In this document: positions 1 to 64,000 of the stretch, piece by piece | Layout: every line of letters starts with the position of its first letter | Numbering within the stretch: the first letter of the stretch is position 1 | Assembly (NCBI RefSeq): GCF_003334305.1 | Contig: NZ_QOWS01000017.1 | DNA from: Escherichia coli | Lineage (GTDB): Bacteria > Pseudomonadota > Gammaproteobacteria > Enterobacterales > Enterobacteriaceae | Length of the DNA: 64,000 bases | Strand: one strand, 5' to 3' | The notes under the pieces: generated by a model | Databases searched by the model: none | The model's input: the letters and a program-made list of their open reading frames with translations, nothing else | Told to the model about the DNA's origin: nothing | Translations under genes and position numbers: made by a program

Positions 1-477
1 GACAGTTACGCAATCAGTGAAAAGAGTCACGGCAGAGAAGAAATCCGTCTTCATATTGTTTGCGATGTCCCTGATGAACTTATTGATTTCACGTTTGAAT
101 GGAAAGGTCTGAAGAAATTATGCGTGGCAGTCTCCTTTCGGTCAATAATAGCAGAACAAAAGAAAGAGCCCGAAATGACGGTCAGATATTATATCAGTTC
201 TGCTGATTTAACCGCAGAGAAGTTCGCCACAGCAATCCGAAACCACTGGCACGTGGAGAATAAGCTGCACTGGCGTCTGGACGTGGTAATGAATGAAGAC
301 GACTGCAAAATAAGAAGAGGAAACGCCGCAGAATTATTTTCAGGGATACGGCACATCGCTATTAATATTTTGACGAATGATAAGGTATTCAAGGCAGGGT
401 TAAGACGTAAGATGCGAAAAGCAGCTATGGACAGAAACTATCTGGCGTCAGTCCTTGCGGAGAGCGGGCTTTCGTAG
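1..477 (+). pseudogene. ISAs1-family (H-repeat-associated) transposase, C-terminal fragment; ORF 124-477 continues a frame running off the window start
   Basis: Translation ...[28 protein letters not shown]... resembles the C-terminus of H-repeat/ISAs1 transposases; no N-terminus or terminal inverted repeats visible. Confidence 0.5.
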
Positions 478-518
478 TCTTACCCCGACTCTCCCCCAGC
501 CTTAAACACAACCCCCAC

Positions 519-1298
519 TCACCGCAACCTAAACTCATCCGCATCCTGCCATGCCGGAAACTTTTCTCTATATTCCCGCAATGCCACCATCGACAGCTCC
601 GCATCAATGCGCGTTGCCTGATGCGCGTCGGCAGTAGCGATAATCTCGCCCTGCGGGTTAATCACCCGGCTGTCACCGCGATAATGGCAGCCGTTGCCAT
701 CGCTGCCGACGCGATTGCATCCCGCCACATACGCCTGATTCTCAATCGCGCGGGCCGTCAGCAATGCCTGCCAGTGCAGAGAGCGCGGAGCAGGCCAGTT
801 GGCAACGTAGATGGCGAGGTCATAATCGTTGAGATTGCGCGACCACACCGGAAAACGTAAGTCGTAGCACACCAACGGCAAAATACGCCAGCCGCGCCAT
901 TCCACAATCACTCGCGCATTGCCCGCTTTATAATGTAGATGCTCATCTGCCATGCGGAACAGATGACGCTTATCATAAAAATGTACCGTGCCGCCCGGCT
1001 CAACCAGCAAAAAGCGGTTAACCGAACCAGACTCCGTTTGTAATGCAACACTGCCTGCAATCAGCGCATTGCACTGCTGCGCCTTAGCTGTCATCCAGTT
1101 CACTACGTCATCTTGTGCTAGCGACGAAGCTGCCGCTTCCATGGCAAAGCCGCTGGTAAACATCTCCGGTAGAACGATCACATCGCGCCCGGTAATACCT
1201 TCCAGTTGACGATCAAAATGACGCAGGTTGGCAGGGCCATCCATCCACACCAGTGGTTGCTGCAAAAGCGTAATCTTCAAACCAGGCACGGTGTACAA
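519..1298 (-). CDS. yafV: omega-amidase / carbon-nitrogen hydrolase family protein (start may be an internal GTG a few codons in)
   Basis: 259-aa ORF; nitrilase-superfamily sequence and the position beside ivy/fadE match E. coli yafV. Confidence 0.85.
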   Translation of the reverse strand: MYTVPGLKITLLQQPLVWMDGPANLRHFDRQLEGITGRDVIVLPEMFTSGFAMEAAASSLAQDDVVNWMTAKAQQCNALIAGSVALQTESGSVNRFLLVEPGGTVHFYDKRHLFRMADEHLHYKAGNARVIVEWRGWRILPLVCYDLRFPVWSRNLNDYDLAIYVANWPAPRSLHWQALLTARAIENQAYVAGCNRVGSDGNGCHYRGDSRVINPQGEIIATADAHQATRIDAELSMVALREYREKFPAWQDADEFRLR

Positions 1299-1442
1299 CT
1301 CCTTTATGCGAAGGGTTTTATAACTTTAACACCTTATCAGGCAGTTGCCTTAGCGCAGAATAAATTGATAACAAATGCTGATATTGGAAATATCTGATTT
1401 GCAAATTATCGTGTTATCGCCAGGCTTTAGAAGGTTAATAAC

Positions 1443-1916
1443 ATGGGCAGGATAAGCTCGGGAGGAATGATGTTTAAGGCAATAACGACAGTCGCCGCTC
1501 TGGTCATCGCCACCAGTGCAATGGCGCAGGATGATTTAACCATTAGCAGCCTTGCAAAGGGCGAAACCACCAAAGCTGCATTTAATCAGATGGTACAAGG
1601 GCATAAGCTGCCTGCCTGGGTGATGAAAGGCGGTACTTATACTCCCGCACAAACCGTAACGTTGGGAGATGAGACGTATCAGGTGATGAGCGCGTGCAAA
1701 CCGCATGACTGTGGCTCGCAACGTATCGCTGTGATGTGGTCCGAGAAATCTAATCAGATGACGGGGCTGTTCTCGACTATTGATGAGAAAACGTCGCAAG
1801 AGAAACTCACCTGGCTGAATGTGAACGATGCGCTTTCGATTGATGGTAAAACGGTGTTGTTCGCGGCGTTGACCGGCAGCCTGGAAAACCATCCGGATGG
1901 CTTTAATTTTAAATAA
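1443..1916 (+). CDS. ivy: inhibitor of vertebrate lysozyme, periplasmic
   Basis: 157-aa ORF with signal-peptide-like N-terminus; the CKPHDCG motif is characteristic of Ivy. Confidence 0.9.
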   Translation: MGRISSGGMMFKAITTVAALVIATSAMAQDDLTISSLAKGETTKAAFNQMVQGHKLPAWVMKGGTYTPAQTVTLGDETYQVMSACKPHDCGSQRIAVMWSEKSNQMTGLFSTIDEKTSQEKLTWLNVNDALSIDGKTVLFAALTGSLENHPDGFNFK

Positions 1917-1932
1917 TTAGCGGATAAAGAAA

Positions 1933-1955
1933 CGGAGCCTTTCGGCTCCGTTATT
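1933..1955. terminator. bidirectional intrinsic terminator between convergent ivy and fadE
   Basis: Perfect 7-bp stem cggagcc/ggctccg with a 4-nt loop, flanked by A-run and T-run. Confidence 0.6.
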
Positions 1956-1958
1956 CAT

Positions 1959-4403
1959 TTACGCGGCTTCAACTTTCCGCACTTTCTCCGGCAACTTTAC
2001 CGGCTTCGTCGCCAGCTCTTCCGGATCAAAGTCATCAACGTTAATACTGCGCAGACGGCTTTCTTCAGCTTTCACCAGAATAGCGGCTTCATCTTTATCA
2101 ATCAGCCCCTTCGCCAGCGCGTTGTGCGCCAGTTCATCCAGACGGGTAAACGGCAGGTTTTTACCCAGCTCTTTACAGATCCGCTGATGAATTGGGTCGG
2201 CGGCAATCACATCCACCAGCGCCTCTTCCAGCAAGCCAACCGGATTATGCTCGCTCGGCGTCAGGTACTGACCGCGACCAATGCGGGAACGGGTGGCGTT
2301 CGGCACTTGTAAAATCTTCGCCACTTTATGATCCAGCTTGTCAGAAGGTGCCAGATAATGACGTCCGGTCGGGAAGATCACCACATTCAGCAGCCCGGCA
2401 ACCACGCGGTTCGGGAAGTTTTGCAGTAAATCATCCATCGCCTGTTCAGCCTGATACAGCGCATCTTGTACGCCCCAGTGCACCAGCGGCAGGTCGGCTT
2501 CATTACGGCCTTCGTCGTCATAACGCTTCAGCACGGCAGAGGCGAGGTAGAGCTGGCTTAAAATATCCCCCAGACGGGCCGAGATGCGCTCGCGACGTTT
2601 CAGGCTGCCGCCCAGCACTGCCATCGAGACATCAGAAAGCAGGGCGAGGTTGGCGCTCAGGCGGTTCAGGTGCTGATAGTAGCGTTTAGTGGCATCGCCG
2701 GTTGGCGTGCTGCTGGTTAAACCGCGCGTCAGGCCCAGCCAGAAGCTGCGAACTTTGTTGCTACCGACGTGACCGATATGTTTGAACAACAGTTTATCGA
2801 ACGCGTTGACGTCATTGTTCTTCGCCGCTTCCATCTCTTCCAGCACGTACGGATGGCAACGAATCGCTCCTTGTCCGAAGATCATCATGCTGCGGGTCAG
2901 AATGTTAGCCCCTTCAACGGTGATGGCAATCGGTGCGCCCTGGTAAGCACGCGCCAGGAAGTTGCTTTGCCCGAGCATAATGCCTTTGCCACCAGTGATA
3001 TCCATCGCATCAATAATCGACTGCTGCCCGCGGTGGGTACAGTGATACTTAACGATAGCCGACAGCACGGCAGGTTTTTCGCCGAGCATAATGCCGTAGG
3101 TAATCAGCGATGCCGCAGCATCCATCACGTAGGCATTACCGGCAATACGCGCCAGCGGCTCTTCAATCCCTTCCATCTTACCGATAGAGATTTTGAACTG
3201 ACGGCGAATGTGAGCATACGCGCCCGTTGCCAGCGCTACCGATTTCACGCCGCCGGTTGAGTTGGAAGGCAGGGTGATGCCGCGGCCTACCGAGAGGCAC
3301 TCCACCAGCATCCGCCAGCCTTGCCCGGCCATTTTCGGCCCCCCGATGATGTAATCGATCGGTACGAAGACATCTTTACCGCGCGTCGGTCCGTTCTGGA
3401 ACGGTACGTTCAGCGGGAAGTGGCGACGACCAATTTCCACGCCCGGCGTGGTGGTCGGGATCAGCGCACAGGTAATACCTAAATCTTCTGCGCCACCCAG
3501 CAGCTTTTCCGGGTCGGAGAGTTTAAACGCCAGCCCAAGCACAGTCGCAATCGGTGCCAGCGTAATATAGCGTTTGTTCCAGGTCAGACGCATCCCCAGC
3601 ACCTGCTGGCCCTGCCATTCGCCCATGCAGACAATCCCGGTGTCCGGAATCGCGCCCGCATCGGAACCCGCTTCCGGGCTTGTCAGTGCAAAGCAAGGGA
3701 TCTCCTGACCACGCGCCAGACGCGGCAGATAGTGATCTTTCTGCTCGTCAGTGCCGTAATGTTGCAGCAGCTCGCCCGGGCCTAATGAGTTCGGCACGCC
3801 GACGGTAATCGCCAGGATCCCGCTCACGCCGGAGAGTTTTTGCAGCACGCGAGACTGGGCATAAGCTGAGAACTCCAGTCCGCCGTACTCTTTTTTGATA
3901 ATCATCGCGAAGAAGCGATGCTCTTTAAGGTACGCCCACAACTCCGGCGGCAGATCCGCCAGCTCATGAGTAATCTGGAAATCATTCGCCATCCGGCAGG
4001 CTTCTTCTACCGGGCCGTCGAGAAACGCTTGCTCTTCGGCGGTCAGGCGCGGCTGCGGATAGTTATGCAGCTTTTTCCAGTCCGGCTTGCCCTGGAACAA
4101 GTCGCCCTCCCACCAGGTGGTGCCCGCATCAATCGCTTCTTTCTCAGTGCGCGACATCGGCGGCATCACCTTACGGAAACCGCGAAATACCGGCGCGGAA
4201 ATCATCGACTTACGCATAGGCGCAAAGTTAAATGGCACGAGGATAATGGCCAGAGGCACCAGTACCCACGCCGACCACAGACCAGCAACGCCGAGGGCGG
4301 CTGTCCAGGCGAGCAAAATCAGACTGCTGATAAATAAGCTCACGCGGTGATAGAACAACGCGCCGAGCAGGACAACCGTAGCGAGAATACTCAAAATCAT
4401 CAT
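1959..4403 (-). CDS. fadE: acyl-CoA dehydrogenase (fatty acid beta-oxidation)
   Basis: 840-aa ORF; start placed at the internal Met (MMILSIL...) giving about 814 aa; N-terminal membrane segment plus acyl-CoA dehydrogenase domains. Confidence 0.9.
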
Positions 4404-4642
4404 AACGAAAAGCCCCTTACTTGTAGGAGGTCTGACCACTTGTGATGATATGGTTGTAGTGGATGTAAAAACATTTAGCAATGTGTTTACAATATAATTA
4501 CAACAAAGCTCACATTGTTGCTGTTTTTATCCGCACTTCAGGTCAAAAAGTCCTGGTCATAGCACCTGCCCGTACTTCTCGCTTTTGGCGGTATCCGGTA
4601 CACTGCATTTTGTCTATTACATTTATGCTGAAGGATATCCTC

Positions 4643-5221
4643 ATGTACCAGGATCTTATTCGTAACGAACTGAACGAAGCGGCGGAAACGCTGGCTAACT
4701 TTTTAAAAGATGACGCCAATATTCACGCCATTCAGCGCGCGGCGGTCCTGTTAGCAGACAGCTTTAAAGCCGGTGGCAAAGTGCTTTCCTGCGGCAACGG
4801 CGGTTCCCATTGCGACGCTATGCACTTTGCCGAAGAGTTGACCGGTCGCTACCGTGAAAACCGTCCGGGCTACCCGGCGATTGCTATTTCTGACGTTAGT
4901 CATATTTCCTGCGTCGGTAATGATTTCGGTTTCAATGATATTTTCTCCCGCTACGTTGAAGCGGTAGGTCGCGAAGGCGATGTACTGCTGGGGATCTCCA
5001 CCTCCGGTAACTCTGCAAACGTGATCAAAGCGATCGCAGCGGCGCGTGAGAAGGGGATGAAAGTGATCACCCTGACCGGTAAAGACGGCGGTAAAATGGC
5101 TGGCACGGCGGATATCGAAATTCGCGTTCCGCACTTTGGTTATGCCGACCGCATTCAGGAGATTCACATTAAAGTGATCCATATCCTGATCCAGTTAATT
5201 GAAAAAGAGATGGTTAAGTAA
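4643..5221 (+). CDS. gmhA: D-sedoheptulose-7-phosphate isomerase
   Basis: ORF 4481-5221; start placed at the ATG ([10 protein letters not shown]...) giving 192 aa; SIS-domain sequence. Confidence 0.9.
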
Positions 5222-5228
5222 GTCTGGC

Positions 5229-5363
<135 letters not shown>

Positions 5364-5426
5364 CTGAAAATTCTTAAATCAATCTTCGCCGGGGGCCATG
5401 CGCTCCCGCTGTTGTGGAGGTTACCC

Positions 5427-6194
5427 ATGTGCGAATTGCTCGGGATGAGCGCCAACGTCCCTACCGATATCTGCTTTAGTTTCACCGGACTTGTACAGCG
5501 TGGTGGTGGAACCGGGCCACATAAAGATGGCTGGGGCATTACCTTTTACGAAGGTAAAGGCTGTCGCACATTTAAAGATCCACAACCCAGCTTTAATTCC
5601 CCCATCGCCAAACTTGTCCAGGACTACCCGATAAAATCCTGTTCGGTGGTGGCTCATATTCGCCAGGCTAATCGGGGCGAGGTGGCGCTGGAAAATACTC
5701 ACCCATTTACCCGCGAGTTATGGGGGCGTAACTGGACTTATGCCCATAACGGACAACTGACGGGCTACAAATCACTGGAAACCGGCAACTTCCGCCCGGT
5801 CGGTGAAACCGATAGCGAAAAAGCCTTCTGCTGGCTCCTGCATAAATTAACGCAGCGTTACCCGCGCACACCGGGCAACATGGCGGCAGTGTTTAAATAT
5901 ATCGCCTCACTGGCGGATGAACTGCGGCAGAAGGGCGTTTTCAACATGCTGCTTTCTGACGGGCGCTATGTGATGGCGTATTGCTCGACTAATTTACACT
6001 GGATCACCCGCCGCGCGCCGTTTGGCGTGGCAACGCTGCTGGATCAGGATGTGGAAATCGACTTCAGCTCGCAGACCACACCGAATGATGTGGTCACGGT
6101 GATTGCAACACAGCCGCTGACGGGCAATGAAACCTGGCAAAAGATTATGCCAGGCGAATGGCGCTTATTTTGCCTCGGGGAGCGTGTAGTTTGA
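5427..6194 (+). CDS. yafJ: class II glutamine amidotransferase-like protein
   Basis: ORF 5412-6194; start at MCELLGMS... (N-terminal Cys after Met typical of Ntn amidotransferases). Confidence 0.85.
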
Positions 6195-6905
6195 TGCCAG
6201 TTGTGGCTGCACAACTTCGTGGCTTAACGGCTTGCTGACCACGTAACGACCATTGACCACAGAAACGGTCGGTGGCTTACGGGTTTGCTCAAAGTAGTCG
6301 TAACCCGGCTTCAGTTGCTCCCAGAAGTCCTTAAAGTTGGAATATTTATGGCGCTTCATATTGGCGTCGGTCATGCGGAACGGGTAAATACTCACTTGCA
6401 CGCTCGGCTGACCAAACACCAGCGCACCAGTAACGAACTGGAAGATCTCATCAATACCCTGATTGGTCATTGCGTAGCAGCCGATGGAAACACAATCGCC
6501 GTGGATCATCAGGTATTTCCCTTCATAACCATGCGCACGGTCATAGGCATTGGGGAAACCAATATTAATCGCTTTGTAGTAACGGCTGTCTGGTTTTAAC
6601 TGATTACGCTGGACGCTATAAAACCCTTCCGGGCTTTTGAAATCGCCCTGACGCTGTTTTGGCCCTAAGCCGCCGGAATATTTACAGATTTTATAACTGT
6701 CGAGCAGCTGATATTGCTCGCCCATTTTGACGTAGAGATCGAGCGTACGTTCTTCCTTGAAGATCTGGATGTAGACAGGGGATCCCATCAACTGCTGCTT
6801 ATACTCTTTGCTCACTGGCGTGGTCGAGCTACTGCTGCCCAGCAAACCGGCAAACGAAACGCACGGGATCAACAACATCGCAAGAATTAATGCGATTTTA
6901 CGCAT
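6165..6905 (-). CDS. yafK: L,D-transpeptidase-fold periplasmic protein
   Basis: 246-aa ORF with signal peptide and YkuD-like region (…HGDCVSIGC…). Confidence 0.85.
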
Positions 6906-7060
6906 ACTGCTTATTCCTTGATAAAACGGTTACACACGCCAGGACGGCAAAATAGATCCCAAATCGGAATAGTCTGGATTTGGAAGGCTCACATTATCAC
7001 CAAAAGAGTTTTACGCAAGCCTGTCGGCGCAGGGTTTACAAATTTCATCGGCAGCGTGCT

Positions 7061-7339
7061 TTACCCAAAGAGCGCCGCGTGAGTTCCAGTTCTCTCAAAT
7101 CGTAAAAGTTTATCGGTAAGTTTGTAAATCAGGATCCAGTCCGGTTCGACATGAGCATCGCGATAACCTTTCCATGAACCTTGCAGCGGGTGGTCTTTAT
7201 AAACAGCTGGAAGCGGTAAAGTATTATTGATAAGAAGCGTCATAAGATATTTCAATTTATTCATATCCTTATGACGCTTTTGTGCAAGTTTTACATCCTT
7301 TGAAAATTGTCCCGAGTATTCAATATCCCTTTGAATCAT
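7061..7339 (-). CDS. yafQ: type II toxin, RelE/ParE-family mRNA interferase
   Basis: 92-aa ORF immediately downstream of dinJ on the same strand; sequence matches YafQ. Confidence 0.9.
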   Translation of the reverse strand: MIQRDIEYSGQFSKDVKLAQKRHKDMNKLKYLMTLLINNTLPLPAVYKDHPLQGSWKGYRDAHVEPDWILIYKLTDKLLRFERTGTHAALFG

Positions 7340-7341
7340 AT

Positions 7342-7602
7342 TTAAATTCCTAATTTATCAAATAAATCATCGGCGTCTTTGGCCTTATGAACATCAACGC
7401 CAGCTTCGCTGTTTTTGATTGATTGAATGGTTAATTGATTAGGCTCGCGTAAATCAAACGGCAATGCCTTTTCACGCGCGACCTTTGTGAGGGTTATGCG
7501 AACCAGGTCAGAGATGGTCAGCCCCATCCCGGCCAGTACGTCCGCCGCCTGATTCTTCAGATCTTCATCGATTCGGGCGCGAACAAATGCGTTAGCAGCC
7601 AT
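7342..7602 (-). CDS. dinJ: type II antitoxin for YafQ
   Basis: 86-aa ORF; RHH-type N-terminus; operon partner of yafQ. Confidence 0.9.
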   Translation of the reverse strand: MAANAFVRARIDEDLKNQAADVLAGMGLTISDLVRITLTKVAREKALPFDLREPNQLTIQSIKNSEAGVDVHKAKDADDLFDKLGI

Positions 7603-7811
7603 TGGGGTATCTCCTGTGCTGTATATTTATTCAGCTTGAATTGTAGCTCAAATGAGCAACAGCGACAATCCATGAGTAATTTAATAAACGGATGTTTTTA
7701 CATAATTAACTGAAATATATTTATTAATTTTATAATAATGGTTTATTAAGTTTGTTCAGGTACGGGCCGGGATACACTGCAACATCAATGCATGATCAGC
7801 CATTATTGAGT

Positions 7812-8561
7812 ATGTCCTTGCCGTCGATTCCCTCTTTTGTGTTGTCGGGATTACTGTTGCTTTGCTTGCCGTTTTCTTCATTTGCCAGCGCCACCACATC
7901 ACATATCACTTTCAGCTACGCCGCCCGCCAGCGGATGCAAAATCGTGCGCGTTTATTAAAACAGTACCAAACCCATCTGAAAAAACAGGCCAGCTATATT
8001 GTGGAAGGCAATGCCGAAAGCAGAAGGGCGCTACGCCAGCACAACCGCGAACAGATAAAACAGCATCCAGAATGGTTTCCTGCGCCGCTCAAGGCGAGTG
8101 ACAGACGCTGGCAGGCGCTGGCGGAAAACAACCATTTCTTAAGCAGCGACCATCTGCATAACATCACCGAAGTAGCGATTCACCGTCTGGAGCAACAGCT
8201 TGGCAAGCCTTACGTCTGGGGCGGTACGCGGCCCGATCAAGGCTTCGACTGTAGCGGGTTAGTTTTTTATGCCTACAACAAGATCCTTGAGGCGAAACTC
8301 CCACGCACGGCTAATGAGATGTATCACTATCGCCGGGCAACCATTGTGGCGAATAACGACCTGCGCCGGGGAGATTTGCTATTTTTCCATATCCACAGCC
8401 GCGAGATTGCCGACCATATGGGGGTGTATCTGGGCGACGGTCAGTTTATTGAGTCACCGCGCACCGGGGAAACCATTCGGGTAAGTCGGTTAGCTGAACC
8501 TTTCTGGCAGGATCACTTTTTAGGCGCGCGGCGGATTTTGACGGAGGAGACGATTTTGTAA
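7812..8561 (+). CDS. yafL: NlpC/P60-family lipoprotein (peptidoglycan endopeptidase-like)
   Basis: ORF 7752-8561; start placed at MSLPSIP... (249 aa); Cys-containing NlpC/P60 region (…GFDCSGLVFYAY…). Confidence 0.8.
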   Translation: MSLPSIPSFVLSGLLLLCLPFSSFASATTSHITFSYAARQRMQNRARLLKQYQTHLKKQASYIVEGNAESRRALRQHNREQIKQHPEWFPAPLKASDRRWQALAENNHFLSSDHLHNITEVAIHRLEQQLGKPYVWGGTRPDQGFDCSGLVFYAYNKILEAKLPRTANEMYHYRRATIVANNDLRRGDLLFFHIHSREIADHMGVYLGDGQFIESPRTGETIRVSRLAEPFWQDHFLGARRILTEETIL

Positions 8562-8617
8562 ATGGGTAATATTGACGAACTGACAAAAGGTCGGATGCCA
8601 CGCGGCATCCGACCTGT

Positions 8618-8974
8618 TTACATCTGGGCTGAAAACTCACGTTCTAAGACATCAACAATGAGCTGGTTTTTTGAAATGGAATGTTGTCTGGCGACGATGG
8701 TCAGCCGCGAATCAATGTGATGAGGAACACGAAGCGTCAGGCGTTTTTGCTCTTCTTCTTCACGAAAAGGGGCAATACCGTCCTCTTCACAATCCGCCAT
8801 CCACTCATCCAGCGCGCTTTCGCCTTCACGATATAATGCCTCAATACTTGTGGCTACAAAGTCACAATAACCGTTTACATTGAGGAACTTGCCGCGAAAT
8901 GCGTTGATATCGGCTTCAAATGTTACTGCGGCTGGTTGACCTTTAATTGTGATAATGTTCGATGCTTTATTCAT
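8618..8974 (-). CDS. HicB-like antitoxin (RNase-H-like N-domain plus C-terminal ribbon-helix-helix)
   Basis: 118-aa ORF; C-terminal …RLTLRVPHHIDSRLTIVARQHSISKNQLIVDVLEREF is a typical RHH; start overlaps the stop of the upstream ORF. Confidence 0.5.
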   Translation of the reverse strand: MNKASNIITIKGQPAAVTFEADINAFRGKFLNVNGYCDFVATSIEALYREGESALDEWMADCEEDGIAPFREEEEQKRLTLRVPHHIDSRLTIVARQHSISKNQLIVDVLEREFSAQM

Positions 8975-9266
8975 AATCTACCCCTACACAGTTAACAAAC
9001 CACTCCTTAAGACCTGCTACTGCGCCTTTATCCATCACATTCTTTGGATGTGGCTCATGTGTGCTGAATTTGGTCGTTCCAATCTGAAATTTTCGTCTGG
9101 AGCCGTTGTTATTTTTTATTGTTCCACCCACAGCTTTAATGAGTGCAACAACATCATCCCATTTAATTCCAGATTTTGGCGGCTCCGTCATTACATCGTC
9201 GAATGTTTTTCTATGACGAGAACCTAGCGCGCTGACCTTAATCATACTATCAATCCATGACGTCAT
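8967..9266 (-). CDS. HicA-like toxin (putative mRNA interferase), possibly N-terminally extended
   Basis: 99-aa ORF with a …GGTIKNNNGSRRKFQIG…HEPHPKNVMDKGAVAGLKE… pattern resembling the HicA G-S-H-h-h-F / PHPKK core; translationally coupled to the HicB-like ORF. Confidence 0.45.
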   Translation of the reverse strand: MTSWIDSMIKVSALGSRHRKTFDDVMTEPPKSGIKWDDVVALIKAVGGTIKNNNGSRRKFQIGTTKFSTHEPHPKNVMDKGAVAGLKEWFVNCVGVDYE

Positions 9267-9349
9267 TGTATGGTGTCATCGTAGTCTCTTTGCAGTGTGA
9301 CGTCAATTAATGGTGTCAGGTGCTGCAAAGCATGGAAAAGAATCCCCCA

Positions 9350-11819
<2,470 letters not shown>

Positions 11820-11856
11820 ATGCTGAATCTTTACGCATTTCTCAAACCCTGAAATC

Positions 11857-11876
11857 ACTGTATACTTTACCAGTGT
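11857..11876. promoter_or_regulatory. LexA (SOS) box in the dinB promoter
   Basis: cactgtatactttaccagtg conforms to CTGT-N8-ACAG, immediately upstream of dinB. Confidence 0.6.
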
Positions 11877-11889
11877 TGAGAGGTGAGTA

Positions 11890-12945
11890 ATGCGTAAAAT
11901 CATTCATGTGGATATGGACTGCTTTTTCGCAGCGGTGGAGATGCGCGACAATCCCGCCCTGCGCGATATCCCTATTGCTATTGGCGGCAGCCGCGAACGT
12001 CGGGGGGTGATCAGCACCGCCAATTATCCCGCGCGTAAATTTGGCGTACGTAGCGCTATGCCGACAGGGATGGCGCTCAAATTATGCCCGCATCTCACCT
12101 TGCTTCCGGGGCGCTTTGACGCCTACAAAGAAGCCTCAAATCATATCCGTGAAATCTTCTCGCGCTACACCTCGCGTATTGAACCGTTGTCACTGGATGA
12201 GGCTTATCTCGACGTCACCGATAGCGTCCATTGCCACGGTTCTGCGACCCTCATCGCCCAGGAAATCCGCCAGACGATTTTCAGCGAGCTGCAACTGACG
12301 GCGTCTGCGGGCGTGGCACCAGTAAAGTTTCTCGCCAAAATCGCCTCCGACATGAATAAACCCAACGGTCAGTTTGTGATTACGCCGGCAGAAGTTCCGG
12401 CATTTTTACAAACCTTACCGCTGGCAAAAATCCCCGGCGTCGGCAAAGTCTCGGCGGCAAAACTGGAAGCGATGGGGCTGCGGACCTGCGGTGATGTACA
12501 AAAGTGTGATCTGGTGATGCTGCTTAAACGCTTTGGCAAATTTGGCCGCATTTTGTGGGAGCGTAGTCAGGGGATTGACGAGCGCGACGTTAACAGCGAA
12601 CGGTTGCGAAAATCCGTCGGCGTGGAACGCACGATGGCGGAAGATATCCACCACTGGTCTGAATGTGAAGCGATTATCGAGCGGCTGTATCCGGAACTTG
12701 AACGCCGTCTGGCAAAGGTAAAACCTGATTTACTGATTGCCCGCCAGGGGGTGAAATTAAAGTTCGACGATTTTCAGCAAACCACTCAGGAGCACGTCTG
12801 GCCGCGGCTGAATAAAGCTGACTTAATCGCCACCGCGCGTAAAACCTGGGATGAACGCCGCGGCGGGCGCGGTGTGCGACTGGTGGGGCTGCATGTGACG
12901 TTGCTTGACCCGCAAATGGAAAGACAACTGGTGCTGGGATTATGA
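11890..12945 (+). CDS. dinB: DNA polymerase IV (Y-family translesion polymerase)
   Basis: 351-aa [25 protein letters not shown]... canonical Y-family N-terminus. Confidence 0.95.
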
Positions 12946-13394
12946 ATAACATACAAATAAGAGACTATCAGCCTGGCGATTTTCAGCAACTATGCGCTAT
13001 TTTCATTAGAGCGGTTACGATGACTGCCAGTCAGCATTATTCACCACAACAAATTGCCGCCTGGGCGCAGATTGACGAATCTCGCTGGAAGGAGAAACTC
13101 GCGAAATCACAAGTGCGGGTTGCAGTCATTAATGCAAAACTGGTCGGCTTTATTACCTGCGTTGAACACTATATCGATATGTTATTTGTTGACCCTGAAT
13201 ACACCCGCCGTGGGGTTGCCAGCGCTTTGTTAAAACCTTTGATTAAGTCTGAATCCGAACTTACGGTGGACGCAAGCATAACCGCAAAACCCTTTTTTGA
13301 ACGTTATGGTTTTCAGACAGTTAAGCAGCAACGCGTTGAATGTCGGGGAGAGTGGTTTATTAATTTTTATATGCGTTATAAACAGCAACATTAA
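12942..13394 (+). CDS. yafP: GNAT-family acetyltransferase
   Basis: 150-aa ORF overlapping the dinB stop; GNAT motifs. Confidence 0.8.
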
Positions 13395-13612
13395 ATCCAG
13401 CTTGCAATGAAAATAACGCAAGCCTAGTATGTGCGCGTTTTCTTATTCCACAAACTGCAAGGAGGTAAATCATGACAAATCCTTTATCAATGACTCTTTG
13501 CAGACCTTTCCAGGATTAATTCTTTTTTTCTTGCCCTGGATTCGTCTGCCATTTCCTGATTTTTTAATTGTTACTCTCAATAATTCAAGTCGCAACACAT
13601 GCAACTTGAAGT

Positions 13613-14779
13613 ATGACGAGTCTATTTACGGAATGGTATATGGGCAATTATATTCGTCCCTTATCCGATGCGGTATTTACCATCGCATCTGATGACCTGT
13701 GGATCGAGAGTTTAGCGATCCAACAATTACACACCACGGCAAATTTACCCAACATGCAGCGCGTAGTGGGGATGCCAGATTTACATCCCGGACGCGGCTA
13801 TCCGATTGGCGCAGCGTTCTTCTCTGTTGGTCGTTTTTATCCGGCACTGGTCGGCAATGATATCGGCTGCGGTATGGCGCTATGGCAAACAGATATTCTC
13901 ACTCGCAAATACAACGCCGATAAGTTTGAAAAGCGATTATCAGATCTGGATGACGTTGCTGAAGAAAGCTGGCTGGAGGAAAACCTGCCGTCAGCATTTG
14001 CACAGCATCCGTGGCGCAGCTCGCTTGGCTCTATCGGTGGCGGCAATCATTTCGCTGAACTGCAACAAGTTGATCAAATCATCAACGCTGAACTGTTTGC
14101 ACTGGCAGGTCTGGATGCACAACATCTGCAACTGTTGGTTCATAGCGGCTCGCGGGGGGTGGGGCAGTCTATTTTACAGCGGCATATTGCCTCGTTCTCG
14201 CATCATGGTTTGCCTCAAGGCAGTGACGACGCGCTACGGTATATTGCGGAACATGACGATGCGCTGGCGTTTGCGTGTATTAATCGCCAGATGATCGCTT
14301 TGCGCATAATGCAACAAGTTAAGGCCACGGGAAGTCCGGTTCTGGATGTGGCGCATAACTTTGTTAGCGCGTGTCAAATCGGCGATCAACAGGGCTGGTT
14401 GCATCGTAAAGGTGCCACGCCGGATGACAACGGTCTGGTGATTATTCCCGGTTCACGTGGTGATTACTCCTGGATTGTACAGCCTGTTGCGAACGAAAAA
14501 ACGCTCCACTCGCTGGCGCATGGGGCAGGGCGTAAATGGGGGCGCACCGAGTGTAAAGGGCGTCTGGCAGCGAAATACACGGCGACGCAACTCTCGCGTA
14601 CTGAACTTGGCAGTCGGGTAATTTGTCGCGATAAACAACTCATCTTTGAAGAAGCGCCACAAGCCTATAAATCGGCTGAAAGCGTGGTGCAATGTCTGGT
14701 GCAGGCCGGTTTAATTATTCCTGTCGCGCGGCTGCGTCCGGTGCTAACGCTCAAAAACAGTGGAGGGAAAAAAGGATGA
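13613..14779 (+). CDS. RtcB-family RNA ligase paralogue (RtcB2)
   Basis: 388-aa ORF with RtcB hallmarks (…[15 protein letters not shown]…, …GGGNHFAEL…, …HGAGR…); stop overlaps the prfH start (ATGA). Confidence 0.8.
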
Positions 14780-15390
14780 TCTTGCTACAACTCTCCTCAG
14801 CGCAGGGGCCGGAAGAATGTTGTCTCGCAGTGAAAAAGGCGCTGGACAGGCTAATTAAAGAAGCTGCCCGACAAGACGTCGCGGTAACGGTGTTGGAAAC
14901 AGAAACGGGCCGCTACTCTGACACGCTGCGTTCAGCTCTGGTTTCTCTGGATGGCGATAACGCATGGGCATTAAGCGAAAGCTGGTGCGGCACTATTCAG
15001 TGGATTTGTCCGAGTCCGTATCGGCCTCATCATGGGCGCAAAAACTGGTTTCTGGGCATTGGGCGTTTTACCGCTGATGAGCAGGAACAATCGGATGCAA
15101 TCCGTTATGAGACGTTGCGTTCGTCGGGGCCGGGCGGTCAACATGTCAATAAAACCGACTCGGCGGTACGCGCCACGCATTTGGCATCCGGTATTAGCGT
15201 GAAGGTTCAGTCAGAGCGTAGTCAGCATGCTAACAAGCGGCTGGCACGATTGCTGATTGCCTGGAAGCTGGAGCAGCAGCAACAGGAAAATAGCGCGGTG
15301 CTGAAATCGCAGCGGCGAATGTTCCATCACCAGATTGAACGTGGCAACCCGAGACGGACATTTACAGGGATGGCTTTTATCGAAGGATAA
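14776..15390 (+). CDS. prfH: peptide chain release factor homologue PrfH (intact)
   Basis: 204 aa from MILLQLSS...; GGQ motif (…[16 protein letters not shown]…) of class I release factors. Confidence 0.8.
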
Positions 15391-15446
15391 TGAAGGATGA
15401 AACTGCCGGAAGGCGATTAAACGCCATCCGGCAGCAAATCAAATAA

Positions 15447-16904
15447 TTACTTCGCCGGAATTTCTTTCAGCAGTTCAGTCAGCAGTGTCCAGTAATGACC
15501 TACGCTTTCGATGTGAACTTGCTCATCCGGAGAGTGTGGACCGGTGATAGTTGGCCCGATAGAAACCATGTCCATTTCCGGATACGGTTTTTTGAACAGA
15601 CCACATTCCAGGCCCGCGTGGATAATCTGGATGTTCGGTGTTTTGTTGAACAGACGCTGATAGGTTTCACGTACCAGATGCATCACCGGAGAATTAGCGT
15701 CCGGCTGCCAGCCAGGATATGCGCCTTTCGCTTCGGTTTTCGCGCCAGCTAGTTTACCCAGCGAATCCAGCATGCTCACCACGTAGTCTTTACCGCTGTC
15801 GATCAGTGAACGGATCAGGCAGTGAATTTCTACGTTATTGTCAGTCATGGTCACCACACCGACGTTCAGGGAGGTTTCGACCACACCTTTTGCCACGTCG
15901 GAATTGCGGATCACACCGTTCGGGGTGGCGTTCAGCAGACGAATAAAGGTATCGCGAGATTTCGCAATCAGGGCAGCTTTATCGTTCGCTACAGAGTCCA
16001 GCAACAAGGCCAGATTTTTCTCTTTCTCTGCCAGCTCGTTTTTCAGGATCTCCTGATAGGTATTCACCAGAGATTTCAGGACGTCGACTTTATCAGCTGC
16101 GACAGCAATGGTCGCAAAGGCTTCACGCGGGATGGCGTTACGCAGTGTGCCGCCGTTGAAATCGATAAGGCGCAGATCCAGTTCTTCCGCATGACCCGCC
16201 AGGAAGCGCACCAGTAGTTTGTTGGCATTACCCAGGCCAACGTGGATTTCACCGCCGGAGTGACCGCCTTTCAGACCTTTTAAGGTTAACTTGAAGGTTT
16301 CAAAACCAGCTGGAACCGCTTCACGATCTAAATGCAGGTTGGAGGTGAAGTCGATACCCCCCGCACAACCCATGTAGATTTCACCTTCTTCTTCGGAGTC
16401 GGTGTTAATCAGAATATCAGCCTGCAACCAGTTGCTCTGTAAGCCGAACGCACCGTCCATACCGGCTTCTTCGGTCATGGTCAGCAGCACTTCCAGCGGG
16501 CCGTGAACCACGTTTTCGTCAGCCAGAACCGCCAGCGCAGACGCCATACCAATGCCGTTATCTGCACCCAGCGTGGTGCCGCGCGCTTTAACCCATTCGC
16601 CATCAATATAAGGCTGGATAGGATCTTTCGTGAAGTCATGCACGGTGTCGTTATTTTTCTGCGGCACCATATCGAGGTGGGCCTGTAAGACGACCGGTTT
16701 ACGATTTTCCATACCTGCGGTAGCAGGTTTACGAATCAGGATATTACCTACCTGATCGCGTTCGACATGGAAACCTTTCTCTTTTGCCCAACCAACAATG
16801 TATTCAGCGAGTTGCTCTTCATGATAGGACGGGTGAGGAATAGAACAGATTTTGGCAAAAATATCCCACAGCGGCTGTGGAGATAATTGAGACAGTTCAG
16901 ACAC
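15447..16904 (-). CDS. pepD: cytosol non-specific dipeptidase (aminoacyl-histidine dipeptidase)
   Basis: 485-aa ORF, M20-family peptidase sequence matching PepD. Confidence 0.95.
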   Translation of the reverse strand: MSELSQLSPQPLWDIFAKICSIPHPSYHEEQLAEYIVGWAKEKGFHVERDQVGNILIRKPATAGMENRKPVVLQAHLDMVPQKNNDTVHDFTKDPIQPYIDGEWVKARGTTLGADNGIGMASALAVLADENVVHGPLEVLLTMTEEAGMDGAFGLQSNWLQADILINTDSEEEGEIYMGCAGGIDFTSNLHLDREAVPAGFETFKLTLKGLKGGHSGGEIHVGLGNANKLLVRFLAGHAEELDLRLIDFNGGTLRNAIPREAFATIAVAADKVDVLKSLVNTYQEILKNELAEKEKNLALLLDSVANDKAALIAKSRDTFIRLLNATPNGVIRNSDVAKGVVETSLNVGVVTMTDNNVEIHCLIRSLIDSGKDYVVSMLDSLGKLAGAKTEAKGAYPGWQPDANSPVMHLVRETYQRLFNKTPNIQIIHAGLECGLFKKPYPEMDMVSIGPTITGPHSPDEQVHIESVGHYWTLLTELLKEIPAK

Positions 16905-17164
16905 GTTAAGTCTCCTTGTCGATCACCCGCAAAACAGTATTGCAGGTCACAGGGTTAGCAGAAAATGTTGTCAACACAAGACAGGCTTGCGAGATATGTT
17001 TGAGAATACCACTTTATCCCGCGTCAGGGAGAGGCAGTGCGTAAAAAGACGCGGACTCATGTGAAATACTGGTTTTTAGTGCGCCAGATCTCTATAATCT
17101 CGCGCAACCTATTTTCCCCTCGAACACTTTTTAAGCCGTAGATAAACAGGCTGGGACACTTCAC

Positions 17165-17623
17165 ATGAGCGAAAAATACATCGTCACCTGGGACATGTTG
17201 CAGATCCATGCACGTAAACTCGCAAGCCGACTGATGCCTTCTGAACAATGGAAAGGCATTATTGCCGTAAGCCGTGGCGGTCTGGTACCGGGTGCGTTAC
17301 TGGCGCGTGAACTGGGTATTCGTCATGTCGATACCGTTTGTATTTCCAGCTACGATCACGACAACCAGCGCGAGCTTAAAGTGCTAAAACGCGCAGAAGG
17401 CGATGGCGAAGGCTTCATCGTTATTGATGACCTGGTGGATACCGGTGGTACTGCGGTTGCGATTCGTGAAATGTATCCAAAAGCACATTTTGTGACTATC
17501 TTCGCAAAACCGGCTGGTCGTCCGCTGGTTGATGACTATGTTGTTGATATCCCGCAAGATACCTGGATCGAACAGCCGTGGGATATGGGCGTCGTATTCG
17601 TCCCGCCAATCTCCGGTCGCTAA
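17165..17623 (+). CDS. gpt: xanthine-guanine phosphoribosyltransferase
   Basis: 152-aa ORF with PRPP-binding motif (…[11 protein letters not shown]…). Confidence 0.95.
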
Positions 17624-17714
17624 TCTTTTCAACGCCTGGCACTGCCGGGCGTTGTTCTTTTTAACTTCAGGCGGGTTACAATAGTTTCCAGTAAGTATTC
17701 TGGAGGCTGCATCC

Positions 17715-18959
17715 ATGACACAGGCAAACCTGAGCGAAACCCTGTTCAAACCCCGCTTTAAACATCCTGAAACCTCGACGCTAGTCCGCCGCTTTAATCA
17801 CGGCGCACAACCGCCTGTGCAGTCGGCTCTTGATGGTAAAACCATCCCTCACTGGTATCGCATGATTAACCGTCTGATGTGGATCTGGCGCGGCATTGAC
17901 CCACGTGAAATCCTCGACGTCCAGGCACGTATTGTGATGAGCGATGCTGAACGTACCGATGATGATTTATACGATACCGTGATTGGCTACCGTGGTGGCA
18001 ACTGGATTTATGAGTGGGCCACCCAGGCGATGGTGTGGCAACAAAAAGCCTGTGCGGAAGAAGATCCGCAACTCAGTGGTCGACACTGGCTGCATGCGGC
18101 TACGTTGTACAACATTGCCGCCTATCCTCATCTGAAAGGAGATGACCTGGCCGAGCAAGCGCAGGCTTTATCAAACCGCGCCTATGAAGAGGCCGCCCAG
18201 CGTCTGCCGGGCACGATGCGGCAGATGGAGTTTACCGTACCCGGCGGTGCGCCCATCACCGGCTTTTTGCATATGCCGAAAGGCGATGGCCCGTTCCCGA
18301 CAGTATTAATGTGTGGTGGTCTGGATGCGATGCAGACGGACTATTACAGCCTGTATGAACGTTATTTTGCGCCGCGCGGCATTGCGATGCTGACTATTGA
18401 TATGCCGTCGGTGGGCTTTTCTTCAAAATGGAAGCTCACCCAGGACTCCAGCCTGTTGCATCAGCACGTCTTAAAGGCGCTGCCTAACGTACCGTGGGTG
18501 GATCACACTCGCGTCGCGGCCTTTGGTTTCCGTTTCGGCGCTAACGTTGCCGTGCGTCTGGCATACCTTGAATCGCCGCGTCTGAAAGCGGTTGCCTGTC
18601 TTGGTCCGGTAGTTCATACCCTGTTGAGTGATTTTAAGTGCCAGCAACAGGTGCCGGAAATGTATCTTGACGTTCTGGCGAGTCGTTTGGGGATGCATGA
18701 TGCTTCCGATGACGCGTTGCGCGTGGAGCTGAATCGCTATTCATTAAAAGTGCAAGGATTGCTGGGACGTCGCTGCCCAACGCCAATGTTATCAGGCTAC
18801 TGGAAGAACGATCCGTTCAGCCCGGAAGAGGACTCACGCTTAATCACCTCATCATCTGCTGACGGTAAATTATTAGAGATCCCATTTAACCCGGTGTATC
18901 GGAATTTTGACAAAGGTCTTCAGGAAATCACCGGCTGGATCGAAAAACGCTTGTGTTAA
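17715..18959 (+). CDS. frsA: esterase FrsA (alpha/beta hydrolase)
   Basis: 414-aa ORF matching FrsA. Confidence 0.9.
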
Positions 18960-19418
<459 letters not shown>

Positions 19419-19456
19419 GTGAAATGTGCCGGATGCATCACATCCGGCAATAATCA

Positions 19457-20512
19457 TTAAAACTGATAGGTCATGCCAACCGCGACAATATCATCATTAT
19501 TAATATTCAATTTGTTATCGCTATCCAGTTGGTTGATTTTATAATCAACAAACGCTGACATATTTTTGTTGAAATAATATGTAGCCCCGACATCGATATA
19601 ATTGACCAGATCTTCATCACCGATACCTTCAATATCTTTCCCTTTCGATAAGACATAACCCAGCGATGGACGCAGACCAAAGTCAAACTGGTATTGAGCG
19701 ACCGCTTCAAAGTTCTGTGTCTTATTGGCAAAGCCGCCAGTTATTGGCGTCATTTTGCGTGTTTCAGAATAAAAAGTTGCCAGATAAATATTATTGGCAT
19801 CGTATTTCAGACCTGTTGCCCATGCTTCTGCACGCTTGCCAGTGCCACGGCTTTGCAGGTTCTGCTCGTTGGTGCGATCTGAGTTGGTATAGGCACCACT
19901 AATGGCGAAATCGCTGCCGCCAAAGTCATATGTCAATGACGTGCCGAAGCCATCGCCGTTTTGCTTTTTAACGTCGCGGTTTTCGTTTTTCCCTTGATAT
20001 TGCAGGGTTAAGTTCAGGCCATCGATAACGCCGAAGAAGTCGGTGTTCCGATACGTCGCCAGACCGCTGGCGCGTTTGGTCATAAAGTTGTCGGTCTGCG
20101 CCGAGGAGTCGCCACCAAATTCCGGGAACATATCGGTCCAGGCTTCCACGTCATACAACGCGCCCAGGTTACGGCCATAGTCGAAAGAACCCAAATCTTT
20201 ATACTTCAATCCGGCAAAAGCGAGACGCGTTTTTTGCTGTGCAGTATCACTCTCCGCTTTATTTCCGGCAAACTCCGCTTCCCAACGGCCATAGCCAGTC
20301 AGTTGATCGTTAATTTGTGTTTCGCCTTTAAAACCAAAACGGATATAACTCTGGTCGCCATCTTTACTGTCGTTATCACTCATATAATGCATGGCTTTAA
20401 CTTTGCCATAGACATCCAGTTTATTACCGTCTTTGTTATATATTTCTGCGGCCTGTACGGATGCAGATGCCACAATGCCCATCACCACTAATGCCAGAGT
20501 GCTCTTTTTCAT
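19457..20512 (-). CDS. phoE: outer membrane phosphoporin PhoE
   Basis: Porin with signal peptide; start placed at MKKSTLAL... (351 aa); C-terminal …GMTYQF. Confidence 0.9.
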
Positions 20513-20799
20513 TTTCATTCCTGATTTTAATTAACGCGCGAATATTCAGCGGGAGAGCCCCGTTGAAAACAGGAAAGTTTTTAACCTGAGATTGTTAAAG
20601 ATATATTACAGATTAATAATATTCTTAAAATGTGGTAATTTATTAAATCTGTAATAAAAGCGTAAACAACTGCCGCTAGGCTTGCTGATCCCGCGCAACA
20701 AAACGCCATGCTTTGCTTGCAGATGGTTGGCAACCGACGACAGTCCTGCTAAAACGTTCGTTTGATATCATTTTTCCTAAAATTGAATGGCAGAGAATC

Positions 20800-21903
20800 A
20801 TGAGTGACAGCCAGACGCTGGTGGTAAAACTCGGCACCAGTGTGCTAACAGGCGGATCGCGCCGTCTGAACCGTGCCCATATCGTTGAACTTGTTCGCCA
20901 GTGCGCGCAGTTACATGCCGCCGGGCATCGGATTGTTATTGTGACGTCGGGCGCGATCGCCGCCGGACGTGAGCACCTGGGGTACCCGGAACTGCCAGCG
21001 ACTATCGCCTCGAAACAACTGCTGGCGGCGGTAGGGCAGAGTCGACTGATTCAACTGTGGGAACAGCTGTTTTCGATTTATGGCATTCACGTCGGGCAGA
21101 TGCTGCTGACCCGTGCTGATATGGAAGACCGTGAACGCTTCCTGAACGCCCGCGACACCCTGCGTGCGTTGCTCGATAACAATATCGTTCCGGTAATCAA
21201 TGAGAACGATGCTGTCGCTACGGCAGAGATTAAGGTCGGCGATAACGATAACCTTTCTGCGCTGGCGGCGATTCTGGCGGGTGCCGATAAACTGTTGCTG
21301 CTGACCGATCAAAAAGGTTTGTATACCGCTGATCCGCGCAGCAATCCGCAGGCAGAACTGATTAAAGATGTTTACGGCATTGATGACGCACTGCGCGCGA
21401 TTGCCGGTGACAGCGTTTCAGGCCTCGGAACTGGCGGCATGAGTACCAAATTGCAGGCCGCTGACGTGGCTTGCCGTGCGGGTATCGACACCATTATTGC
21501 CGCGGGCAGCAAGCCGGGCGTTATTGGTGATGTGATGGAAGGCATTTCCGTCGGTACGCTGTTCCATGCCCAGGCGACTCCGCTTGAAAACCGTAAACGC
21601 TGGATTTTCGGTGCGCCGCCGGCGGGTGAAATCACGGTAGATGAAGGGGCAACTGCCGCCATTCTTGAACGCGGCAGCTCCCTGTTGCCGAAAGGCATTA
21701 AAAGCGTGACTGGCAATTTCTCGCGTGGTGAAGTCATCCGCATTTGCAACCTCGAAGGTCGCGATATCGCCCACGGCGTCAGTCGTTACAACAGCGATGC
21801 ATTACGCCGTATTGCCGGGCACCACTCGCAAGAAATTGATGCAATACTGGGATATGAATACGGCCCGGTTGCCGTTCACCGTGATGACATGATTACCCGT
21901 TAA
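20800..21903 (+). CDS. proB: glutamate 5-kinase
   Basis: ORF 20713-21903; start placed at [14 protein letters not shown]... (367 aa). Confidence 0.9.
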
Positions 21904-21914
21904 GGAGCAGGCTG

Positions 21915-23168
21915 ATGCTGGAACAAATGGGCATTGCCGCGAAGCAAGCCTCGTATAAATTAGCGCAACTCTCCAGCCGCGAAAAAAATCGCGTGCTGGA
22001 AAAAATCGCCGATGAACTGGAAGCACAAAGCGAAATCATCCTCAACGCTAACGCCCAGGATGTTGCTGACGCGCGTGCCAATGGCCTTGGCGAAGCGATG
22101 CTTGACCGTCTGGCACTGACGCCCGCACGGCTGAAAGGCATTGCCGATGATGTGCGCCAGGTGTGTAACCTCGCCGATCCGGTGGGGCAGGTAATCGATG
22201 GCAGCGTACTGGACAGCGGCCTGCGTCTTGAGCGTCGTCGCGTGCCGCTGGGGGTGATTGGCGTGATTTATGAAGCGCGCCCGAACGTGACGGTTGATGT
22301 CGCTTCGCTGTGCCTGAAAACCGGTAATGCGGTGATCCTGCGTGGTGGCAAAGAAACCTGTCGCACTAACGCGGCAACGGTGGCGGTGATTCAGGACGCC
22401 CTGAAATCCTGTGGCTTACCGGCGGGTGCCGTGCAGGCGATTGATAATCCTGACCGTGCGCTGGTCAGTGAAATGCTGCGTATGGATAAATACATCGACA
22501 TGCTGATCCCGCGTGGTGGCGCTGGTTTGCATAAACTGTGCCGTGAACAGTCGACAATCCCGGTGATCACAGGTGGTATAGGCGTATGCCATATTTACGT
22601 TGATGAAAGTGTAGAGATCGCTGAAGCATTAAAAGTGATCGTCAACGCGAAAACTCAGCGTCCGAGCACATGTAATACGGTTGAAACGTTGCTGGTGAAT
22701 AAAAACATCGCCGATAGCTTCCTGCCCGCATTAAGCAAACAAATGGCGGAAAGCGGCGTGACATTACACGCAGATGCAGCTGCACTGGCGCAGTTGCAGG
22801 CAGGCCCTGCGAAGGTGGTTGCTGTTAAAGCCGAAGAGTATGACGATGAGTTTCTGTCATTAGATTTGAACGTCAAAATCGTCAGCGATCTTGACGATGC
22901 CATCGCCCATATTCGTGAACACGGCACACAACACTCCGATGCGATCCTGACCCGCGATATGCGCAACGCCCAGCGTTTTGTTAACGAAGTGGATTCGTCC
23001 GCTGTTTACGTTAACGCCTCTACGCGTTTTACCGACGGCGGCCAGTTTGGTCTGGGTGCGGAAGTGGCGGTAAGCACACAAAAACTCCACGCGCGTGGCC
23101 CAATGGGGCTGGAAGCACTGACCACTTACAAGTGGATCGGCATTGGTGATTACACCATTCGTGCGTAA
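21915..23168 (+). CDS. proA: gamma-glutamyl phosphate reductase
   Basis: 417-aa ORF matching ProA. Confidence 0.95.
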
Positions 23169-23282
23169 ATAAAACCGGGTGATGCAAAAGTAGCCATTTG
23201 ATTCACAAGGCCATTGACGCATCGCCCGGTTAGTTTTAACCTTGTCCACCGTGATTCACGTTCGTGAACATGTCCTTTCAGG

Positions 23283-23358
23283 GCCGATATAGCTCAGTTG
23301 GTAGAGCAGCGCATTCGTAATGCGAAGGTCGTAGGTTCGACTCCTATTATCGGCACCA
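23283..23358 (+). tRNA. thrW: tRNA-Thr (anticodon CGU)
   Basis: 76-nt cloverleaf sequence GCCGATATAGCTCAGTTGGTAGAGCAGCGCATTCGTAATGCG...CACCA; anticodon loop tTCGTAAt. Confidence 0.9.
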
Positions 23359-23360
23359 TC
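23341..23360. repeat. att core, copy 1 (3' end of thrW): ctcctattatcggcaccatc
   Basis: Exact 20-bp repeat also at 35186-35205; 19/20 copy at 47261-47280. Confidence 0.8.
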
Positions 23361-23522
23361 CCCACTTCTTCAAACGTCCGTATTTGTCCGTAACCATACT
23401 GTTTTATAAAAGATTTTTTGTTCTTGTTGTCCGTATTAGTCCATAACCTTCCAGTAGAATCCAGTACTAAATGTGTATAGGATTATGTATATGTTCCTGT
23501 TCGACTTTGGAATTCTATACAC

Positions 23523-24692
23523 ATGCCCCTAAATGATATGCAGATTCGTCGTGCTAAACCTGAAGCTAAAGCCTATACACTTGGGGATGGGCAAGGGCTG
23601 TCTTTACTTGTAGAGCCAAATGGAAGTAAAAGCTGGCGATTTCGTTATCGCTATGCAGGTAAACCTAAAATGATCTCGCTTGGTGTCTATCCAACGATCA
23701 CACTTGCTGAAGCTCGTTCCCGTCGTGATGAGGCCCGAAAAATAGTGGCTGAGGGAAAAAACCCTAGTGAGGTACGAAAAGAACAAAAACTAGCATTAAG
23801 AATTCAATCTGAGAATGCATTCGAAAAGATTGCTAGAGAGTGGCATCGGATGAAGTCGTTAAAATGGTCTGCTGGGTACGCCTCGGATATTATGGAAGCG
23901 TTCCAGAATGATATTTTTCCGTATGTGGGAACGAGGCCTATAGGAGAAATTAAACCGCTAGAGCTGTTAAATGTACTGCGTAAAATTGAGAAGCGTGGCG
24001 CATTGGAGAAAATGCGAAAAGTACGGCAACGTTGCTCAGAAGTTTTTCGATATGCCATTGCTACCGGAAGAGCAGAGTTTAATCCTGCCGCAGATCTATC
24101 CAGTGCTCTCGAAGTACATAAATCAAATCATTTTCCATTCTTAAAATCAGATGAGATACCTGATTTTCTGCGTGCTTTAGATCGCTATACAGGGAGTCAA
24201 CTTGTCGTTATTGCTACGAAGTTATTGATGATCACGGGAGTAAGAACCATCGAATTACGTACCGCATTATGGTCAGAATTTGATTTGGATAACGCTATTT
24301 GGGAAATTCCTGCTGAAAGAATGAAAATGCGCAGGTCACATCTTGTTCCATTGTCGACTCAAGCGTTAGATTTACTTAATGAACTCAAGATAATGACAGG
24401 GAACTATCGTTATGTTTTTCCGGGGCGGAACGACCCGAACAAGCCTATGAGTGAGGCGAGTATAAATCAGGTTATCAAAAGGATTGGTTATGGCGGAAAA
24501 CTTACTGGACACGGATTTAGGCATATGATGTCTACATTGTTGCATGAACAAGGGTTTGATTCATTTTGGATTGAGATTCAATTAGCCCATGTAGATAAAA
24601 ATAGTATTCGTGGAACTTATAATCATGCGCTGTATTTAGAAAAGCGAAGAGATATGCTTCAGTGGTACTCTTCTTTTATAATGGAGCACTAA
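23523..24692 (+). CDS. int: P4-type tyrosine integrase
   Basis: 389-aa ORF directly 3' of the tRNA; P4-integrase-like N-terminus and C-terminal R/H-x-x-R/Y catalytic signature (…GHGFRHMMST…). Confidence 0.9.
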   Translation: MPLNDMQIRRAKPEAKAYTLGDGQGLSLLVEPNGSKSWRFRYRYAGKPKMISLGVYPTITLAEARSRRDEARKIVAEGKNPSEVRKEQKLALRIQSENAFEKIAREWHRMKSLKWSAGYASDIMEAFQNDIFPYVGTRPIGEIKPLELLNVLRKIEKRGALEKMRKVRQRCSEVFRYAIATGRAEFNPAADLSSALEVHKSNHFPFLKSDEIPDFLRALDRYTGSQLVVIATKLLMITGVRTIELRTALWSEFDLDNAIWEIPAERMKMRRSHLVPLSTQALDLLNELKIMTGNYRYVFPGRNDPNKPMSEASINQVIKRIGYGGKLTGHGFRHMMSTLLHEQGFDSFWIEIQLAHVDKNSIRGTYNHALYLEKRRDMLQWYSSFIMEH

Positions 24693-24693
24693 A

Positions 24694-26397
24694 ATGTATA
24701 TTGATAATGTGTATTTAAAAGGATTTAGGAACTATTCTGATAGTTTTGTAAAATTTAATTATTCAACTCTTATAATTGGTGGTAATGATGTTGGTAAGAC
24801 CAACTTATTGTATTCATTAAGGATTTTGTTGGATAAAAGCTTTTCGGATTTAGATTTAGAACCTAAAAATAGCGATTTTCATATTGATGCGAAAGGAAAT
24901 CAGTGTGAAGAGTTAGAAATAATAATTAATTTTCGTGAAGTAAAAGAGGATGCTGTTCTCTCTAAGTTAGCGGGGTATGTTAGTGATGATGCACAAACAT
25001 ACATCAAATATAAAGCATACAGAGCTACTCTTGATTACAAGTTATATATAGGCCACAAAGAATCTGAAATGGATGAGATTAGTGGCAGATTTTATCTTAA
25101 ATATTTAAATTTACGCTATGTGAATTCACAGCGAGACCTTGCTAAATATATATCTACAGAGAAAAAACATTTACTTCGGCTTGCTCAGGAAATGAGAAAC
25201 GAGGAGCAAGTGCGGAAGGATGAAAATACTTTGAATGAATTAACTAATTTATTAAATGATGTCAATGATAAGGTAAAAGAAATAAGCTACGTCTCGACCG
25301 CTACGGAAGAATTGAATGATGAGTTAAAGAAATTATCATATAACAATGAAAAGATTTCTGTAATGCTCGATTCTGGAGCAATTGGTGTTGATCAGTTTAT
25401 TGAAAAATTAGAGTTAAGTTCAAATACAAATGGAAAAAAGGTAATGCTTGGAGGGGACGGATTTAATAACCAAGTATTACTTGCATTATGGAAAGCCAAG
25501 AGTGTACGCGAGCACGATACTGAAAATGAAGTGGTTATATATTGTGTTGAAGAACCTGAATCACATCTTTATCCGCACCAACAGAGAAAATTATCTGAGT
25601 ATTTAATTAGTAAATTGCCGGGGCAGTCTCTAGTAACTACGCATTCTCCGCAAATTGCCATTAATTACTCACCAGATTCAATAATTAAAATTTGCTCTTA
25701 TAACGGTGAGTCTTACGCAGCAAGTGAAGGGTGTTCAGATTGCATAAGTAATGCCTGGAGTGGAATGGGATACAGGATGAGTATACTTCCTGCAGAGGCA
25801 TTCTTCGCTAATGTCGTATTCTTGGTCGAAGGGCCTTCTGAAATGTTATTTTATCAGGCCCTTGCAAAAGAGTGCCAAATTGATCTGGATTTCTTTAATA
25901 TAAGTATATTATCAGTTGATGGCGTTCAATTTGAAGTTTATAGAAAAATTCTTGATGCACTTGAGATTAAATGGGTTGCTCGTACAGATAATGATTCGTC
26001 TAAAGTTCCAAGGAAAAAAGAGTGGCAATATTCAGGTTTAAATCGAGCTTTGGCTCTATGTGGAATGGAGCCACTAAAGAATGAATTAACGGAAATATCT
26101 CAAGCTCAAAGAATAGAGAAACACAAAATTTATAAAGATAAGCTTAAACATCATAATATATTTGTTTCAATTAATGATCTCGAGGGTGATATTGGCGTTG
26201 AGTTAAGTACACAGCTGAAAGAATATGTAGGTGTTGATAATGAGGAAATTGCTGCTGATTATTTAAGAGGAAAGAAAGCAATAAGGATGCAAGAGTTCTT
26301 AGGTGAATACTCTTATGCACTGAAAAATATTTCAGACGGTGAATTAATTCAACCCCTTTTAACTGCTGTAAAATTGGCTACGGAAGAGTTGAGATGA
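24694..26397 (+). CDS. gajA: Gabija GajA-like protein: OLD-family ABC-ATPase plus TOPRIM nuclease
   Basis: 567 aa; N-terminal P-loop GGNDVGKTNLLYSL; ABC-like …VIYCVEEPESHLYPHQQRKL…; C-terminal TOPRIM-like …VVFLVEGPSEMLFYQ… and …ARTDNDSSK…. Confidence 0.75.
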   Translation: MYIDNVYLKGFRNYSDSFVKFNYSTLIIGGNDVGKTNLLYSLRILLDKSFSDLDLEPKNSDFHIDAKGNQCEELEIIINFREVKEDAVLSKLAGYVSDDAQTYIKYKAYRATLDYKLYIGHKESEMDEISGRFYLKYLNLRYVNSQRDLAKYISTEKKHLLRLAQEMRNEEQVRKDENTLNELTNLLNDVNDKVKEISYVSTATEELNDELKKLSYNNEKISVMLDSGAIGVDQFIEKLELSSNTNGKKVMLGGDGFNNQVLLALWKAKSVREHDTENEVVIYCVEEPESHLYPHQQRKLSEYLISKLPGQSLVTTHSPQIAINYSPDSIIKICSYNGESYAASEGCSDCISNAWSGMGYRMSILPAEAFFANVVFLVEGPSEMLFYQALAKECQIDLDFFNISILSVDGVQFEVYRKILDALEIKWVARTDNDSSKVPRKKEWQYSGLNRALALCGMEPLKNELTEISQAQRIEKHKIYKDKLKHHNIFVSINDLEGDIGVELSTQLKEYVGVDNEEIAADYLRGKKAIRMQEFLGEYSYALKNISDGELIQPLLTAVKLATEELR

Positions 26398-28016
26398 TAG
26401 ATTTTACCCATGAGCAAAAAGCAGCAATAGATTACCCATCTAGTATGGTATTGACGGCTTGTCCTGGAAGTGGGAAAACAGCAGTAATCGTAGAGAAGAT
26501 TGTCCGTGACTTGGTGGAATGCAAGGAATATCAGGGTGTTATTGCCATATCGTATACTAACAAAGCAAGCGATGAACTGAAAAAGAGATGTTTAAAGGCT
26601 ACTCCAAATTCAAAATCAAGCTTTTTTGGGACAATAGATAAATTTTATTTGACTGAAGTTATTTTACCATTCATTAAGCAATTATGGGGAAGAGTTGATG
26701 ACTTACATGTAGTTAAGCTTAATGAGTTAGCTTCTTCTGAAAAAGATAGGCTTTCTGCTTTTTTTAATGTCGAATTCATTTGTGAAAAAATTAATGAGTA
26801 TGATTTTAAGGATATAAAGGAACTATACGCCAATGGTATTCTAATACTGGAGTTTATACCATTGCTTGCATTTTATATATTGCGTAACTCGTTAGCATGT
26901 CGCCGATATATCGCTAAAAAATACACATCTATATATATTGATGAGTATCAAGATGCTGGATGTGTTCAGCATCTTCTTTTTCTTTATCTTTTCGAACTTG
27001 GAGTAAAAGCGGTTGCAGTTGGTGATGCTGACCAATCCATATATTCATATGCGGGTAAAAGTTCGAAATACTTAATGTCTTTACTGGATGAAAAAAGTGG
27101 CTTTGCCCCTTTTAAAATAACTATAAATCATCGTTCTCATTCATCTATAGTTAATTATGCTTCTCGATTGTTGAATGAAAACTGTGACTTGTTAATAACA
27201 GATGAAATTCGTGTCTACAGAAAAACTGTTAATGGTACTCAATGTGAAATAGCTAAGTGGATTGATGCTAATATTAACAATATTAAACGAAAGTTCAATA
27301 TTTCAAAAGAAAAAGAGATAGCGATACTTACTGCAACGAATAGTTCTGTCGCTTTAGTATCCGGCCTTATAAACTCCAAAGCAAGAGCATATCTTGATGA
27401 TGAGCTGTCTGTACTCGGTGGAGATGTGTCTCTCTTATTAAAGAACCTTTTGAATTATCGATTTAATAAAACGATTACAGCACAGGCTATCATTGAAAGT
27501 TTAAATTACAAGGTGCTAGAGAGGAATGCAATAAGAAAGATGAGGGGGGTTATTAGAGATGTGAGAGATTCTAATGACAACCAACTTATTCCTGATTTAC
27601 GTAAGGCAGTAAAATTATTAATCAACGCTGATATTTCTGCTAACCATATTGATGCCATTAACTCAATCTTACACAATAAAATGATGCTAAATAATTATTT
27701 ACCAGTTAGTGATGATGAGTTACAAATAATGACTTTACATAAAGCAAAAGGACTAGAGTTCGACTTTGTTTTTCATTTGGATCTTTATGATTGGATATTA
27801 CCGCGAAGGGAATATATAAAACATTGTTTTGATGAGGTTTTTTCACATTATGAGCAATGTCTGAATCTTCATTATGTTGGAGTTACTAGGGCCAAAAAAG
27901 CCGTGGTATTAATAAATTCTACTGAGCGTTTAAATTATCAGAGTGAATTAAAAAAAGCGAAACCATCTCAGTTCTTGTCACTAAAAGGACTTGAAAGTCT
28001 GTATAAAAAAATTTAA
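26394..28016 (+). CDS. gajB: Gabija GajB-like protein: UvrD/Rep-like SF1 helicase
   Basis: 540 aa; helicase motifs I CPGSGKT, Ia ISYTNKAS, II IDEYQDAG, V/VI …TLHKAKGLEFDFVFHL…; start overlaps the gajA stop. Confidence 0.75.
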   Translation: MIDFTHEQKAAIDYPSSMVLTACPGSGKTAVIVEKIVRDLVECKEYQGVIAISYTNKASDELKKRCLKATPNSKSSFFGTIDKFYLTEVILPFIKQLWGRVDDLHVVKLNELASSEKDRLSAFFNVEFICEKINEYDFKDIKELYANGILILEFIPLLAFYILRNSLACRRYIAKKYTSIYIDEYQDAGCVQHLLFLYLFELGVKAVAVGDADQSIYSYAGKSSKYLMSLLDEKSGFAPFKITINHRSHSSIVNYASRLLNENCDLLITDEIRVYRKTVNGTQCEIAKWIDANINNIKRKFNISKEKEIAILTATNSSVALVSGLINSKARAYLDDELSVLGGDVSLLLKNLLNYRFNKTITAQAIIESLNYKVLERNAIRKMRGVIRDVRDSNDNQLIPDLRKAVKLLINADISANHIDAINSILHNKMMLNNYLPVSDDELQIMTLHKAKGLEFDFVFHLDLYDWILPRREYIKHCFDEVFSHYEQCLNLHYVGVTRAKKAVVLINSTERLNYQSELKKAKPSQFLSLKGLESLYKKI

Positions 28017-28036
28017 TTACGTATCTTGGCGCGCAG

Positions 28037-28055
28037 TGCTCTCCCCGCCTCGCCC
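28037..28055 (-). other. P2/P4-type cos site (19-nt cohesive-end sequence)
   Basis: Reverse complement ggcgaggcggggagagcac differs at one position from the P2/P4 cos sequence as I recall it (GGCGAGGCGGGGAAAGCAC). Confidence 0.6.
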
Positions 28056-28219
28056 GCCCGCTTTGCGGGGCGGTTTTAATGCAGTTGCACTGACACGCTC
28101 AGACCGCGCCGGGAATGGCGCGGTCTGCAGAAAATGAGTCAGGAAAACGCATGCAAAGCCATGCACCTTATCGATGCATGGCTTTTTTCAGTAAAAACAG
28201 GCGGATTTTTCGGGGAGTT

Positions 28220-28792
28220 TTACACAGACTGACGTGATGCCAGTTCTGCACTTTTACGCGAAAAAATCATGTTCTGCGCAGGGGTGAATTTTTCACGGCT
28301 GTCATCCACCGAAGCCGCGTCAGGCCTGAATCCGATGGTCGTTAAAATGTCGCTATCCTGTGCGGAATAATTAATTTTTTCCCCCTTCGCAAGCCAGGAC
28401 AGAAGGGCTTCACGCAGGGCATCTGTGGCACGCTGTATGGCACAGTTTCGGGCAATGGCCGTCAGCTCACTGTAGCCCATCAGCTCCGGTGCCAGTGCGG
28501 CCGCCAGTGCTGTGCCGTGCTGCTGCATAAAATCATTCAGCCGCTCGCGGATGCTGATGTGCTGAACGGCTTCATGCGAACGAACATAACGACCGGCGGC
28601 CTGATTCACCTGCCATTTTCTGACTTCGATAATATTGCGTAATTCGTCCAGGCGACTGACGTTTCTGCCTTCCCCGGACAGAAGCCGCAGATATTCCTGT
28701 TCGGCTGCCGCCAGTTCATTTTTGCGCTGAAGCCATGCCGCTTTGTTATTCTGGCAGACCTCAAAAGCCTGCTGTAATGACATTGTGGTCAC
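28220..28792 (-). CDS. psu: P4 Psu (polarity suppression / capsid decoration protein)
   Basis: 190-aa ORF; …LQQAF..CQNNKAAWLQRKNELAAAEQEYLRLL… matches P4 Psu as I recall it. Confidence 0.85.
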   Translation of the reverse strand: MTTMSLQQAFEVCQNNKAAWLQRKNELAAAEQEYLRLLSGEGRNVSRLDELRNIIEVRKWQVNQAAGRYVRSHEAVQHISIRERLNDFMQQHGTALAAALAPELMGYSELTAIARNCAIQRATDALREALLSWLAKGEKINYSAQDSDILTTIGFRPDAASVDDSREKFTPAQNMIFSRKSAELASRQSV

Positions 28793-28806
28793 ACCCCGTC
28801 TCCTGA

Positions 28807-29052
28807 TTAATGGTTGAATGGTGAGCTGTAACAGCCTTTAACTTTTCGGACAACAGCCGGTGCTGTGCTTGCCGGTGCTGGTTTTTCCTCCGTGACCGGA
28901 GAACGAATCACGGCACAAATTGACTCATGCGTTTTAAATGTCGCCGAACAGTAAATATTCTGGCACTGCAGATAACTTTCTTTGACATTGTCACTCACAT
29001 ACCGGCTGGTGCGGGTATGCGCTGAATGACGACAGAAAGGGCAGCGCATCAT
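28807..29052 (-). CDS. Ogr/Delta-family zinc-finger late-gene activator
   Basis: 81-aa ORF with C-x2-C…C-x4-C pattern (MMRCPFCRHSAHTRTSRY…CQNIYCSATF) like P2 Ogr / P4 Delta. Confidence 0.85.
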   Translation of the reverse strand: MMRCPFCRHSAHTRTSRYVSDNVKESYLQCQNIYCSATFKTHESICAVIRSPVTEEKPAPASTAPAVVRKVKGCYSSPFNH

Positions 29053-29783
29053 GACAGCAGTCCTCTGGCCTTAAGCACTGCTCCCTGCTGGTCTATTTTG
29101 TCCTGCCACACCTTGCGCTGTGCCGGTGTGCCTGCCACCTCATAATCCATGTGCGGGAGTGTTGCCGCTGACAGTCCGGTCAGCCGGAGAACCGGCTCGC
29201 CGGTGAGGCTGATTTGCATCTGTTTTATTTTCTGTTCCAGCGATGATTTCACCTGCTGCATGACAGCTTTATCGGGTGCGACGTAGCCCTGATGGCCGGT
29301 GGTGTTGGCGAGCGGATTTTCCTGTACCAGGATACTCAGATGCATTGCCCGGACAAGCGCCTCACAGGTTTCATTCAGGGCGTGTTCCAGCTCATGCTCT
29401 GCATACAGACTCAGAAGGTGATGATGTGCCTTCCGGTAGGCGGTGGCCGTGCTGTCACACGCCCCTTTCAGGCGTTCACGTTCAAAATTCAGCACCACGG
29501 CCAGATTGTCATATTCCTGTACCAGCTCCCGGCGTGCCACGCGCTCAATGTGGCGCTGTTTCAGCTCATCGCTCAGGACACCACCGGCTGCACGAAAGGC
29601 CGTGCGCCAGTCGTCAGCGTCGTTTCCGTCGGCCTGCGCCAGCGCATTTTTTTCCTGCTCTGCCCGTTCAATGGCCGTAACGGTCTCATCCATCAGGCGG
29701 GCGTTCTCAAGATGGGCGGCTCTGGACTTTTCCAGTTGTGCCAGTGCGGGTTGCAGATATTCAGGGATAGTGTGGTCAGACAT
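29049..29783 (-). CDS. sid: P4 Sid (capsid size-determination external scaffold)
   Basis: ORF 29049-29849; start placed at MSDHTIPEYL... (244 aa); coiled-coil-rich. Confidence 0.8.
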   Translation of the reverse strand: MSDHTIPEYLQPALAQLEKSRAAHLENARLMDETVTAIERAEQEKNALAQADGNDADDWRTAFRAAGGVLSDELKQRHIERVARRELVQEYDNLAVVLNFERERLKGACDSTATAYRKAHHHLLSLYAEHELEHALNETCEALVRAMHLSILVQENPLANTTGHQGYVAPDKAVMQQVKSSLEQKIKQMQISLTGEPVLRLTGLSAATLPHMDYEVAGTPAQRKVWQDKIDQQGAVLKARGLLS

Positions 29784-29817
29784 TTTCCGGCTCCTCGTCA
29801 CTTCAGGTTGAGAAAAT

Positions 29818-29873
29818 TGTGACGTACACCGGACAACAACACGACGCATTGCAGATGTGCCAGCCCTGACACA
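29818..29873. promoter_or_regulatory. two TGT-N12-ACA Ogr/Delta-type activator sites in the divergent late-promoter region upstream of sid
   Basis: TGTgacgtacaccggACA (29818-29835) and TGTgccagccctgacACA (29856-29873). Confidence 0.55.
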
Positions 29874-29951
29874 GGAGACTCATCCTCAGACCGGCAAGCC
29901 AGGAAAAGGTCGCAGGAAAAACCGGCTTACTGTTTGTTTTTTTATATTTTA

Positions 29952-30057
29952 CTGTTCACCTCTGTTCACCATAAGAAAAAAGATAAGTAATACAGTAAGT
30001 TAAAGGGTGAACAATCGCAGTAATGACTGTTCACCGTCTGTTCACCACTGTTCACCC
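29952..30057. repeat. P4 ori-like iteron cluster (TGTTCACC repeats, both orientations)
   Basis: At least six copies of tgttcacc or its complement within about 110 bp. Confidence 0.7.
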
Positions 30058-30335
30058 GTTGATGGGCTTTTTGTGCTGTTTATTACTGTTTGTTTTTATT
30101 AATTCGCCGGGAATGAATAAGAAAAAACGATTTGTATTTCACTATAAAAATTACGAATTGCTTTAAGTGGCTTTAAATGACTTTAAGTGGAGATGAACAA
30201 AAAACACACAAGCATTGTAAGGCTGCCGGAACAAATCCCCCCTGTTGCGTCTGCTGAAAATATTCACAAAATAAAACGCTACCCGAAGCCGGACGGACTT
30301 ATCCGGTGCTGTATGGACATTAACGAGGTAGCCCG

Positions 30336-30602
30336 ATGCAAGCTGTTTTTTCTTCCCCGTCTCCTGCCCCTGTGACGCCACTGATGCCGCTGCCGGACAT
30401 CACACAGGAGCGTTTTTTACGTCTGCCGGAAGTGATGCACCTGTGCGGCCTGTCACGCTCGACCATCTATGAACTTATCCGTAAGGGGGAATTTCCGCCG
30501 CAGGTGAGTCTTGGCGGTAAAAATGTGGCCTGGCTGCACTCTGAAGTCACCGCATGGATGGCCGGGCGCATTGCCGGACGCAAACGGGGGTACGACGCAT
30601 GA
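30336..30602 (+). CDS. AlpA/Vis-family small DNA-binding regulator
   Basis: 88-aa ORF; …[34 protein letters not shown]… is the AlpA-type HTH. Confidence 0.65.
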
Positions 30603-30991
30603 TGATGCCCGCTCTGCAAAAAGTCCCTTTTTCTGGCTTGCCTTTTTCCGGCATTTGCGGATATAGTTTTTCCGTTGCCGCAAAATCGGCAGCCGGGCGT
30701 GAGAACCCGTGTAACTCGAAGGCGACATATGACGCGCCATGCGTCTTTTTTTGTGTCGCAATCAACGCCACAGAGCGCCAGATTATGGTGTGGCGTGTGG
30801 TTTGCCGTGCAGGTATGATCCTGTTCGCAATCGCATGTTATGCCACTGAGTCAATGGTAGCTCAGGCGGGGCAGCCTCCGGGCTGGCCGGTATTCTTCGA
30901 GGCCGGTATTCTCACCCCCGTCTGGGCTATCGCCATCGAGCGTGAGAACTCCGGCGATAGCAGTTATTTGCTACTCGAAGGAGGCTGCCTT

Positions 30992-31189
30992 ATGGCTACA
31001 ACCCTTACCCCCTCACACCCTGAATTTGTCTTTGTGTTTGCGGCTGTCCGTCGCGCAGACCGTCATCCCCGTATCTGCATGCTTCGCACCGTCGCCGGTG
31101 ATGAACGCAGCGCCCGCCGTTCCCTTGTCCGTGACTATGTGCTCTCCCTTGCTGCCCGTCTGCCGGTGGTGGAGGTGTCCCGTGCGTAA
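30992..31189 (+). CDS. small hypothetical protein of the satellite early operon
   Basis: 65 codons from an ATG with a strong upstream aaggagg RBS, inside the longer ORF 30554-31189. Confidence 0.35.
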
Positions 31190-31469
31190 TAAAAAAGCCC
31201 CTCAGACCGTCTCAGCACGTCATGACGCCCGTGAACACCTCAGCATTGAGGCTTACCATAAGCTCAACCGCGCCAGCTCCGTATCCCAGTTTGTTGGGGG
31301 TGATTTGATTCACCGTGAACTCTCCGGCCTGCATCAGCTCTACATTCCGCATATTTTCAGCTACCTGAATGAAGATATTGATTTTGTGCTGAATGAGCTG
31401 AAAGCCAAAGGCCTGTGCCGCGATTTTCTCGCCCAGCAGAAAGACCGGGGAGACAGGACGCATGTTTGA
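31182..31469 (+). CDS. small early-operon protein, 95 aa from a GTG start (possible P4 epsilon-like anti-repressor)
   Basis: Tail of ORF 30942-31469; GTG preceded by ggagg; the size matches my recollection of P4 epsilon, but the assignment is not verified. Confidence 0.3.
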
Positions 31470-31917
31470 TTTTCCCCAGCCCGGTGAGATTTACCGTTCT
31501 GCCGGTTTTCCCGATGTGGCCGTGGTCGGCATTCTGGAAGACGGTATTCCGTGGGAAATGCCGTACCGCTGCCCGGACATTGTCTGGAACCCGTACCGCC
31601 GTAAATTCAGTATCCTTGTGCGTATCCTCGCTGACGGACGCACCACAGACATCCCGCTGGGGCGTTTTCTGCGGGAATTTACCTGTGACCGTCCTGACCT
31701 GTTTAAACGCAGCCCCGTAAACCGGCATGCGGTACTGAAAGAAATGGCCGGAGACCCGGAATTACAGAAATGGCGGGAAAAATATCTGGATATTTACCCG
31801 CAGGCCCCTGTTCCGGTCAGCCGGGCGGCACCGGTGGCGCGGGAATGGCGGGAAATTCCCCGCACGGAGCCTGACCCGGAAATCACCCCGGATAACAGTT
31901 ACCGCAATTATCTGTAA
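31462..31917 (+). CDS. P4 orf151-like hypothetical protein
   Basis: 151-aa ORF in the position and of the size of P4 orf151, upstream of alpha. Confidence 0.5.
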   Translation: MFDFPQPGEIYRSAGFPDVAVVGILEDGIPWEMPYRCPDIVWNPYRRKFSILVRILADGRTTDIPLGRFLREFTCDRPDLFKRSPVNRHAVLKEMAGDPELQKWREKYLDIYPQAPVPVSRAAPVAREWREIPRTEPDPEITPDNSYRNYL

Positions 31918-32052
31918 TTAAAAAACGACACCCGAAAAATTAAATGTGCGTATTCGCGCAGGGATACGCACGTCTTCAGGAGACGCAGATATGCCTTATC
32001 AGTTAATGCAACCGGCACGGAATGCAGTCATCTGTCACAGGGAGGAAAGCAA

Positions 32053-32373
32053 ATGAAAACCCCCTTACCGCCCGTCTTACGCGCAGCCCTTTACCGTCGC
32101 GCTGTCGCCTGTGCCTGGCTGACCGTGTGCGAACGTCAGCACCGCTACCCGCATCTCACCCTTGAATCACTGGAGGCGGCCATCGCCGCTGAGCTGGAAG
32201 GCTTTTATCTGCGCCAGCACGGTGAGGAAAAAGGGCGTCAGATAGCCTGTGCCCTGCTGGAAGATTTAATGGAATCCGGCCCCCTGAAGGCCGCGCCGTC
32301 GCTGTCCTTTCTCGGGCTGGTTGTGATGGATGAACTCTGTGCCCGTCACATAAAAGCGCCGGTACTGCACTGA
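32053..32373 (+). CDS. P4 orf106-like hypothetical protein
   Basis: 106-aa ORF immediately upstream of alpha. Confidence 0.5.
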
Positions 32374-32387
32374 AGGAGAACAACACC

Positions 32388-34721
32388 ATGAAAATGAACG
32401 TAACCGCCACCGTCAGCCATGCACTCGGCCACTGGCCGCGTATTCTCCCGGCGCTGGGGATTCAGGTGCTGAAAAACCGTCATCAGCCCTGTCCGGTCTG
32501 TGGCGGGAGTGACCGCTTCCGTTTTGATGACAGGGAGGGGCGCGGCACCTGGTACTGCAATCAGTGTGGTGCCGGTGACGGCCTGAAACTGGTTGAAAAG
32601 GTGTTTGGTGTTTCCCCGTCCGACGCGGCCGCAAAGGTGGCTGCCGTGACCGGCAGCCTGCCACCGGCTGACCCGGCAGTGACGGCCGCCGCCGTTGCTG
32701 AAACAGACGCTGCCCGGAAGAACGCCGCCACACTGGCACAAACCCTGATGGCGAAAACCCGTACCGGAACCGGTAACGCCTACCTGACCCGCAAGGGCTT
32801 TCCCGGCCGGGAATGCCGGATGCTGACCGGCACACACAGAGCCGGTGGCGTGAGCTGGCGCGCCGGTGACCTTGTGGTGCCACTGTATGACGACAGCGGC
32901 GAACTGGTTAACCTTCAGTTAATCAGTGCTGACGGCCGTAAGCGCACCCTGAAAGGCGGACAGGTCAGGGGCACCTGTCACACCCTTGAAGGACAGAATC
33001 AGGCCGGAAAACGTCTGTGGATAGCGGAGGGATACGCGACCGCACTTACCGTACATCACCTGACCGGTGAAACGGTGATGGTGGCGCTTTCTTCCGTGAA
33101 CCTCCTTTCTCTGGCCAGCCTTGCCCGGCAGAAGCATCCGGCCTGTCAGATTGTCCTTGCCGCAGACCGTGACCTCAGCGGTGACGGCCAGAAAAAAGCC
33201 GCCGCAGCCGCAGATGCGTGTGAGGGCGTTGTTGCCCTGCCGCCGGTCTTCGGTGACTGGAATGATGCCTTCACGCAGTACGGCGGGGAGGCCACCCGTA
33301 AGGCCATTTACGATGCCATCCGGCCACCGGCTGAAAGCCCGTTCGACACCATGAGCGAAGCAGAGTTTTCCGCCATGAGTACCAGCGAAAAGGCCATGCG
33401 TATCTATGAGCATTACGGTGAGGCGCTCGCGGTCGATGCCAACGGCCAGCTTCTGTCTCGCTATGAAAATGGTGTCTGGAAGGTGCTGCCGCCACAGGAC
33501 TTTGCCCGGGATGTGGCCGGGCTGTTTCAGCGTCTGCGCGCGCCGTTCTCCTCCGGGAAGGTGGCCTCCGTGGTGGACACCCTGAAGCTGATTATTCCGC
33601 AGCAGGAAGCCCCCTCCCGCCGCCTGATTGGCTTTCGTAACGGTGTGCTCGACACACAGAACGGCACGTTCCACCCGCACAGTCCGTCACACTGGATGCG
33701 CACCCTGTGCGATGTGGATTTCACCCCGCCGGTGGACGGTGAAACGCTGGAGACCCACGCCCCCGCGTTCTGGCGCTGGCTTGACCGTGCCGCCGGTGGC
33801 CGTGCGGAAAAACGCGACGTGATTCTGGCCGCACTGTTTATGGTGCTGGCAAACCGCTATGACTGGCAGCTCTTTCTGGAGGTGACCGGTCCCGGCGGCA
33901 GCGGCAAAAGTATCATGGCCGAAATAGCCACCCTGCTGGCCGGGGAGGATAACGCCACGTCGGCCACCATTGAGACGCTGGAATCCCCGCGTGAACGTGC
34001 CGCGTTAACTGGCTTCTCACTGATACGCCTGCCGGACCAGGAAAAATGGAGCGGCGACGGTGCCGGACTCAAGGCCATCACCGGCGGCGATGCGGTGTCC
34101 GTTGACCCGAAATACCGGGATGCATACTCCACGCATATCCCGGCGGTGATTCTGGCCGTGAACAATAACCCGATGCGCTTCACCGACCGCAGCGGCGGCG
34201 TGTCACGCCGGCGGGTGATTATTCACTTCCCGGAACAGATAGCCCCGCAGGAGCGCGACCCGCAGCTTAAGGACAAAATCACCCGCGAGCTGGCGGTCAT
34301 CGTGCGTCACCTGATGCAGAAGTTCAGCGACCCGATGCTCGCCCGGTCACTGCTTCAGTCCCAGCAGAACTCAGACGAGGCGCTGAACATCAAACGGGAT
34401 GCCGACCCGACGTTTGATTTTATCGGCTATCTGGAAACCCTGCCGCAGACCAGCGGCATGTATATGGGGAACGCCAGTATCATCCCGCGTAATTACCGTA
34501 AATACCTCTATCACGCCTATCTGGCCTACATGGAGGCAAACGGCTACCGGAATGTACTCAGTCTGAAAATGTTCGGGCTGGGGCTGCCGGTGATGCTGAA
34601 GGAATACGGACTGAATTACGAGAAGCGCCATACCAAACAGGGGATACAGACCAACCTGACGCTGAAAGAGGAAAGCTACGGCGACTGGCTGCCAAAATGT
34701 GACGACCCTGCAACAACCTGA
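32388..34721 (+). CDS. P4 alpha primase-helicase (zinc-finger primase, P-loop helicase, C-terminal iteron-binding domain)
   Basis: 777-aa ORF; N-terminal CPVCGG…CNQCG zinc motif; Walker A GPGGSGKS in the central region. Confidence 0.9.
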   Translation: MKMNVTATVSHALGHWPRILPALGIQVLKNRHQPCPVCGGSDRFRFDDREGRGTWYCNQCGAGDGLKLVEKVFGVSPSDAAAKVAAVTGSLPPADPAVTAAAVAETDAARKNAATLAQTLMAKTRTGTGNAYLTRKGFPGRECRMLTGTHRAGGVSWRAGDLVVPLYDDSGELVNLQLISADGRKRTLKGGQVRGTCHTLEGQNQAGKRLWIAEGYATALTVHHLTGETVMVALSSVNLLSLASLARQKHPACQIVLAADRDLSGDGQKKAAAAADACEGVVALPPVFGDWNDAFTQYGGEATRKAIYDAIRPPAESPFDTMSEAEFSAMSTSEKAMRIYEHYGEALAVDANGQLLSRYENGVWKVLPPQDFARDVAGLFQRLRAPFSSGKVASVVDTLKLIIPQQEAPSRRLIGFRNGVLDTQNGTFHPHSPSHWMRTLCDVDFTPPVDGETLETHAPAFWRWLDRAAGGRAEKRDVILAALFMVLANRYDWQLFLEVTGPGGSGKSIMAEIATLLAGEDNATSATIETLESPRERAALTGFSLIRLPDQEKWSGDGAGLKAITGGDAVSVDPKYRDAYSTHIPAVILAVNNNPMRFTDRSGGVSRRRVIIHFPEQIAPQERDPQLKDKITRELAVIVRHLMQKFSDPMLARSLLQSQQNSDEALNIKRDADPTFDFIGYLETLPQTSGMYMGNASIIPRNYRKYLYHAYLAYMEANGYRNVLSLKMFGLGLPVMLKEYGLNYEKRHTKQGIQTNLTLKEESYGDWLPKCDDPATT

Positions 34722-34765
34722 CCCACCTGACCGGCATCTGCCGGTCTTTTTTTATCCCTGAATTC

Positions 34766-35070
34766 CCCGAAGGTGAACAATCCACTGTTCACCCTTCACC
34801 GTATATTCACCCGTTATCACACTGAAATTAAAAGAGAAAAACGAAAGGTGAACAGTGTGAACAATCAAATCAAAAAAAACTTTTTTCTTCCTGAGTGATT
34901 TCAGCACGGGAAATTAATCCCCTGCACAAGTCACACCGGCAGAATGCCGGAGGTGAAGAATCGAATGTTCACCCTTCACCCATTATTCACCACCTATCCA
35001 ACTGAAATAAAAGGAGAAAACAGAAAGGTGAACAGTGTGAACAGTTCTTTCGAAAAAAAATTTTTTTCTT
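34766..35070. repeat. P4 crr-like region: two tandem repeats of about 120-125 bp, each carrying TGTTCACC-type iterons
   Basis: Near-identical units beginning ccgaaggtgaacaatccactgttcaccc… and ccggaggtgaagaatcgaatgttcaccc…. Confidence 0.7.
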
Positions 35071-35185
35071 ATTTTTAATTGTGCGAAAAACAAGCGACAC
35101 ACGCAGTGTGTATAGATATGTGTATAGTTATATTTTTTGAATATTATAATGTATTACAAATCAATGTGTTAGCTTGTAATATTCA

Positions 35186-35205
35186 CTCCTATTATCGGCA
35201 CCATC
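35186..35205. repeat. att core, copy 2 (attR of the P4-like satellite and left boundary of element 2)
   Basis: Exact 20-bp copy of the thrW 3' end. Confidence 0.8.
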
Positions 35206-35808
35206 AAGAAAATCAATAACTTAGCTTAACTTCTCTAAGAAATTGTATCTTCTGTTATCACTTACAAACGCCTATACGTTGTTATGGGCTTTGGTAGTGT
35301 AACACGTATGGGCGAGTAGTTCCCAGGCTCAACCTCGTAACAAGTTCCTTTGAAGCTGGAAGACGTGCCACCGTCTCTAAACCTTCTACCAAAACTCTTA
35401 GCAAGATGTTCCACACCTGGCGCGGTGTCCAATGATGCTACACGTCGTGAGACGTTGCAGAGGATAAACAGGCTAAATGATGGGAAGAGTTTTAAGTGCA
35501 ATAGTGGATTAAAGCCCACCTCTTCAAAACCTAACTTGATCGGGAAAGAATCAAGCTCTAGCACGGTTTCGTCCACCGGAGTACAACGGGTGCCTGATAA
35601 GAGAAGAACTGCTAAGACTTCATAGCTTTTGTGAAAAAGCCCTTTTTAGTGGATACGCCTACGGCGCTTATTTTTTGGTATAACCATCAAAGGCGCTTTA
35701 TGGCTCCTATTGTCTTGAAAATGTATCTTTACTTGTATTGTGTTTTATGCGTAGTCTCCCTGTGTAGTATGTAACTTGTTAATTTTCATATGAATACAGA
35801 GGCACACG

Positions 35809-35967
35809 ATGAAAAACATTGCAGCTATCAAACGGAATAACCGCAAGATTCACGCTCGTAAGTTCCTGTCTACGCCAGAAGGAAAAGCCTGGCTAGAGCG
35901 TAAACAGAGAGAAAACGAAGAAAGAAAACTCCTTAGTGAGTTGAAATGGCTTAGAGAGGATTTCTGA
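35809..35967 (+). CDS. small basic hypothetical protein (52 aa), below the ORF-track size cutoff
   Basis: ATG preceded by an agagg RBS; translation MKNIAAIKRNNRKIHARKFL…. Confidence 0.3.
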   Translation: MKNIAAIKRNNRKIHARKFLSTPEGKAWLERKQRENEERKLLSELKWLREDF

Positions 35968-36310
35968 AAATCTCCAGAACGCAACAGGACGCATTCTAAC
36001 GCTGTTTTCATTACTCGGTATAGGGATTATAGGTGATGTGTGTTTAATGCGTCTGTGAGCTTGTTTTGTGCCTTATTTTGCATTTTCATAATGCAGGAGA
36101 GAACACGGAAAGCCTTAAAATTAATTATTGGGGTATTTAAGGCTATTTTTAGGTTATTTAAGGGTATTAAACTTGATTTAATTGATTGAAATATAAACAG
36201 ATAATTATGTATCTTATTGATTTATAAGGTTATTTTTAAATAAAGGTAAATAAAAAATAAATAGCCATAAATAGCTATAAATACATCTAAATACCTATAT
36301 CCCTTCCCTT

Positions 36311-36694
36311 ATGGCTAGATTGCGAGAAGTGCTTAACGCGATTTTCAGCGCCCCCCGATCTGGAAAATCCAGAATCCCCAAATATCAGCAAGGAATTTTC
36401 TTGCGTAATCAACATCGTTTTTACCTATTAAATCATTACACAGAAAGCCTTTCTGTAATGTCTCTCACTAAACTTTCACTAAACACGAGAATGATCGGTT
36501 TTATGTCGGATCAGATGCTAGAAATAGCACCACGTCTCACAAGGGCTGTAAGCGATGAAACCAGTGTTTATGCGGGTGCAGGTCAAAATATAGGCCAAAA
36601 TACATTTAACATAATAAACGTAATATGCACTAAGGAACACATAGAACGCCTTGAGTTGATGTATCAGGGGAAAAGTGGTGGATTTTTTACGTAG
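36311..36694 (+). CDS. hypothetical protein
   Basis: 127-aa ORF in an AT-rich region; no recognisable motif. Confidence 0.25.
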   Translation: MARLREVLNAIFSAPRSGKSRIPKYQQGIFLRNQHRFYLLNHYTESLSVMSLTKLSLNTRMIGFMSDQMLEIAPRLTRAVSDETSVYAGAGQNIGQNTFNIINVICTKEHIERLELMYQGKSGGFFT

Positions 36695-36720
36695 GAGCAC
36701 GAGAGGGCTTCTATTGACTT

Positions 36721-36999
36721 TTGTATGCTATGAAATATAATAGAAGGTTTTTTTATGTTGATAGTGATTGCACATTAAAGATTGAAAGCAAATTTAAACA
36801 TAAATTTTCAACACGTGAAAGAGAACTTGTTCGACAAATGATAAAACGTTTATTGAGCAACAATTTTGCAGTGATGCGCTATATGCCGAATTACACAAGG
36901 CTTTGCGAAAGTGATGTAAAAGTGAAGAAAGTAAGAATTGCAACTTTAAGCTACTTTTCATTGAATTTTTTAGTATGGAATTACACAGGAATAAGTTAG
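36721..36999 (+). CDS. hypothetical protein
   Basis: 92-aa ORF; no recognisable motif. Confidence 0.25.
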   Translation: MYAMKYNRRFFYVDSDCTLKIESKFKHKFSTRERELVRQMIKRLLSNNFAVMRYMPNYTRLCESDVKVKKVRIATLSYFSLNFLVWNYTGIS

Positions 37000-37085
37000 G
37001 GATATTCTATGATTTACACAGGGAATATAGGGGGATTATGGCACACACATAGAAAGACATTACACAAAGTGCTATGTGACAAATG

Positions 37086-37303
37086 GATGTAACGAGAGGT
37101 TACATTCAGCTATCTGAAATGCTCTCTGTAAGAAAGTTGGTAGTAACGATATGTTACATAGACTAATTATTGAATGTAACGATATTACACATCGGTAGTA
37201 ACGATACGTTACATCGACTAATTATTGAATGTAACGATATTACACATCGGTAGTAACGATACGTTACATCGACAGATGATTGGATGTAACGAAAGGTTAC
37301 ACA
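37086..37303. repeat. iteron/operator array: seven GTAACG-N4-5-GTTAC-type palindromic sites, including two perfect 57-bp tandem units
   Basis: Units ggtagtaacgata(c/t)gttacat…gaatgtaacgatattacacatc repeated head-to-tail; an AT-rich stretch follows at about 37310-37390. Confidence 0.7.
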
Positions 37304-38398
37304 ATAAGACTATATTATTTATAATACTAAATAAAACTATATTAGATTATTAATTAGATCATAATAATATTCTTTATATCTATATATATGATCTTTTGCC
37401 TTCCGGCGTTAGCTTCACTCCCTGGCAAGCAGCCTTACTCCGCTACCTTTCGGGCTACGTTGGCTGGCCCGTTCCGCTCACACCGAAAGCAAAGCGTTAC
37501 TTTCTTCGTGTAACTATCGTGGCGGTAACGCCCACGAAGAAATACTATTGCGCTGTGCGCAGAAGAGTAATCACCTAACCAATCATAGATTGCTTATGTG
37601 TTAACTCTCTCTACCTCTTAATTCCACTTCCTACATTTAATAACTCTGTTATTCTCTGTAGTTGTGTAATTACTCGAAGAGAGAGCGGCTAAAGCTCAAT
37701 TACACTCTGCTTTCCTCGTGTAAGTTCACTAAGCCTCAATACAATTTCACTTCCTACATTCTGTAGTCGTGTAATTGTTTTCGGTGGAAAAGCCAGAGGC
37801 GACACCGAAAGAGAATTCTGATCTTATTAATCTTATCTATCTTAGTTAATCTTCTTACTTTATCTACTTTATTATTAATAATAGCTTTATAAGCTCTGTG
37901 TAGCTCTCTGACGCAAGAAACAGCATTCAGGAAGGGAATCACCTTAGAAAAGGTGTTCTTTGCGTCATAATGTGTTTTATGAAGGATTCAGAGGTGTTTC
38001 ATAACAGGAATGTATAGAGGATATTTTAATTAATTAAAAATAAGGGGTCTAAATGCTTCTCTAACAACATTAAGCAGGGTAGGGAATGGAAACGCATTGC
38101 CTACATATAATAAGCTCACTACAGGGCTTTACAGAGCGTTTTATAAAGTGACTCTCTGTTTTATATTTACCATTACCTTTTCATATACCTAACAAATACA
38201 AAATAAGCCCCTTCAATAAGCCTCTGGCGAGCGAAACAGCCATTAGATAAGGGAATGTATTGCTTTTATCAAAATCTCGTCAGAATGCGATTGAGAGTGT
38301 TTTAGCGGATAATGAAGAATAGCACTACATAGAAGAGCACGAATTGTTAAGCAAAATCATAACATACTGAAAAAGATCAGTTTTTTTGTGAAAAGGTA

Positions 38399-38427
38399 TT
38401 GACAAACGTCTCTTTCTGTGCAATAAT
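38399..38427 (+). promoter_or_regulatory. sigma70-like promoter (TTGACA, 17-bp spacer, TGcAATAAT extended -10)
   Basis: Read directly from sequence; about 130 nt upstream of the 38555 ORF. Confidence 0.5.
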
Positions 38428-38554
38428 AGGTATTAGAGGGGACAGGAATAGATTCTTATCCTCTAAATAATTAAACCAATGCACCGCACTTTGAAGCCCA
38501 AGAGGCTTGCAAGGTGTTTTTTCTTTTAACCAAATCGAATAAGGAGGCTAATTA

Positions 38555-38731
38555 ATGAAATATTTCACTCCACAGGATGTAGTAGAAGCCTGGAAACGTG
38601 GTGAGATCAACCGCTTTAAAGTAAGGATGTATAGAAACACCGCTCGCCGTTGTGGTTATCCAGAGCGTGAAAAATGTTTTGACGATGCACTGAAAATTAT
38701 TGATGAACTGCGTAAAGCTGAGAAAGAATAA
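38555..38731 (+). CDS. small hypothetical protein (58 aa)
   Basis: ATG with a strong aaggagg RBS; first gene after the promoter. Confidence 0.45.
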   Translation: MKYFTPQDVVEAWKRGEINRFKVRMYRNTARRCGYPEREKCFDDALKIIDELRKAEKE

Positions 38732-38753
38732 TAGACAAGAGAAGGAGAAAACT

Positions 38754-38921
38754 ATGAGCGAAACTAAGAAACCAATTCCGCGCACTTACCTTCACGTTGA
38801 CCCTGAAATCTTCAAGGTTTTATTTGCTGAAGCCAAGAAAAGGCAAATTATGGTCAGTGATTTGATGTTAGAAATCATTACTGAAGCAGCAGAGAACATC
38901 AAACAAAAAAAGGGTAAGTGA
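38754..38921 (+). CDS. ribbon-helix-helix (CopG/Arc-like) DNA-binding protein
   Basis: 55 aa; …RTYLHVDPEIFKVLFAEAKKRQIMVSDLMLEII… fits a beta-strand then two helices (RHH). Confidence 0.5.
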   Translation: MSETKKPIPRTYLHVDPEIFKVLFAEAKKRQIMVSDLMLEIITEAAENIKQKKGK

Positions 38922-38974
38922 TCCTCATTCACTTTAGTAGCGCATTAAGCGTGATTTATAAGGAGATGATTCTA

Positions 38975-39718
38975 ATGTCTAAAATTAAATTGATTCGTGA
39001 AAAATACCAGTATGTTGATAAACAAACAGGAGAAATTAAAGACCGAACTTTGAATATACCGCATTACTTTTGTGAGATTGAATTTATCTACTCCTCAAGT
39101 GTTGATGGTGGAAAAGTTAAGTTTAGTGCAGAAATGCAAAAATTATATTGCTATGTTTCAGATTGGGAGAAATCAGGGGGGATATGTTTTGAAACACAAA
39201 CGAAGTTAAGTAAAGTTTGTGGCTGTAGCCGTAAGACAGTTAATGAACTGATTGGTCTTATGATTAAAATCGGTCTTTTAGAAGAGGTCGGAGAACGAAT
39301 TCCAAAACGTCCTTTAAAATTACGTGCGCTACCTCTCACAGATGCACATATTACTCCCCCAGGAGAATCATCACTCTCTGATCTTTCTGAGGCAGAAGAA
39401 GCACAGGAACAACCTAAAGGCCATAAACAGCCTTCTTTTGATGTTCTTGATGATTGGGATGCGCCTTTACCGTGGGAGACGGAAGAAACACCTGTTTCAT
39501 CAAGTGAAAAGGTAGCTAATGATAATGAGGAGGATGTATTAGAGAATTTTGCCTCTCTTATCATCCAGGAGAAACACACAAGAACAGGAGGAGCATCATT
39601 TATTGAGTTTGCAAATTCACTAGCTTATAGATACGGGCTAAAACGACCAAATGGTATTGAGGCATATTTTTCTAAGAATTACCCAAATGTATATGATGAA
39701 TTTGATATTCCCTTTTAA
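38975..39718 (+). CDS. helix-turn-helix protein with acidic C-terminal half (candidate replication initiator or regulator)
   Basis: ORF 38918-39718; start placed at the ATG after an aaggag RBS; winged-helix-like segment …TQTKLSKVCGCSRKTVNELIGLMIKIGLLEE…. Confidence 0.5.
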   Translation: MSKIKLIREKYQYVDKQTGEIKDRTLNIPHYFCEIEFIYSSSVDGGKVKFSAEMQKLYCYVSDWEKSGGICFETQTKLSKVCGCSRKTVNELIGLMIKIGLLEEVGERIPKRPLKLRALPLTDAHITPPGESSLSDLSEAEEAQEQPKGHKQPSFDVLDDWDAPLPWETEETPVSSSEKVANDNEEDVLENFASLIIQEKHTRTGGASFIEFANSLAYRYGLKRPNGIEAYFSKNYPNVYDEFDIPF

Positions 39719-40141
39719 TAAGGAGGACTATGATTCAATATTTAGTAAAAAAATCAAGTAGACAGAATTCAGTGTAATGACACAGGAAAACGCATCTACG
39801 AAACACTTGCTTACCTCTATAAAGGAAAGCCAACACCGCTAAAATATAGCGATGTGTTACATCGAGCAGGGTGCTCTGAAGCTGGTTTAAAATTCTGGCT
39901 GAAACAGCTATCAAATTTCGGTGTTATTGAAATGAAAGAGCTGTCTTTTTCTACATTCAATCTCAAAAGATTAGATAAAGAAATAGAATTCATCTATTCC
40001 ACTCTCTAAAATCTCTCTATGTAATTAAAATATAAAAGGAAAACATTATTATGATAGTAGCTATGTATTGGTTATTGTTCTTTCTCACGTTAGAAGCATA
40101 CTTTGGGGTGTTTTCCTTTAAAAGAAAAGGAAAAGTAAATA

Positions 40142-40558
40142 ATGGCAAAAAGAAAAAACAACGTTGTTAAGAAAATCGGTGATTCAGCTTCTCTTCTAAG
40201 TAAACCTAAACCTAAATCTATTCTAAGACGTAAAGACTTTAAAGAGCTAGTTACGCTCACCAAGCAAAATAGCGCCCCTGGCGAATGGAAAACAGAGATC
40301 ATAGAACATTCTCCCTCTGTGCCTTGTGGAGATGAATTTAACGCCTTGCAAGAAATCTTATCTTCAACACCTGGCGTATTCTGGAAACCTAGAAAAAGAA
40401 AAGAGTATATCGTTGATAGCTCTGATTTACGCAAATACCAGATTTTAGGATTTGAAGATTATAACCACTACGTCGGTTATCTCGCCACCAATGGCCTAAA
40501 TAATTTAGTTCCTGAATTCCAAATTTTAGATAATGCTGATCACTATGGAGACTTTTAA
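40142..40558 (+). CDS. hypothetical protein with basic N-terminus
   Basis: 138-aa ORF. Confidence 0.45.
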   Translation: MAKRKNNVVKKIGDSASLLSKPKPKSILRRKDFKELVTLTKQNSAPGEWKTEIIEHSPSVPCGDEFNALQEILSSTPGVFWKPRKRKEYIVDSSDLRKYQILGFEDYNHYVGYLATNGLNNLVPEFQILDNADHYGDF

Positions 40559-40559
40559 T

Positions 40560-40898
40560 ATGAACAAAAACACGTATGACACAATTTATTCACTAATTAA
40601 TTATTATGAGGATGATTACCTCCTGCCTTTAAACCGCGCTGAACTTGAAGCATACAAAGAAAACACGCCAGGGGCGCTAAATGAGGCGTTTAAACACTGG
40701 GATTTAGCTGTGAATGCCTTTGAGCACCTTTCTAAAAGAGTAGAGATGCTCTGTAAGCGTGAAAACGCATACCTGACAGCCGATCAGATATGGGAGCTAT
40801 CAAACTGGATAGAAGATATTGAATCTGATGTTCGCTATGTAGGGGATGGCCTGGTTGAATTAGCTCAACGCTTAGGCGCTACTATCACAGAAGAATAA
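40560..40898 (+). CDS. hypothetical protein
   Basis: 112 aa from an ATG overlapping the upstream stop (taATG). Confidence 0.45.
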   Translation: MNKNTYDTIYSLINYYEDDYLLPLNRAELEAYKENTPGALNEAFKHWDLAVNAFEHLSKRVEMLCKRENAYLTADQIWELSNWIEDIESDVRYVGDGLVELAQRLGATITEE

Positions 40899-40927
40899 AA
40901 AAAGCAACAAAAAAGTTGTAAAATATC

Positions 40928-40959
40928 TTGACATTCCATCTATTGTATGTTAATATAAT
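40928..40959 (+). promoter_or_regulatory. strong sigma70-like promoter (TTGACA, 17-bp spacer, TAATAT)
   Basis: Read directly from sequence; followed by about 290 nt of structured leader before the 41248 ORF. Confidence 0.5.
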
Positions 40960-41247
40960 TATATAGGGGTGATTATTTTTCCTTTATTGGTTCGATATTA
41001 AAAATTCTTCCTGTCATTAAAGGGGAGTAAAATCTCCGCTCCCCGCTTCTCCTCCTTAAGTAAATACTGTGTCATTATACCTCTTTTTTCCTTTGTTATG
41101 CATACATCTTGGAGTATGCATAACATAGGGTAATTACATAGGTATGAGTTAATAAAAGGCGGCTCTAAATGCTGCCTTTTATTTTGCCCGTTATGCAACT
41201 TAAAAGTTGTATTTCTTACTTTAAAAAAGGTAACAAGGTTTATATAA

Positions 41248-41460
41248 ATGTTGTTTTTAAACGATAAAGAGCAAATCATCAAGTATAAAGATGAAATGCT
41301 GAAAATTAATCCACAAATTACCGAAATGGTAGCTAAATACGCTGGGTGTTCTGTCGAGGAAGTAGAAAGATGTGTTGAAAAATATTTTTCTCCTTCTACT
41401 CCGTCTACACCTTCCCTTAATGAATTAATCAAATTAAAAGCTAAGGAGATTACTAAATGA
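41248..41460 (+). CDS. hypothetical small protein
   Basis: 70-aa ORF; stop overlaps the next start. Confidence 0.4.
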   Translation: MLFLNDKEQIIKYKDEMLKINPQITEMVAKYAGCSVEEVERCVEKYFSPSTPSTPSLNELIKLKAKEITK

Positions 41461-41819
41461 TTATTGATTTAGACACTCTGTTTCCAGTTAGAAAGACTTT
41501 CACAGATATTGTAAGTTATTGTACTGATCCGTTTGCCTCTGTAGAAAGCAAGGTTTTTGCTTCTCTTCCTGCTGATGTTGAGTGCGGCGACTTGATCACC
41601 AGTACTGGCGCTAAATATGAATCAGGAGATGATATCTATGTTGTTATGAGTGAATTTGTAACGGCTGGAGAAAACAAGCCTGTAGATGTGCTACGTAGTA
41701 ATGCTGGTCTTGTCTGCATCAAAGCTGATGCGCTGAATGCTGTAAGTGAAGCAGCAAAAACAGCATTAATTAAAAAAGGCTTCCAGCTTGAAGGGTTCCA
41801 TTCTGTTTTCACTTCTTAA
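41457..41819 (+). CDS. hypothetical protein upstream of the capsid-like gene (possible decoration or scaffold-like)
   Basis: 120-aa ORF, translationally coupled; functional guess from position only. Confidence 0.45.
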   Translation: MIIDLDTLFPVRKTFTDIVSYCTDPFASVESKVFASLPADVECGDLITSTGAKYESGDDIYVVMSEFVTAGENKPVDVLRSNAGLVCIKADALNAVSEAAKTALIKKGFQLEGFHSVFTS

Positions 41820-41837
41820 TAAAAGGAATAATAATAA

Positions 41838-42869
41838 ATGATTCTAGGTAATGATTACGTTGATTTAGCTCCGCTTTTCCAGGCACACAGCACTAGAAAC
41901 TTTCTGCTCTCTACCCTCGACTTCACTGATCCGGTGGGCGTTAGTTCTCATAAAGTAGCTGTTTCTCAGCTTGTCGAAAGCAACGAATCTCTGTTCAACA
42001 AAGAAACCTCTCGTTTCTCTTCTGAACACAATGTTACTAAGCGTGAACAAGGTAAAGAATGGCTGATTGAAATCCCGTATTTTCTTCGTGAAGATGTGAT
42101 CCGTCCTTCTGATGTTCAAGGCAAGCGTAAGCCTGGCACTGATTTTCAGGAAACACTCACTGATATCTATGCGGAATATATCGCTAAACACCACGTAGCG
42201 TATCAGCGTACAAAAGAGAGCGTGTTGGCTGCATCTCTGTTTAGCGGTAAAACTTACACGCCTAAAACTGATGATGTTCTTATCGAGTGGGGCAAGCTGT
42301 TTAACGTGGCACCTATGAAAGCCACCTTGAACGCTTCCAGCACTGACACAATGACCGTTTTCAAGCAATTTGACCAGCTTGCTACGGATATGATTGCTAA
42401 GGCACAAAACCAGGCTGCAACCATTGAGCGTGTTGTTGTGTTCTGTAAACCTGCGGCATTCAACGCTATTCGTTACAGTGTTGGTATGGTCAATGCTTTC
42501 CAATATGCAAGCCCTGTAGACGATGCCAACGTGGTGTTTAATGTGCGTTCCCTGCTACCAGGTGTAACTACTTTCACCATTCCAGGAACTAACATTGACC
42601 TGATCAAAGTGACTGATCCGCTACACCTTGCACATATGGCTTCTGATGCGGTTGCTGTGCCTAAATTCGCTAAGGGGGCAGGTGTTTACCAATCTATCTA
42701 TGGGGCAGCTTCCAGCACCTTTGAACTGATCAATGCCGCTCCTGCTGAGGTGTATAGCTATAGCTATGAATCTTCTTCTCGTGGTGATGCTGTTAACGTT
42801 GTTACAGAGAATAGCCAGATGGTGGTAAACCACGGCGTTGGTTTCTCCGTTCAAATCACTGTTAAATAA
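41838..42869 (+). CDS. phage major capsid protein candidate (lambda gpE-like family)
   Basis: 343-aa ORF (lambda E is about 341 aa); several segments, including the C-terminal …GFSVQITVK, resemble my recollection of lambda E; not verified by search. Confidence 0.5.
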   Translation: MILGNDYVDLAPLFQAHSTRNFLLSTLDFTDPVGVSSHKVAVSQLVESNESLFNKETSRFSSEHNVTKREQGKEWLIEIPYFLREDVIRPSDVQGKRKPGTDFQETLTDIYAEYIAKHHVAYQRTKESVLAASLFSGKTYTPKTDDVLIEWGKLFNVAPMKATLNASSTDTMTVFKQFDQLATDMIAKAQNQAATIERVVVFCKPAAFNAIRYSVGMVNAFQYASPVDDANVVFNVRSLLPGVTTFTIPGTNIDLIKVTDPLHLAHMASDAVAVPKFAKGAGVYQSIYGAASSTFELINAAPAEVYSYSYESSSRGDAVNVVTENSQMVVNHGVGFSVQITVK

Positions 42870-42955
42870 TATTTTAACGTGTAATAGAGGCGTGGCGTGA
42901 ATAACACGCTTCGCCTTTTTTTATTTATTTTTAAATTTTGAGAGGTGATTAAAAT

Positions 42956-43159
42956 ATGGAAGTGATTCTGAAATCAAAAAATGGTGTACACGTTTATTTA
43001 GATGCTAATGATTCAAGAGGCTTGTTAAATCTGAAATATCTATGTTCTCTCTTGGATGTTCCATATGAAGGCGTAAAAGCCCGAATGTTCAGATTAAACG
43101 AGAGTATTGATCAAGCTCTACACCATTTCTTAAGCAAAGAAGGTGGTAAAAATGATTAA
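42956..43159 (+). CDS. hypothetical small protein
   Basis: 67-aa ORF. Confidence 0.35.
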   Translation: MEVILKSKNGVHVYLDANDSRGLLNLKYLCSLLDVPYEGVKARMFRLNESIDQALHHFLSKEGGKND

Positions 43160-43173
43160 TAAGGGGATTTTAA

Positions 43174-45012
43174 ATGTTAGAAATTAACACTTCTAAAATT
43201 AAGAACACAGTAACATTTAGTGTAGATAAAGACAGCTTGAAAAAAGCGAAAGACTCTATTACAGGCTTAAAGGAATTCACAGAAAACATCAAGCCAGCTA
43301 AATTAAGGTTTGATAGTGTCACTAAAGGCTATAAGAAAGCACAAAGCGAAGTAGACAAGATTGCTCAACAGAAAGCTAAAACAGAAAAGCAGAATCAAAG
43401 AGCACAAGCTGCCGCAGCAAGAGCACAGGCAAGGCAACAGACACAAATAGCAGCACGTAAAGAGAAAGCAGAATTAAAGCTCCTCGATGTGTCAAGCTCT
43501 ATCAGTGCAATGCACCGCCTCTCTGTAGCGGAACAATACAAAGCTATTGCACAGGCTAGAGAGATAGCAAAACAATATGAGCAAGGGGCTATCTCGCTTG
43601 CACGTATGAATAGTCAGATGAAACGCCTACAACAGCAACAACGTAAGATTAATGGCAACAGAAAAGCTCAATTAGCCCCCGTTAAGGGAGGAGGATCAGG
43701 GAATTCCGCCACGATGGGTGCTCTGTTATTTGGAGGCGCTACAGCGGCTGCTGGCGTGATGGCTGTTAGTAAAGCGTCGGAGTTTGTTAGTAACAGTTTC
43801 GCTAACGCAGAGACACAAGGTGAGCTAATTCAACGTGCAAGGCTTGGCGGTGTAGACGTTAACCAGATGTACAACATTACAGAATGGGCCTATAGAAACG
43901 GCGTTGACTCTATGATGGGTGATCAAGGGGCTAGGAAATACCTGGATCAGATGAAAGATGTTAGGGAACGTGCCGCAAAATCCTATAGTGAAGCTGAATA
44001 TGTAGTCGATAAAAAAACTGGTAAAGGCGGCGAATGGAAAGGCGGTGATAACGCTATTAATGAACTTCTAAACATCGGTGTTATTAACAAGAGCGACCTT
44101 AAAAAATTTGCTGATAATCCAGCCGGATTAATTTCTAAGGCTGTTAATGGAATGATGAAAAAAGGGTTTTCAGACTCCCAAATTGGACAACGTTTAGAAG
44201 ACCTGGGTGATGATTTGATGCTTACATCAAAATATTGGCAACGTTCCGTTAAAGATGTACAAACAAGCATCGAGCAGCAAAAAGCCTCTGGAAAATGGCT
44301 AACAGAAACACAGCAAGATTCTATTGTTAAATTCAGAGAACTAAACAGACAGCTTTCACAGCTTTCTGATGCAAGACAAGTAGCATTTGTAGACGGCTTT
44401 ATGAAATCTCTCGATCCAAAAGTAACGGAAGAGTTTATGAAAAACCTTTCTAATCTCACTCCGTATTTTACAAAGCTGGGAGAAGCTACAGGAAGTCTCT
44501 TTGAAGCTATTATGAAGATTGTAAACTGGTTTAATCGTAATGATGATAAGACAGATGCTATTCAGAAAAATTTAGGTGATGCACCGCCATTAAGCAATGA
44601 AGGAATGAAACAGAATCTTTCTAATCTCGTTCCTGATCAATATAAAGGCGCTGGCACCGGAACAACTAAGCCAGATAACAGCAATTCCCTGTTTAACACT
44701 ATTAAGGGATTGCTTTTCGATGATAAGTCTTCTTCTGTGTCAGATGTAAAAATGTCAGTCAGCGAAGCACCGATAACCAATCTCAAACAGGGCGCTTTAA
44801 ATAATCTTGCAATGACAACTCCGGCTTATAATTTATCTCCTGTGTTTAATCTGAATCCTACATTTGAAGTGGTAACAGAGGTTCCTCTTACTATTAATTC
44901 TGACACATCAAGATTAAGCGATTATGTGGATTTTACAGCGAGATCAAGTCGGGATAGCTTCTTGAAATCATTAACATTAACCAGCTTATCAGGACAATCT
45001 AACGGCGGGTAA
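43174..45012 (+). CDS. large coiled-coil protein with a Gly/Ala-rich hydrophobic segment (tape-measure-, pilot- or ejection-like)
   Basis: 612 aa; K/Q/A-rich predicted coiled coil in the N-terminal 170 aa; GGGSGNSATMGALLFGGATAAAGVMAV segment. Confidence 0.55.
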   Translation: MLEINTSKIKNTVTFSVDKDSLKKAKDSITGLKEFTENIKPAKLRFDSVTKGYKKAQSEVDKIAQQKAKTEKQNQRAQAAAARAQARQQTQIAARKEKAELKLLDVSSSISAMHRLSVAEQYKAIAQAREIAKQYEQGAISLARMNSQMKRLQQQQRKINGNRKAQLAPVKGGGSGNSATMGALLFGGATAAAGVMAVSKASEFVSNSFANAETQGELIQRARLGGVDVNQMYNITEWAYRNGVDSMMGDQGARKYLDQMKDVRERAAKSYSEAEYVVDKKTGKGGEWKGGDNAINELLNIGVINKSDLKKFADNPAGLISKAVNGMMKKGFSDSQIGQRLEDLGDDLMLTSKYWQRSVKDVQTSIEQQKASGKWLTETQQDSIVKFRELNRQLSQLSDARQVAFVDGFMKSLDPKVTEEFMKNLSNLTPYFTKLGEATGSLFEAIMKIVNWFNRNDDKTDAIQKNLGDAPPLSNEGMKQNLSNLVPDQYKGAGTGTTKPDNSNSLFNTIKGLLFDDKSSSVSDVKMSVSEAPITNLKQGALNNLAMTTPAYNLSPVFNLNPTFEVVTEVPLTINSDTSRLSDYVDFTARSSRDSFLKSLTLTSLSGQSNGG

Positions 45013-45046
45013 TTCCCGCCATAACATTACAAGGAAAATTATTATT

Positions 45047-45760
45047 ATGGCGACCGCCGGGATTTTAACCATACGTGCAGCAAATACTCCAGAACAACAC
45101 GTTCAGGCTGTTTACAAAGCAGAACAAGATATAAATTCTACAAAAAACGAAAATAGCAAAGCTAATAAAACAAAAGGAGAGAACGGATTTGCTATTGTTA
45201 CCAGTGGCTTGGCATCTTCTGGCAATGACGTTTATGAAAATTATATGGCCCTGGCCTTTGACAGTGTAGACGATGTGAACGTGAGACGTTCGGCAGATGT
45301 CACAAGCTACCCCGTAGAAAATGGTGCTACTGTGTCTGATCACGTTCAAATTAAAAACAATAAGTTTTCTCTTAAAGGAAGGATCACTGAAACACCGATT
45401 AAAAGCGATCCTGGCTTGTTAAAGAGTGCAGGGGTGAACGGGAACAGAAGATCATTAGCCATAGACTACTTGAATCAGATTATGGACAGTAGACAGCCTT
45501 TTCTTCTTGTTACAGAAAATAAAACTTTTGAGAACGTTGTTTTAACAGGCATCGAATACACAGAAGAGGCAAGCGAATCCCTGGTATTTGATCTTAGCTT
45601 TGAGCAGATCAGATTAGTTTCTTATGGCACTGTATCCACTATTGCACTTAAAACACAACCATCTAAGAACATCGGGGCGAATATGAAAAAACGTGTTAAC
45701 ACTGAAAAATCAAGTAGTGAAGGTGAAGACACTATTACTCCTGCCTTTAAGCAGAAATAG
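45047..45760 (+). CDS. hypothetical protein (possible virion structural protein)
   Basis: 237-aa ORF. Confidence 0.5.
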   Translation: MATAGILTIRAANTPEQHVQAVYKAEQDINSTKNENSKANKTKGENGFAIVTSGLASSGNDVYENYMALAFDSVDDVNVRRSADVTSYPVENGATVSDHVQIKNNKFSLKGRITETPIKSDPGLLKSAGVNGNRRSLAIDYLNQIMDSRQPFLLVTENKTFENVVLTGIEYTEEASESLVFDLSFEQIRLVSYGTVSTIALKTQPSKNIGANMKKRVNTEKSSSEGEDTITPAFKQK

Positions 45761-45801
45761 CCGTAAACGCCTCTAAAACGCTCTGTAACGATGTAATTAT
45801 A

Positions 45802-45838
45802 AAAGAGGCTGCCAATCTATGTTGAAGCCTCTTTATTG
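45802..45838. terminator. bidirectional intrinsic terminator between the structural-like genes and the convergent integrase
   Basis: Stem aaagaggct / agcctcttt with flanking A/T runs. Confidence 0.55.
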
Positions 45839-45841
45839 TGT

Positions 45842-47206
45842 TTATGGCGTTGTTTTACGCCTTAAATTTGATTTTTTATTGATTGATAAGCCTTTCTCTA
45901 TTTCAGGGTAGCGTAGAAGCTCAATATAGTTTTTAAGCTCTACTGGAGAAGCTGCATTCTTGCTATATGTGCGGAATGTCTCTGTATTGCCGCGTGTATG
46001 GCCCAGGAGAAGGGCGATCCTGTCTTCTGGAATTTGATTTCGATCAAGAAGCTGTGCTACTCCGTGTCTCAGAGAATGAAACACTTTCCTTTCTGTTCCC
46101 TTTTCCCCTAAAGCCTTTCGTTTAGCTCTTGTAAATCTCTGCGTGTGCCACGTGGAACGTTTACCATCAGCACGCTCTGTAATGCTGGCGTGATAGAACA
46201 AAAAGCCATTATGAGGCTTTTCACGCAGCGACAACACCAACGGAGTGATAAGGCTATGTACAGGCACAACACGTGCCGCAGCTTTCGTTTTTCCCTGTGT
46301 GATTTCAAAACACAGCACACCTTCGATCTCTTTCACATCGTCTATTGTGAGACTTGCTATCTCATTGATCCGCATACCTGTATATAAACCGATAAGACAC
46401 AAAGCCATCATTTCTTTGTTTTCTGCTGAATTACCGGAAAATACTTGCAACACCTGCAATAGCTCTTTGTTAGAAAATGCCTCGTAGCTCTCTCTACTTT
46501 GTGCCACATCAAGCCTATGCCCTCGCCAGGGGGAGAGCGCCCTTTCTGGCGCATCGTGGTAACGTGATGAAGCTAACTCCCATAGCTGGGCTATTGGGCT
46601 GATATAATTTGCAATTGATTGTTGTGAAAGAGTTTTTTGCATGTGTTCTATCCAGCCTGTAACAGTGGTGCGGCTCACATCTTGCAATGCAATATCAGGC
46701 TTTTTACGGTAGGAGAGAAACATCTCTACCGCTTTTCTTGCCTTAGCTAAAGTGGCTGGCTTCTTCTTCGTGCTGTTAATTGTCAGGTAGATTTCAAGAA
46801 TTTTAAGCAATGACGGACACGAAGACGCTGTATCTTGCATTCTGGTAGCTGTTTTGGCGTATTTAGCCTTACTGCGTAACAGCTCCAGCGTGTTCTCTAT
46901 TGTGCTGTTTACAGGGGCGACACTCTCCCGTAGGCAATGGTATTCATCTGCAATCTGATCACGCTTTCTACGTGCAACACGAAGATTATTTGTGTGTAGA
47001 CTTCTGACAAACGTCCTTTTTCCTTCAAAAAAGGGCTGCATATACACAGGCAGCGTGATCCTTAAATAGTAGTTACCGTAAGAATCACAGATTAAGTATT
47101 GGTTAGGCTTGTATCTCATAAAATCTCCGGCTAAAGTGTCGGAGCGTTTGTAATGTGAAAATTGATTGTAACGCATAGAAAATGATAATTTTTCTATAAG
47201 ATTCAA
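45842..47206 (-). CDS. tyrosine integrase (intF-position integrase)
   Basis: 454-aa ORF; catalytic signature …GMRINE…HSLRHG…GHTRGNTETFRTYSK; sits beside the degenerate att copy. Confidence 0.85.
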   Translation of the reverse strand: MNLIEKLSFSMRYNQFSHYKRSDTLAGDFMRYKPNQYLICDSYGNYYLRITLPVYMQPFFEGKRTFVRSLHTNNLRVARRKRDQIADEYHCLRESVAPVNSTIENTLELLRSKAKYAKTATRMQDTASSCPSLLKILEIYLTINSTKKKPATLAKARKAVEMFLSYRKKPDIALQDVSRTTVTGWIEHMQKTLSQQSIANYISPIAQLWELASSRYHDAPERALSPWRGHRLDVAQSRESYEAFSNKELLQVLQVFSGNSAENKEMMALCLIGLYTGMRINEIASLTIDDVKEIEGVLCFEITQGKTKAAARVVPVHSLITPLVLSLREKPHNGFLFYHASITERADGKRSTWHTQRFTRAKRKALGEKGTERKVFHSLRHGVAQLLDRNQIPEDRIALLLGHTRGNTETFRTYSKNAASPVELKNYIELLRYPEIEKGLSINKKSNLRRKTTP

Positions 47207-47260
47207 TCAATTAGTAATGGTCGTAGGTGATGGCATTAACACGAGATTAATCGAGTGTTT

Positions 47261-47280
47261 TACTCCTATTATCGCACCAT
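47261..47280. repeat. att core, copy 3 (degenerate, 19/20): actcctattatcgcaccatt
   Basis: One-base deletion relative to copies 1 and 2. Confidence 0.6.
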
Positions 47281-47405
47281 TAAAATCAAAGAGTTACCCC
47301 ATATTTAAATACACCACGTTTCCTCCTGTGCCGCATTTGTGCCATTGTAACCTTGGCAATTCATCAAAATACTGTTCTGACATCAGGCAGTGCAGGTGCA
47401 GCTAT

Positions 47406-47740
47406 TTAAACCAATTGCTGCCGCCATTCTTTGACGTAGTCAATCAGGGCGCGGAGCTTTGGTGCAATATTGCGACGCTGTGGGAAATACAGATAGAAGC
47501 CCGGAAATTGTGGAAGAAAGTCATCAAGCAGCGATACAAGCTTACCGCTTTCAATATATGGCCTGAAAGTTTCCTGAGTGGCAATTGTTATTCCTCCGCC
47601 GGCAAGAGCCAGCCTCAACATCAGACGCAGATCATTAGTCGTAATCTGCGGTTCAATCGCAAGGTCGAAAGTTCTCCCGTTTTCTTCAAATGGCCAGCGA
47701 TAAGGCGCAACCTCCGGGGACTGACGCCAGCCGATACACT
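47406..47740 (-). pseudogene. yagP: LysR-family regulator fragment (substrate-binding domain only)
   Basis: C-terminal LysR-like sequence without an HTH domain; corresponds to the K-12 yagP fragment. Confidence 0.5.
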
Positions 47741-47794
47741 TATGGGTATTTCCCCCGGAGGCGAGAAAGCGCTCTCCACGCCCGGCCGCAAGGA

Positions 47795-48751
47795 TCAGGA
47801 CGACGGGGGCAGGCATGAATCCTCCTCCTGATGGAGACGTACAGAGGCGACTTCTGCCAGCACGGAGAGTGCCAGAGTATGCGCATCCCGGGCTTTGGGG
47901 AATATCCCGACGGGTGCCCGGATTTGCGTTGTTTCCTCCCTGGACCATCCCAGCTCGTGGAGCTTTTGCAGACGTAACGTGTGGGTTCGATAGCTGCCCA
48001 ATGCGCCGAGATAAAAGGGTTTTGCTTCTCGCGCGGCCTGCAACACTGGCAGCTCCCGGTTGAGATCATGGCACAGCAAAATGACCGCCGTATCGGTATC
48101 GATCTGAGCGCTGGCTGAGGCCGGAAAAAGATCGAAGATATGGCTGTCATAGCCTGTGGCTGCTGCAAGACTCGCAGTTGCCTGCGCCTCAAGAGAACGT
48201 CCGTAAATCATCAGCCTGACGCATGGCCTGAACCCCACCTCAAAGCCATTGAGATTCCAGCCCGTTCGGGTTTGCGTGGGCAGGCACACCAGCGATTGTG
48301 CTTGCGGATCGTAGCGCAGCCCCGCCGGTTTTCTCTGTTCCAGACGGTTCAGCACGGCGAGCAGAGGCTGTGCCGAGCGTAGTTTATGGAGCGTCAGCGT
48401 GATCCCACCGCCGCAGGGCAGAACGATGTCAAACCACGGCGAACCTTCGCCATAGCGAATTTCGCGATCGCGGCCTGAGCCCATCATCTCCAGCGCTTCA
48501 AAAGCGGCAGCGGCCTCCACGCAGCCGCCAGAGACAAAACCGCAGTAACGACCATCTTCGCGAACCACCATCTGCGCCCCGAGCGGGCGCGCTGCGCCGC
48601 CGCGTATCTCCACCAGCGTCACCAGCACCGCTCCTTTACCGGACATTAGCGCCTCTACGGCGAAGCGCAGAATGGTCCGGTGGTCATCGGTGAGAAACGC
48701 CTGCTCTGGCTTATGCCAGTGTTCGTCTTTATCAAAAAGCGGGTATGACAT
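47795..48751 (-). CDS. paoD: molybdenum cofactor insertion chaperone (XdhC family)
   Basis: 318-aa ORF matching yagQ/paoD. Confidence 0.85.
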   Translation of the reverse strand: MSYPLFDKDEHWHKPEQAFLTDDHRTILRFAVEALMSGKGAVLVTLVEIRGGAARPLGAQMVVREDGRYCGFVSGGCVEAAAAFEALEMMGSGRDREIRYGEGSPWFDIVLPCGGGITLTLHKLRSAQPLLAVLNRLEQRKPAGLRYDPQAQSLVCLPTQTRTGWNLNGFEVGFRPCVRLMIYGRSLEAQATASLAAATGYDSHIFDLFPASASAQIDTDTAVILLCHDLNRELPVLQAAREAKPFYLGALGSYRTHTLRLQKLHELGWSREETTQIRAPVGIFPKARDAHTLALSVLAEVASVRLHQEEDSCLPPSS

Positions 48752-48760
48752 TGTTTCTCC

Positions 48761-50959
48761 TTAAACCACATCCGGCAGCTTATCGAGCAGCTTATCCAGA
48801 GTGATGGGATAATCCCGTACCCGAATACCGGTGGCGTTATACACCGCGTTGGCGATAGCCGCGCTCACGCCGCACAGGCCCAGCTCACCGACACCTTTGG
48901 CCTTCATCGGGGAGGATATGGGGTCGGTATCATCCAGGAAAATCACCTCCTGTTTTGGGATATCCGCATGGACCGGCACCTCATACCCCGCCATATCGTG
49001 ATTAACGAAGTAGCCCAAACGGTCATCCACCGCCAGCTCCTCCATCAGTGCCGCGCCCATGCCCATAGTCATTGCGCCAATGACCTGGCTGCGCGCAGTT
49101 TTCGGATTCAGGATGCGTCCTGCAGCACACACAGCGAGCATACGCCGGACCCGAACTTCTCCCGTCGCGCTATGCACGCCGACCTCCACAAAATGCCCGG
49201 CAAAGGTCGACTGCTGGTACTCTTTGCTCAGTGTTCCGAATTCAATGCTCTCTTCCGCTGTCAGTCTGCCGCCTGCGGTGGCTTCATGTAGCGTGGCGCT
49301 TCGGGTACCGTTGGTAATCTTGCCGTCGGCAAACTGCGACTGCTCAGGATCAAACCCGACTGCCGAGGCAATCATTTCGCGAAGCTTCATACAGGCGGCG
49401 TAAACGCCGGAGGTGGAGGTATTCGCGCCCCATTGTCCACCAGAACCCGCAGAAACCGGGAAACTGGAATCGCCGAGGTGAACCGCAACCTGCTCCAGCG
49501 GTACGCCAAGCATTTCCGCTGCCGTCTGGGCCAGAATGGTGTAGCTGCCGGTGCCAATGTCGGTCATGTCCGTTTCTACGGTAACGGTGCCGTTTTGTTC
49601 GAGGTGAACCCGAGCACCCGATTTTTCCAGCAGATTATTGCGAAAGCCCGCCGCAACACCGTGGCCGACTAGCCACTCCCCGTCGCGCACCTGTCCGGGT
49701 GTGGCGTTGCGCTGCTTCCAGCCAAATTTATCCGCTCCGGTGCGCAAGCACTCGATAAGCTGACGGCGAGAGAAGCAGCGCGTCGGGTCGGCGGGGTCAA
49801 CCTGAGTGTCATTCAGGATGCGAAACTCGACGGGATCGATGCCCGCTTTTTCCGCCAGTTCGTCGATCGCGATTTCGAGCGCCATCAGACCGGGGGCTTC
49901 GCCGGGCGCACGCATGGCGTTCCCTTCCGGCAAATCAAGCGTGGCGAGCCGCAGGCCGGTATGACGATTCGCCCCGGCGTAGAGTAATTCGCTTTGCTGT
50001 ACCGCCGTTTCCGGCGTGCCGCCGGGCAGGTTTCCAGACCAGCTTTCATGTGAGATAGCGGTGATTTTCCCGCTCTGGTCGGCACCGATACGCAAGTGCT
50101 GAAGGGTGGCGGGGCGGTGCGTGGTGTTATTGGGAATAGAGGGGCGGGGGAGCATCACTTTAACCGGACGTTTCACCGCTCGGGCGGCGAGGGCCGCCAG
50201 CAGCGCATCGCTTCTCAGGAACAGCTTGCCGCCAAACCCTCCGCCGATATACGGGGAGATAATACGCACATTCTCCACGGGAACTTTCAGCGTTTTTGCC
50301 AGATCGGTGCGGCACCAGTCAATCATCTGATTTGAGGTCCAGAGGGTAAGCTTATTTCCATCCCAGACGGCCATCGAGGCATGCGGCTCCATCGCCATAT
50401 GGCTCTGGTCCGGGGTCGTGTAGGTAGCATCAATCTTCACCGCAGCGGAGGTGAAAGCCCCGTCAAAGTCACCGACGTTTTTGTCGGGCGTGTCTTCCGG
50501 CGGCTGATTGACGGCCTGTTTTTCGTCCGCCAGGGGGTAAGCTCCTTTATTACGGCGATAGTGTGCCTGCACCAGCGAGGCCGCCGCTCGCGCCTGTTCG
50601 AAGGTCTCGGCCACTACCAGCGCAATGGCCTGATGATAGTGCTCAATAGTGGGGCCGCCTAACAGCCTGGCGGTGTTTTTGTCGCCTTTGCCGAGTGCCC
50701 CGGCGTTACTGGCGGTAATGACAGCCAGTACGCCCGGCGCTTTTTGCGCGGCGTCCGTATCAAGGGCGGTGAGGCGTCCTTTGGCAATGGCGGAACCGAC
50801 GATATAGCCATAGGCGGCGTTGGGGGCCTCTTCATGCCATTCGTAGGCGTAGCGTGCCGTGCCGGTAGTTTTCAGCGGTCCGTCGATGCGGTCATGGGGA
50901 CGACCGACAACCTTCAGCTGATCGATCGGGTTTTCCCCTGCGGGTTTATCAAATTTCAT
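48761..50959 (-). CDS. paoC: periplasmic aldehyde oxidoreductase, molybdopterin-binding subunit
   Basis: 732-aa ORF matching yagR/paoC. Confidence 0.9.
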
Positions 50960-51912
50960 GCCTGTGCCCTCGCTTCAGCCAGTACGGAGGCAAGCGTTCG
51001 CTTCGCCAACAGGAGTTTAAAGGTGTTTTCAGCGGTGGGATGGGCGCTGGCGAACAGCGTGTCATATACGGCCTGCGCCCCCTGGGATAGCTGAGCATCC
51101 GCAGCCTCAATGCGCCAGGGCTTATGTGCTACTCCGCCCAGCGCGACGCGCCCGCTGCCGTCAGGCTGAATAATCGCCGCGACCGATACCAGGGCAAAGG
51201 CGTAGGAGGCGCGATCGCGCACCTTACGGTAGATATGTTTTCCGCCGAGCGGTGGAGGTAACGTCACCGCAACGATAAGCTCACCGGGAAGCAGGGCGGT
51301 TTCAATGTGCGGCGTTTTCCCCGGTGGGTGATAAAAATCAGCCAGTGTGATACTGCGAGTCTTTCCCTCCGGCGTGATGGTTTCCACCACCGCATCCAGC
51401 AACCGCATTGCGACCGCCATATCGCTCGGATGGGTGGCTATGCAGGCTTCACTTACGCCTACCACCGCGTGCTGACGGCTAAAGCCTTCAAGCGCCGCGC
51501 AGCCGCTCCCGGGCAGGCGCTTATTGCAGGGCTGATTGGTGTCGTAAAAATAGGGGCAGCGCGTGCGCTGGAGCAGATTACCTGCGGTGGTTGCCTGATT
51601 ACGTAACTGACCAGATGCGCCAGCGAGCAGGGCGCGGGAGAGTACCGCGTAATCACGACGCACGCGCTCGTGAGCCGCCAGGTCGGTGTTCCGTACCAGT
51701 GCGCCGATGCGCAGCCCACCCGCGTCGGTCACTTCAATCTTATCGAGCCCGAGGCCGTTCACATCGATAAGGTGGGTGGGCGTTTCAATTTCCAGCTTCA
51801 TCAGGTCCAGCAGATTGGTCCCGCCCGCGATAAATTTTGCGCCGGGTACGCGCTGAGCGCTAAGTGCCGCCTCGGCTGGGGTGTTCACTCGTTCATAGGT
51901 AAACGCCTTCAT
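50956..51912 (-). CDS. paoB: aldehyde oxidoreductase FAD-binding subunit
   Basis: 318-aa ORF matching yagS/paoB. Confidence 0.9.
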
Positions 51913-52598
51913 GATTTTATCTCCCCCGCAGCATCTTCAATGGCGGCAAGGATGTTAGCGTATGCACCACAGCGACAGATGTTGCCGCTCATACGTTCAC
52001 GGATCTCATCGGCAGTTGTTTCTGGAGCGGAAACCAAATCGACCGTGACGTGACTGGGAATGCCGTCCTGAATCTCTTTTAGCACCGCTACTGATGAGCA
52101 AATTTGCCCGGAGGTGCAGTAGCCGCACTGGAAGCCATCATGCTTGATAAAGGCCGCCTGCATGGGGTGAAGATTATCTGGCGAACCCAGGCCTTCAATG
52201 GTGGTGATCTCGGCCCCCTGATGCATGACTGCAAGCGTCAGGCAGGCATTAAGCCTGCGACCATTGACCAGCACGGTACAGGCTCCGCACTGTCCGTGAT
52301 CGCAACCTTTCTTGGTACCGATCAAATGCAGATTTTCACGCAAAGCGTCCAGTAGCGTGGTTCGGGTATCCACCTCAAGCTGCTCGGTTTTGCCGTTCAC
52401 CTTCAGTGTCAGGGGCATTATCTCTGGCGCGGGTGTAGCTGCCGGAACGCTTGCCGCCAGCGTAGAATGAGGATAAACCACGGCGGTCGCCGCTGTTGCG
52501 GCGCTCACTTTAATCAGATCGCGACGGGTCAAACTTAAATCGTGCGGCTCGTGCTTCCCAACCCGATTATCTTCGGGGTATTCGCCTTGGTTGCTCAT
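51909..52598 (-). CDS. paoA: aldehyde oxidoreductase 2Fe-2S subunit with Tat signal
   Basis: 229-aa ORF; RRDLIK twin-arginine motif; 2Fe-2S cysteine motifs. Confidence 0.9.
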
Positions 52599-53015
52599 AC
52601 CAGGCCTCCGGTATTCTAAAGGGGAAAATAAGAGTGCGTTGCGAGAGTGCTGATGCTTTTTTAAATGTTAAGCATAGTCGGCGACAGCAGGAGGATTATT
52701 CTTAAAACGCGAATGCAGCTATGAGCCCGGCTAATAAATTCATGTTCGCCGGGATGTTGATGATGATGGGAGCTGGTTTATTGCTTTAGTTGTACGATGC
52801 AAAAACCAATAAGGAAACCTGTGATTTTCAGCTCTGCATCACCCTGCAAATCTCTGTCACTTCTAATATAAAAATAGGGAGAAATGATGGAGCTTATATT
52901 CATTGGCGATTAGGAAACCATCTTGTTATACAAAACAATACAGTTCTTTACATTTGCCTTGTTTTATGAATACTCCTGAAGAGGTGTATAACATAATGGT
53001 ACAAGCAGGGTAGAT

Positions 53016-53630
53016 ATGAATATATTTGAACAAACTCCACCGAACCGCAGACGTTATGGTCTTGCTGCATTCATTGGGCTGATTGCTGGCGTTGTTTCCG
53101 CATTCGTGAAGTGGGGGGCTGAAGTTCCATTGCCGCCACGTAGCCCGGTGGATATGTTTAATGCAGCGTGTGGCCCGGAATCATTAATCAGGGCTGCAGG
53201 CCAAATTGATTGCTCGCGTAATTTTCTCAATCCACCGTATATTTTTCTTCGAGACTGGTTGGGGCTGACAGATCCCAATGCGGCTGTTTATACCTTTGCC
53301 GGGCATGTCTTTAACTGGGTTGGTGTTACGCACATTATCTTTTCGATAGTGTTTGCTGTCGGTTATTGTGTGGTCGCTGAAGTATTTCCAAAAATTAAAC
53401 TCTGGCAGGGCTTACTGGCAGGTGCTTTAGCCCAACTTTTTGTTCATATGATTTCATTCCCTCTCATGGGACTGACGCCACCTCTGTTTGATCTCCCGTG
53501 GTATGAGAATGTTTCTGAAATTTTTGGACATTTAGTCTGGTTCTGGTCTATTGAAATTATTCGCAGAGATTTACGAAACAGAATTACTCATGAGCCAGAC
53601 CCTGAGATCCCTTTAGGCTCAAACAGATAA
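53016..53630 (+). CDS. yagU: inner membrane protein YagU (DUF1440)
   Basis: 204-aa ORF matching YagU. Confidence 0.85.
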
Positions 53631-53877
53631 TGCATTGAATGATAAAAATGGCGCAAATACAGCGCCATTTTTATAGGTTAAAAACATTGCTTTTTATATT
53701 CTGATGCAGATAGTCAGTGAGTATATCGCGCTACTTCAGGATGATGTAGATCCGAAGAACGCTACAGAAGAGAGGCATTGTTGCTGGCAAATAGAAGAAG
53801 TATCGGGTTTTGTTACCCCTGAAAAACGAAGCCCCGCTATTATCGCTGGCGGGGCATTGCAATTAATTATTGTATGT

Positions 53878-54207
53878 TTATAACGGTGTCAGCCCGTATT
53901 TAGCCCTTGCACGATTGCAAGCCTCATTGACGACTCCGTTCTCACCAGACATGGCGAATTCTCTGCATGTGGACGATCGATTTTTATATATCGTGCAGCA
54001 GGCATTTTTGCCCGGGGTTCCTGCAAGGGCAATACATCGGGGGTTTTTCTGATTGGTACCGCTCATGCATCGGTGAAAAGGGGATATTTGTTCAGTGAGC
54101 CTGGCGGGAATAGTACCGCCAGCATCGTCGGCTTCGGCCCAGTAAAAAGAGACGCGGAAAAATGCACAACAGGCACCACACGTCATGCATGGATTCAGAT
54201 TGCTCAT
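53878..54207 (-). CDS. ykgJ: Cys-rich YkgJ-family protein
   Basis: 109-aa ORF with CxxCxxCC motif. Confidence 0.8.
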
Positions 54208-54519
54208 AATTCACCAGTACAGCTAAAAATCGTAAAGAGAACAGCGGTACATCGTATGTAAGAACGTACCGCGGTTGGCTGGGGAACTTTCGATAGTGTG
54301 AGTATTGAATGATTTCCAGCCGTTACCGATTTTACGTACTAATTCGTGATTAAACCACTCGTTAGCAGGCTGCCTGATACCTTTCCGTGTCTCCTGAACA
54401 CTATGGTGTGCATATGAGAAAGCCCATCGTTACAGGTGATATTGACGATCGCTTCCACATCATTTAAACGATTTTTGGGGCTCTGAGGTGGAATTCTTCC
54501 CTCGACCGATGGATAAGTC

Positions 54520-55230
54520 TTAGTCCGCCGAAGGGGGCTTAGCCGGACAGGAATCGCTAATCTTAATGAATTTGTCGTTATAGACCAGATAATGATTCCC
54601 CGGCTGACGTAACTCAGGCTGATGAACCACGTCTCCCGGACGTAGATACCAGGCATCGCCTTCCTCTTCGGTCGAATCACATCCTGGCTTAATCAGTAGC
54701 TTAAACCATGTGTTGCCAGTGTTACTTACCGTTCCTGTCACCTTGTCGAAGGACCATTTAAACTGAACCTGACGTGGTCGTACTACCAGAATGGTATCCA
54801 TCACCACCACCGGCTCCGTGCTGACCTCGCCGCCGGTTGGGCTACGTCTTGTCTGGTTACGAGTGGGGACTTCGCGAAATGAGACCCGGTAGTAGCGCTC
54901 GCGGTTATCCCGTGGACCATGATAGTAAAATTTAAAATACTCGCTCTCACCAGCCTGCAACGCCAGTTGGCGGGGGGCGAAAAGCAGTTCACCATCCACC
55001 GGTCGGGTGCGCAATTCACTGCTGCCCGGGCTATCAATAGCACTGATGGCAATACGGTATATCCGTGCGCTTTTGTTGTTATTCACTACACGTTTGCTGA
55101 CAAAGTCAGTCTCGGACGGCAGCGAAAATGTCAGATTGCCGACCGAAATCGCCTGTGTCAAAGGTGCCGCCAGCATACAGACCGCTGTCAGCAGGGCTTT
55201 AGTTAATGTTACGCCACGTCGCCTGAACAT
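54520..55230 (-). CDS. ecpE: E. coli common pilus chaperone EcpE
   Basis: ORF 54520-55275; start placed at MFRRRGV... (236 aa). Confidence 0.8.
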
Positions 55231-56842
55231 GAATCTCTCCTGAAGCGCTGACTTCGCCAAACCAGCCGTTATCATCTACCGTACGCAGCGAAATGGCGTT
55301 ATCCATTGGAATCGAAAATTTGACTGTGGTCTTATCCATCTGCCCCACTTCGCCAGAGATATCAGTCCACGGTGTGGTCAACCACAGCGCATCGGTCATA
55401 TCCCGCCAGCTATCATCGCACCCGGCATCGTAGGTTTTTGTAGCTCCGTTGCGGGTAATAAAGGAAAGTGTCGCCGGGAACGGTACTTTCGCCTTACCGT
55501 CATCGGAGCTGAAGACACAATAGGAGCGCCCGCCAATCACCTGCGCGGGTCCGGTCACCTTGATCAGCACTTCGTCGGCAGCTGTTTTACCGCTGGTGGT
55601 TACGATATAGCCGAAATCGAGTGCCGACTCGCCGCTGCCAACATATCCCTCCCGCGACGGTGTCTGAGTATATTCATCGGAGATAATACTGATGCTGAAA
55701 TCACGGGGTTTGATAATCAGCGTGTTGGAGGTAGAAAATTCATACCAGCCAGACTCCGGTGATGTGGTGTTCTGAAAGCGAAAGTTGAATAGATCTTTGG
55801 TGTTGATATCGCTGATCCCGAGGTTCACCATCTGCTTAAAGAAGTTGCTCGAGAAGAAAACATAGATCGAGTCTGCGCTCTTCATCTCGTTGAAGGTGTA
55901 GTAATAGGCGGTATTGCTCACCGGTTTCCATGAACTGCCATTCAGACTGAACTGCATATCGTACGCCCCGACGGCCGAGGCTAACGACGAGTTGGCGATC
56001 GCCGGGAATATATGGATTGAGGTGTTGCTGAGTCCGTTTGTTTGCAGGGTATAGTTGACCATCTTACAACTTAATCCTGAAAGGCTGCCGATGGTCTGTG
56101 TCCGGCAGTCGGCGTTCCCTTCGCCCAGAGTCGGTACTCCGTCGCTGTTGATAAATACCTCCGCCAGCGAGTGGGTATTTATTAACCGCAGATTTGCTGC
56201 TTTCGTATGGGTGACGTTGCGAACATACCAGTTGCCGGTGGCCTGATCCTTACAGCGTGCGCCGCTGCTGGCGTCATAGTTCACAGAGGTCTGGCAGGCA
56301 TTGATGGTCATTGTAAAGCTGCTGCCGACGGGCATTTGTTGCAGATACTGGTAAAACGCGTCTGACAACATGCCGTGCATCCACTTCGCGCCGCCGCTGG
56401 TCACCGTCGCGCCATAAAATCCACTGGCGTCGGTGGTTTGCGGCAGGATAAGACTGGTGGTCATATTACACCCAGCGTACCAGTTGATGCAGCGCAAGCC
56501 AGTTAAAGGAGATGAAACTGGTGAATTTTCCAGCCACATATCAAACTTCCAGTTGGTATAAAGGCCGGTGTTGTAACCGTTATCAATGTAGCCGAGGCTT
56601 TGCTGATAGATGGTTCCTGAACCAGTGTATTTTAAACCGGTCCAGCGGTTGGCACCGGTCAGGCGCGGATCCAGCGCCCCGCCAGGAGTGACGAAAAAGT
56701 TGTCGTCTGAGTTGTTTTCGACAAACACAAACTCGCGTGCCGGTGCATCCGCCCAGGTTGTTTTGCTCACTGCCGCTCTGAGCTCAGTTACTGGCCAGAT
56801 TAGCGCGAAAATTATCATCGTTATTAGTAGGTTAACTCTCAT
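55199..56842 (-). CDS. ecpD: E. coli common pilus tip adhesin EcpD
   Basis: 547-aa ORF with signal peptide. Confidence 0.85.
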
Positions 56843-59357
56843 TCTCTTCTCCTGTCTGCGTCACCGCCGCCCACGATGAGAGGCCGCTGCAGACCACATC
56901 ACCGACCCAGACGGCACCGCGCGCCTGGTTGAGTTCCAGTGCCACTTCGCAGGTTTTATTGCCACTGTAGCGAAAATCGATAGTGGGATATTTCTTATCC
57001 ACGTCCATGACAAACTCGCCGTTTTCATCGGTTCGGGTTCGGCCGATATGGTTGTTAATCCGTGCGTTAGCCAGCAGTGTGCCGTCTTCCGCACGGATAC
57101 GACCGGAGACGGTAACCATCTGCTTCACCTCTGGCTCAATGACAGCGACATTGCCTGGATAGAGAGTCAGATGGCTTTTGCGGCCGCTGACGATATCGTA
57201 GCTGTCGAGTGAGTTTTTGCTGTTCTGTAACTCCACCTCATATCTTCCATAGGGAGAGAGCGGGAGATAGTTACGCTTGCCGTTAAGCGGGAAAATCCGC
57301 CCGTTGATTTTGGCGCTGATCTGACCGTCGTCCTCCAGCCCGGTGTTGAATATCACCCCAGCGTTGCCATCAGTCCGCCCGCTGGCAGCGATGTTTTTAC
57401 CCTGCCAGCCGACGCTGCCATTGGCGGTCAAGTTGGTATTGATGTAGCCGTCCGCCGCGCTATTGACGTTCAGCGTTCCGCTGGCGTAACGAGCGTCGAA
57501 CTGTGCATACGCCCCACCGCTGAGGGTTTTGTCATCACCGGTATCGCCGGAGATGGCACGTGACAGATTGGCACCAACAGTGCGAATGGTTCCTTCATCA
57601 AACTGTTTGCGTGCTGACAGGTTTGCCATGGTGTAGCCGTTTTGATGGGTCATCCCTGCGCTAAACCAGTTGCCCAGTGGTAGCGAGAGATCGAGAGCGA
57701 TATATTTCCCTGTATTGGCGTTGCTGTCGCCGTTGTTATAGCGCTGAATACCGGCCCGCAGGCCAAGCGAACCAAAGGTACCGCTGTAGACATTTTGATA
57801 GTAATCTGCCGTGTAATAATGGCTGTTGTAACGGCGGTCATCATTGTAGCTGATGCTGAATGTGCCCAGCTTCGACCACAGTGAGTTCAGGTTGAGTGTG
57901 CCGCCGATTGCACGGTTGTCGGCATCGCTACGTCGCAATTGATTGCCAATGCGGGTTTTTTCCTGGTTAACCCACAGCGAACTAAAGCCTCCCGGTAGAG
58001 TGGCGCTGATGCTGCCGATGCTGCTCCATGAGCTGTCACTGGCCAGCATATTTTGCAGGTTAACGTTGATCGCCCCCCCAAGCGGCAGCGTCAGACGGGT
58101 TTCACCCACCGCCTGATTATCGTATCCATATCCCGTTGCCGCCCAGCTAAGCGTACTCAATGAGCCGGAGGTCGAGGCACCTGCTAGCCAACTCTCTTTA
58201 GCTGGTCGCGTCTTTTTCCCGTTTTCCGACCAGCGATCCATATGAAAGCTACCGCCCCATACCTGCCACGCCAGTGGTGCACCGACGCCGCGCCCCCGGC
58301 TAAACAGCTTATTGACCCGCTGGGGGCGTTTGCTGATCACGCGACCGTTAACGATCACCTCAACTTCCACATCGTAAATCCCGTACGGTAGACCCCGGGT
58401 ATCCACTTCATGATTGCCCATAGTGAAGTTCTGAACGCTTAGTAGCCGCCCATCACGGGTGAGATGTACTTCGCCCGCCGCCGGTAAAAAGGCGATCACT
58501 GGCGTGGCTGACTGGCTGCTGTCGAAGATGGTGGAGCTGGCCTGGTTTCCCCAGGAAAGGCCGTAAATCTTCCCTGCTGAAATGGCGGTCATCGGCCCTA
58601 AGGACTGCAAGTTCCAGGTGTCGAGCATTCCACCGGCAAATCGGTGACCGGCAAAATCGCGTTCATACATCGCTTTATATAATTCACTGTCCTGTTGACC
58701 GCTACCGATCCCGTACAGCGAGCCGTCGAGCACCACATGATGTTCGCGCAGCGCAGTAACGTTATTCAGCGACAGATAGCTGGATGTGTTGCTCCCGCCG
58801 TTACGCAACTGGTTGTTATAGACGCCCAAGTTATAGCTCAGATTACTGCTGAGGGTGTTAACACTGGACTGCCCGATGTCTTCGCTACGTGAGCGTAGTA
58901 CGGTGCCCAGCGCTTCGCGCTTGACCACCAGCTGCAGCAGCAGTTGGCGCAAGCTGAGATCCAGCTGCGCGTTGTCAGTCAGGGGGATGGTAAGGGCCTC
59001 ATTGAACGGGGCGTTGGCCAGAGCCATCAGCTGCTGTCGAGTTTGTTCGCTGACACTGGCGTTATCTTCACTCTCTTCCAGCTGTATTTTCCGGATGCGT
59101 AGCTGTCCATCATCCAGCCAGATAAAAGCGCTGCCGATTCGCTGATCGTCCTGGCGACCCTGGCTACCGGCGAGATGAATATAGAGCGGGACGCTCATGC
59201 CGTCCTGAAGCGCCTGACTGAAGGCCTGCGGAATAATCACCCCACCTATTTGCTGCGCACTTATGTCAGCAGCGCTGGCATCGGGTTGAACGAACAAAAA
59301 GACCATGCCGAAGGCAAACTGGGCTTTCAGTCCTGGGGAGAACCGTCGTAAAGGCAT
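56832..59357 (-). CDS. ecpC: E. coli common pilus usher EcpC
   Basis: 841-aa ORF. Confidence 0.85.
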
Positions 59358-59382
59358 TGTCGTTATCCATCTGCACAGCTAT

Positions 59383-60051
59383 CTATTTCACGGGAATGAA
59401 CTTATCACCCTGCCAAAGTGCAACCCGTCCTTTGTTATCCGCAGTGTCCACACGGGTAAAACGACGCGACTTGCCCGGCATCAGGTAGTAATTCTCTTTA
59501 CACTCCTTACCGTTGGCGGCTTTCAGGCAAGGGCCGTAGGCGAGGATCCGCAGCGTCGCATTTCCTGTATTTGTCAGGGAGCCGTTGGCGTACTGAAAGT
59601 GGTAGTTCGCCTGGCGAGGGGCGACGACCAGAATGGTGCCGATGCGGGCGGAAGCAGTGGCCACAGCGCTGCGGTTGGCATTATCGCGCTGCGCATCACT
59701 GAGGGCCTGATCAAACCAGACAATGCGGTAGTAGCGCTCTTTTTCATCTGCGGGTCCCTTATAGAAGAAGCGGATCACTTCGCTGGCTTGGGCGGGTAGC
59801 AGCAAGCTGGCGGGAGTGAGTAGCAACTCATCCGGCTTGTCCATTGAGATAACCTGCCCGTCGTCAAGCGGTGAAGAGAGCCGTTCGAGACGGATATTGA
59901 TAAGGCGACCACTGTCGGTACTGTTTTTGATCGTTTTGCTCAGCGTGCTGCTGTCACTGTTCATAAACGATGATATATCGCCGACATCCAGCGCCTGGGC
60001 CGGAGGTATTCCGGAAAACAGCAGAGCGAGAGGCAGAAGGTGCTTTTTCAT
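59383..60051 (-). CDS. ecpB: E. coli common pilus chaperone EcpB
   Basis: 222-aa ORF with signal peptide. Confidence 0.85.
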
Positions 60052-60108
60052 AACAATTCCGTCCAGGAATAAAGCAGGGGGGCTACCCCTGCTGGTACAT
60101 CAGAGAGA

Positions 60109-60696
60109 TTAACTGGTCCAGGTCGCGTCGAACTGTACGCTAACGTCGCCGCTCCAGATGCCTTCCGGTAGAGTGCTGTAATCGGTTACTGCGGTGGTAC
60201 CATTGGTGGTGCCGCTGATGATGGTGAAGGTGAAACCATCCTGTGCGGTGGTACGATTGCTGGCATTGTAACCGTTAGCCAGCGGGCTAAGGTTGCCGCC
60301 CAGTACGCCGTTGGCGGTATCGATCATCACGGTATCGCCAGTTTTTTCGACTGCCGCGCCGTTATAATCCACGCCCACATTCAGTGTGGAACCTGAGGTA
60401 TCCAACTGGGTTAATGTGTTGGTGATAAGACGTGAGGTCAGTTTAAAGGCGGTAGCCGTTGAGTCACCCTCGATAGCCACGTCAAATAGACCTTTCTGTG
60501 AGTTAAAACCTTTAATGCCTTCGGCATACTGGAACGCCAGGCTACCGAGTGGCGTCACAACCAGCTTACTGGTGGTGTCTTTTTTGGCTGTTGCCGACCA
60601 GGTCGCTACAGCCTGAGCTGTTACGTCAGCAGCCTGCGCCACACCCATGCCGGTAAACACCGTTACCAGAGCTATTGCCAGAACCTTTTTTTTCAT
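60109..60696 (-). CDS. ecpA: E. coli common pilus major subunit EcpA (MatB)
   Basis: 195-aa ORF with signal peptide. Confidence 0.9.
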
Positions 60697-60770
60697 TGCA
60701 TTTCTTCCCGAGTTGAATTGAGGACGTGATGTCCCAGTGAGTCATTTTTTAAAACTAACTTGCCTGGAGT

Positions 60771-61382
<612 letters not shown>

Positions 61383-62399
61383 TTACAGGTGCATTCAGTT
61401 TCCTTAGTAAACCGGAAGTAAATAAGATACGTAGTACATATCAATAAAGGTTAAACGAGATTAAGTTTAATTATTTTCGATTGGGCTTAAATTTATGTTT
61501 TTTTCCCGATGAGTGTCAATATGTGAACGGAAAAGGAATTCAATGGTTAAGTCAATATTTAGAAAAACTGAAAATATTGCTTTTTTGATAAGAAGAAAAA
61601 GACATTTGGTTTCATAAGGTTATTGGCAATATAACGTTCAATTCTTACTTGCATTTTATATTGGTCAGGAACTTTGCCCTGAAGTGTTAGGAATAGTCTT
61701 AATGCGCTGTGTGATGGACTAGTAAAAAAAACAAGTTTTAAGGGTAAGGGATAGAATATAAAACTATAATGAGCTGTCATTGAAGATGATTTGCCAATCA
61801 GTAAGAAATTTTAATGGATTAACATGCCGCACAAAATGGTTATAGGTGTTCATTACAATAAGTGATGGAAAATTGAACGGGCGTATGTACGTCATCTGTT
61901 CGGTAAGACCCCCAAGAGCCAGATTAAGTGAAGTTAAACGAAGGCTGCCAGCTGTCACAGGAACGATGGCCTCTTTGTCAGGGCACTGAGTGCAGTTATC
62001 TGTGCGCGTTACTCTAACTGGCACTCGAACGTCGGCGATGGGCTTACCGGTGGATCAAACTGTTCCTGTGGCGTAAACGTTTTTATGTTAGTACCAACAG
62101 ATTTACCACATTTATCATCTTAACAGTTTGAGTGAAAACGCAGGCTGCGCCGCAAAGGGAGGAGACTGAGTGGCGTGTTCAGTCTAAAAGAGGGTTGATG
62201 CCAGCATACAGGGGCGAAGCTGGTCAACAAGTCAACATTAAGATAATGGAATATTCGGAGAGAAACGTCAGGCAGTTGGCCTCAAATGAACAGGAAGAAT
62301 ATATCCCCAGGAAAATTAATGTTGGTGTTATAAACACACCAACATTAATCCGATCTGATTATTAATCAGACAAATATCGTTAATTCGTCGAATTTTGAA

Positions 62400-62540
62400 T
62401 CAACGTTTTTTCTTACGACCCTGAACGGCCTTAAAACGTGGATTAGATTTACAAATCACATACAACCGTCCTTTTCGCTTCACAATCTGACAGTCTTGAT
62501 GGCGTTCTTTTGCGGTACGCAGAGAGTTAAGAACTTTCAT
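62400..62540 (-). CDS. ykgO: 50S ribosomal protein L36 paralogue (zinc-independent type)
   Basis: 46-aa ORF below the ORF-track cutoff; translation [46 protein letters not shown]. Confidence 0.8.
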
Positions 62541-62803
62541 TACGCCCCCTTTTTCGTGCTAACAAAACGACCAAAACGTTGGGTGAACCGTGCAACATTT
62601 CCTTCTGATGCCACTGTTCTCAGCTTCCCTGTATAGAACGGGTGCGATTTCGAAGAGACATCAATTGTTACGTACGGATACGTTACGCCATCCAGCTCAA
62701 TCTCACGGTCTGTTTTGATAGTCGAGCCGATTTTAAAGTACTCATCAACACTGGTGTCGTGGAACACCACAGTACGATACTCAGGATGGATATTGGGCTT
62801 CAT
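62540..62803 (-). CDS. ykgM: 50S ribosomal protein L31 paralogue (type B)
   Basis: 87 aa from [10 protein letters not shown]…. Confidence 0.9.
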
Positions 62804-62813
62804 CATTTTTACC

Positions 62814-62830
62814 TGTTATGTTATAACATA
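62814..62830. promoter_or_regulatory. Zur-box-like palindrome upstream of ykgM
   Basis: tgttatgttataacata is an AT-rich palindrome of the Zur operator type, just 5' of the ykgM start. Confidence 0.5.
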
Positions 62831-64000
62831 ACCATAAAGATACATGCTCATCCGGATCATTTCAACACCCAATCCCTGTGACTCTTTGTGGATGTGGAAT
62901 TTTCGCAACGGGGAACTCTGGCATTGTTAGCAGCCATTGGTGACGCTCCCATAAACGCCTGGATGAGTGATTGATGATGGTTTTGCTGAGAGTATGGATT
63001 TTTCGACAATGGAGGTTATCTCCACTTTACTGGCCGATGATTTATCGCAGTATGATTGATTACCTGACAGCGTGTATTCCTCTCCCACGGATATAATAAT
63101 TACTTACAAAAAGGGAGAGGATGCATATTTTAAATATCACTGAAGTGAACAGTTTATTGCCGTTATTAATAGAAATGGAGAAATAAATAGGCGTATTCTA
63201 CAATTGCGACAAAAACAACGATATTAATCAGTTTATGACTGATTTGTTGTACTTTATTCTCTTTCATTGGTACTTCCTCGCTTTAAAAAAGAGCGCACTT
63301 CGTAAGTGCCCTTATATAAATAACGAGTTTGGTCAACCAATTTTTTGACATGTATCACAAATTTGAATAGATGTATTACATCGGCTATCTTTTATTGCAC
63401 CAACGTCATTGATATATGTCGCCTGAAGTCAGTTCCGGGAATGAGTCTGATCTCAAGACTGGCCCAGTCCGGGCGTTGATTGGCGCTGAGGAGCATATCG
63501 CATCTCATCATAATGTCGTATCTCCTGGGGTGTTATACAAGATATCGTTGTTGGTGACCTGGGAGAGGAATTGAGTTCTATTAAACCGTCAACTATGCCG
63601 GATACATACTGGATTACACTGCAGGCACGCCTTACGAGAGAACGTGCCGCAGTGACGGGTTAATTATCTGAAAGAATTTGTGAGGCTGTATCGGTTACTC
63701 ATTGATTTGATAGTTTTACTCTCGGGAGAGTAATAGATATTTAATCTATTAACGGAAACCAGCCAGTTCCTTTCGATGCCTGAATTTGATTCCATAGTTT
63801 ATCCGGAATGGTTAATTCATGAATAAGTTGTGTTCTCGTTCATGAGAAGCATAACGTAAAGGGAAAAGCTCGATTAGACGGCAGGATTTGTCAGGGGTTA
63901 TGAACGAAATTCATAAATCTGTTTGAGTGTTGCGATGGGTAGTGCAAGTTCGAAATCTCCGCAATTTACAGTCCGATGAAGGAAAATGAATATCCATAAA

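Follow-up and report, generated by a model that had tools for sequence, protein, structure and literature searches.

A probable P4-type cos site adjoining the Gabija genes of a satellite prophage at thrW in Escherichia coli

The 64,000-nucleotide stretch of E. coli DNA analyzed here, which we call the window, carries a tRNA-Thr (CGT) gene, thrW, at 23283-23358 on the plus strand, as recognized by ARAGORN, by the Rfam tRNA model and in the PGAP annotation of the E. coli A7 record. This gene is the integration target of an element that is bounded by two exact copies of a 21-nt direct repeat, ACTCCTATTATCGGCACCATC, where none would be expected by chance. The first copy, attL (23340-23360, plus strand), overlaps the 3' end of the tRNA gene, and the second, attR, was located by repeat search at 35185-35205 (plus strand). 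Inside attL and also on the plus strand lie the gene of a tyrosine integrase of 389 residues (23523-24692; PHROGs phrog_1, E=1.4e-74), which has 39% amino acid identity to P4 Int by tblastn, followed by gajA (24694-26397), encoding an ATPase-nuclease, and gajB (26394-28016), encoding a UvrD-type helicase and overlapping gajA by 4 nt. Both products matched their PADLOC models at full length (GajA, E=9.7e-254, residues 1-564 of 567; GajB, E=3.4e-229, residues 2-540 of 540), and both have PGAP accessions (WP_021546002 and WP_024236189, respectively). Their adjacency identifies the pair as a Gabija system, for which phage resistance is the predicted function.

The int stop (24692) and the gajA start (24694) are one nucleotide apart. 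No terminator-like site was found between the two genes, and in our search for a gajA promoter within and after int, promoter-like sites were no more common than in shuffled sequences. The AT-rich composition of the cargo already starts within int, approximately 190 nt short of its 3' end (window 24500-24700). It is feasible that the integrase and the cargo may form one travelling module or a co-transcribed unit.

Beyond gajB the element continues with three genes on the minus strand, namely psu (28220-28792; PHROGs E=1.4e-98), for polarity suppression and capsid decoration, whose product is 95.2% identical to P4 Psu; a short delta gene (28807-29052; PHROGs and PGAP), encoding an Ogr/Delta zinc-finger transactivator of 81 residues as against 166 in P4; and sid (29049-29783; PHROGs and PGAP), for capsid size determination, with a 244-residue product 98.8% identical to P4 Sid. 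On the plus strand there follow a vis/alpA-like gene (30336-30602; PHROGs) and an immunity region of the P4 type (30661-30937), comprising the C4/CI antisense RNA (30850-30937) and its a1b1 target (30661-30713), with Rfam matches to RF01695 (74.3 bits) and RF03163 (49.5 bits) that both exceed the gathering score. A further Rfam match in the immunity region, to the Hfq-binding sRNA isrK (30674-30751; 67 bits, gathering score 50), overlaps the C4 target a1b1. PGAP places epsilon (97.9% amino acid identity to P4), orf151 and orf106 between the immunity region and alpha, the gene of a 777-residue primase-helicase (32388-34721, plus strand; PHROGs) that is 99.6% identical to P4 alpha. The crr (34767-35066, plus strand), recognized by repeat search, blastn and the P4 annotation, consists, as in P4, of two 120-bp direct repeats 180 bp apart.

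The circle that would be excised between the att repeats measures 11,845 bp, which is 1.9% longer than P4 (11,624 bp) and fits the small P4 capsid (approximately 11-12 kb). The P4-like core set is present (int, psu, delta, sid, the alpA/vis-like gene, epsilon and alpha), PGAP flagged no pseudogenes within the element, and the order of the genome is shared with P4. Judged by its sequence, the element is a complete P4-like satellite, collinear with P4 and with its core genes intact. It differs from P4 in its attachment site, which is thrW here and another site in P4. The GC content is 31-38% over gajAB and 50-64% in the backbone, with the switch between the two at the cos site described below. 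The entire window matches E. coli strain A7 (NZ_CP028767.1), which was isolated from orangutan faeces, at 100% identity, and satellites that are 98-100% alike are carried by strains of orangutan, chicken, cattle, tapir and human origin, although such a wide spread over strains could also come from vertical descent or from homologous recombination of the flanking DNA. In strain A27 (NZ_CP028748.1 1036966-1040259) an IS1A element lies within gajA/gajB of a satellite that is otherwise 99.9% identical.

Directly after attR, and in tandem with the satellite, there is a second integrative element of approximately 12.1 kb (35206-47274), which ends with a partial third copy of the att sequence, TTTACTCCTATTATCG (47259-47274), just past a tyrosine integrase gene of its own (45842-47119, minus strand). 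It also encodes a replication-initiator-like protein (38918-39718), an HK97-type major-capsid-like protein (41838-42869), a 612-residue tape-measure-like protein and a 237-residue tail-fibre/baseplate-like protein. The remaining proteins of this element are hypothetical and had no matches in NCBIfam, and we saw neither a portal nor a terminase gene within 35206-47274. Of the 5,426 complete E. coli genomes, 227 contain at least 80% of the second element, which may represent another kind of satellite or a remnant. A gene-free stretch of 2.6 kb (35967-38555) upstream of its Rep-like gene contains, at 37084-37303, three 55-bp tandem repeats, or alternatively five 21-nt units, each with a short palindrome (GTAACGATATGTTAC-like), that look like iterons or operator sites. 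A truncated LysR-family gene lies at the far edge of the second element. The chromosomal surroundings (1-23200 and 47300-64000) are ordinary for E. coli and include the dinJ-yafQ and hicAB toxin-antitoxin pairs, a truncated flhA beside lafU (a lateral-flagella remnant), an rtcB-prfH pair, an ISAs1 transposase pseudogene, the pao and ecp operons, and Rfam matches to naRNA4 (5232-5309) and IS009 (53636-53835).

The sequence between gajB and psu was compared with cos sequences taken from the P4 and P2 records themselves. The P4 record (NC_001609; also X51522) opens with GGCGAGGCGGGGAAAGCAC, and in the P2 record (NC_001895) the same 19-mer is annotated as cosL (1-19) and cosR (33575-33593). Read on the minus strand, window 28036-28054 is GGCGAGGCGGGGAGAGCAC, which agrees with GGCGAGGCGGGGAAAGCAC at 18 of 19 positions; the sole mismatch is an A to G substitution at overhang position 14 (A14G), corresponding to the C at window position 28041 on the plus strand. 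The first-pass annotation had reported a P2/P4 cos with one mismatch at 28037-28055, and the comparison with the records upholds this identification and the single mismatch, but the coordinates were 1 nt too high. As had been proposed, the site lies between gajB and psu: the 19-mer begins 19 nt past the gajB stop (28016) and is 165 nt from the psu stop (28220), downstream of psu as in P4. A second cos-like site elsewhere in the element would have counted against this assignment, and none was found on either strand of the element or of the 64-kb window with up to three mismatches allowed, a threshold at which the expectation in shuffled sequence of the window length is 0.02.

The likeness to P4 and P2 extends well beyond the overhang. 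By blastn against a phage collection, window 28055-28260 matches the last 205 bp of P4 (11420-11624) in reverse orientation with 96.1% identity, and the part of this match that constitutes the cos-psu intergenic region (28055-28219, minus strand) is approximately 96% identical to the P4 right end. A second block within it, at approximately 28150-28169, resembles P2 at an equal distance from the cut. P2 and P4 reportedly share a 55-bp cos core, and our own register alignment with the circularized P4 and P2 junctions places a core common to both at window 28029-28083 (minus strand). The core consists of 29 nt on the right-end side, TGCATTAAAACCGCCCCG(CA/TG)AAGCGGGCG, which include a GC hairpin, then the 19-nt overhang, and then 7 nt on the left, (C/T)GCGCGC. 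Relative to P4, the core in the window has two differences only, A14G and the first base left of the overhang, which is C in P4 and T here; the resulting left flank, TGCGCGC, is that of P2. Relative to P2, the loop of the hairpin differs, being TGAA in P2 and CAAA here. The overhang length and the first 12 nt of the overhang (GGCG-GGCGGGG) are common to the element, P2 and phage 186 (NC_001317), whereas the 186 overhang, GGCGTGGCGGGGAAAGCAT, differs at positions 5 and 19. Outside the core, the flanks of the helpers P2 and 186 are unrelated to the element, with a portal gene on one side. The comparison with the P2/P4 cos sequences and their flanks that the first-pass annotation had called for thus bears out its proposal for both the overhang and the sequence around it.

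To evaluate conservation more broadly, we assembled 103 distinct P2-like and 21 distinct P4-like cos regions from IMG/VR and metagenomes. At positions at least 90% conserved in both sets the window agrees in 47 of 47 cases, a comparison that is partly circular in that the loci were retrieved by patterns fixing the 19-mer or its nearest flanks, although the upstream part, TGCAACTGCATTAAAACCG, is free of the constraint imposed by these patterns. Homology to other P4-like satellites (metagenomic loci L133 and L132) begins exactly at 28029. As these satellites have other cargo, the boundary between backbone and cargo coincides with the left edge of the core, and 12 nt separate it from the gajB stop codon. 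Taken together, these observations make it very probable that thrW is occupied by an intact P4-like satellite prophage of 11.8 kb and that 28036-28054 serves as its cos site.

The variant base is the one feature that might render the site non-functional, and its distribution was therefore examined with a 40-nt probe in which each 28-nt seed spans overhang position 14. The G14 allele was found in 45 of 5,426 complete E. coli genomes, while the canonical probe matched 2,907 places in 2,131 complete E. coli genomes, a count that pools satellites and helpers; G14 therefore makes up approximately 1.5% of the P2/P4-type cos places in this species. Fourteen genomes carry G14 in Gabija satellites. Its other contexts are satellites with a reverse-transcriptase and a hypothetical protein as cargo (strains M19, Res13-Lact-EA06-22 and 3359), a metagenomic satellite with the same backbone and HAD-type cargo (L133), and a divergent satellite (L132/L145) whose Psu is 60% identical to P4 Psu. 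In strain 3359 (NZ_CP103739.1, L218) the satellite with the reverse-transcriptase cargo ends prematurely past psu, where IS1/IS4 remnants truncate it. Among the contexts inspected, G14 was always in a P4-like satellite, with at least three cargos and three cos backgrounds, and never in a P2-like phage, so that no terminase is known to cleave it in the genome that encodes the enzyme. A sister Gabija satellite in APEC E12053 shares the GajB accession and has the canonical A at position 14. A more divergent Gabija P4-like satellite in CFSAN061771 (L214, NZ_CP042896.1 3767824-3768133; approximately 91% nucleotide identity where aligned), a type represented by about 16 complete genomes among the matches listed, has a 186-type cos that also contains G14, GGCGTGGCGGGGAGAGCAT, meaning that the substitution exists on two overhang types.

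The 19-mer GGCGAGGCGGGGAGAGCAC had no matches in IMG/VR viral contigs, in which the canonical 19-mer had more than 120. This zero carries little weight because only approximately 21 of the approximately 140 collected cos loci are P4-like, and it is compatible with an allele frequency of approximately 1.5%. A metagenome scan for the variant 19-mer gave 22 matches, of which 18 were unrelated GC-rich genes without cos context; those in a cos context were L127, L132, L133 and L145 only. The overhang also varies in P2-like prophages: where the portal is 98-99% identical to that of P2, single bases are substituted at overhang positions 11, 13 and 14 (A>T), and one prophage with an 80%-identical portal has such a change at position 19. 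In P2 relatives with distant portals from other hosts, positions 13-19 are wholly different and positions 1-12 are conserved.

The alternative that retains most plausibility, albeit one we consider unlikely, is that the site is a degenerate cos in which A14G blocks nicking by terminase or annealing of the ends, leaving the satellite stranded and Gabija to be inherited vertically or by ordinary recombination only. It would account for the minor status of the allele (45 genomes as against 2,131 with the canonical sequence) and its absence from the P2-like phages inspected and from IMG/VR, and some copies are indeed decaying, as seen from the IS1 inside the Gabija region of carrier A27 and the IS-truncated satellite beside the G14 cos of strain 3359. 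Set against this, the P4 core genes and RNAs are intact here, with 95-99.6% identity to P4, and the att repeats are exact. Both cohesive ends derive from one site, so that their self-annealing would be unaffected by A14G. A lethal packaging mutation would not be expected to recur, as G14 does, on three cos backgrounds and beside three or more cargos, and the overhang half formed by positions 13-19 varies naturally within the P2 family. In addition, P4 is also packaged by phage 186, whose cos differs from that of P4 at two overhang positions in the 186 record. The recurrence of the substitution on several backgrounds and its location in the variable half of the overhang argue that A14G is tolerated.

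The association with satellites might instead be read as a sign that G14 is an allele of cos peculiar to satellites, one that has a functional effect and is not the product of neutral drift. If so, G14 might tune the efficiency of cutting or determine which helper terminase cuts the satellite, and it could shift the balance between satellite and helper packaging or narrow the helper range. We regard such an effect as decidedly improbable.

Another possibility concerns the hairpin rather than the overhang. The GC hairpin at 28054-28073 is followed by a T-run (TTTT) and could serve mainly to terminate int-gajA-gajB transcription, with packaging secondary. A consensus scan called one terminator-like site on the plus strand exactly at the cos hairpin, and none lies between int and gajA, but a single site is what chance alone would give here (0.9 in shuffled sequences of the region) and the local RNA fold is no more stable than those of shuffled sequences (z = -1.4). 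Moreover, the hairpin is kept in P2 and in P4-like elements with cargo in either orientation, which fits packaging better, and a role in termination would add to the cos function and not replace it; we therefore attach very little probability to this explanation. Finally, that a GC-rich 19-mer without relation to packaging arose here by chance, as the 18 of 22 metagenome matches in unrelated coding sequences illustrate, has a negligible probability given the low expectation for the window even at three mismatches, and is excluded by the identity of the flank, with the 19-mer embedded in the full 55-bp P2/P4 core and adjoined by 205 bp of the P4 right end, and by its syntenic position next to psu.

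With 28036-28054 taken as the probable cos site, we modelled the packaged genome by excising the element in silico at the att repeats, circularizing it and opening the circle at cos in the P4 orientation. The modelled 11,845-bp linear molecule begins with GGCGAGGCGGGGAGAGCAC-TGCGCGC, followed by gajB, gajA and int, all in reverse orientation; between crr and sid, both included, its identity to P4 is 97%, and it ends with sid-delta-psu and then ...CCGCCCCGCAAAGCGGGCG, which is the P4 right end. Homology to P4 stops approximately 8-10 nt left of the overhang. The first 2.5 kb of P4 contains gop, beta and cII, and as gajB and gajA occupy their place in the element, cutting at cos would leave Gabija at what is by P4 convention the left end of the genome. 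The claim of the first-pass annotation that the Gabija genes would sit at the left end of the packaged linear genome is thus borne out directly by the sequence.

By analogy with the P4/P2 paradigm, from which we infer excision, cleavage at the G14 site and helper-dependent transfer, the life cycle of the element would proceed as follows. The integrase and the Vis-like protein would recombine the two 21-nt att repeats and so release the element as a circle, which alpha would replicate. Delta and epsilon would turn on the late genes of a P2-like helper, whose capsid would be shifted to the small size by Sid. The helper terminase would then recognize the 55-bp core and the psu-side flank and, with the cut geometry given by the phage 186 cos annotation, introduce staggered nicks 19 nt apart, on the minus strand between 28054 and 28055 and on the plus strand between 28035 and 28036. 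This would leave a linear genome of 11,845 bp whose cohesive ends are the 19-nt 5' overhangs of the P4/P2 paradigm. Since the cargo slot abuts the core, and the gajB stop is only 19 nt from the predicted cut, the Gabija operon would form the first approximately 3.3 kb at the left end and would be carried in every transducing particle.

A possible resident helper is suggested by the genome of strain A7. A chimeric query, composed of 2.5 kb of gajAB and 1 kb of the P2 portal/terminase junction, matched two places in this genome, whereas the whole satellite matched one, leading us to ascribe the second to a P2-like portal/terminase region elsewhere in the chromosome. This region is a candidate for the helper. 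The extra match to the chimeric query was seen in 7 of the 16 genomes with this Gabija satellite.

This arrangement is already known. The psu-int locus of P4-like satellites has been described as a defence hotspot directly adjoining cos (Rousset et al. 2022, PMC9122126), and Table S1A of that study lists the pair WP_021546002 and WP_024236189, which are the PGAP accessions of gajA and gajB in the window, at several loci; the table of most abundant systems gives that architecture the label "Gabija (Doron et al., 2018)", one row above entry 7. Likewise, Gabija is named among the Abi modules enriched as psu-int cargo by Gjorgjevikj et al. (2025, PMC11718236), a figure of which draws cos between psu and the cargo, and the int-psu region, including the cos site, was reported as a defence hotspot by de Sousa and Rocha (2022, PMC8628076). 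The hotspot of PMC9122126 and PMC11718236, with cargo between psu and int abutting the cos core, shows no substantive difference from the arrangement here. The two-gene gajA-gajB organization is shared with the system of Doron et al. (2018), but it resides here on a satellite and not in a chromosomal defence island. P2, like the satellite, also has a defence hotspot (old/tin) beside its cos.

The cos-adjacent psu-int hotspot, Gabija as its cargo and the exact GajA/GajB pair are thus already published, and the small addition to the literature made here is the G14 cos allele only, which is not discussed in PMC9122126 or PMC11718236. The value of these observations lies in the correct annotation of the locus rather than in discovery. 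As far as can be judged from its arrangement, with the Gabija genes within the att boundaries and beside the packaging site, this defence system would be able to spread by helper-mediated transduction and would not be a fixed chromosomal island, and the G14 allele would be a footnote on the overhang variation tolerated by terminases of the P2 family.

Follow-up and report, generated by a model that had tools for sequence, protein, structure and literature searches.

The sid–orf88 control region of a predicted P4-type satellite at thrW in Escherichia coli

Upstream of sid, a 64-kb window of Escherichia coli DNA (the whole stretch of 64,000 nucleotides that was analysed) carries two TGT-N12-ACA motifs followed by a cluster of short repeats. 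Which promoters do these motifs serve, and does the region look like a working unit of late-gene control and replication? Our analysis indicates that it is very probably the Psid-ori-PLL control block of a P4-type satellite integrated at thrW, working as in P4. The control region is already known, as it is a near-identical copy of the classical P4 system: the 552-bp spacer between sid and orf88 is 99% identical to P4 X51522 (window 29740-30345, 606 bp; P4 coordinates ~9031-9582), and no iteron or dyad half-site differs. Three dyads stand at the same positions in both, the two on the sid side being identical and the third, assigned to PLL, keeping its half-sites; the six type 1 iterons and the three type 2 repeats are also identical. 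The spacer differs by about nine substitutions, three of them in the N12 of the PLL dyad, which reads TGTAAGGCTGCCGGAACA in the window and TGTAAGACAGCCTGAACA in P4.

The sid promoter, its two dyads and the delta gene

The two motifs next to sid are exact matches to TGT-N12-ACA, identical in P4: TGTGACGTACACCGGACA at 29818-29835 (the proximal dyad) and TGTGCCAGCCCTGACACA at 29856-29873 (the distal dyad), both assigned to the minus strand. A sequence-only reading of this DNA had placed two such motifs about 40 bp apart upstream of sid, and the positions bear it out, with exact coordinates and with a spacing of 38 bp between the two centres, which lie upstream of the sid ATG (29783, minus strand) by 43.5 and 81.5 bp. 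Activators of the Ogr family bind to inverted repeats of consensus TGT-N12-ACA, whose centres lie at about -55 relative to late-promoter starts, and work via RNA polymerase's alpha subunit (PMC3152322, PMC3931495).

Setting the centre of the distal dyad (29864.5) at -55 would put the start of Psid near 29809, 26 nt before the sid ATG, with a predicted promoter core at 29809-29821 (minus strand) and CACAAT at 29816-29821 as its -10 element. By this geometry both sid-side dyads would belong to Psid, the distal one at about -55 as the putative Ogr/Delta site and the proximal one at about -18, overlapping the predicted -10. The proximal dyad is probably a second Delta site, with a modulating or repressing role. 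We take it to be Delta 'site II' of Psid, a promoter on which Delta reportedly leaves footprints at -55 and -18. A 'consensus -10' annotated in 1984 in X02534 lies inside the distal dyad and is older than the promoter mapping; it was set aside.

The -35 region of Psid, read manually, has 2 of 6 consensus matches. A scan of 29600-30800 with the sigma-70 consensus detected PLE alone and returned no promoter at Psid or PLL, consistent with activator dependence of both. The motif pattern by itself carries little information: TGT-N12-ACA occurs 16 times in the window against 14.8 expected, showing no enrichment, and when 64-kb sequences were simulated with a first-order Markov model fitted to the window, 12% contained two dyads within 40 bp and 5% contained three within 420 bp, neither being significant. 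Since count and clustering show no significant signal, pattern statistics were rejected as stand-alone evidence, and the significance of the dyads comes from their position, their identity to P4 and their conservation.

In its architecture Psid resembles the Ogr-activated late promoters of the P2 family (P2 PP, PO, PV and PF), which share the TGT-N12-ACA dyad, the absence of a good -35 and a CX2CX22CX4C activator (PMC3931495, PMC3152322), the position of the dyad at about -55 being counted for Psid from its predicted start. It differs from them by the extra dyad overlapping the -10 region; furthermore, the satellite promoters flank a replication origin, and PLL adds cox boxes.

Conservation was assessed on a set of spacers comprising the window, P4, five E. 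coli genomes (67-93% identity) and 80 viral contigs retrieved with an orf88 profile, which gave 82 distinct sequences. A Sid-only query for related loci had returned only relatives 91-100% identical and was uninformative, and the orf88 alignment query was used instead. The distal dyad is found in all 82 distinct spacers, 76.5-83.5 bp from the sid ATG, in 16 variants that all keep TGT, ACA and an inner TG but differ in the remaining N12 positions and in the flanks, which is strong evidence that this site is under constraint. The proximal dyad is found in 46 of the 82, all of the P4 type; divergent satellites read TCT...ACA at this place. Because it occurs as a single sequence variant and in P4-type spacers only, its comparison speaks neither for nor against a function.

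The activator gene of the element differs from that of P4. Here delta (28807-29052, minus strand) encodes a predicted single-domain Ogr/Delta zinc-finger activator of 81 aa, with the CX2CX22CX4C signature in its translation (C4-X2-C7-X22-C30-X4-C35), whereas P4 Delta is a 166-aa tandem form. The protein encoded here shares 52% identity with the N-terminal half of P4 Delta, and its identity to the Ogr-like activators of the best-ranked P2-like phages is 54-57%. It matches NCBIfam PRK09678 with E = 1e-22 and 80 bits, short of the 116 set as the curated cut-off for this model; PGAP names the gene product 'ogr/Delta-like zinc finger family protein' in a 99.5% identical copy of the element, that of strain EC-107. 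From the psu start to the sid end the DNA no longer aligns with P4, which suggests a clean replacement of the delta cassette relative to P4.

These data bear on whether the proximal dyad still works in this element. It could be vestigial, or be recognised only by the tandem Delta of P4, which the element has lost, leaving the distal site alone in control of Psid. The restriction of the proximal dyad to the P4-type subgroup in one invariant form fits such a loss, and so does the delta gene: 41 of 42 sampled P4-type sid loci (viral contigs) have the two-domain 166-aa form, against the single domain of 81 aa here. However, the site is perfectly kept in this element and in all 46 distinct P4-type spacers, and Psid is also a target of the helper Ogr proteins, themselves single-domain. 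We therefore regard a silent proximal dyad as unlikely, and keep to the reading in which it would modulate or damp the promoter that the distal dyad activates.

The satellite and its integrity

The window is a 100% match to E. coli strain A7 (NZ_CP028767.1), where the host genes run phoE-proB-proA-thrW and are followed by an inserted element. The tRNA gene thrW (tRNA-Thr, CGT) occupies 23283-23358, and a perfect 21-bp direct repeat, ACTCCTATTATCGGCACCATC, found at 23340-23360 (the 3' end of thrW) and at 35185-35205, provides the att repeats that bound an 11.85-kb satellite at 23340-35205 (plus strand). Over positions 28055-35066 of the window, the identity to phage P4 is 97.6% (reverse strand of X51522, bases 11624 to 4291). 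The order int - cargo - cos - psu - delta - sid - alpA - epsilon - alpha is that of linearised P4, and all seven core components that define P4-like satellites (the set of Moura de Sousa & Rocha, PMC8628076) are present, open and in P4 order. By its sequence, then, the element is a P4-type satellite at thrW.

A tyrosine integrase, recognised by matches to integrase families, lies at 23523-24692 and is followed at 24694-28016, between integrase and cos, by a complete Gabija system as cargo, made up of gajA (567 aa, PADLOC E = 1e-253) and gajB (540 aa, PADLOC E = 3e-229). The cos cohesive-end sequence, GGCGAGGCGGGGAGAGCAC, is found at 28036-28054 (minus strand) with one mismatch to P4 bases 1-19. 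Also on the minus strand are psu (28220-28792, 190 aa, polarity suppression and capsid decoration; PHROG 6366, E = 1e-98), which aligns with P4 psu, and sid (29049-29783, 244 aa, capsid size determination), the first gene of the late operon, which matches PHROG 6165 (E = 1e-114) and P4 sid.

On the plus strand, orf88 (vis/alpA, 30336-30602) encodes a predicted excisionase-type helix-turn-helix regulator matching PHROG 2790 and 66 ('excisionase and transcriptional regulator') and corresponds to P4 ORF88. The helper-prophage derepressor epsilon (31182-31469, 95 aa) is identical to P4 epsilon at 93 of 95 residues, and the gene order also includes orf151 between epsilon and alpha. The counterpart of P4 ORF106 (orf106, 32053-32373, DUF5375 in PGAP) is presumably cnr, the copy-number regulator. 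As in phage P4 (X51522 / NC_001609), sid and orf88 stand on either side of the spacer, and the CI RNA, epsilon, alpha and crr are the same as well, whereas the integrase and att sites are thrW-specific, unlike those of P4, and gajA-gajB takes the position of gop-beta-cII.

Directly past attR, at 35206-47206, what seems to be another small mobile element follows. For its first 3.7 kb or so the strain A7 annotation has just one short gene (52 aa), and this part includes 55-bp tandem repeats at 37084-37303 that are possibly iterons. Its reading frames resemble a replication initiator (38918-39718), a major head protein (41838-42869), a tape measure and a tail fibre/endolysin, and a tyrosine integrase (45842-47206, minus strand) adjoins frames that match paoD-paoC-paoB of EC-107 by size and order. 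EC-107 itself lacks this second element, and attR is there followed directly by a LysR fragment and paoD.

P4-like satellites are very common chromosomal residents (PMC8628076), and P4-like elements were present in 1069 of 5426 E. coli genomes. This abundance, a cargo that is a defence system, and the lack of any visible helper prophage within the 64-kb window would all fit a functionally dead, domesticated prophage kept for its Gabija genes, in which promoters and origin are intact in sequence and disused. Such a fate seems improbable to us. None of the seven core genes is truncated, and those compared with P4 are 98-99% identical to it; att repeats, cos, crr, CI RNA and promoters are all present; and the 11.85 kb of the element are close to the P4 genome size (11,624 bp). 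Moreover, several unrelated E. coli genomes have the same element at 98-99.8% identity, ending at the 21-bp att repeat, which implies recent mobility. The earlier claim that late control and origin are intact holds as a statement about sequence identity and open reading frames: each of the required sequence elements is there and agrees with the P4 copy on which the experiments were done.

The replication origin and the rightward promoters

Six type 1 iterons, TGTTCACC, make up the ori core at 29953-30056 (plus strand) and are candidate binding sites for alpha. The direct copies start at 29953, 29963, 30028, 30039 and 30049, and the single inverted copy occupies 30006-30013. P4 records annotate the same six octamers as 'ori type 1 repeat' within the 'origin of DNA replication', and annotate octamers in crr as well. 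In the window, five further exact copies exist and all of them lie in crr (34772-35034), so that the proposed match between the iteron cluster and crr was right. Against an expectation of 1.6, the total of 11 copies was not reached in any of 100 shuffles, which puts the iteron cluster far beyond chance. A full-text literature search for TGTTCACC retrieved unrelated primer sequences only. A 'terminator-like' hairpin at 30006-30035 turned out to be the inverted iteron pair, and the terminator reading was dropped.

The crr region (34767-35066, plus strand) consists of two 120-bp direct repeats (34767-34886 and 34947-35066) with type 1 iterons, and aligns with P4 crr in the same organisation, including a degenerate GGTGAAGA copy. 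Around and beyond the ori iterons, an AT-rich tract (29900-30200, GC 0.26-0.36) is a candidate unwinding region. Its T-run GTTTGTTTTTTTA at 29932-29944 is unchanged in all seven aligned relatives. This run belongs to the left copy of a 22-bp direct repeat, TTACTGTTTGTTTTT(TT)A.., whose copies at 29927-29948 and 30083-30104 flank the iteron cluster 156 bp apart; the right copy is unconserved.

The presumed ligand of these repeats, alpha (32388-34721, plus strand, 777 aa; PHROG 2249), is identical to P4 alpha at 772 of 776 residues, with predicted primase, SF3 helicase and origin-binding parts; residues 671-770 match PDB 1KA8, the origin-binding domain of the P4 protein, with E = 1e-63. PMC2777425 describes alpha as a primase and SF3 helicase with a C-terminal winged-helix origin-binding domain, and PMC8628076 refers to origin recognition by alpha.

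The layout of the iterons, two direct, one inverted and three direct at fixed offsets, recurs in nearly all of 75 distinct spacers from viral contigs, with at most one or two degenerate copies, and in 7 of 7 sequences of one spacer alignment; the octamers vary little, as T(G/A)TTCAC(C/T). A seventh iteron, compared with the six of P4, occurs in some relatives of the P4 type, namely E. coli 2012C-4227 (L006), L063, L090 and L104, through a 10-11-bp duplication of one direct copy, placed in the left-hand pair in L063 and in the right-hand group in the other three.

Past ori, and beyond the interval covered by the sequence-only reading, a third TGT-N12-ACA dyad lies at 30216-30233 (plus strand), its centre 111.5 bp from the orf88 ATG. 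It is the putative Ogr/Delta site of the divergent late promoter PLL, again at about -55. Setting its centre (30224.5) at -55 would place the start near 30279, and TTGCGT (30245-30250) and CAAAAT (30267-30272), 16 bp apart, are at fitting positions for the -35 and -10 of a predicted core at 30245-30280 (plus strand); the manual reading gave 3 of 6 consensus matches for the -35. The Rfam isrK-like leader model sets the beginning of the PLE transcript at 30674, and the PLL start would lie 395 nt upstream of it, in agreement with the distance of about 400 nt reportedly separating PLL from PLE.

Psid and PLL are the divergent late promoters of the sid-orf88 spacer, both Ogr/Delta dependent (PMC3936717, PMC7552001). 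The expectation of divergent late promoters at the paired motifs needs refining: both motifs fit Psid, and a separate dyad across ori is the one assigned to PLL. That the two adjacent dyads instead serve one promoter each, the proximal for sid and the distal for the rightward promoter, as the sequence-only reading can also be understood, is hardly credible: the two promoters do share this spacer and palindromic dyads could in principle act in either direction, but the next rightward gene begins 462 bp past the end of the distal dyad, across ori, the third dyad keeps its 111.5 bp to the orf88 ATG and is accompanied by conserved blocks that resemble a -35 and a -10 and are suitably spaced, a proximal dyad at -55 would start transcription at 29771, inside sid, and 36 of the 82 relatives have sid yet lack the proximal dyad.

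Motifs and origin had been placed between sid and the early operon; they do lie between sid and the leftward-operon genes, but the immediate neighbour is orf88/vis, expressed from PLL, and the early promoter PLE follows orf88 at 30638-30667 (plus strand; TTGCCT-18-TATAGT in the promoter scan). Downstream come the isrK-like PLE leader RNA (30674-30751, Rfam isrK RF01394) and the CI immunity RNA, a C4 antisense RNA (30850-30937, Rfam C4 RF01695), and a c4-a1b1 target (30661-30713, Rfam RF03163) overlaps the leader, all on the plus strand. The three matches exceed the Rfam gathering scores, and the P4 immunity apparatus is intact.

Between the iterons and the PLL dyad, P4 annotation marks three 10-bp 'ori type 2 repeats' at 30161-30190 (minus strand), CTTTAAGTGG, CTTTAAATGA and CTTTAAGTGG. 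Their minus-strand reading, TTAAAGCCA and TTAAAGTCA, agrees with cox boxes (consensus TTAAA(G/C)NC(A/C)), with pattern matches at 30168-30176 and 30178-30186; binding of P2 Cox upstream of P4 PLL has been reported (PMC3936717). In the E. coli relatives 13P460A and 2012C-4227, whose spacers are otherwise 91-93% identical, unrelated sequence replaces the type 2 repeats (columns ~395-435 of the spacer alignment), which may reflect adaptation to helpers with a different Cox.

The exact N12 form of the PLL dyad occurs in 47 of the 82 spacers, in 8 variants, always centred 111.5 bp from the orf88 ATG, and 46 of these also have the proximal dyad. Several divergent groups carry TGT-N11/13-ACA at the same distance, and others have nothing recognisable there. 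The PLL core blocks TGTTGC and ATATTCACAAAATA are the best conserved part of the right half of the spacer across relatives. Across all relatives, the best-conserved non-coding block of the spacer is the predicted 5' leader of orf88 (30255-30335), containing GCTACCCGAAGCCGGACGGAC...CCGG, which has hairpin potential and could be a Vis operator or an RNA element.

Working of the control block and its meaning for P4-like satellites

From the motif positions, the identity to P4, the intact partner genes and the conservation of the sites, we infer the following course of transcription starts, protein binding and activity. A zinc-finger activator of the Ogr/Delta type, supplied by the satellite delta gene or by a P2-like helper, would bind the distal dyad at 29856-29873 and recruit RNA polymerase to the -35-less Psid, driving sid-delta-psu leftward. 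The proximal dyad at 29818-29835 would most likely modulate or damp this activation through its overlap with the -10. On the other side of the origin, the dyad at 30216-30233 would act as the activator site for rightward PLL transcription into vis/orf88 and the replication operon, with the cox boxes (30161-30190) bound by helper Cox; the remainder of the P4 circuit would consist of Vis, PLE and the CI RNA. Finally, alpha would bind through its C-terminal winged-helix domain to the iterons of ori and to those of crr, 4.8 kb away, its helicase would open the adjacent AT-rich DNA, and its primase domain would start replication.

Among Enterobacterales, divergent P4-like satellites (those of E. 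coli MB20, F95 and L2_E1649 or of the IMG/VR contigs L109-L142, for example) share the frame of this block: sid on the left, a distal dyad about 81 bp from its ATG, orf88 on the right, six iterons in the two direct, one inverted and three direct layout, and a conserved PLL core. In contrast, they have no proximal dyad, most have no exact N12 PLL dyad (some have N11 or N13), and their type 2 or cox-box region is unlike the one here. Judged by these alignments, the universal control sites of P4-like satellites are the -55 dyad of Psid, the iteron layout and the PLL core, and those found to be specific to the P4 subgroup are the cox boxes, the -18 dyad and an exact N12 dyad at PLL.

Characterisation of the sid promoter, PLL, ori and crr of P4 dates back decades, and with its 99% identity to them the copy described here carries little weight as a discovery. 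Its value lies in annotation: the thrW island of E. coli A7 is a complete and probably mobilisable P4-type satellite with Gabija, in which promoters, origin, cos and att sites can now be placed. Mildly new are the ranking of control sites into universal and P4-subgroup ones and the delta swap. The element may represent a natural exchange of delta cassettes, in which a dual-site Psid and an N12 PLL site of the P4 type, both confined to a subgroup whose Delta is normally the covalently duplicated 166-aa form, came to be paired with a single-domain Ogr-like Delta; this would rewire the autoregulation of the late operon if the -18 site is read specifically by tandem Delta, a scenario that we put forward as a long shot. 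If true, the element would be a ready-made test of why P4 Delta is duplicated.

Follow-up and report, generated by a model that had tools for sequence, protein, structure and literature searches.

A thrW-integrated island of Escherichia coli is probably a capsid-encoding satellite of lytic Stephanstirmvirinae phages

Every PLE codes for alternative forms of the tape measure protein (TMP), the tail assembly chaperone, and the baseplate hub, giving rise to chimeric tails (PMC11838301). A lytic myovirus serves as their helper, and they possess a large serine recombinase, a RepA_N initiator with semi-palindromic iterons, and an external scaffold (TcaP) that resizes the helper coat. The phage ICP1 acts against PLE through Odn, a nuclease that joins a Rep-like DNA-binding domain (DBD) to a T5orf172 domain (PMC8263062). 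The EPIPs of Mycolicibacterium are reported to encode both a major capsid protein (MCP) and a tape measure and to alter capsid size and tail length (10.64898/2025.12.02.691453); they also encode a small terminase, a head-tail adaptor and stopper, a scaffold, and a serine integrase, and they depend on a temperate siphovirus that infects an actinobacterium. cf-PICIs are integrative satellites that go beyond remodeling the helper's capsid and encode an HK97-fold capsid protein of their own within a full head/packaging set (portal, protease/scaffold, head-tail connectors, and small terminase), taking only tails, from temperate helpers. P4-like satellites, with P2-like temperate helpers, are ~12 kb, integrate at a tRNA gene, replicate independently, and carry a cos that matches the cos of P2.

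Here we describe a 12,056-bp island (positions 35206–47261; the A7 copy of the element) in a 64,000-nucleotide stretch of E. coli DNA (GCF_003334305.1 NZ_QOWS01000017.1), hereafter the window. Judging from its genes and sites, the island is probably an integrative phage satellite with Stephanstirmvirinae helpers, and the best reading is a new satellite family that resembles Vibrio PLE in its way of working but has its own capsid protein. We found no prior description of this element.

Two copies of the thrW 3' end bracket the element. The terminal 21-mer of thrW (ACTCCTATTATCGGCACCATC, at 23340–23360) is repeated perfectly on the left of the island and recurs on its right with a 1-nt deletion (Table 1); the interval proposed in an initial annotation of this DNA, 35206–47260, is therefore the att-to-att interval. 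The distal tyrosine integrase named there is also borne out, and with the att copies it provides the integration module and defined ends of a mobile element. Relatives of this integrase have the DUF6538 and Phage_integrase (PF00589) type; neither the P4-like integrase nor K-12 IntF is related to it. The island is AT-rich, as first noted, with a GC content of 0.34–0.43 versus 0.54–0.62 on both flanks. Immediately to its left in the window is a P4-like satellite (23361–35184) that holds psu, delta, sid, and alpha genes, while in APEC O1 and strain C6 the element adjoins thrW directly, without this neighbor. Roughly 14 ORFs had been estimated; PGAP calls only ~13 genes, and the 3.3 kb at 35.2–38.5 kb is nearly ORF-free. 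The element has 12–13 intact genes.

Table 1. Features of the element, in window coordinates
Feature	Position	Strand	Remarks
attL	35185..35205		thrW 3' 21-mer, perfect copy; doubles as attR of the neighboring P4-like satellite
Conserved 52-aa ORF, WP_000788777	35809..35967	+	putative protein; no match in family search
pac-like segment	36311..36411		candidate packaging site; similar to phi92 terminal-repeat boundary
ATTACAC(A) scattered repeats	36435..37776		10 copies vs 0.9 expected; conserved between element copies
Iterons	37084..37303		55-bp unit x2.8, GTAACG-N4-GTTAC palindromes
Non-coding block with nested inverted repeats	37540..37780		conserved across genera
Early-operon promoter-like site	38399..38427	+	TTGACA-17-AATAAT, TG upstream
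58-aa putative protein	38555..38731	+	allelic between element copies
55-aa RHH-like protein	38754..38921	+	100% conserved between element copies
Replication initiator (Rep)	38975..39718	+	N-terminal wHTH (HTH_36) DNA-binding domain
Small wHTH protein	39749..40009	+	92 aa in other copies; usual start absent in A7 copy
138-aa putative protein	40142..40558	+	conserved across genera
112-aa acidic helical putative protein	40560..40898	+	conserved across genera
Structural-operon promoter	40928..40956	+	TTGACA-17-TAATAT, TG upstream; kept from E. coli to Sodalis
Intrinsic-terminator-like hairpin and T-tract	41156..41187	+	dG -12.5; within ~290-nt leader
70-aa putative protein	41248..41460	+	first gene of structural operon
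120-aa protein, head-decoration candidate	41457..41819	+	position and fold matches
MCP, 343 aa	41838..42869	+	PHROG_29 8.7e-14; HK97/lambda-E Pfam family
67-aa putative protein	42956..43159	+	directly upstream of TMP gene, tail assembly chaperone position
TMP, 612 aa	43174..45012	+	Phi92_gp134 homolog
Tail-tube initiator, 237 aa	45047..45760	+	Dit-like, PF21821; Phi92_gp135 homolog
Tyrosine integrase	45842..47119	-	PHROG_1, 1.5e-33
attR	47262..47280		thrW 3' end, degenerate copy (1-nt deletion)

The right half of the element contains a structural operon in which the five genes singled out earlier (encoding 120, 343, 67, 612, and 237 aa) have the sizes and order first described. Homologs of the 343-aa capsid protein carry PF03864, the lambda-E family, so the description of this protein as lambda-E-like holds at the level of the Pfam family; it is, however, only remote kin of lambda E, the nearest capsids being those of Pakpunavirus and Stephanstirmvirinae. 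Its family profile matches the helper MCP at 1.2e-15, and among the Pakpunavirus/Stephanstirmvirinae capsids it represents an old lineage of the clade. It is only 19% identical to the helper MCP, a point against the satellite reading, under which it would have to fit the portal, scaffold, and protease of the helper. The preceding 120-aa product is probably a head-decoration protein: its gene occupies the same place as the decoration gene of the helper, and in fold it best matches small accessory chains from the capsids of Sf14 and PhiTE; sequence profiles give no support for this assignment.

The 612-aa protein, previously characterized only as coiled-coil and Gly-rich, is a TMP that matches Phi92_gp134 at 2e-38 (the helper protein has 659 aa); its N-terminal 66 residues are 56% identical to the helper's and the remainder ~28%. 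The 237-aa protein is the tail-tube initiator; it matches Phi92_gp135 at 3e-78 and has 56–61% identity to Stephanstirmvirinae proteins. The initial statement that the region has no tail genes is therefore incorrect, and both the 343-aa and 612-aa proteins fall into virion rather than non-virion families. The local order mirrors that of the helper, with decoration next to MCP and TMP next to initiator. Klebsiella and Enterobacter relatives are without the tube initiator, which is thus not essential to the family.

Searches with PHROGs, Pfam, and PGAP of the A7 copy and of its Klebsiella, Enterobacter, and Sodalis relatives turned up no gene for a portal, terminase, protease, sheath, or tube and none for lysis, in agreement with what had been reported for terminase, portal, protease, and lysis functions. 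With so incomplete a virion, packaging, and lysis set, the element must depend on a helper. It is extremely unlikely to be an autonomous minimal virus or a producer of gene-transfer-agent-like particles: it does have its own capsid protein, tail-length determinant, replicon, and integrase, but no family member encodes a portal, terminase, sheath, tube, baseplate, or lysis gene, and a tape measure and tube initiator would serve no purpose unless a helper supplied tail parts. Neither an excisionase nor a helper-sensing factor was identified in the element.

The structural kin of the element are lytic myoviruses of ~146–150 kb that package with direct terminal repeats (DTRs), namely the Stephanstirmvirinae (phi92/Justusliebigvirus and phAPEC8/Phapecoctavirus). 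Three findings tie the element to these phages: the tail-core and, more distantly, capsid genes; a copy of a terminal-repeat boundary; and phage nucleases that carry a Rep domain.

The second tie is found in the non-coding left part. A pac-like core (36314–36359) is identical at 43 of 46 positions to phi92 nt 363->318 and spans the phi92 DTR boundary (343|344), a point that falls within the invariant GTGCT|TAACG; ~45 nt away there is a conserved AAATATC. In the related phage BME3, a 342-bp DTR has been confirmed with PhageTerm (PMC12210895). Only one of the two phi92 DTR boundaries is copied, which counts against the satellite reading, as both genome ends would have to be made. In sequence the motif follows the local phage (45/52) rather than other elements (34–36/52), and conservation at this site far exceeds that elsewhere in the element, with at least 95% identity in 413 of 427 genomes. 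The 46-bp core is a constrained copy of the phi92 terminal-repeat boundary and a candidate packaging site.

Farther right, the replication-origin-like iterons of the initial annotation are real, with their component 7-mers well over expectation (10 ATGTAAC versus 0.9 expected and 7 GTAACGA versus 0.5 expected). An AT-rich stretch (37298–37344) follows, and the two together are a candidate origin of replication. The scattered ATTACAC(A) repeats may act as operators to which a conserved regulator binds, and the block of nested inverted repeats, for which an Rfam search returned no match, may be a non-coding RNA or an operator array.

Two strong promoters had been predicted, and both are real candidates, the second being conserved across five genera; promoter-like sites as a whole are not above chance (28 found versus 34.5 expected). 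A counterpart of the terminator-like hairpin in the structural leader was found in every genus examined. In the early operon, the RHH label given to the 55-aa protein has no support from PHROG profiles, the sole match there being to an uncharacterized family (E 0.009); it derives from a predicted strand-helix-helix pattern. Rep is of the HTH_36 wHTH/phage O-like type; its DBD (residues 1 to ~117) is allelic, and its C-terminal half is conserved. Rep and the iterons behave as a cognate pair, as judged from their sequences, since replacement of the DBD between A7 and APEC O1 is matched by replacement of the iterons.

The third tie consists of two phage proteins, inny_184 and muut_154, in each of which an element Rep DBD allele is fused to a second wHTH followed by a nuclease of the T5orf172/MUG113 type. 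Their Rep parts are ~97% identical at the nucleotide level to two different element alleles: residues 1–145 of inny_184 are 88% identical to the A7 Rep (97.6% nt), and the muut_154 N-terminus has 96–97% nt identity to a third Rep allele, from strain MLI104K2. The nuclease domain matches a PHROG_681 endonuclease at 3.9e-18, the Pfam matches being modest (MUG113, 5.4e-4; T5orf172, 0.13), and tblastn aligns it with T5-type putative homing endonucleases. The cassette is not present in phage alia. With an initiator-DBD-like N-terminus and a T5orf172/GIY-YIG-type nuclease C-terminus, both proteins have the architecture of ICP1 Odn (PMC8263062), and by this analogy the chimera is apparently built to destroy the element. 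It differs from Odn in its second wHTH and in an accompanying captured RHH-like gene, the gene of the 55-aa protein also being present in inny and muut. Furthermore, the phage chimera is ~97% identical in nucleotide sequence to the satellite gene, as compared with 42% amino acid identity for Odn, so capture by inny and muut is much more recent.

Based on these observations, we propose a life cycle in which the element resides at thrW, placed there by its own tyrosine integrase, and excises upon helper infection. Its wHTH initiator would replicate it from the iteron origin, and the structural operon could be turned on when the promoter-leader-terminator switch is read through, possibly by antitermination. 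The satellite-specific MCP and the probable decoration protein would form small capsids sized for 12 kb, while the tape measure and tube initiator, by analogy with PLE and ICP1, would start off chimeric tails that are built with the baseplate, tube, and sheath parts of the helper. The helper terminase may then recognize and cut element DNA at the copied terminal-repeat boundary. A helper with the chimeric nuclease in its accessory cassette might counterattack by cutting the satellite origin, as Odn does, and element copies would be expected to escape by swapping their Rep-domain/iteron modules.

The same proteins could instead act as poison subunits of a non-transferring defense island, with capsid, tape measure, and tube initiator derailing Stephanstirmvirinae virion assembly. 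In favor of this, satellite-type interference and defense often coincide, tail-assembly interference is already known as a defense strategy (PMC11364771), Rta of PLE11 targets the ICP1 tape measure (PMC11838301), and the helper-like N-terminus of the element TMP would permit its entry into helper tails. Interference, however, is compatible with a satellite rather than an alternative to it. For defense alone, the constrained copy of the helper terminal-repeat boundary, an iteron replicon with swapping modules, and a complete MCP with a decoration-like partner would all be superfluous, and a phage nuclease aimed at Rep sites implies that replication of the element matters. We therefore regard a pure defense island as unlikely.

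As a satellite, the element most resembles PLEs. Its helper also appears to be a lytic myovirus; it has its own initiator and semi-palindromic iterons, in replicon modules exchanged between variants; its tape measure and baseplate-proximal tail protein are akin to the helper's (28–61% identity, versus 19–41% in PLE); and its helper phages carry the Odn-like chimera. It thus shares the alternative tail core of PLEs but not their serine recombinase or RepA_N initiator, having a tyrosine integrase and an HTH_36 Rep. No sequence homology between the two was seen, PLE being compared by its published description. In addition, it encodes its own MCP, whereas PLE resizes the helper coat; its host belongs to the Enterobacterales; and its helper packages with short direct terminal repeats.

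Like cf-PICIs, the element encodes its own capsid protein, but instead of a complete capsid and packaging module it contains just the MCP with a probable decoration protein, plus tail-core genes, and it is tied to lytic helpers. EPIPs, compared by their description and with no homology expected, share the combination of MCP and tape measure and differ in the additional genes and the type of helper given above. The element resembles P4-like satellites in its size, its integration at a tRNA gene, its predicted independent replication, and its predicted copy of a helper packaging sequence. However, no psu, delta, sid, or alpha primase gene and no P2-type cos occur within 35206–47261, its helpers are lytic DTR phages, and it encodes virion proteins.

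We also considered whether the element is a decaying remnant similar to the cryptic prophage CP4-6, with a few structural genes left by chance. The thrW island region is the place of CP4-6 in K-12, and the integrase is distal in both; some element copies have IS insertions or a frameshifted integrase, and the 92-aa wHTH gene has lost its start in A7. Homology to CP4-6 was sought by tblastn and blastn against K-12 288000–298500 (yagJ–yagN and intF), but no match was found at the protein or DNA level, and this identification was rejected; with the virion families found above, neither of the refuting conditions named in the initial annotation holds. Across diverged copies, each of the 12 genes tested remains intact and has a dN/dS within 0.02–0.17, values indicating that the element is under purifying selection and functional rather than decaying. 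The structural kin are, moreover, strictly lytic phages, which leave no prophages. A remnant is accordingly very improbable, and of the two possibilities initially offered, a capsid-encoding satellite is strongly supported, whereas the strictly lytic relatives and the absence of gene decay disfavor a deeply reduced prophage. Element-sized contigs and IMG/VR matches were all integrated copies, with no free form among those examined. Klebsiella, Enterobacter, and Sodalis share the architecture, the compact gene set being kept in four other genera, and 227 of the 5,426 complete E. coli genomes carry 80% or more of the element.

Three independent comparative links to one group of lytic phages support the view, drawn from sequence, that the AT-rich element at thrW represents a new family of phage satellites. 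Its extent is that proposed in the initial annotation: copies of the thrW 3' 21-mer flank it, a perfect one on the left and one with a 1-nt deletion on the right, so that an att-to-att unit of 12,056 bp is defined. The AT-richness noted earlier was also confirmed (GC 0.34–0.43 within the element vs 0.54–0.62 in both flanks), as were the terminal integrase, the capsid-like gene, and the overall gene order.

Features of the window and left-arm cargo of other element copies
Feature	Coordinates	Description
proBA		First in the gene order of the window
thrW tRNA-Thr(CGT)	23283-23358	After proBA
P4-like satellite	23361-35184	Between thrW and the element; integrase, psu, delta, sid, icd-like, epsilon-like, alpha primase
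Gabija system	24694-28016	In P4-like satellite; PADLOC: GajA 9.7e-254, GajB 3.4e-229
120-bp direct repeats	34767-35066	Part of P4-like satellite
thrW 3' 21-mer, second copy	35185-35205	Perfect
12-kb element	35206-47261	Right of P4-like satellite
46-bp core	36314-36359	Gene-poor left arm
Iterons	37084-37303	55-bp unit, 2.8 copies
Conserved non-coding block	37540-37780	Within ORF-free stretch
RHH-like protein	38754-38921	55 aa
Replication initiator (Rep)		247 aa, wHTH; phage O/DnaD-like PHROGs; HTH_36
Small wHTH gene	39749-40009	3' of rep
Structural promoter	40928-40956	Near-consensus sigma-70
Terminator-like hairpin and T-tract	41156-41187	dG -12.5
Major capsid protein (MCP)	41838-42869	343 aa; phrog_29; PF03864 in homologs
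Tape measure protein (TMP)		612 aa; phrog_16051 4e-54; Phi92_gp134 in PDB 21vq 2e-38
Dit-like tail-tube initiator		237 aa; PF21821 6.9e-29; Phi92_gp135 3e-78
thrW 3' 21-mer, third copy	47262-47280	1-nt deletion
Truncated LysR gene, then paoDCBA		Right of the element
Cargo: 183-aa ORF	L006 3877-4428	Strain C6 copy
Cargo: Dam methylase		Klebsiella copy
Cargo: HNH protein		Enterobacter copy
Cargo: small recombinase/integrase-like genes		179-205 aa; several copies
Cargo, overall	L006 3877-4428; L009 4394-5083; L012 2311-3036; L015 6475-7014	Left arm of other element copies

Given its location, the element might be taken for a remnant of CP4-6, the cryptic prophage in the thrW region of K-12. However, the distal CP4-6 genes (yagJ–intF) have no protein or DNA match to the element, which is therefore not a CP4-6 remnant. 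Of 5,426 complete E. coli genomes, 227 (~4%) contain at least 80% of the element, mostly at 90–95% identity, and in APEC O1 and strain C6 it lies directly against thrW, without the P4-like neighbor. The window belongs to strain A7 and is 100% identical to NZ_CP028767.1; between the A7 copy and those of APEC O1 and C6, all 12 genes tested are intact, with dN/dS values of 0.02–0.17. The MCP family is found across Enterobacterales, and relatives in Klebsiella, Enterobacter, and Sodalis share a gene order of small ORFs, Rep, ~130 aa, ~112 aa, and a gap, followed by ~70 aa, ~120 aa, MCP, ~62 aa, a TMP of 615–650 aa, and a distal integrase; they likewise lack a portal and a terminase. The tube initiator occurs in the E. 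coli and Sodalis copies and is absent from those of Klebsiella and Enterobacter.

The element had initially been described as devoid of tail genes, a statement that did not hold, as it encodes both a TMP and a tube initiator, the latter also matching the "tube initiator" chains 9cuy_K and Pam3 gp17. No portal, terminase, protease, sheath, tube, or lysis gene was found among its genes. The 120-aa gene directly upstream of the MCP gene occupies the position of the head-decoration gene in phage alia, and the AlphaFold model of its product (pLDDT 69.5) is structurally most similar to small accessory chains in the capsids of Sf14 and PhiTE (probabilities of 0.92–0.98 and 0.60), although the TM-scores are only 0.4–0.47. 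Comparison with the helper decoration protein gave no sequence support (hhalign probability 0.6%, hmmsearch E 2.8); based on synteny and the weak fold match, the product is a probable head-decoration protein. Six small proteins (58, 55 [RHH-like], 138, 112, 70, and 67 aa) have no assignment, and neither NCBIfam nor PADLOC returned matches for the small ORFs. When family HMMs of all small proteins were compared to ~110 kb of helper ORFs, only the RHH-like protein, MCP, and TMP were significant.

The structural genes provide the first link. For the tube initiator and the TMP, the nearest relatives are all found in ~146–150 kb lytic myoviruses of the subfamily Stephanstirmvirinae (phi92- and phAPEC8-like phages), the putative helpers. 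The tube initiator is 56–61% identical to its relatives there, while the TMP, at 612 aa vs 659 aa in the phage, is 56% identical over its first 66 residues and ~28% identical over the remainder. The MCP is 19% identical to that of alia; the profile of its family matches the alia MCP (1.2e-15), and its best solved relative is the capsid of Pakpunavirus P7-1 (1e-9). According to PMC12846349, the capsids of Pakpunavirus and Stephanstirmvirinae fall in a single clade; the element MCP is an old, separate lineage. Between the E. coli copies (the window copy vs L005 and L006), the capsid gene has a dS of ~0.52 and 86–87% amino acid identity, whereas its neighbors are far less diverged (dS 0.07–0.31), which suggests that MCP alleles have been replaced or that this gene turns over faster. 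Several ~146-kb records labeled "Campylobacter phage" (MG065639.1, MG065656.1, and similar) match E. coli Stephanstirmvirinae phages almost perfectly in the aligned regions, namely the pac-like core, tape measure, and tube initiator, and are probably mislabeled or derived from contaminant coliphages.

The second link is a sequence copied from the end of the phage genome. When the left arm was searched with high sensitivity at the DNA level, its 46-bp core proved to be 93.5% identical to ~55 Stephanstirmvirinae genomes, with weaker similarity around it reaching ~100 bp. In phi92 the match covers nt 318–363 and the annotated direct terminal repeat (DTR) nt 1–343; the core therefore straddles the boundary between repeat and unique sequence. 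For BME3, which is closely related, PhageTerm gave a DTR of 342 bp (PMC12210895). The motif is found at the equivalent position in the Enterobacter and Klebsiella elements, its invariant parts being GTGCT|TAACG, which holds the boundary, and AAATATC ~45 nt away. The core of the E. coli element matches an E. coli phage at 45 of 52 positions vs 34–36 for elements of other genera, which are themselves closest to a Klebsiella phage (36–40 of 52). In E. coli, 427 genomes (8% of complete genomes) contain this pac-like segment, each in a single copy; identity is at least 95% in 413 of them, and the segment is conserved far more strongly than the element as a whole. A search of the element for the left DTR boundary of phi92 found no copy, so only one of the two boundaries is mimicked. 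We read the core as a likely mimic of a terminase recognition or cleavage site.

The third link consists of phage nucleases that incorporate parts of Rep. Phage inny contains 625 bp that are 97.6% identical to the RHH-like gene and the first ~130 codons of rep in the element, and its protein inny_184 (367 aa) joins the wHTH domain of the element Rep (88% amino acid identity) to a second Rep-like wHTH and a C-terminal MUG113/T5orf172-type nuclease (phrog_681 endonuclease, 3.9e-18). Phage muut carries the same RHH-like gene and a chimera that shares 92% identity with inny_184 over the second wHTH and nuclease; its different N-terminal wHTH has 96–97% nucleotide identity to a third Rep allele of the element family, found for example in strain MLI104K2. 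Few phages carry the cassette, which is absent from alia at that locus. Odn, the nuclease that ICP1 directs against the Vibrio cholerae satellite PLE, cleaves the iterons of this satellite and is built from a PLE RepA-like domain and a T5orf172 nuclease (PMC8263062); the inny and muut chimeras share this architecture, as judged from their sequences.

Iterons had been predicted in the element and are indeed present as GTAACG-N4-GTTAC palindromes, with ~10 occurrences of their 7-mers vs ~0.9 expected; ATTACAC(A) forms a second, equally enriched repeat family. Exactly two internal segments are replaced between A7 and APEC O1, the iteron block, which in APEC O1 consists of 22-bp TAGGTCAYWGTGAGCTAGGGGG repeats, and the N-terminal domain of Rep, the C-terminal half of which is ~95% identical. 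A cognate pair of Rep domain and iterons pressed to change specificity would behave in this way. The RHH-like protein is identical between diverged element copies (dN = 0), and phages inny and muut acquired its gene along with the Rep domain (phage loci L003, 5013-5195, and L014, 3013-3180); the phages may use this satellite regulator to silence satellite promoters.

Among known satellites, the element is probably closest in its workings to PLE, judging by analogy, yet it is not a member of that family. Each is linked to a lytic myovirus helper, has an iteron replicon whose modules are exchanged, encodes a tape measure and a baseplate-proximal protein of its own (PMC11838301 for PLE), and faces Odn-type counter-defense; the element differs in its tyrosine integrase, HTH_36-type Rep, and own capsid protein. 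Membership in the cf-PICIs was rejected, as the element lacks a portal, terminase, and connectors, and P4-like membership was rejected as well. In the EPIPs of Mycolicibacterium, an MCP likewise occurs alongside a TMP, but these satellites carry many more head genes and use a temperate helper. Metagenome contigs of 9.6–12.3 kb could be read as the excised form, but wherever flanks are present they are fragments of integrated copies; similarly, IMG/VR matches do not constitute packaging evidence, as they are provirus predictions from isolate genomes.

On balance, we consider it fairly probable that these elements are the first PLE-like satellite system in Enterobacterales: widespread ~11–13 kb satellites of therapeutically used lytic phi92/phAPEC8-like phages that have their own capsid protein and tail core (a TMP with or without a tube initiator), are packaged via a mimicked DTR boundary, and are engaged in an arms race with origin-directed phage nucleases that arose independently of ICP1 Odn. 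A full-text literature search found no description of Stephanstirmvirinae satellites or of this element; most papers in subscription journals lay outside its coverage, and an earlier description is possible. Detailed knowledge of satellites of strictly lytic phages is limited to PLE/ICP1. If our reading is correct, an E. coli equivalent would bring this biology into the most tractable host, and chimeric origin-directed nucleases would be a convergent phage counter-measure and not a peculiarity of ICP1. The element also gives a lead on the site that the Stephanstirmvirinae terminase recognizes and offers a natural experiment in capsid size and tail-core substitution, with an MCP 19% identical to that of the helper and a TMP 47 aa shorter. 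Phages of the phi92 and phAPEC8 types are being considered for use in therapy and biocontrol; as ~4–8% of complete E. coli genomes carry the element (4% for at least 80% of the element, 8% for the pac-like segment), it could affect host range, gene transfer, and phage yield when such phages are used in treatment.

Other features concern regulation and cargo. The total number of promoter-like sites in the element is not above chance, but the promoter of the structural operon is kept from E. coli to Sodalis, and in all genera examined it is followed by a leader of 290–700 nt containing an intrinsic-terminator-like hairpin and T-tract. This layout resembles lambda pR'-tR' and thus suggests control by antitermination. 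The non-coding block at 37540-37780 is 75–77% identical to the Enterobacter and Klebsiella relatives, with flanks that cannot be aligned, and contains nested inverted repeats (TGCGC-TGT-GCGCA; GGCTAAAG...TTACAC...GTGTAA...AAGCC). It has no match in Rfam, which yielded nothing credible across the whole element, and may represent an ncRNA or an array of operators. The small wHTH gene is 92–93 aa in APEC O1, C6, Klebsiella, and Enterobacter; the A7 copy is 95% conserved, yet stop codons precede it and its normal start is missing, so that it could be a truncated gene or a pseudogene. Cargo in the left arm varies across the family, and A7 has none of the cargo genes listed in the table.

The P4-like neighbor and the element form a tandem of unrelated satellites at a common attachment sequence, and comparison of their integrases found no similarity. 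The neighbor also contains a nuclease/helicase pair, 120-bp direct repeats that we take to be P4 crr-like, and, at its integrase-proximal hotspot, a complete Gabija defense system.

Follow-up and report, generated by a model that had tools for sequence, protein, structure and literature searches.

What is bound by a cluster of short palindromes that lies next to a very AT-rich stretch in an otherwise gene-poor part of a bacterial chromosome, and what is the cluster for? This question is raised by a locus in the chromosomal DNA of Escherichia coli strain A7, analyzed here in a window of 64,000 nucleotides (the whole stretch of DNA under study). The original prediction placed an array of palindromic sites at 37086-37390, where it is indeed present. 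It was taken there for an iteron-type origin or for a centromere or operator array, and the candidate binders proposed were the products of two nearby genes, an RHH protein and an HTH protein, the latter called the Rep-like protein below.

The element that carries the array

The array belongs to a low-GC element of ~12.1 kb (35204..47279), which is bounded by copies of the 3' end of tRNA-Thr, one at 35185-35203 (19 nt) and the other, with a 1-nt deletion, at 47262-47279. The GC content of the element is mostly 34-45%, compared to roughly 50-60% in the chromosome around it. Two integrated elements stand in tandem at thrW (tRNA-Thr, 23283-23358), a P4-like satellite and, behind it, the present element. 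The P4-like neighbor encodes an integrase and a nuclease-helicase cargo, has psu, delta and sid-like genes as well as the gene for the alpha primase-helicase (32388-34721), and contains crr repeats (34767-35066). The annotated genes of the element itself are a p58-RHH-HTH operon, four small ORFs without a family match, genes for a capsid protein, a tape-measure-like protein and a Dit-like protein, and the gene for a tyrosine integrase on the minus strand (45842-47206); the array sits within ~2.6 kb that contain no annotated gene. No helicase, primase, polymerase or loader was recognized among the genes of the element, NCBIfam holds no family for the Rep-like, RHH, p58, capsid, tape-measure-like or Dit-like proteins, and the plasmid databases contained essentially nothing resembling the array region.

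Several of these components have relatives in virulent phages of the phi92 group. The major capsid gene falls into phrog_29 and Phage_cap_E, the tape-measure-like protein (612 aa) is homologous to inny_105 of the phi92-like phage inny, and the Dit-like tail/baseplate protein is homologous to inny_106 with 61% amino acid identity. Furthermore, a segment of ~40 bp at 36314-36359 matches the inner boundary of the phi92 left terminal repeat with 93-97.5% identity. This copy is a separate feature, ~0.7 kb upstream of the array; nearly all related elements retain it with 96-100% identity, and it is constant across all of the domain types described below. Because the capsid, tape-measure-like and Dit-like genes, the copy of the phi92 terminal-repeat boundary and the att-bounded integration occur together, the element looks like a phage satellite with phi92-like (Justusliebigvirus) virulent phages as its helpers: it is att-bounded and ~12.1 kb long, encodes a tyrosine integrase, has an incomplete set of virion genes, and carries both helper-like genes and a helper-like signal. 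Mobilization of the element would presumably be carried out by these phages. Literature searches for a satellite of phi92 or of Justusliebigvirus found no paper that describes one. The non-coding region of the array is matched in 655 of 5,426 complete E. coli genomes (~12%), and if the satellite reading is true, a satellite of virulent phi92-like phages is common in E. coli. Three related stand-alone contigs of ~12.3 kb (L031-L033) were considered as excised circles, and this was rejected because their ends are tRNA att repeats.

Architecture of the repeat array

As a whole the array extends over 37084-37303. The exact sequence GTAAC-N5-GTTAC occurs five times, at 37089, 37143, 37198, 37253 and 37286, and nowhere else in the 64 kb; when one mismatch is allowed there are six matches, versus an expectation of 1.14 +/- 0.98, and none of 100 shuffles reaches six. 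In two conserved variant sites (37176 and 37231; GTAACGATATTACAC) the left arm is retained, but the right one lies 2 nt nearer to it, so that the spacing of their half-sites is wrong for a full palindrome. The seven palindromic copies originally proposed are thus real as seven sites but are not equivalent, five being full palindromes and two being variants. Along the plus strand, site 1 (37084..37104, with GTAACGAGAGGTTAC at 37089-37103) and site 2 (37138..37158, with GTAACGATATGTTAC at 37143-37157) are full palindromes, and site 3 (37171..37191) is the conserved variant, identical in all six type-A loci compared (the types are defined below). Site 4 (37193..37213, with GTAACGATACGTTAC at 37198-37212) is a perfect 6-3-6 palindrome; site 5 (37226..37246), a variant, and site 6 (37248..37268), a full palindrome, are copies of sites 3 and 4 made by an extra 55-bp unit; and site 7 (37281..37301, with GTAACGAAAGGTTAC at 37286-37300) is a full palindrome that abuts the AT-rich stretch.

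The tandem period is 55 bp, rather than the 57 bp first suggested. Tandem Repeats Finder returned 2.8 copies of this period with 93% matches over 37139-37292, and self-comparison at an offset of 55 has a longest perfect run of 58 nt beginning at 37161, whereas the longest run at an offset of 57 is just 7 nt. It follows from the 58-nt run that 37161-37273 is a perfectly duplicated block with two 55-bp units and 3 nt more, by which this strain has expanded the usual five sites to seven. Nearly all relatives have five sites, and one of them (L015) adds a sixth, partial copy via a 12-bp duplication. Judged by this comparison, the extra 55-bp unit is evidently a recent duplication, present in A7 alone among the type-A loci compared. 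Across the type-A loci compared, hardly anything changes in the arms or in the 54/33/22/33 spacing, while the central 5 bp vary from lineage to lineage; arms and spacing deviate only by one arm base (L009), one 32-bp spacing (L005) and the partial duplication in L015.

The start-to-start spacings of the sites in A7 are 54, 33, 22, 33, 22 and 33 bp, which are multiples of 11 +/- 1 and therefore near whole helical turns. An iteron-type origin calls for at least three repeated putative initiator sites in helical phase, and here five full and two variant sites are so arranged. Immediately beyond site 7 is an 87-bp stretch (37304..37390) with 89% AT, a candidate DNA-unwinding element; the array itself (65% AT) and the 210 bp that come next (49% AT) are less AT-rich. 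In all six type-A loci compared, the AT content of the 90 nt after the array is 87-88%, and the inspected loci of types B, C and D likewise have an AT-rich stretch after the cassette, so that relatives of every domain type have one beside their sites. The very high AT content described in the original prediction is therefore confirmed, and both parts of the origin architecture, phased repeats and an AT-rich stretch, are present. There is no DnaA box within ~1.4 kb of the array, the nearest match to TTWTNCACA being at 35630, and an Rfam scan of 34000-48000 found no known RNA family, just two matches at chance level.

The Rep-like protein

The proposed binder of the array is the Rep-like protein (247 aa; 38975..39718, plus strand), whose gene begins 1.7 kb downstream of the array. 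The protein begins with a winged-helix domain of the HTH_36 class, designated type A (residues ~1-125); an acidic linker that is disordered (131-183) connects it to a small helical C-domain, and the tail ends in ...YDEFDIPF. The AlphaFold model has a mean pLDDT of 67.8, with a confident winged helix at ~30-125 and a free tail. Matches in PHROGs are to replication-initiation, O-like and DnaD-like families, with E-values from 7.5e-7 (best) to 4e-3. Pfam detects the generic HTH_36 alone (E 2.7e-4), a domain found in 13 of 13 family members tested, and no RepA_N match was obtained for the protein or for the family members tested. In Foldseek searches with the N-terminal domain, the best and longest matches are the N-domains of RepA_N-type plasmid initiators (4pql, 4pt7, 4pta and 5kbj). 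These matches are weak (E 4e-3 to 5e-2, TM-scores of 0.45-0.49 on the target, ~100-128 aligned columns), and generic MarR-type winged helices rank close behind them. A sequence search of the PDB with the family returned nothing significant, and databases name the family "transcriptional regulator". Overall, homology lends weak support to an initiator role for the protein.

The C-terminal end deserves separate mention. Family members end in ...VYDEFDIPF, ...YDSIPF or ...YDSLPF, and Tyr240, Pro246 and Phe247 are invariant. The ...DFDIPF of the Rep-like protein resembles the C-terminal motif DDDIPF of E. coli SSB, the peptide on which many proteins of replication and repair dock (PMC5872125). No acidic SSB-type DIPF tail occurs among the ORFs of phage inny, and so the tail of the Rep-like protein resembles that of the host SSB.

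Covariation of binding domain and binding site

The strongest indication of what binds the array comes from relatives of the element, which were drawn from E. coli genomes, IMG/VR and Logan assemblies. Sites were scored in the 3 kb upstream of the Rep-like gene in 29 loci; another locus (L018) was left out of the count because its upstream sequence is absent. The Rep-like proteins of these relatives have interchangeable N-terminal domains on a common linker and C terminus, and the type of the domain covaries with the type of the site. All nine loci with a type-A domain have 3-5 exact copies of GTAAC-N5-GTTAC, compared to 0-2 in the 20 loci of types B, C and D, and none of the six type-A loci scanned for TAGGAANTGNNTTCC contains it. 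The six type-C loci have 5-6 copies of TAGGAANTGNNTTCC and 0-2 GTAAC sites. The 11 type-B loci have 0-2 GTAAC sites and 1-7 TCAYWRTGA palindromes (2-7 except in the truncated L027); this core is short and is also found 0-2 times in the other types, so the link for type B rests mainly on palindromes at the cassette position. All cassettes occupy one and the same position, between a common left flank and the AT-rich stretch.

The three type-D loci (L034-L036) come from a prospective test, in which the type-D first domain of gp154 of phage muut (see below) was used to retrieve E. coli proteins ending in ...YEDFDIPF. The loci that encode such a protein have 5-7 ATACCCCTAT repeats and no GTAAC sites, and so the coupling holds here as well.

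The domain and the array are 1.3-1.7 kb apart, and covariation over such a distance is partly due to linkage. Mosaic backbones argue against linkage alone, however. Three loci (L008, L015 and L016) have the domain (94% alike) and the array in common with A7, but their C-terminal coding region (61%) and the DNA between it and the array (70%) are different. The reverse arrangement is seen in L011-L014, where the C-terminal coding region (96%) and the DNA in between (90-94%) resemble those of A7 and the domain (57%) and the arrays do not. With domain type following site type in 29 loci and on two backbones, the HTH protein appears to fit the role of binder proposed for it, and we consider it very probable that the array is the binding-site array of the element's own Rep-like protein. 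Two loci (L006 and L017) have non-cognate arrays and have kept GTAAC remnants, and thus the presence of an array is no proof of its use.

A probable origin of replication, and the alternatives

The architecture of the array and its apparent partnership with an initiator-like protein suggest that it is probably the part with the iterons, to which the initiator would bind, of an origin from which this ~12-kb element, in its likeness to a satellite of phi92-like virulent phages, would replicate. Dimers of the Rep-like protein would bind each (T)GTAAC-N5-GTTAC(A) site through the N-terminal winged-helix domain, the two half-sites of each palindrome being placed one helical turn apart. Because the sites are spaced by 22, 33 and 54 bp, all of the dimers would lie on one face of the DNA, where they could form a single nucleoprotein complex on the array. 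This complex would open the adjoining 87-bp AT-rich stretch, and the acidic linker, the C-domain and the ...DFDIPF end could then recruit replisome proteins of the host or of the helper phage. Hypothetically, recruitment might operate through mimicry of the SSB tail, and an initiator end of this kind suggests a simple and testable route to the replisome. Several observations weigh against an origin: the homology to initiators is weak, databases class the family with transcriptional regulators, the gene is 1.7 kb from the array, DnaA boxes occur in many (though not all) iteron origins and none is near this one, no helicase, primase or loader was recognized in the element, the half-sites of the two variant sites are wrongly spaced, and L006 and L017 have arrays that do not match their domains.

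The leading alternative is that the winged-helix protein is a transcription factor, a master repressor or activator, and that its sites regulate a promoter in the vicinity or a non-coding transcript. Coupling of domain to site is equally expected of a regulator, the family carries the annotation of one, and the fold search returns many MarR-type regulators as well. Moreover, a strong promoter-like site at 36714-36741 (11/12) is directed at the array, and a weaker one at 37296-37325 overlaps site 7. Against this, promoter-like sites in the region are no more common than in shuffles (10 versus 11.4), the match at 37296-37325 is absent from type-B relatives, and no promoter was found that both overlaps the array and is conserved in relatives. 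The promoter-like site ahead of the p58-RHH-rep operon (TTGACA-17-AATAAT, 11/12; 38399..38427, plus strand) is 1.1 kb away from the array. In addition, the PHROGs matches are all to replication initiators, the AT-rich block is attached to every cassette type, and a long acidic linker with an SSB-like tail is unlike the layout of a repressor. An operator had been put forward alongside the origin; a pure operator is less likely than an origin, and we judge it unlikely in its own right.

A second alternative is that the array is a packaging site, with the protein acting as a small terminase or specificity factor that marks the DNA of the element for the terminase of the helper. Small terminases use winged-helix domains on repeated sites, and the lambda gpNu1 protein acts at the R sites of cosB. 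A satellite must also get into the capsids of its helper, and this element does carry helper-like, packaging-related sequence. That sequence, however, is the separate feature at 36314-36359, which stays constant while the domain types change; the protein matches only initiator families and no terminase family; and four interchangeable specificities are not what would be expected of a packaging signal meant for the terminase of one helper. A packaging role is accordingly quite improbable.

The remaining two alternatives involve other binders. Repeated, phased sites with a small RHH gene nearby (38754..38921, plus strand, in one operon with the Rep-like gene) would suit a partition centromere bound by an RHH protein of the ParG or ParR type. 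Yet the same RHH type (type 1) is encoded in seven type-B loci that have 0-2 GTAAC sites, and so the RHH type is uncoupled from the array and the RHH protein, although it had been named as a candidate, is probably not the binder. No partition NTPase (ATPase or GTPase) was recognized among the genes of the element, which moreover is integrated in the chromosome, and a centromere is therefore very improbable. The notion that the sites serve recombination, as res or accessory sites of a small serine recombinase (179 aa) that many relatives encode ~0.6 kb upstream of the array, or as arm-type sites of the integrase, can be given hardly any credence, since A7 has the array without the recombinase, 100% identical recombinases accompany different arrays in L005 (type A) and L010 (type C), the array is 1.9 kb from the attachment site, and the type-A arrays of L031-L033 are accompanied by an integrase end and a tRNA target that differ from those in A7.

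Phage nucleases that carry the satellite domains

Over 38742-39367, a segment that spans the RHH gene and codons 1-129 of the Rep-like gene, the DNA of the element is 97.6% identical to that of phage inny. The corresponding phage protein, inny gp184 (367 aa), consists of a domain A, then a domain C, and then an endonuclease domain of the MUG113/T5orf172 type (GIY-YIG). Its domain A is 96% identical in amino acid sequence to that of the satellite, and the protein as a whole has two HTH_36 domains and matches phrog_681, "endonuclease", with an E-value of 3.9e-18. The gp154 protein of phage muut has a domain D, then a domain C, and then a nuclease domain as in inny gp184. Among 50,697 phage records, the full chimera was found only in muut, inny and BI-EHEC, and domain A only in inny; the nuclease domain by itself resembles putative homing endonucleases of other phages.

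The genome of inny (147 kb) contains no exact GTAAC-N5-GTTAC and no exact type-C site, with ~0.1 expected by chance. The targets of gp184 are thus not in the phage, and the possibility that gp184 binds an origin of the phage itself was rejected for want of cognate sites. Given so low a chance expectation, the count of zero shows that inny has no array, and does not show that it avoids the sites.

A broader picture, about which we are somewhat more doubtful than confident, combines these observations with those on the satellite. The array would be one of at least four interchangeable initiator-site cassettes in an undescribed family of E. coli satellites of phi92-like phages, and the initiator would tether a mimic of the SSB tail. 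The phages inny, muut and BI-EHEC would counter the satellites with dual-headed, origin-directed nucleases built with captured satellite domains, in an independent re-invention of the strategy that ICP1 uses with Odn against PLE.

Comparison with known systems

The Odn protein of phage ICP1 belongs to the T5orf172 nucleases, and in its N-terminal part it has a copy of the DNA-binding domain of PLE RepA; it requires the iterons of the PLE origin in order to cut, and it is thought to drive the swapping of RepA-domain/origin modules (PMC8263062). The parallels with the present system are extensive: PLE is a satellite of a virulent myovirus, as the E. coli element appears to be of virulent phi92-like phages; its origin has semi-palindromic iterons in a non-coding region; the N-terminal DNA-binding domain of RepA covaries with the origin and the C-terminal part is common to the variants; the initiator/origin module has been swapped repeatedly; and the phage nuclease is a chimera of the GIY-YIG/T5orf172 type in which the DNA-binding part copies the satellite initiator (PMC8263062). 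In both cases, too, the phage genome (here that of inny) is without the sites. The differences are also considerable. The host and the helper family are not the same, the E. coli element uses a tyrosine recombinase as its integrase, and its initiator domain is HTH_36 by sequence and not RepA_N, the likeness to the RepA_N fold being weak. There are at least four specificities here, compared to two in PLE, and the phage nuclease has two tandem DNA-binding domains (A+C or D+C), with domain A of inny 96% identical to that of the satellite, compared to 42% for Odn.

An iteron origin is in itself a known kind of thing, and what is new, as far as we have found, is the setting: an apparently undescribed E. 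coli satellite, four interchangeable origin specificities, and nucleases with two captured binding domains. An arms race directed at the origin is otherwise documented just for PLE and ICP1 of V. cholerae, and no other case was found in the literature searched. If the reading given here is true, the satellite has its origin and initiator domain swapped as a unit, and some phages have copied the domain onto a nuclease. A second, independent case in a host as tractable as E. coli would make the generality of the strategy testable, and it would provide four natural pairs of protein and DNA specificity for study. It would also be relevant to phage therapy, in that phi92-like phages are therapeutic candidates and the islands may block them.

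The origin of phage lambda provides another comparison. It has iterons with internal dyad symmetry, bound by dimers, beside an AT-rich stretch, and its O protein is composed of an N-terminal DNA-binding domain, a linker and a C-terminal recruiting part. The layout of iterons and AT-rich stretch and the order of domain, linker and C-terminal part are the same here, and the O-like matches in PHROGs are weak (2.2e-5 to 4e-3). In contrast, the lambda origin is inside the O gene and the present array is well upstream of the Rep-like gene; the SSB-like tail has no counterpart in lambda O. No loader-family match that would indicate a P-like helicase loader was found among the neighboring genes. The RepA_N plasmid initiators (pSK41-type) are likewise dimeric winged-helix proteins that bind iterons, and they give the top fold matches of the N-domain, but there is no match at the level of sequence and the fold E-values are just 4e-3 to 5e-2.

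The closest comparison in physical terms is with the neighboring P4-like satellite, whose ori/crr region (34767-35066) is also a satellite origin composed of repeated initiator-binding sites. The P4 alpha protein is a large primase-helicase that binds short TGTTCACC repeats, whereas the putative binder of the present array is small and without an enzymatic domain, and its sites are palindromes of 15-17 bp.

Sequences around the array

The palindrome array that forms the candidate iteron origin of the satellite lies among additional sequence elements, one of which is a second motif, (A/T)TTACAC. Ten of the 22 copies of this motif in the whole window fall in the 1.3 kb around the array (36435-37775), with five upstream on the plus strand, two within variant sites and three downstream. 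They are located in flanks common to all domain types (A to D), the N-terminal winged-helix variants of the Rep-like protein that each have their own type of site.

Directly after the AT-rich stretch is a GC-richer block (49% AT, 37391-37600), which is kept in one backbone lineage that includes type A, B, C and D loci; the other backbone has unrelated sequence at that position. The block folds modestly better than shuffled versions of itself (z = -2.4 for the plus strand and -2.0 for the minus strand), and an Rfam search with it returned no match. Farther downstream, between 37620 and 37776, AATT(C/T)CACTTCCTACATT occurs twice, each time followed by TCTGTAGT(T/C)GTGTAATT, with a distance of 105-123 bp between the copies. 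This pair is followed at 37821-37873 by ATCTTATTA-like repeats that form an AT-rich run.

On the upstream side, a sigma-70 promoter-like site with the near-consensus arrangement TTGACT-16-TATAAT (36714-36741) is found 350 bp from the array and directed at it. This site is also kept in two related satellite loci, L016 and L023, and might drive transcription through the origin.

Also upstream, a segment of about 40 bp (36314-36359) matches the inner boundary of the left terminal repeat of phage phi92 at 93-97.5% identity. Its counterpart is phi92 318-363, and the phi92 terminal repeat spans 1-343. The block containing the segment (36300-36380) is 96-100% conserved across nearly all of the related satellite loci. 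The segment may be a mimic of a site at which the helper terminase recognizes or cuts DNA.

The Rep-like protein and candidate chimeric phage nucleases

The Rep-like protein, the proposed binder of the array, ends in ...YDEFDIPF (39695-39718), and variants in the family end in ...YDSIPF or ...YDSLPF. The Tyr, Pro and Phe of this tail are unchanged in all 13 family members, and the tail is similar to the C-terminal docking motif of E. coli SSB, DDDIPF.

Winged-helix domains of the satellite type also occur, two per protein, in phages inny and muut. Inny gp184 (L003 4233-5336) has domains A and C in tandem, muut gp154 (L004 3232-4230) has D and C, and in both the pair is fused to an endonuclease domain of the MUG113/T5orf172 type. 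Of 50,697 phage records, only those of inny, muut and BI-EHEC contain the complete chimera of two winged-helix domains and an endonuclease domain. The two proteins are candidate dual-specificity origin-directed nucleases.

Variation among related elements

Some type-B elements (L006 3500-4140, from E. coli E2865, and L017) have composite regions. These run from GTAAC remnants through ATACCCCTAT repeats to a type-C array and then the type-B array, each of the two arrays accompanied by an AT-rich block of its own. Within these regions, one recombination junction falls inside a GTAACG site.

Upstream of the array, at a distance of about 0.6 kb, many relatives have a minus-strand gene for a 179-aa serine recombinase (L005 2454-2993, with equivalents in L007, L008, L010, L012, L013, L015, L017, L019, L021, L022 and L024-L026). 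The gene is absent from the corresponding position in strain A7.

Virion genes and the neighbouring satellite

The satellite carries tape-measure-like and Dit-like genes (43174-45760). The 612-aa tape-measure-like protein is 55% identical to inny_105 at the N-terminus and 30% in the middle, and the Dit-like protein is 61% identical to inny_106; an inny counterpart of the satellite capsid protein was not detectable. These observations suggest that the satellite remodels the tail of its helper as well as the head.

In tandem with this element is a P4-like satellite integrated at thrW (23523-35203). It carries an "ATP-dependent nuclease" and "UvrD-helicase" gene pair (24694-28016, 33-36% GC) that looks like Gabija-type defence cargo, and its crr consists of a pair of 120-nt repeats, one at 34767-34886 and the other at 34947-35066, that contain TGTTCACC/GGTGAACA motifs.

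Follow-up and report, generated by a model that had tools for sequence, protein, structure and literature searches.

What is the GC-rich island that interrupts AT-rich DNA near the middle of a 64,000-nt stretch of an Escherichia coli contig (the window, the whole of the DNA analysed here)? An initial annotation had placed it at 37391-37565 and had read it as a structured RNA, a replication primer or a regulatory RNA, rather than a protein gene. The compositional step is real, with a GC content of 0.54 at 37400-37549 versus 0.23 at 37250-37399, and the iteron region left of the island has values of 0.32-0.35. All of the stems that had been described are present, at positions 2 nt to the left of those implied, and RNAfold predicts exactly the 10-bp stem with its GGCG-GUAA-CGCC hairpin, the parts of which are as follows.

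37501-37510, + strand: tttcttcgtg arm
37533-37542, + strand: cacgaagaaa arm
37521-37524 (GGCG), 37525-37528 (GUAA) and 37529-37532 (CGCC), + strand: loop hairpin inside the 10-bp stem

A further hairpin, GCGC-UGU-GCGC, lies at 37550-37560. Taken alone, the island is statistically unremarkable: its fold z-score is only -1.8 on the + strand and -1.9 on the - strand, and by our own estimate chance alone would produce a perfect 10-bp inverted repeat within 30 nt about 1-2 times per 64 kb. The island stands beyond chance because of its conservation, the covariation in its homologues, and the fold of the whole block to which it belongs.

We give almost no credence to a small protein gene, encoded either by the 60-aa ORF at 37396-37578 or by a 41-aa ORF at 37388-37513. 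The frame is open in this strain, and a hypothetical protein is annotated there in one of 438 carrier genomes (H45), the other 437 having no gene annotation at the island. The 60-aa ORF starts on TTG and lacks an upstream Shine-Dalgarno sequence, as the initial annotation had remarked, and single-nucleotide indels or stops destroy the frame in 10 of 10 near-identical copies. Specifically, each of these 10 close relatives differs from the window by 1-5 indel columns against 1-4 substitutions, so that indels are as frequent as substitutions, and the indels sit in predicted loops and linkers when the alignment is read against the folds by eye. Distant homologues carry large, hairpin-sized insertions and deletions across the region. 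Codon-like conservation, which had been named as one outcome that would speak against an RNA, is thus absent; the 60-aa protein was rejected since its reading frame is not preserved among homologues, and the block is non-coding.

The feature extends well beyond the island. It continues to at least about 37815, and 37391-37565 is its 5′ domain, so the initial annotation covered no more than the element's 5′ third; conservation is lowest at the 10-bp stem it stressed, which is a peripheral domain that varies. The block, which nhmmer retrieves in distant elements, measures 0.45-0.6 kb overall (430-600 nt), and its conserved length is 325-510 nt across 43 representatives. Its architecture is modular, with the following parts.

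37391-37815, perhaps to about 37985, + strand: whole conserved structured non-coding block (folds, nhmmer, alignments)
37424-37469, + strand: core hairpin M2 (variant folding, covariance model R1, covariation), comprising a lower stem GGC/GCC, an AAG bulge, a mid stem CAGCC/GGCUG and an apical part with an invariant GGCU; one M2 helix pairs 37430-37434 with 37462-37466
37470-37500, + strand: conserved linker CGTTCC-GCTCAC, then a short hairpin region that is ACGC...GCGU in relatives (alignment A2, module folding)
37501-37542, + strand: 10-bp stem enclosing GGCG-GUAA-CGCC (RNAfold; module M5 variants at the same position), the form taken in the window by a variable domain of several hairpins that a conserved GUG(C)...(G)CAC stem closes
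37548-37562, + strand: conserved hairpin UUGCGC-UGU-GCGCAG, module M6 (alignment, module folding), with a compensated variant, CGCC-GUG-GGCG, in one relative (L079)
37604-37685, + strand: extra copy of the 3′-domain long stem (direct repeat families D13 and D14; fold), with an apical AAUAAC-UCU-GUUAUU hairpin and a closing stem CUCUCUC/GAGAGAG; missing from L015 and other sequence types
37687-37810, + strand: 3′ domain (consensus folds), with a GGCU...AGCC stem around a variable hairpin, then a long imperfect stem at 37742-37777, and also the GCCAGAGG motif and a UUUCGGUG/CACCGAAA hairpin
37909-37927 and 37949-37967, inner hairpin 37940-37955, + strand: terminator-like inverted repeat I21 (terminator scan), followed by the U-rich stretch GUGUUUUAUG; the region 37909-37985 is possibly the 3′ end of a + strand transcript

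The stems of this block covary across the aligned homologues. Folded as a whole, the 443-nt block has a z-score of -4.6 on the + strand and -7.1 on the - strand, and over three variants the values range from -2.6 to -7.1 (-7.1, -5.8 and -4.1 on the - strand versus -4.6, -4.7 and -2.6 on the + strand). In M2, 7 of 15 pairs show changes on both sides, and in an alignment that was itself fitted to the covariance model 92.9% of the cells are paired versus 77.7% in shuffles (none of 500 shuffles as high), a value that falls to 21-50% when the partners are slid. Independently of the fitted alignment, per-variant folds and arm tables support M2: the hairpin is kept in at least six sequence-different versions, with mid-stem variants such as CAGCC/GGCUG, UGACC/GGUCA and UGUCC/GGACA, and the compensatory changes are almost all from one Watson-Crick pair to another. 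Furthermore, the top match in the window to covariance model R1, a model that leaves out the window's sequence type, falls at 37420-37472 on the + strand and ranks first in 44 kb; this match comes from runs with the filters off, the default filters missing the window's sequence type, and type-d variants stay weak under R1 (E ~5). The 3′ domain likewise has a consensus fold with compensated pairs. RNAalifold on a global MAFFT alignment of the island (A2) recovers the GCGC hairpin only, and per-module folding, arm tables and the covariance model were used in place of the global alignment because mosaic variants shift the helix columns. Folding combined with homologue alignment, one of the checks proposed at the outset, thus did bring out compensatory stem changes.

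The block is widespread and strongly conserved. It is carried by 438 of 5426 complete E. coli genomes (~8%), at different chromosomal sites; in 426 of these 438 carriers the island has 95-99% identity, and it is better conserved than its flanks. A block-related match is present in 541 E. coli genomes. Strains with the block include BL21 / E. coli B (BL21/REL606, at about 2,056,000-2,056,650 of NZ_CP053601.1), APEC O1 (at about 297,500) and O26/O111 carriers. Each genome has a single copy at a single place, and on that ground a derivation from a host-gene fragment or an att-site copy was rejected. A core of 66-92 nt is 88-95% identical in a distant element, L002, whose capsid and Rep proteins have no detectable similarity to those of the window, whose tape-measure-like protein is 28% identical and whose integrase is 34% identical. 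The block persists between elements that have unrelated iterons and proteins ~30% identical or no longer recognisable, and it is more conserved than any protein of its carrier element. Metagenomes and viral contigs yielded 43 sequence clusters. An exact 19-mer scan of genome contigs gave four matches, of which one is due to chance and another to what is probably E. coli DNA within a MAG.

The block corresponds to no family in the collections searched. The covariance-model scan that had been recommended places the island in no Rfam family: with Rfam 15 (4227 models) the whole window gives six matches at the gathering threshold, none of them in 36000-38500; a search of 36800-38200 at E <= 10 gives chance-level eukaryotic matches only; and five related loci plus the L032 block give nothing at the block at E <= 5. 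The Rfam models for RNAI and other replication control do not match the block. Comparison with 50,697 phage records reveals no similarity, and a plasmid collection yields no match to the block, two plasmid matches being confined to 36902-37354, outside the island. A literature search by keyword, Pfam name and sequence string found no description of the block or of the satellite-like element family that carries it.

The surroundings of the block point to a replication origin within a mobile element, as judged from the features below.

36888-37066: TTACACA repeat cluster (GAATTACACAGG and similar), DnaA-box-like, left of the iterons (repeat families D5 and D6)
37084-37301: iterons, seven copies of the 21-bp TGGWWGTAACGA-N-GTTACA with a 55-bp period (repeat families D2 and D3)
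37302-37390: AT-rich DUE-like spacer, GC ~0.2, with GATC at its end
38399-38427, + strand: predicted operon promoter TTGACA-17-AATAAT with TG, downstream of the block
38975-39718, + strand: putative replication initiator (PHROG replication initiation, O-like and DnaD-like families, E = 7.5e-7)
41838-45760, + strand: structural genes for a major capsid protein (Phage_cap_E), a 612-aa tape-measure-like protein and a Dit/baseplate-like protein
45842-47119, - strand: tyrosine integrase, 34% identical to the L002 integrase, at the right end of the element

The TTACACA repeats, read by eye, presumably match 7-8 of the 9 positions of the DnaA box consensus TTWTNCACA. Direct repeats, an AT-rich region and a nearby initiator gene together predict an iteron-type theta origin. 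The initiator gene at 38975-39718 carries the annotation 'transcriptional regulator'. The corresponding place in related elements is occupied by at least 10 unrelated iteron families, and every related element has an AT-rich, GATC-containing stretch where the window has its spacer. The block starts where the AT-rich region ends in all elements, whatever the iteron or Rep type, and so it always adjoins the predicted origin. Because of this adjacency, the replication primer or regulatory RNA first proposed was a reasonable family of ideas.

The carrier appears to be an integrative or episomal, satellite-like element of ~12-14 kb. Its gene set includes no terminase and no portal gene, so it must rely on a helper, and PhiTE-like myoviruses are the probable helpers. 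Another idea is that the block is a cis-acting double-stranded DNA site, for instance a pac/cos site that a helper's terminase would recognise or a site at which the element's recombinases would act. Such a site would fit the high sequence conservation, independent of the element's proteins, as well as the lack of terminase and portal genes, which makes a helper necessary, and the 186-aa tyrosine recombinase gene that lies beside the non-coding region, on its left, in many relatives. We nonetheless consider it very unlikely: compensatory stem changes are unexpected in a duplex protein-binding site, the 50,697 phage records contain nothing similar, the window's element has the block and lacks the small recombinase, and no inverted block occurs among ~70 loci. 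An invertible switch worked by the small, FimB-sized recombinase was rejected, given the single block orientation in those ~70 loci and the window's element without the recombinase.

Our preferred reading, which we hold tentatively and at somewhat less than an even chance, is that the block is a new structured, origin-adjacent RNA, made as a + strand transcript. The initial annotation stands in so far as the sequence is non-coding and structured, and the element is also under selection; a conserved sigma-70 promoter was found for neither strand, and the indications of which strand folds conflict. That the block acts as RNA, that the + strand is the functional one, where the transcript ends and what it does are matters that we infer. 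The + strand RNA would start where the unwinding region gives way to the block, at about 37391-37400, and would end shortly before the operon promoters, with the hairpin and U-run of about 37909-37985. Since the block is constant while Rep and iterons are swapped, its partner should be common to all these elements, and would thus be machinery of the host or helper phage, not the initiator that the element itself encodes. The RNA might regulate origin firing or early gene expression, or act as a cofactor in either.

Several strand-specific features argue for a + strand RNA. Among distinct tetraloops, 5 of 20 are GNRA on the + strand and 0 of 20 on the - strand; terminator-like hairpins with a U-run number 41 on the + strand versus 16 on the - strand; and RNAalifold gives the 3′ domain an energy of -12.2 on the + strand versus -7.1 on the - strand. 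The + strand terminator-like sites cluster 91-117 nt past the GCCAGAGG motif, just before the operon promoters, and a positionally equivalent hairpin and U-run is present in ~22 of 37 representatives. Size, fixed-position modular insertions and conserved single-stranded motifs are likewise characteristic of large structured RNAs. Other results count against it. An upstream + strand sigma-70 promoter is found in only 11 of 40 representatives, all weak and scattered, by a scan that does detect tandem + strand operon promoters equivalent to that of the window in 36 of 38. Furthermore, in all 43 representatives the - strand is predicted to fold more stably, with a mean difference of 17 kcal/mol, in a comparison of unshuffled minimum free energies, with shuffled z-scores computed for the three variants. 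The GNRA loop of the window's hairpin becomes AUAA in 2 of 12 close relatives, hairpin loops are flipped (GUGAAAC to GUUUCAC) in two lineages, and no Rfam model matches.

The greater stability of the - strand fold, together with the stronger z-scores, favours a - strand RNA that would run leftward from the operon promoter region to the unwinding region, as an RNA II-like pre-primer or an antisense or countertranscript regulator. The window has a promoter-like site for it at 38051-38023, ~620 nt right of the unwinding region, one subtype has TTCAAA-16-TATAAT, and the implied length of ~600 nt resembles that of RNA II. We regard this transcript as improbable, however, because the promoter is absent or weak in ~24 of 38 representatives (~14 of 38 have sites, most of them weak), none of the 20 tetraloops on the - strand is GNRA or UNCG, terminator-like sites are few, the RNAI and replication-control models of Rfam are unmatched, and the element, unlike ColE1, has its own Rep and iterons.

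ColE1 RNA II / RNA I is one of the nearest known counterparts. Like that system, the block is a multi-hairpin non-coding region of several hundred nucleotides tied to an origin, in which structure outweighs sequence. ColE1, however, has neither Rep nor iterons, and the element here has both. RNA II is transcribed towards the origin from a strong promoter ~555 nt upstream; for the block a conserved promoter is not found, and the better-supported strand runs away from the unwinding region. Neither a conserved origin-directed promoter nor initiator independence, the marks of an RNA II-like primer, is observed.

The main rival, which we think somewhat less likely than the + strand RNA, is an origin accessory that acts as single-stranded DNA and needs no transcript. 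Rep would open the AT-rich region, the block would become single-stranded, and its hairpins would seat a host or helper helicase, primase or PriA, as a single-strand initiation (ssi) signal; alternatively, the block would be a G+C-rich limit at which unwinding stops. The R1, ColE1 and RSF1010 origins have ssi signals of the G4 and phiX types nearby. Like the R1/R100 G-sites, the ColE1 n′ pas and RSF1010 ssiA/ssiB, the block places hairpin DNA beside an unwinding region, and ssi signals are independent of plasmid initiator specificity and are recognised by host priming proteins. Abutment on an AT-rich GATC region in every element fits such conserved host replication proteins, and the absence of a conserved promoter on both strands is as this explanation would have it. 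Hairpins in DNA would equally be expected to show compensation from Watson-Crick to Watson-Crick pairs. Both strands contain GAA triloops, and the loop flips are tolerated. In addition, a census of single (1x1) mismatches gives 10 G.U-type versus 13 A.C-type contexts, about equal frequencies of what in DNA would be G.T and A.C; the 3′ long stem has G.U in excess over A.C, an excess that is partly artefact and that we discount because the search pattern fixed the 3′ arm of that stem. On the other side, known ssi signals are ~60-140 nt long, and the block is several times that size (325-510 nt for the conserved part in the 43 representatives) and more elaborate, combining two conserved domains with peripheral hairpins that vary and unpaired motifs that are conserved. 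The confinement of GNRA enrichment to one strand and the placement of terminator-like ends on the + strand also tell against a purely DNA role. The boundary form recalls the RK2 and pPS10-type oriV, in which iterons, an A+T-rich region and a G+C-rich region follow in the order seen in the window; the G+C-rich segment there is short and is not known to contain covarying hairpins.

A satellite-encoded structured RNA that is processed from an untranslated region upstream of replication genes has precedents in P4 CI and P1-P7 C4 RNA, which act in the immunity of satellites and phages, and the block's internal direct repeats recall seqA/seqC. The block differs in lying upstream of the operon promoters rather than in a leader, and its internal repeat is absent from most relatives. 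The C4 model RF01695 matches an adjacent P4-like element at 30850-30937 and not the block, and C4 together with a1b1 targets occurs only at 30661-30937, in that same element; the block has neither the model match nor the target repeats.

Further counterparts are the large structured RNAs GOLLD, ROOL and HEARO and the STAXI motif, which also comprise hundreds of nucleotides of modular hairpins on mobile DNA and were initially of unknown function; the STAXI motif is also suspected of acting as single-stranded DNA. Their hosts and contexts are different, and origin adjacency is specific to the element described here. A more specific form of the RNA reading, which we hold less likely than not, is an undescribed RNA class of ~0.5 kb, specific to undescribed Enterobacteriaceae satellites that bear capsid and tail genes, and made from a non-canonical origin promoter. 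A helper or replication would trigger that promoter, and the RNA would work with host or helper machinery to govern how the satellite replicates or exploits its helper.

In E. coli, which is annotated better than any other bacterium, few large structured non-coding elements lack a known family. Should the block be RNA, it would be a new large RNA and possibly a new means for satellites to regulate their replication or detect helpers; should it act as DNA, it would be an origin accessory of unusual complexity, common to replicons with interchangeable initiators. In either case it marks a satellite-like family with Rep, lambda-E-type capsid, tape-measure-like and Dit-like proteins and an integrase. 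Homologues of the tape-measure-like protein include many near-identical E. coli entries.

The GC-rich island at window positions 37391-37565 forms the 5′ domain of a non-coding element that is unannotated, widespread, covarying and without a known family. This element, the block, extends to about 37815, perhaps to about 37985, and the finding is both real and of more interest than was visible in the initial annotation. The window is chromosomal and matches strain A7 of E. coli at 100% (NZ_CP028767.1), and the island lies in a ~3.8-kb 'empty' stretch, 34721-38555, where the sole PGAP-annotated feature is one 52-aa ORF. The setting comprises the following features.

23283-23358: tRNA-Thr gene (thrW), preceded by proA, in the left part of the window
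~23400-35100: P4-like satellite with integrase, gajA/gajB cargo, psu, delta, sid, C4/isrK RNAs and alpha primase (end near 34721)
34767-35066: crr-like repeats of the P4-like satellite
~35300-47200: second, tandem element of ~12 kb, right of the P4-like satellite
36888-37066: TTACACA repeats resembling DnaA boxes, left of the island
37084-37301: iterons, seven 21-bp copies with a 55-bp period, left of the island
37302-37390: AT-rich stretch with GATC at its end, immediately left of the island
~1.4 kb right of the island: Rep-like gene, phage replication-initiator families (O-like / DnaD-like), E = 7.5e-7
right of the Rep-like gene: lambda-E-type major capsid protein (Pfam Phage_cap_E, 4.4e-14), tape-measure-like protein (612 aa), Dit/baseplate-like protein and, on the opposite strand, tyrosine integrase

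The compositional contrast is borne out, with a GC content of 0.54 in 37400-37549 versus 0.23 directly to the left. The 10-bp stem lies at 37501-37510/37533-37542, 2 nt from where it had been placed, and encloses the GGCG-GUAA-CGCC hairpin (37521-37532). A single stem is no evidence by itself, because shuffled sequences fold almost as well as the island alone (z = -1.8 and -1.9). In contrast, the fold of the whole block is far stronger than that of shuffled sequences in all three variants, with z-scores on the + and - strands of -4.6 and -7.1 (window), -4.7 and -5.8 (the relative L032), and -2.6 and -4.1 (the relative L030).

Comparison with homologues, proposed initially as a check for compensatory changes, reveals pairing conserved through sequence change. 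In particular, the core hairpin M2 (37424-37469) keeps one architecture, in which a lower stem of 3-4 bp, an AAR bulge and a mid stem of 5 bp lead up to an apical part containing an invariant GGCU, in at least six sequence-different versions identified by module-wise folding. Its mid stem is perfectly paired as CAGCC/GGCUG (13 loci), UGACC/GGUCA (22) or UGUCC/GGACA (9). With a covariance model built from non-window types alone, the top-ranked hit across 44 kb of the window is 37420-37472 on the + strand (15 bits, E = 0.09), and the model also recovers window-type copies at other loci (E about 1e-3). In the resulting alignment, 7 of 15 pairs are changed on both sides, and 92.9% of cells are paired, versus 77.7% in shuffles (0/500 as high) and 21-50% with slid partners. 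The hairpin emphasised initially is the window version of a variable domain, and at its position two or three different small hairpins occur in relatives; what all versions conserve is a GUG(C)...(G)CAC closing stem, whose flanking pairs covary (U-A vs C-G; A-U vs C-G). A GCGC-UGU-GCGC hairpin is likewise conserved, with the compensated variant CGCC-GUG-GGCG. For the 3′ domain (37687-37810), the consensus fold comprises a CCUC/GAGG closure, a GGCU/AGCC stem enclosing a variable hairpin, and a long imperfect stem with a GAUAAC/GUUAUC hairpin as its cap. The window's extra 3′-domain copy bears the compensated cap AAUAAC/GUUAUU. The extra long-stem copy of the window type (37604-37685; compare 37742-37777) is absent from L015 (Escherichia sp. 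E1V33) and other types; L015 has apparently lost one copy via recombination between repeats.

The overlapping 60-aa TTG ORF (37396-37578) is, as initially proposed, not a protein gene. Its frame is broken in 10/10 near-identical IMG/VR copies, each with 1-5 indel columns and 1-4 substitutions, and the indels sit in predicted loops and linkers when the alignment is read against the predicted folds. In more distant homologues, entire hairpins are replaced or inserted. The homologues thus dispose of the ORF and leave the structured element standing, and the chance of a protein product is negligible.

The island (201 nt) is 95-99% identical in 426 of 438 E. coli carrier genomes, being better conserved than its flanks, and chromosomal sites differ among carriers. 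L002, an element at tRNA-Gly of strain A35, has a near-identical 66-92-nt core and the same motif order; no similarity to the window's counterparts is detectable for its capsid and Rep proteins, and its tape-measure-like protein and integrase are 28% and 34% identical. Profile searches place the block also in elements with tape-measure-like proteins ~30% identical to the window's, and a 22-nt motif of the 3′ part, used as search pattern, brought up 6 loci from viral and 65 from metagenomic sequences, which group into 43 clusters at 93% identity. No similar sequence was found in 50,697 phage or 72,556 plasmid records, and a scan with Rfam models gave no match to the block in the window or its relatives. 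At L038 12700-13100, nhmmer scores the block as missing, yet an analogous hairpin series still follows the AT-rich region (UUGGC-GUA-GCCAA, AGGCGG-GGAA-GCCGCCU, GUGCAAUGCC-UAC-GGCA...). Sequence searches may underestimate how wide this family of structured elements is.

A variant occurs in 103 additional E. coli genomes, BL21 / E. coli B among them. In BL21 (L119, NZ_CP053601.1), a complete array of iterons, AT-rich region and block lies at 8830-9560 between apbC and thiM, adjoining IS1, together with the first genes of such an element. Existing transcriptomes of this laboratory strain offer a straightforward test of expression. A strong terminator-like hairpin (ccaccaggtttttggtgcgggggcttttttgcg) in the leader between operon promoter and first ORF (L119 9770-9830) suggests that attenuation or antitermination may control the operon of the BL21 element.

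From the GATC at 37390 to ~37815, the sequence is near-invariant among close relatives, in contrast to the iterons, which are exchanged wholesale. At least ten unrelated iteron families are known before the same block (TGTAACG..., ACCCCTATCAA, ATACGGGAAAAACCCGTAT, ACATCAAAATGATGT, GTGACAAAATGGCAC, GGGGGTAGGTCA and others), at window 37084-37301, L002 11780-11930, L003-L012 and metagenomic loci. Initiator and iteron modules are exchanged and the block is retained. Because it is invariant across this exchange and always touches the unwinding region, the block would most plausibly work together with host or helper machinery, a partner that all these elements share, at or close to the firing of the origin. 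Left of the iterons, L002 (~11490-11560) has a second conserved non-coding piece (gcaaattgcacctatcatgaaagtgctcattgtccacaatgatcgctgtgagccgcacagcgcaaggc), and L040 (~2650-2720) shares it despite having no block.

As to the acting molecule, we tentatively favour a + strand structured RNA spanning about 37391 to 37985. Consistent with this, GNRA loops (GAGA, GAAA, GUAA, GCAA, GUGA) make up 5 of 20 distinct tetraloops on the + strand and 0 on the - strand, hairpin plus U-run sites number 41 versus 16, RNAalifold gives the 3′ domain an energy of -12.2 versus -7.1, and a few substitutions (L014 included) yield U.G or G.U on the + strand. Furthermore, in about 22 of 37 cluster representatives a + strand hairpin/U-run lies 91-117 nt 3′ of the GCCAGAGG motif, just upstream of two operon promoters that are strongly conserved on the + strand (TTGATC-17-TATTAT and TTGACA-17-TAnAGT, in 36/38); the window equivalent is the inverted repeat 37909-37967 followed by GUGUUUUAUG. 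Against a + strand RNA, no conserved sigma-70 promoter is directed into the block on either strand, which a helper-dependent or other non-canonical promoter, if assumed, would accommodate. Several further observations speak against it, or for the - strand or DNA: the - strand is predicted more stable in 43/43 representatives and has the stronger z-scores in all three variants, single mismatches within Watson-Crick helices are balanced (10 G.U-type versus 13 A.C-type contexts), the G.U excess of the 3′ long stem is biased by a search pattern that fixed one arm, and two lineages have flipped loops (GUGAAAC to GUUUCAC). A single-stranded-DNA origin accessory resembling a single-strand initiation signal (ssi), though far larger than known ssi examples, is a possibility of some weight; an RNA II-like transcript of the - strand is unlikely, and a double-stranded DNA site for packaging or recombination is a little more so.

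The ~12-kb element carrying the block looks like a phage satellite, since it has neither terminase nor portal genes. It is apparently satellite-like and without earlier description; no account of the family was found in the literature. Few proteins belong to its tape-measure family (73 representatives at 50% identity among 1.84 billion proteins), and distant homologues lie within a PhiTE-like myovirus structural module (L043), suggesting the type of helper phage. Two relatives, L038 and L039 (14,065 and 14,176-bp contigs), have circularly permuted gene orders and a ParA-type partition gene replacing the large integrase, which suggests that they are probably ~14-kb episomes. In most relatives, a gene for a ~186-aa tyrosine recombinase borders the long non-coding region on its left and is encoded on the opposite strand (L002 10429-10989; L035 882-1442; L037 929-1489; L040 1574-2134; L041 704-1264; L047 497-1060); the window's element lacks it. 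The related locus L030 contains a match to the Rfam int-alpA RNA motif at 13361-13431, close to its integrase end, with a score of 42.5 bits that exceeds the gathering threshold.

In the AT-rich cargo slot of its integrase-psu interval, the P4-like satellite, which is inserted at thrW, harbours a complete Gabija defence system (24694-28016; GajA E = 1e-253, GajB E = 3e-229), and the satellite-like element follows directly in tandem. In an unrelated genome (L047 11600-18066), the element's integrase likewise adjoins P4-type int, cII, psu and delta, and this recurrent arrangement suggests shared or adjacent attachment sites. Other Rfam matches in the window are an IS009 candidate sRNA (53636-53835), naRNA4, a REP-type element (5232-5309), and isrK and C4 with its a1b1 targets in the P4-like satellite (30661-30937).
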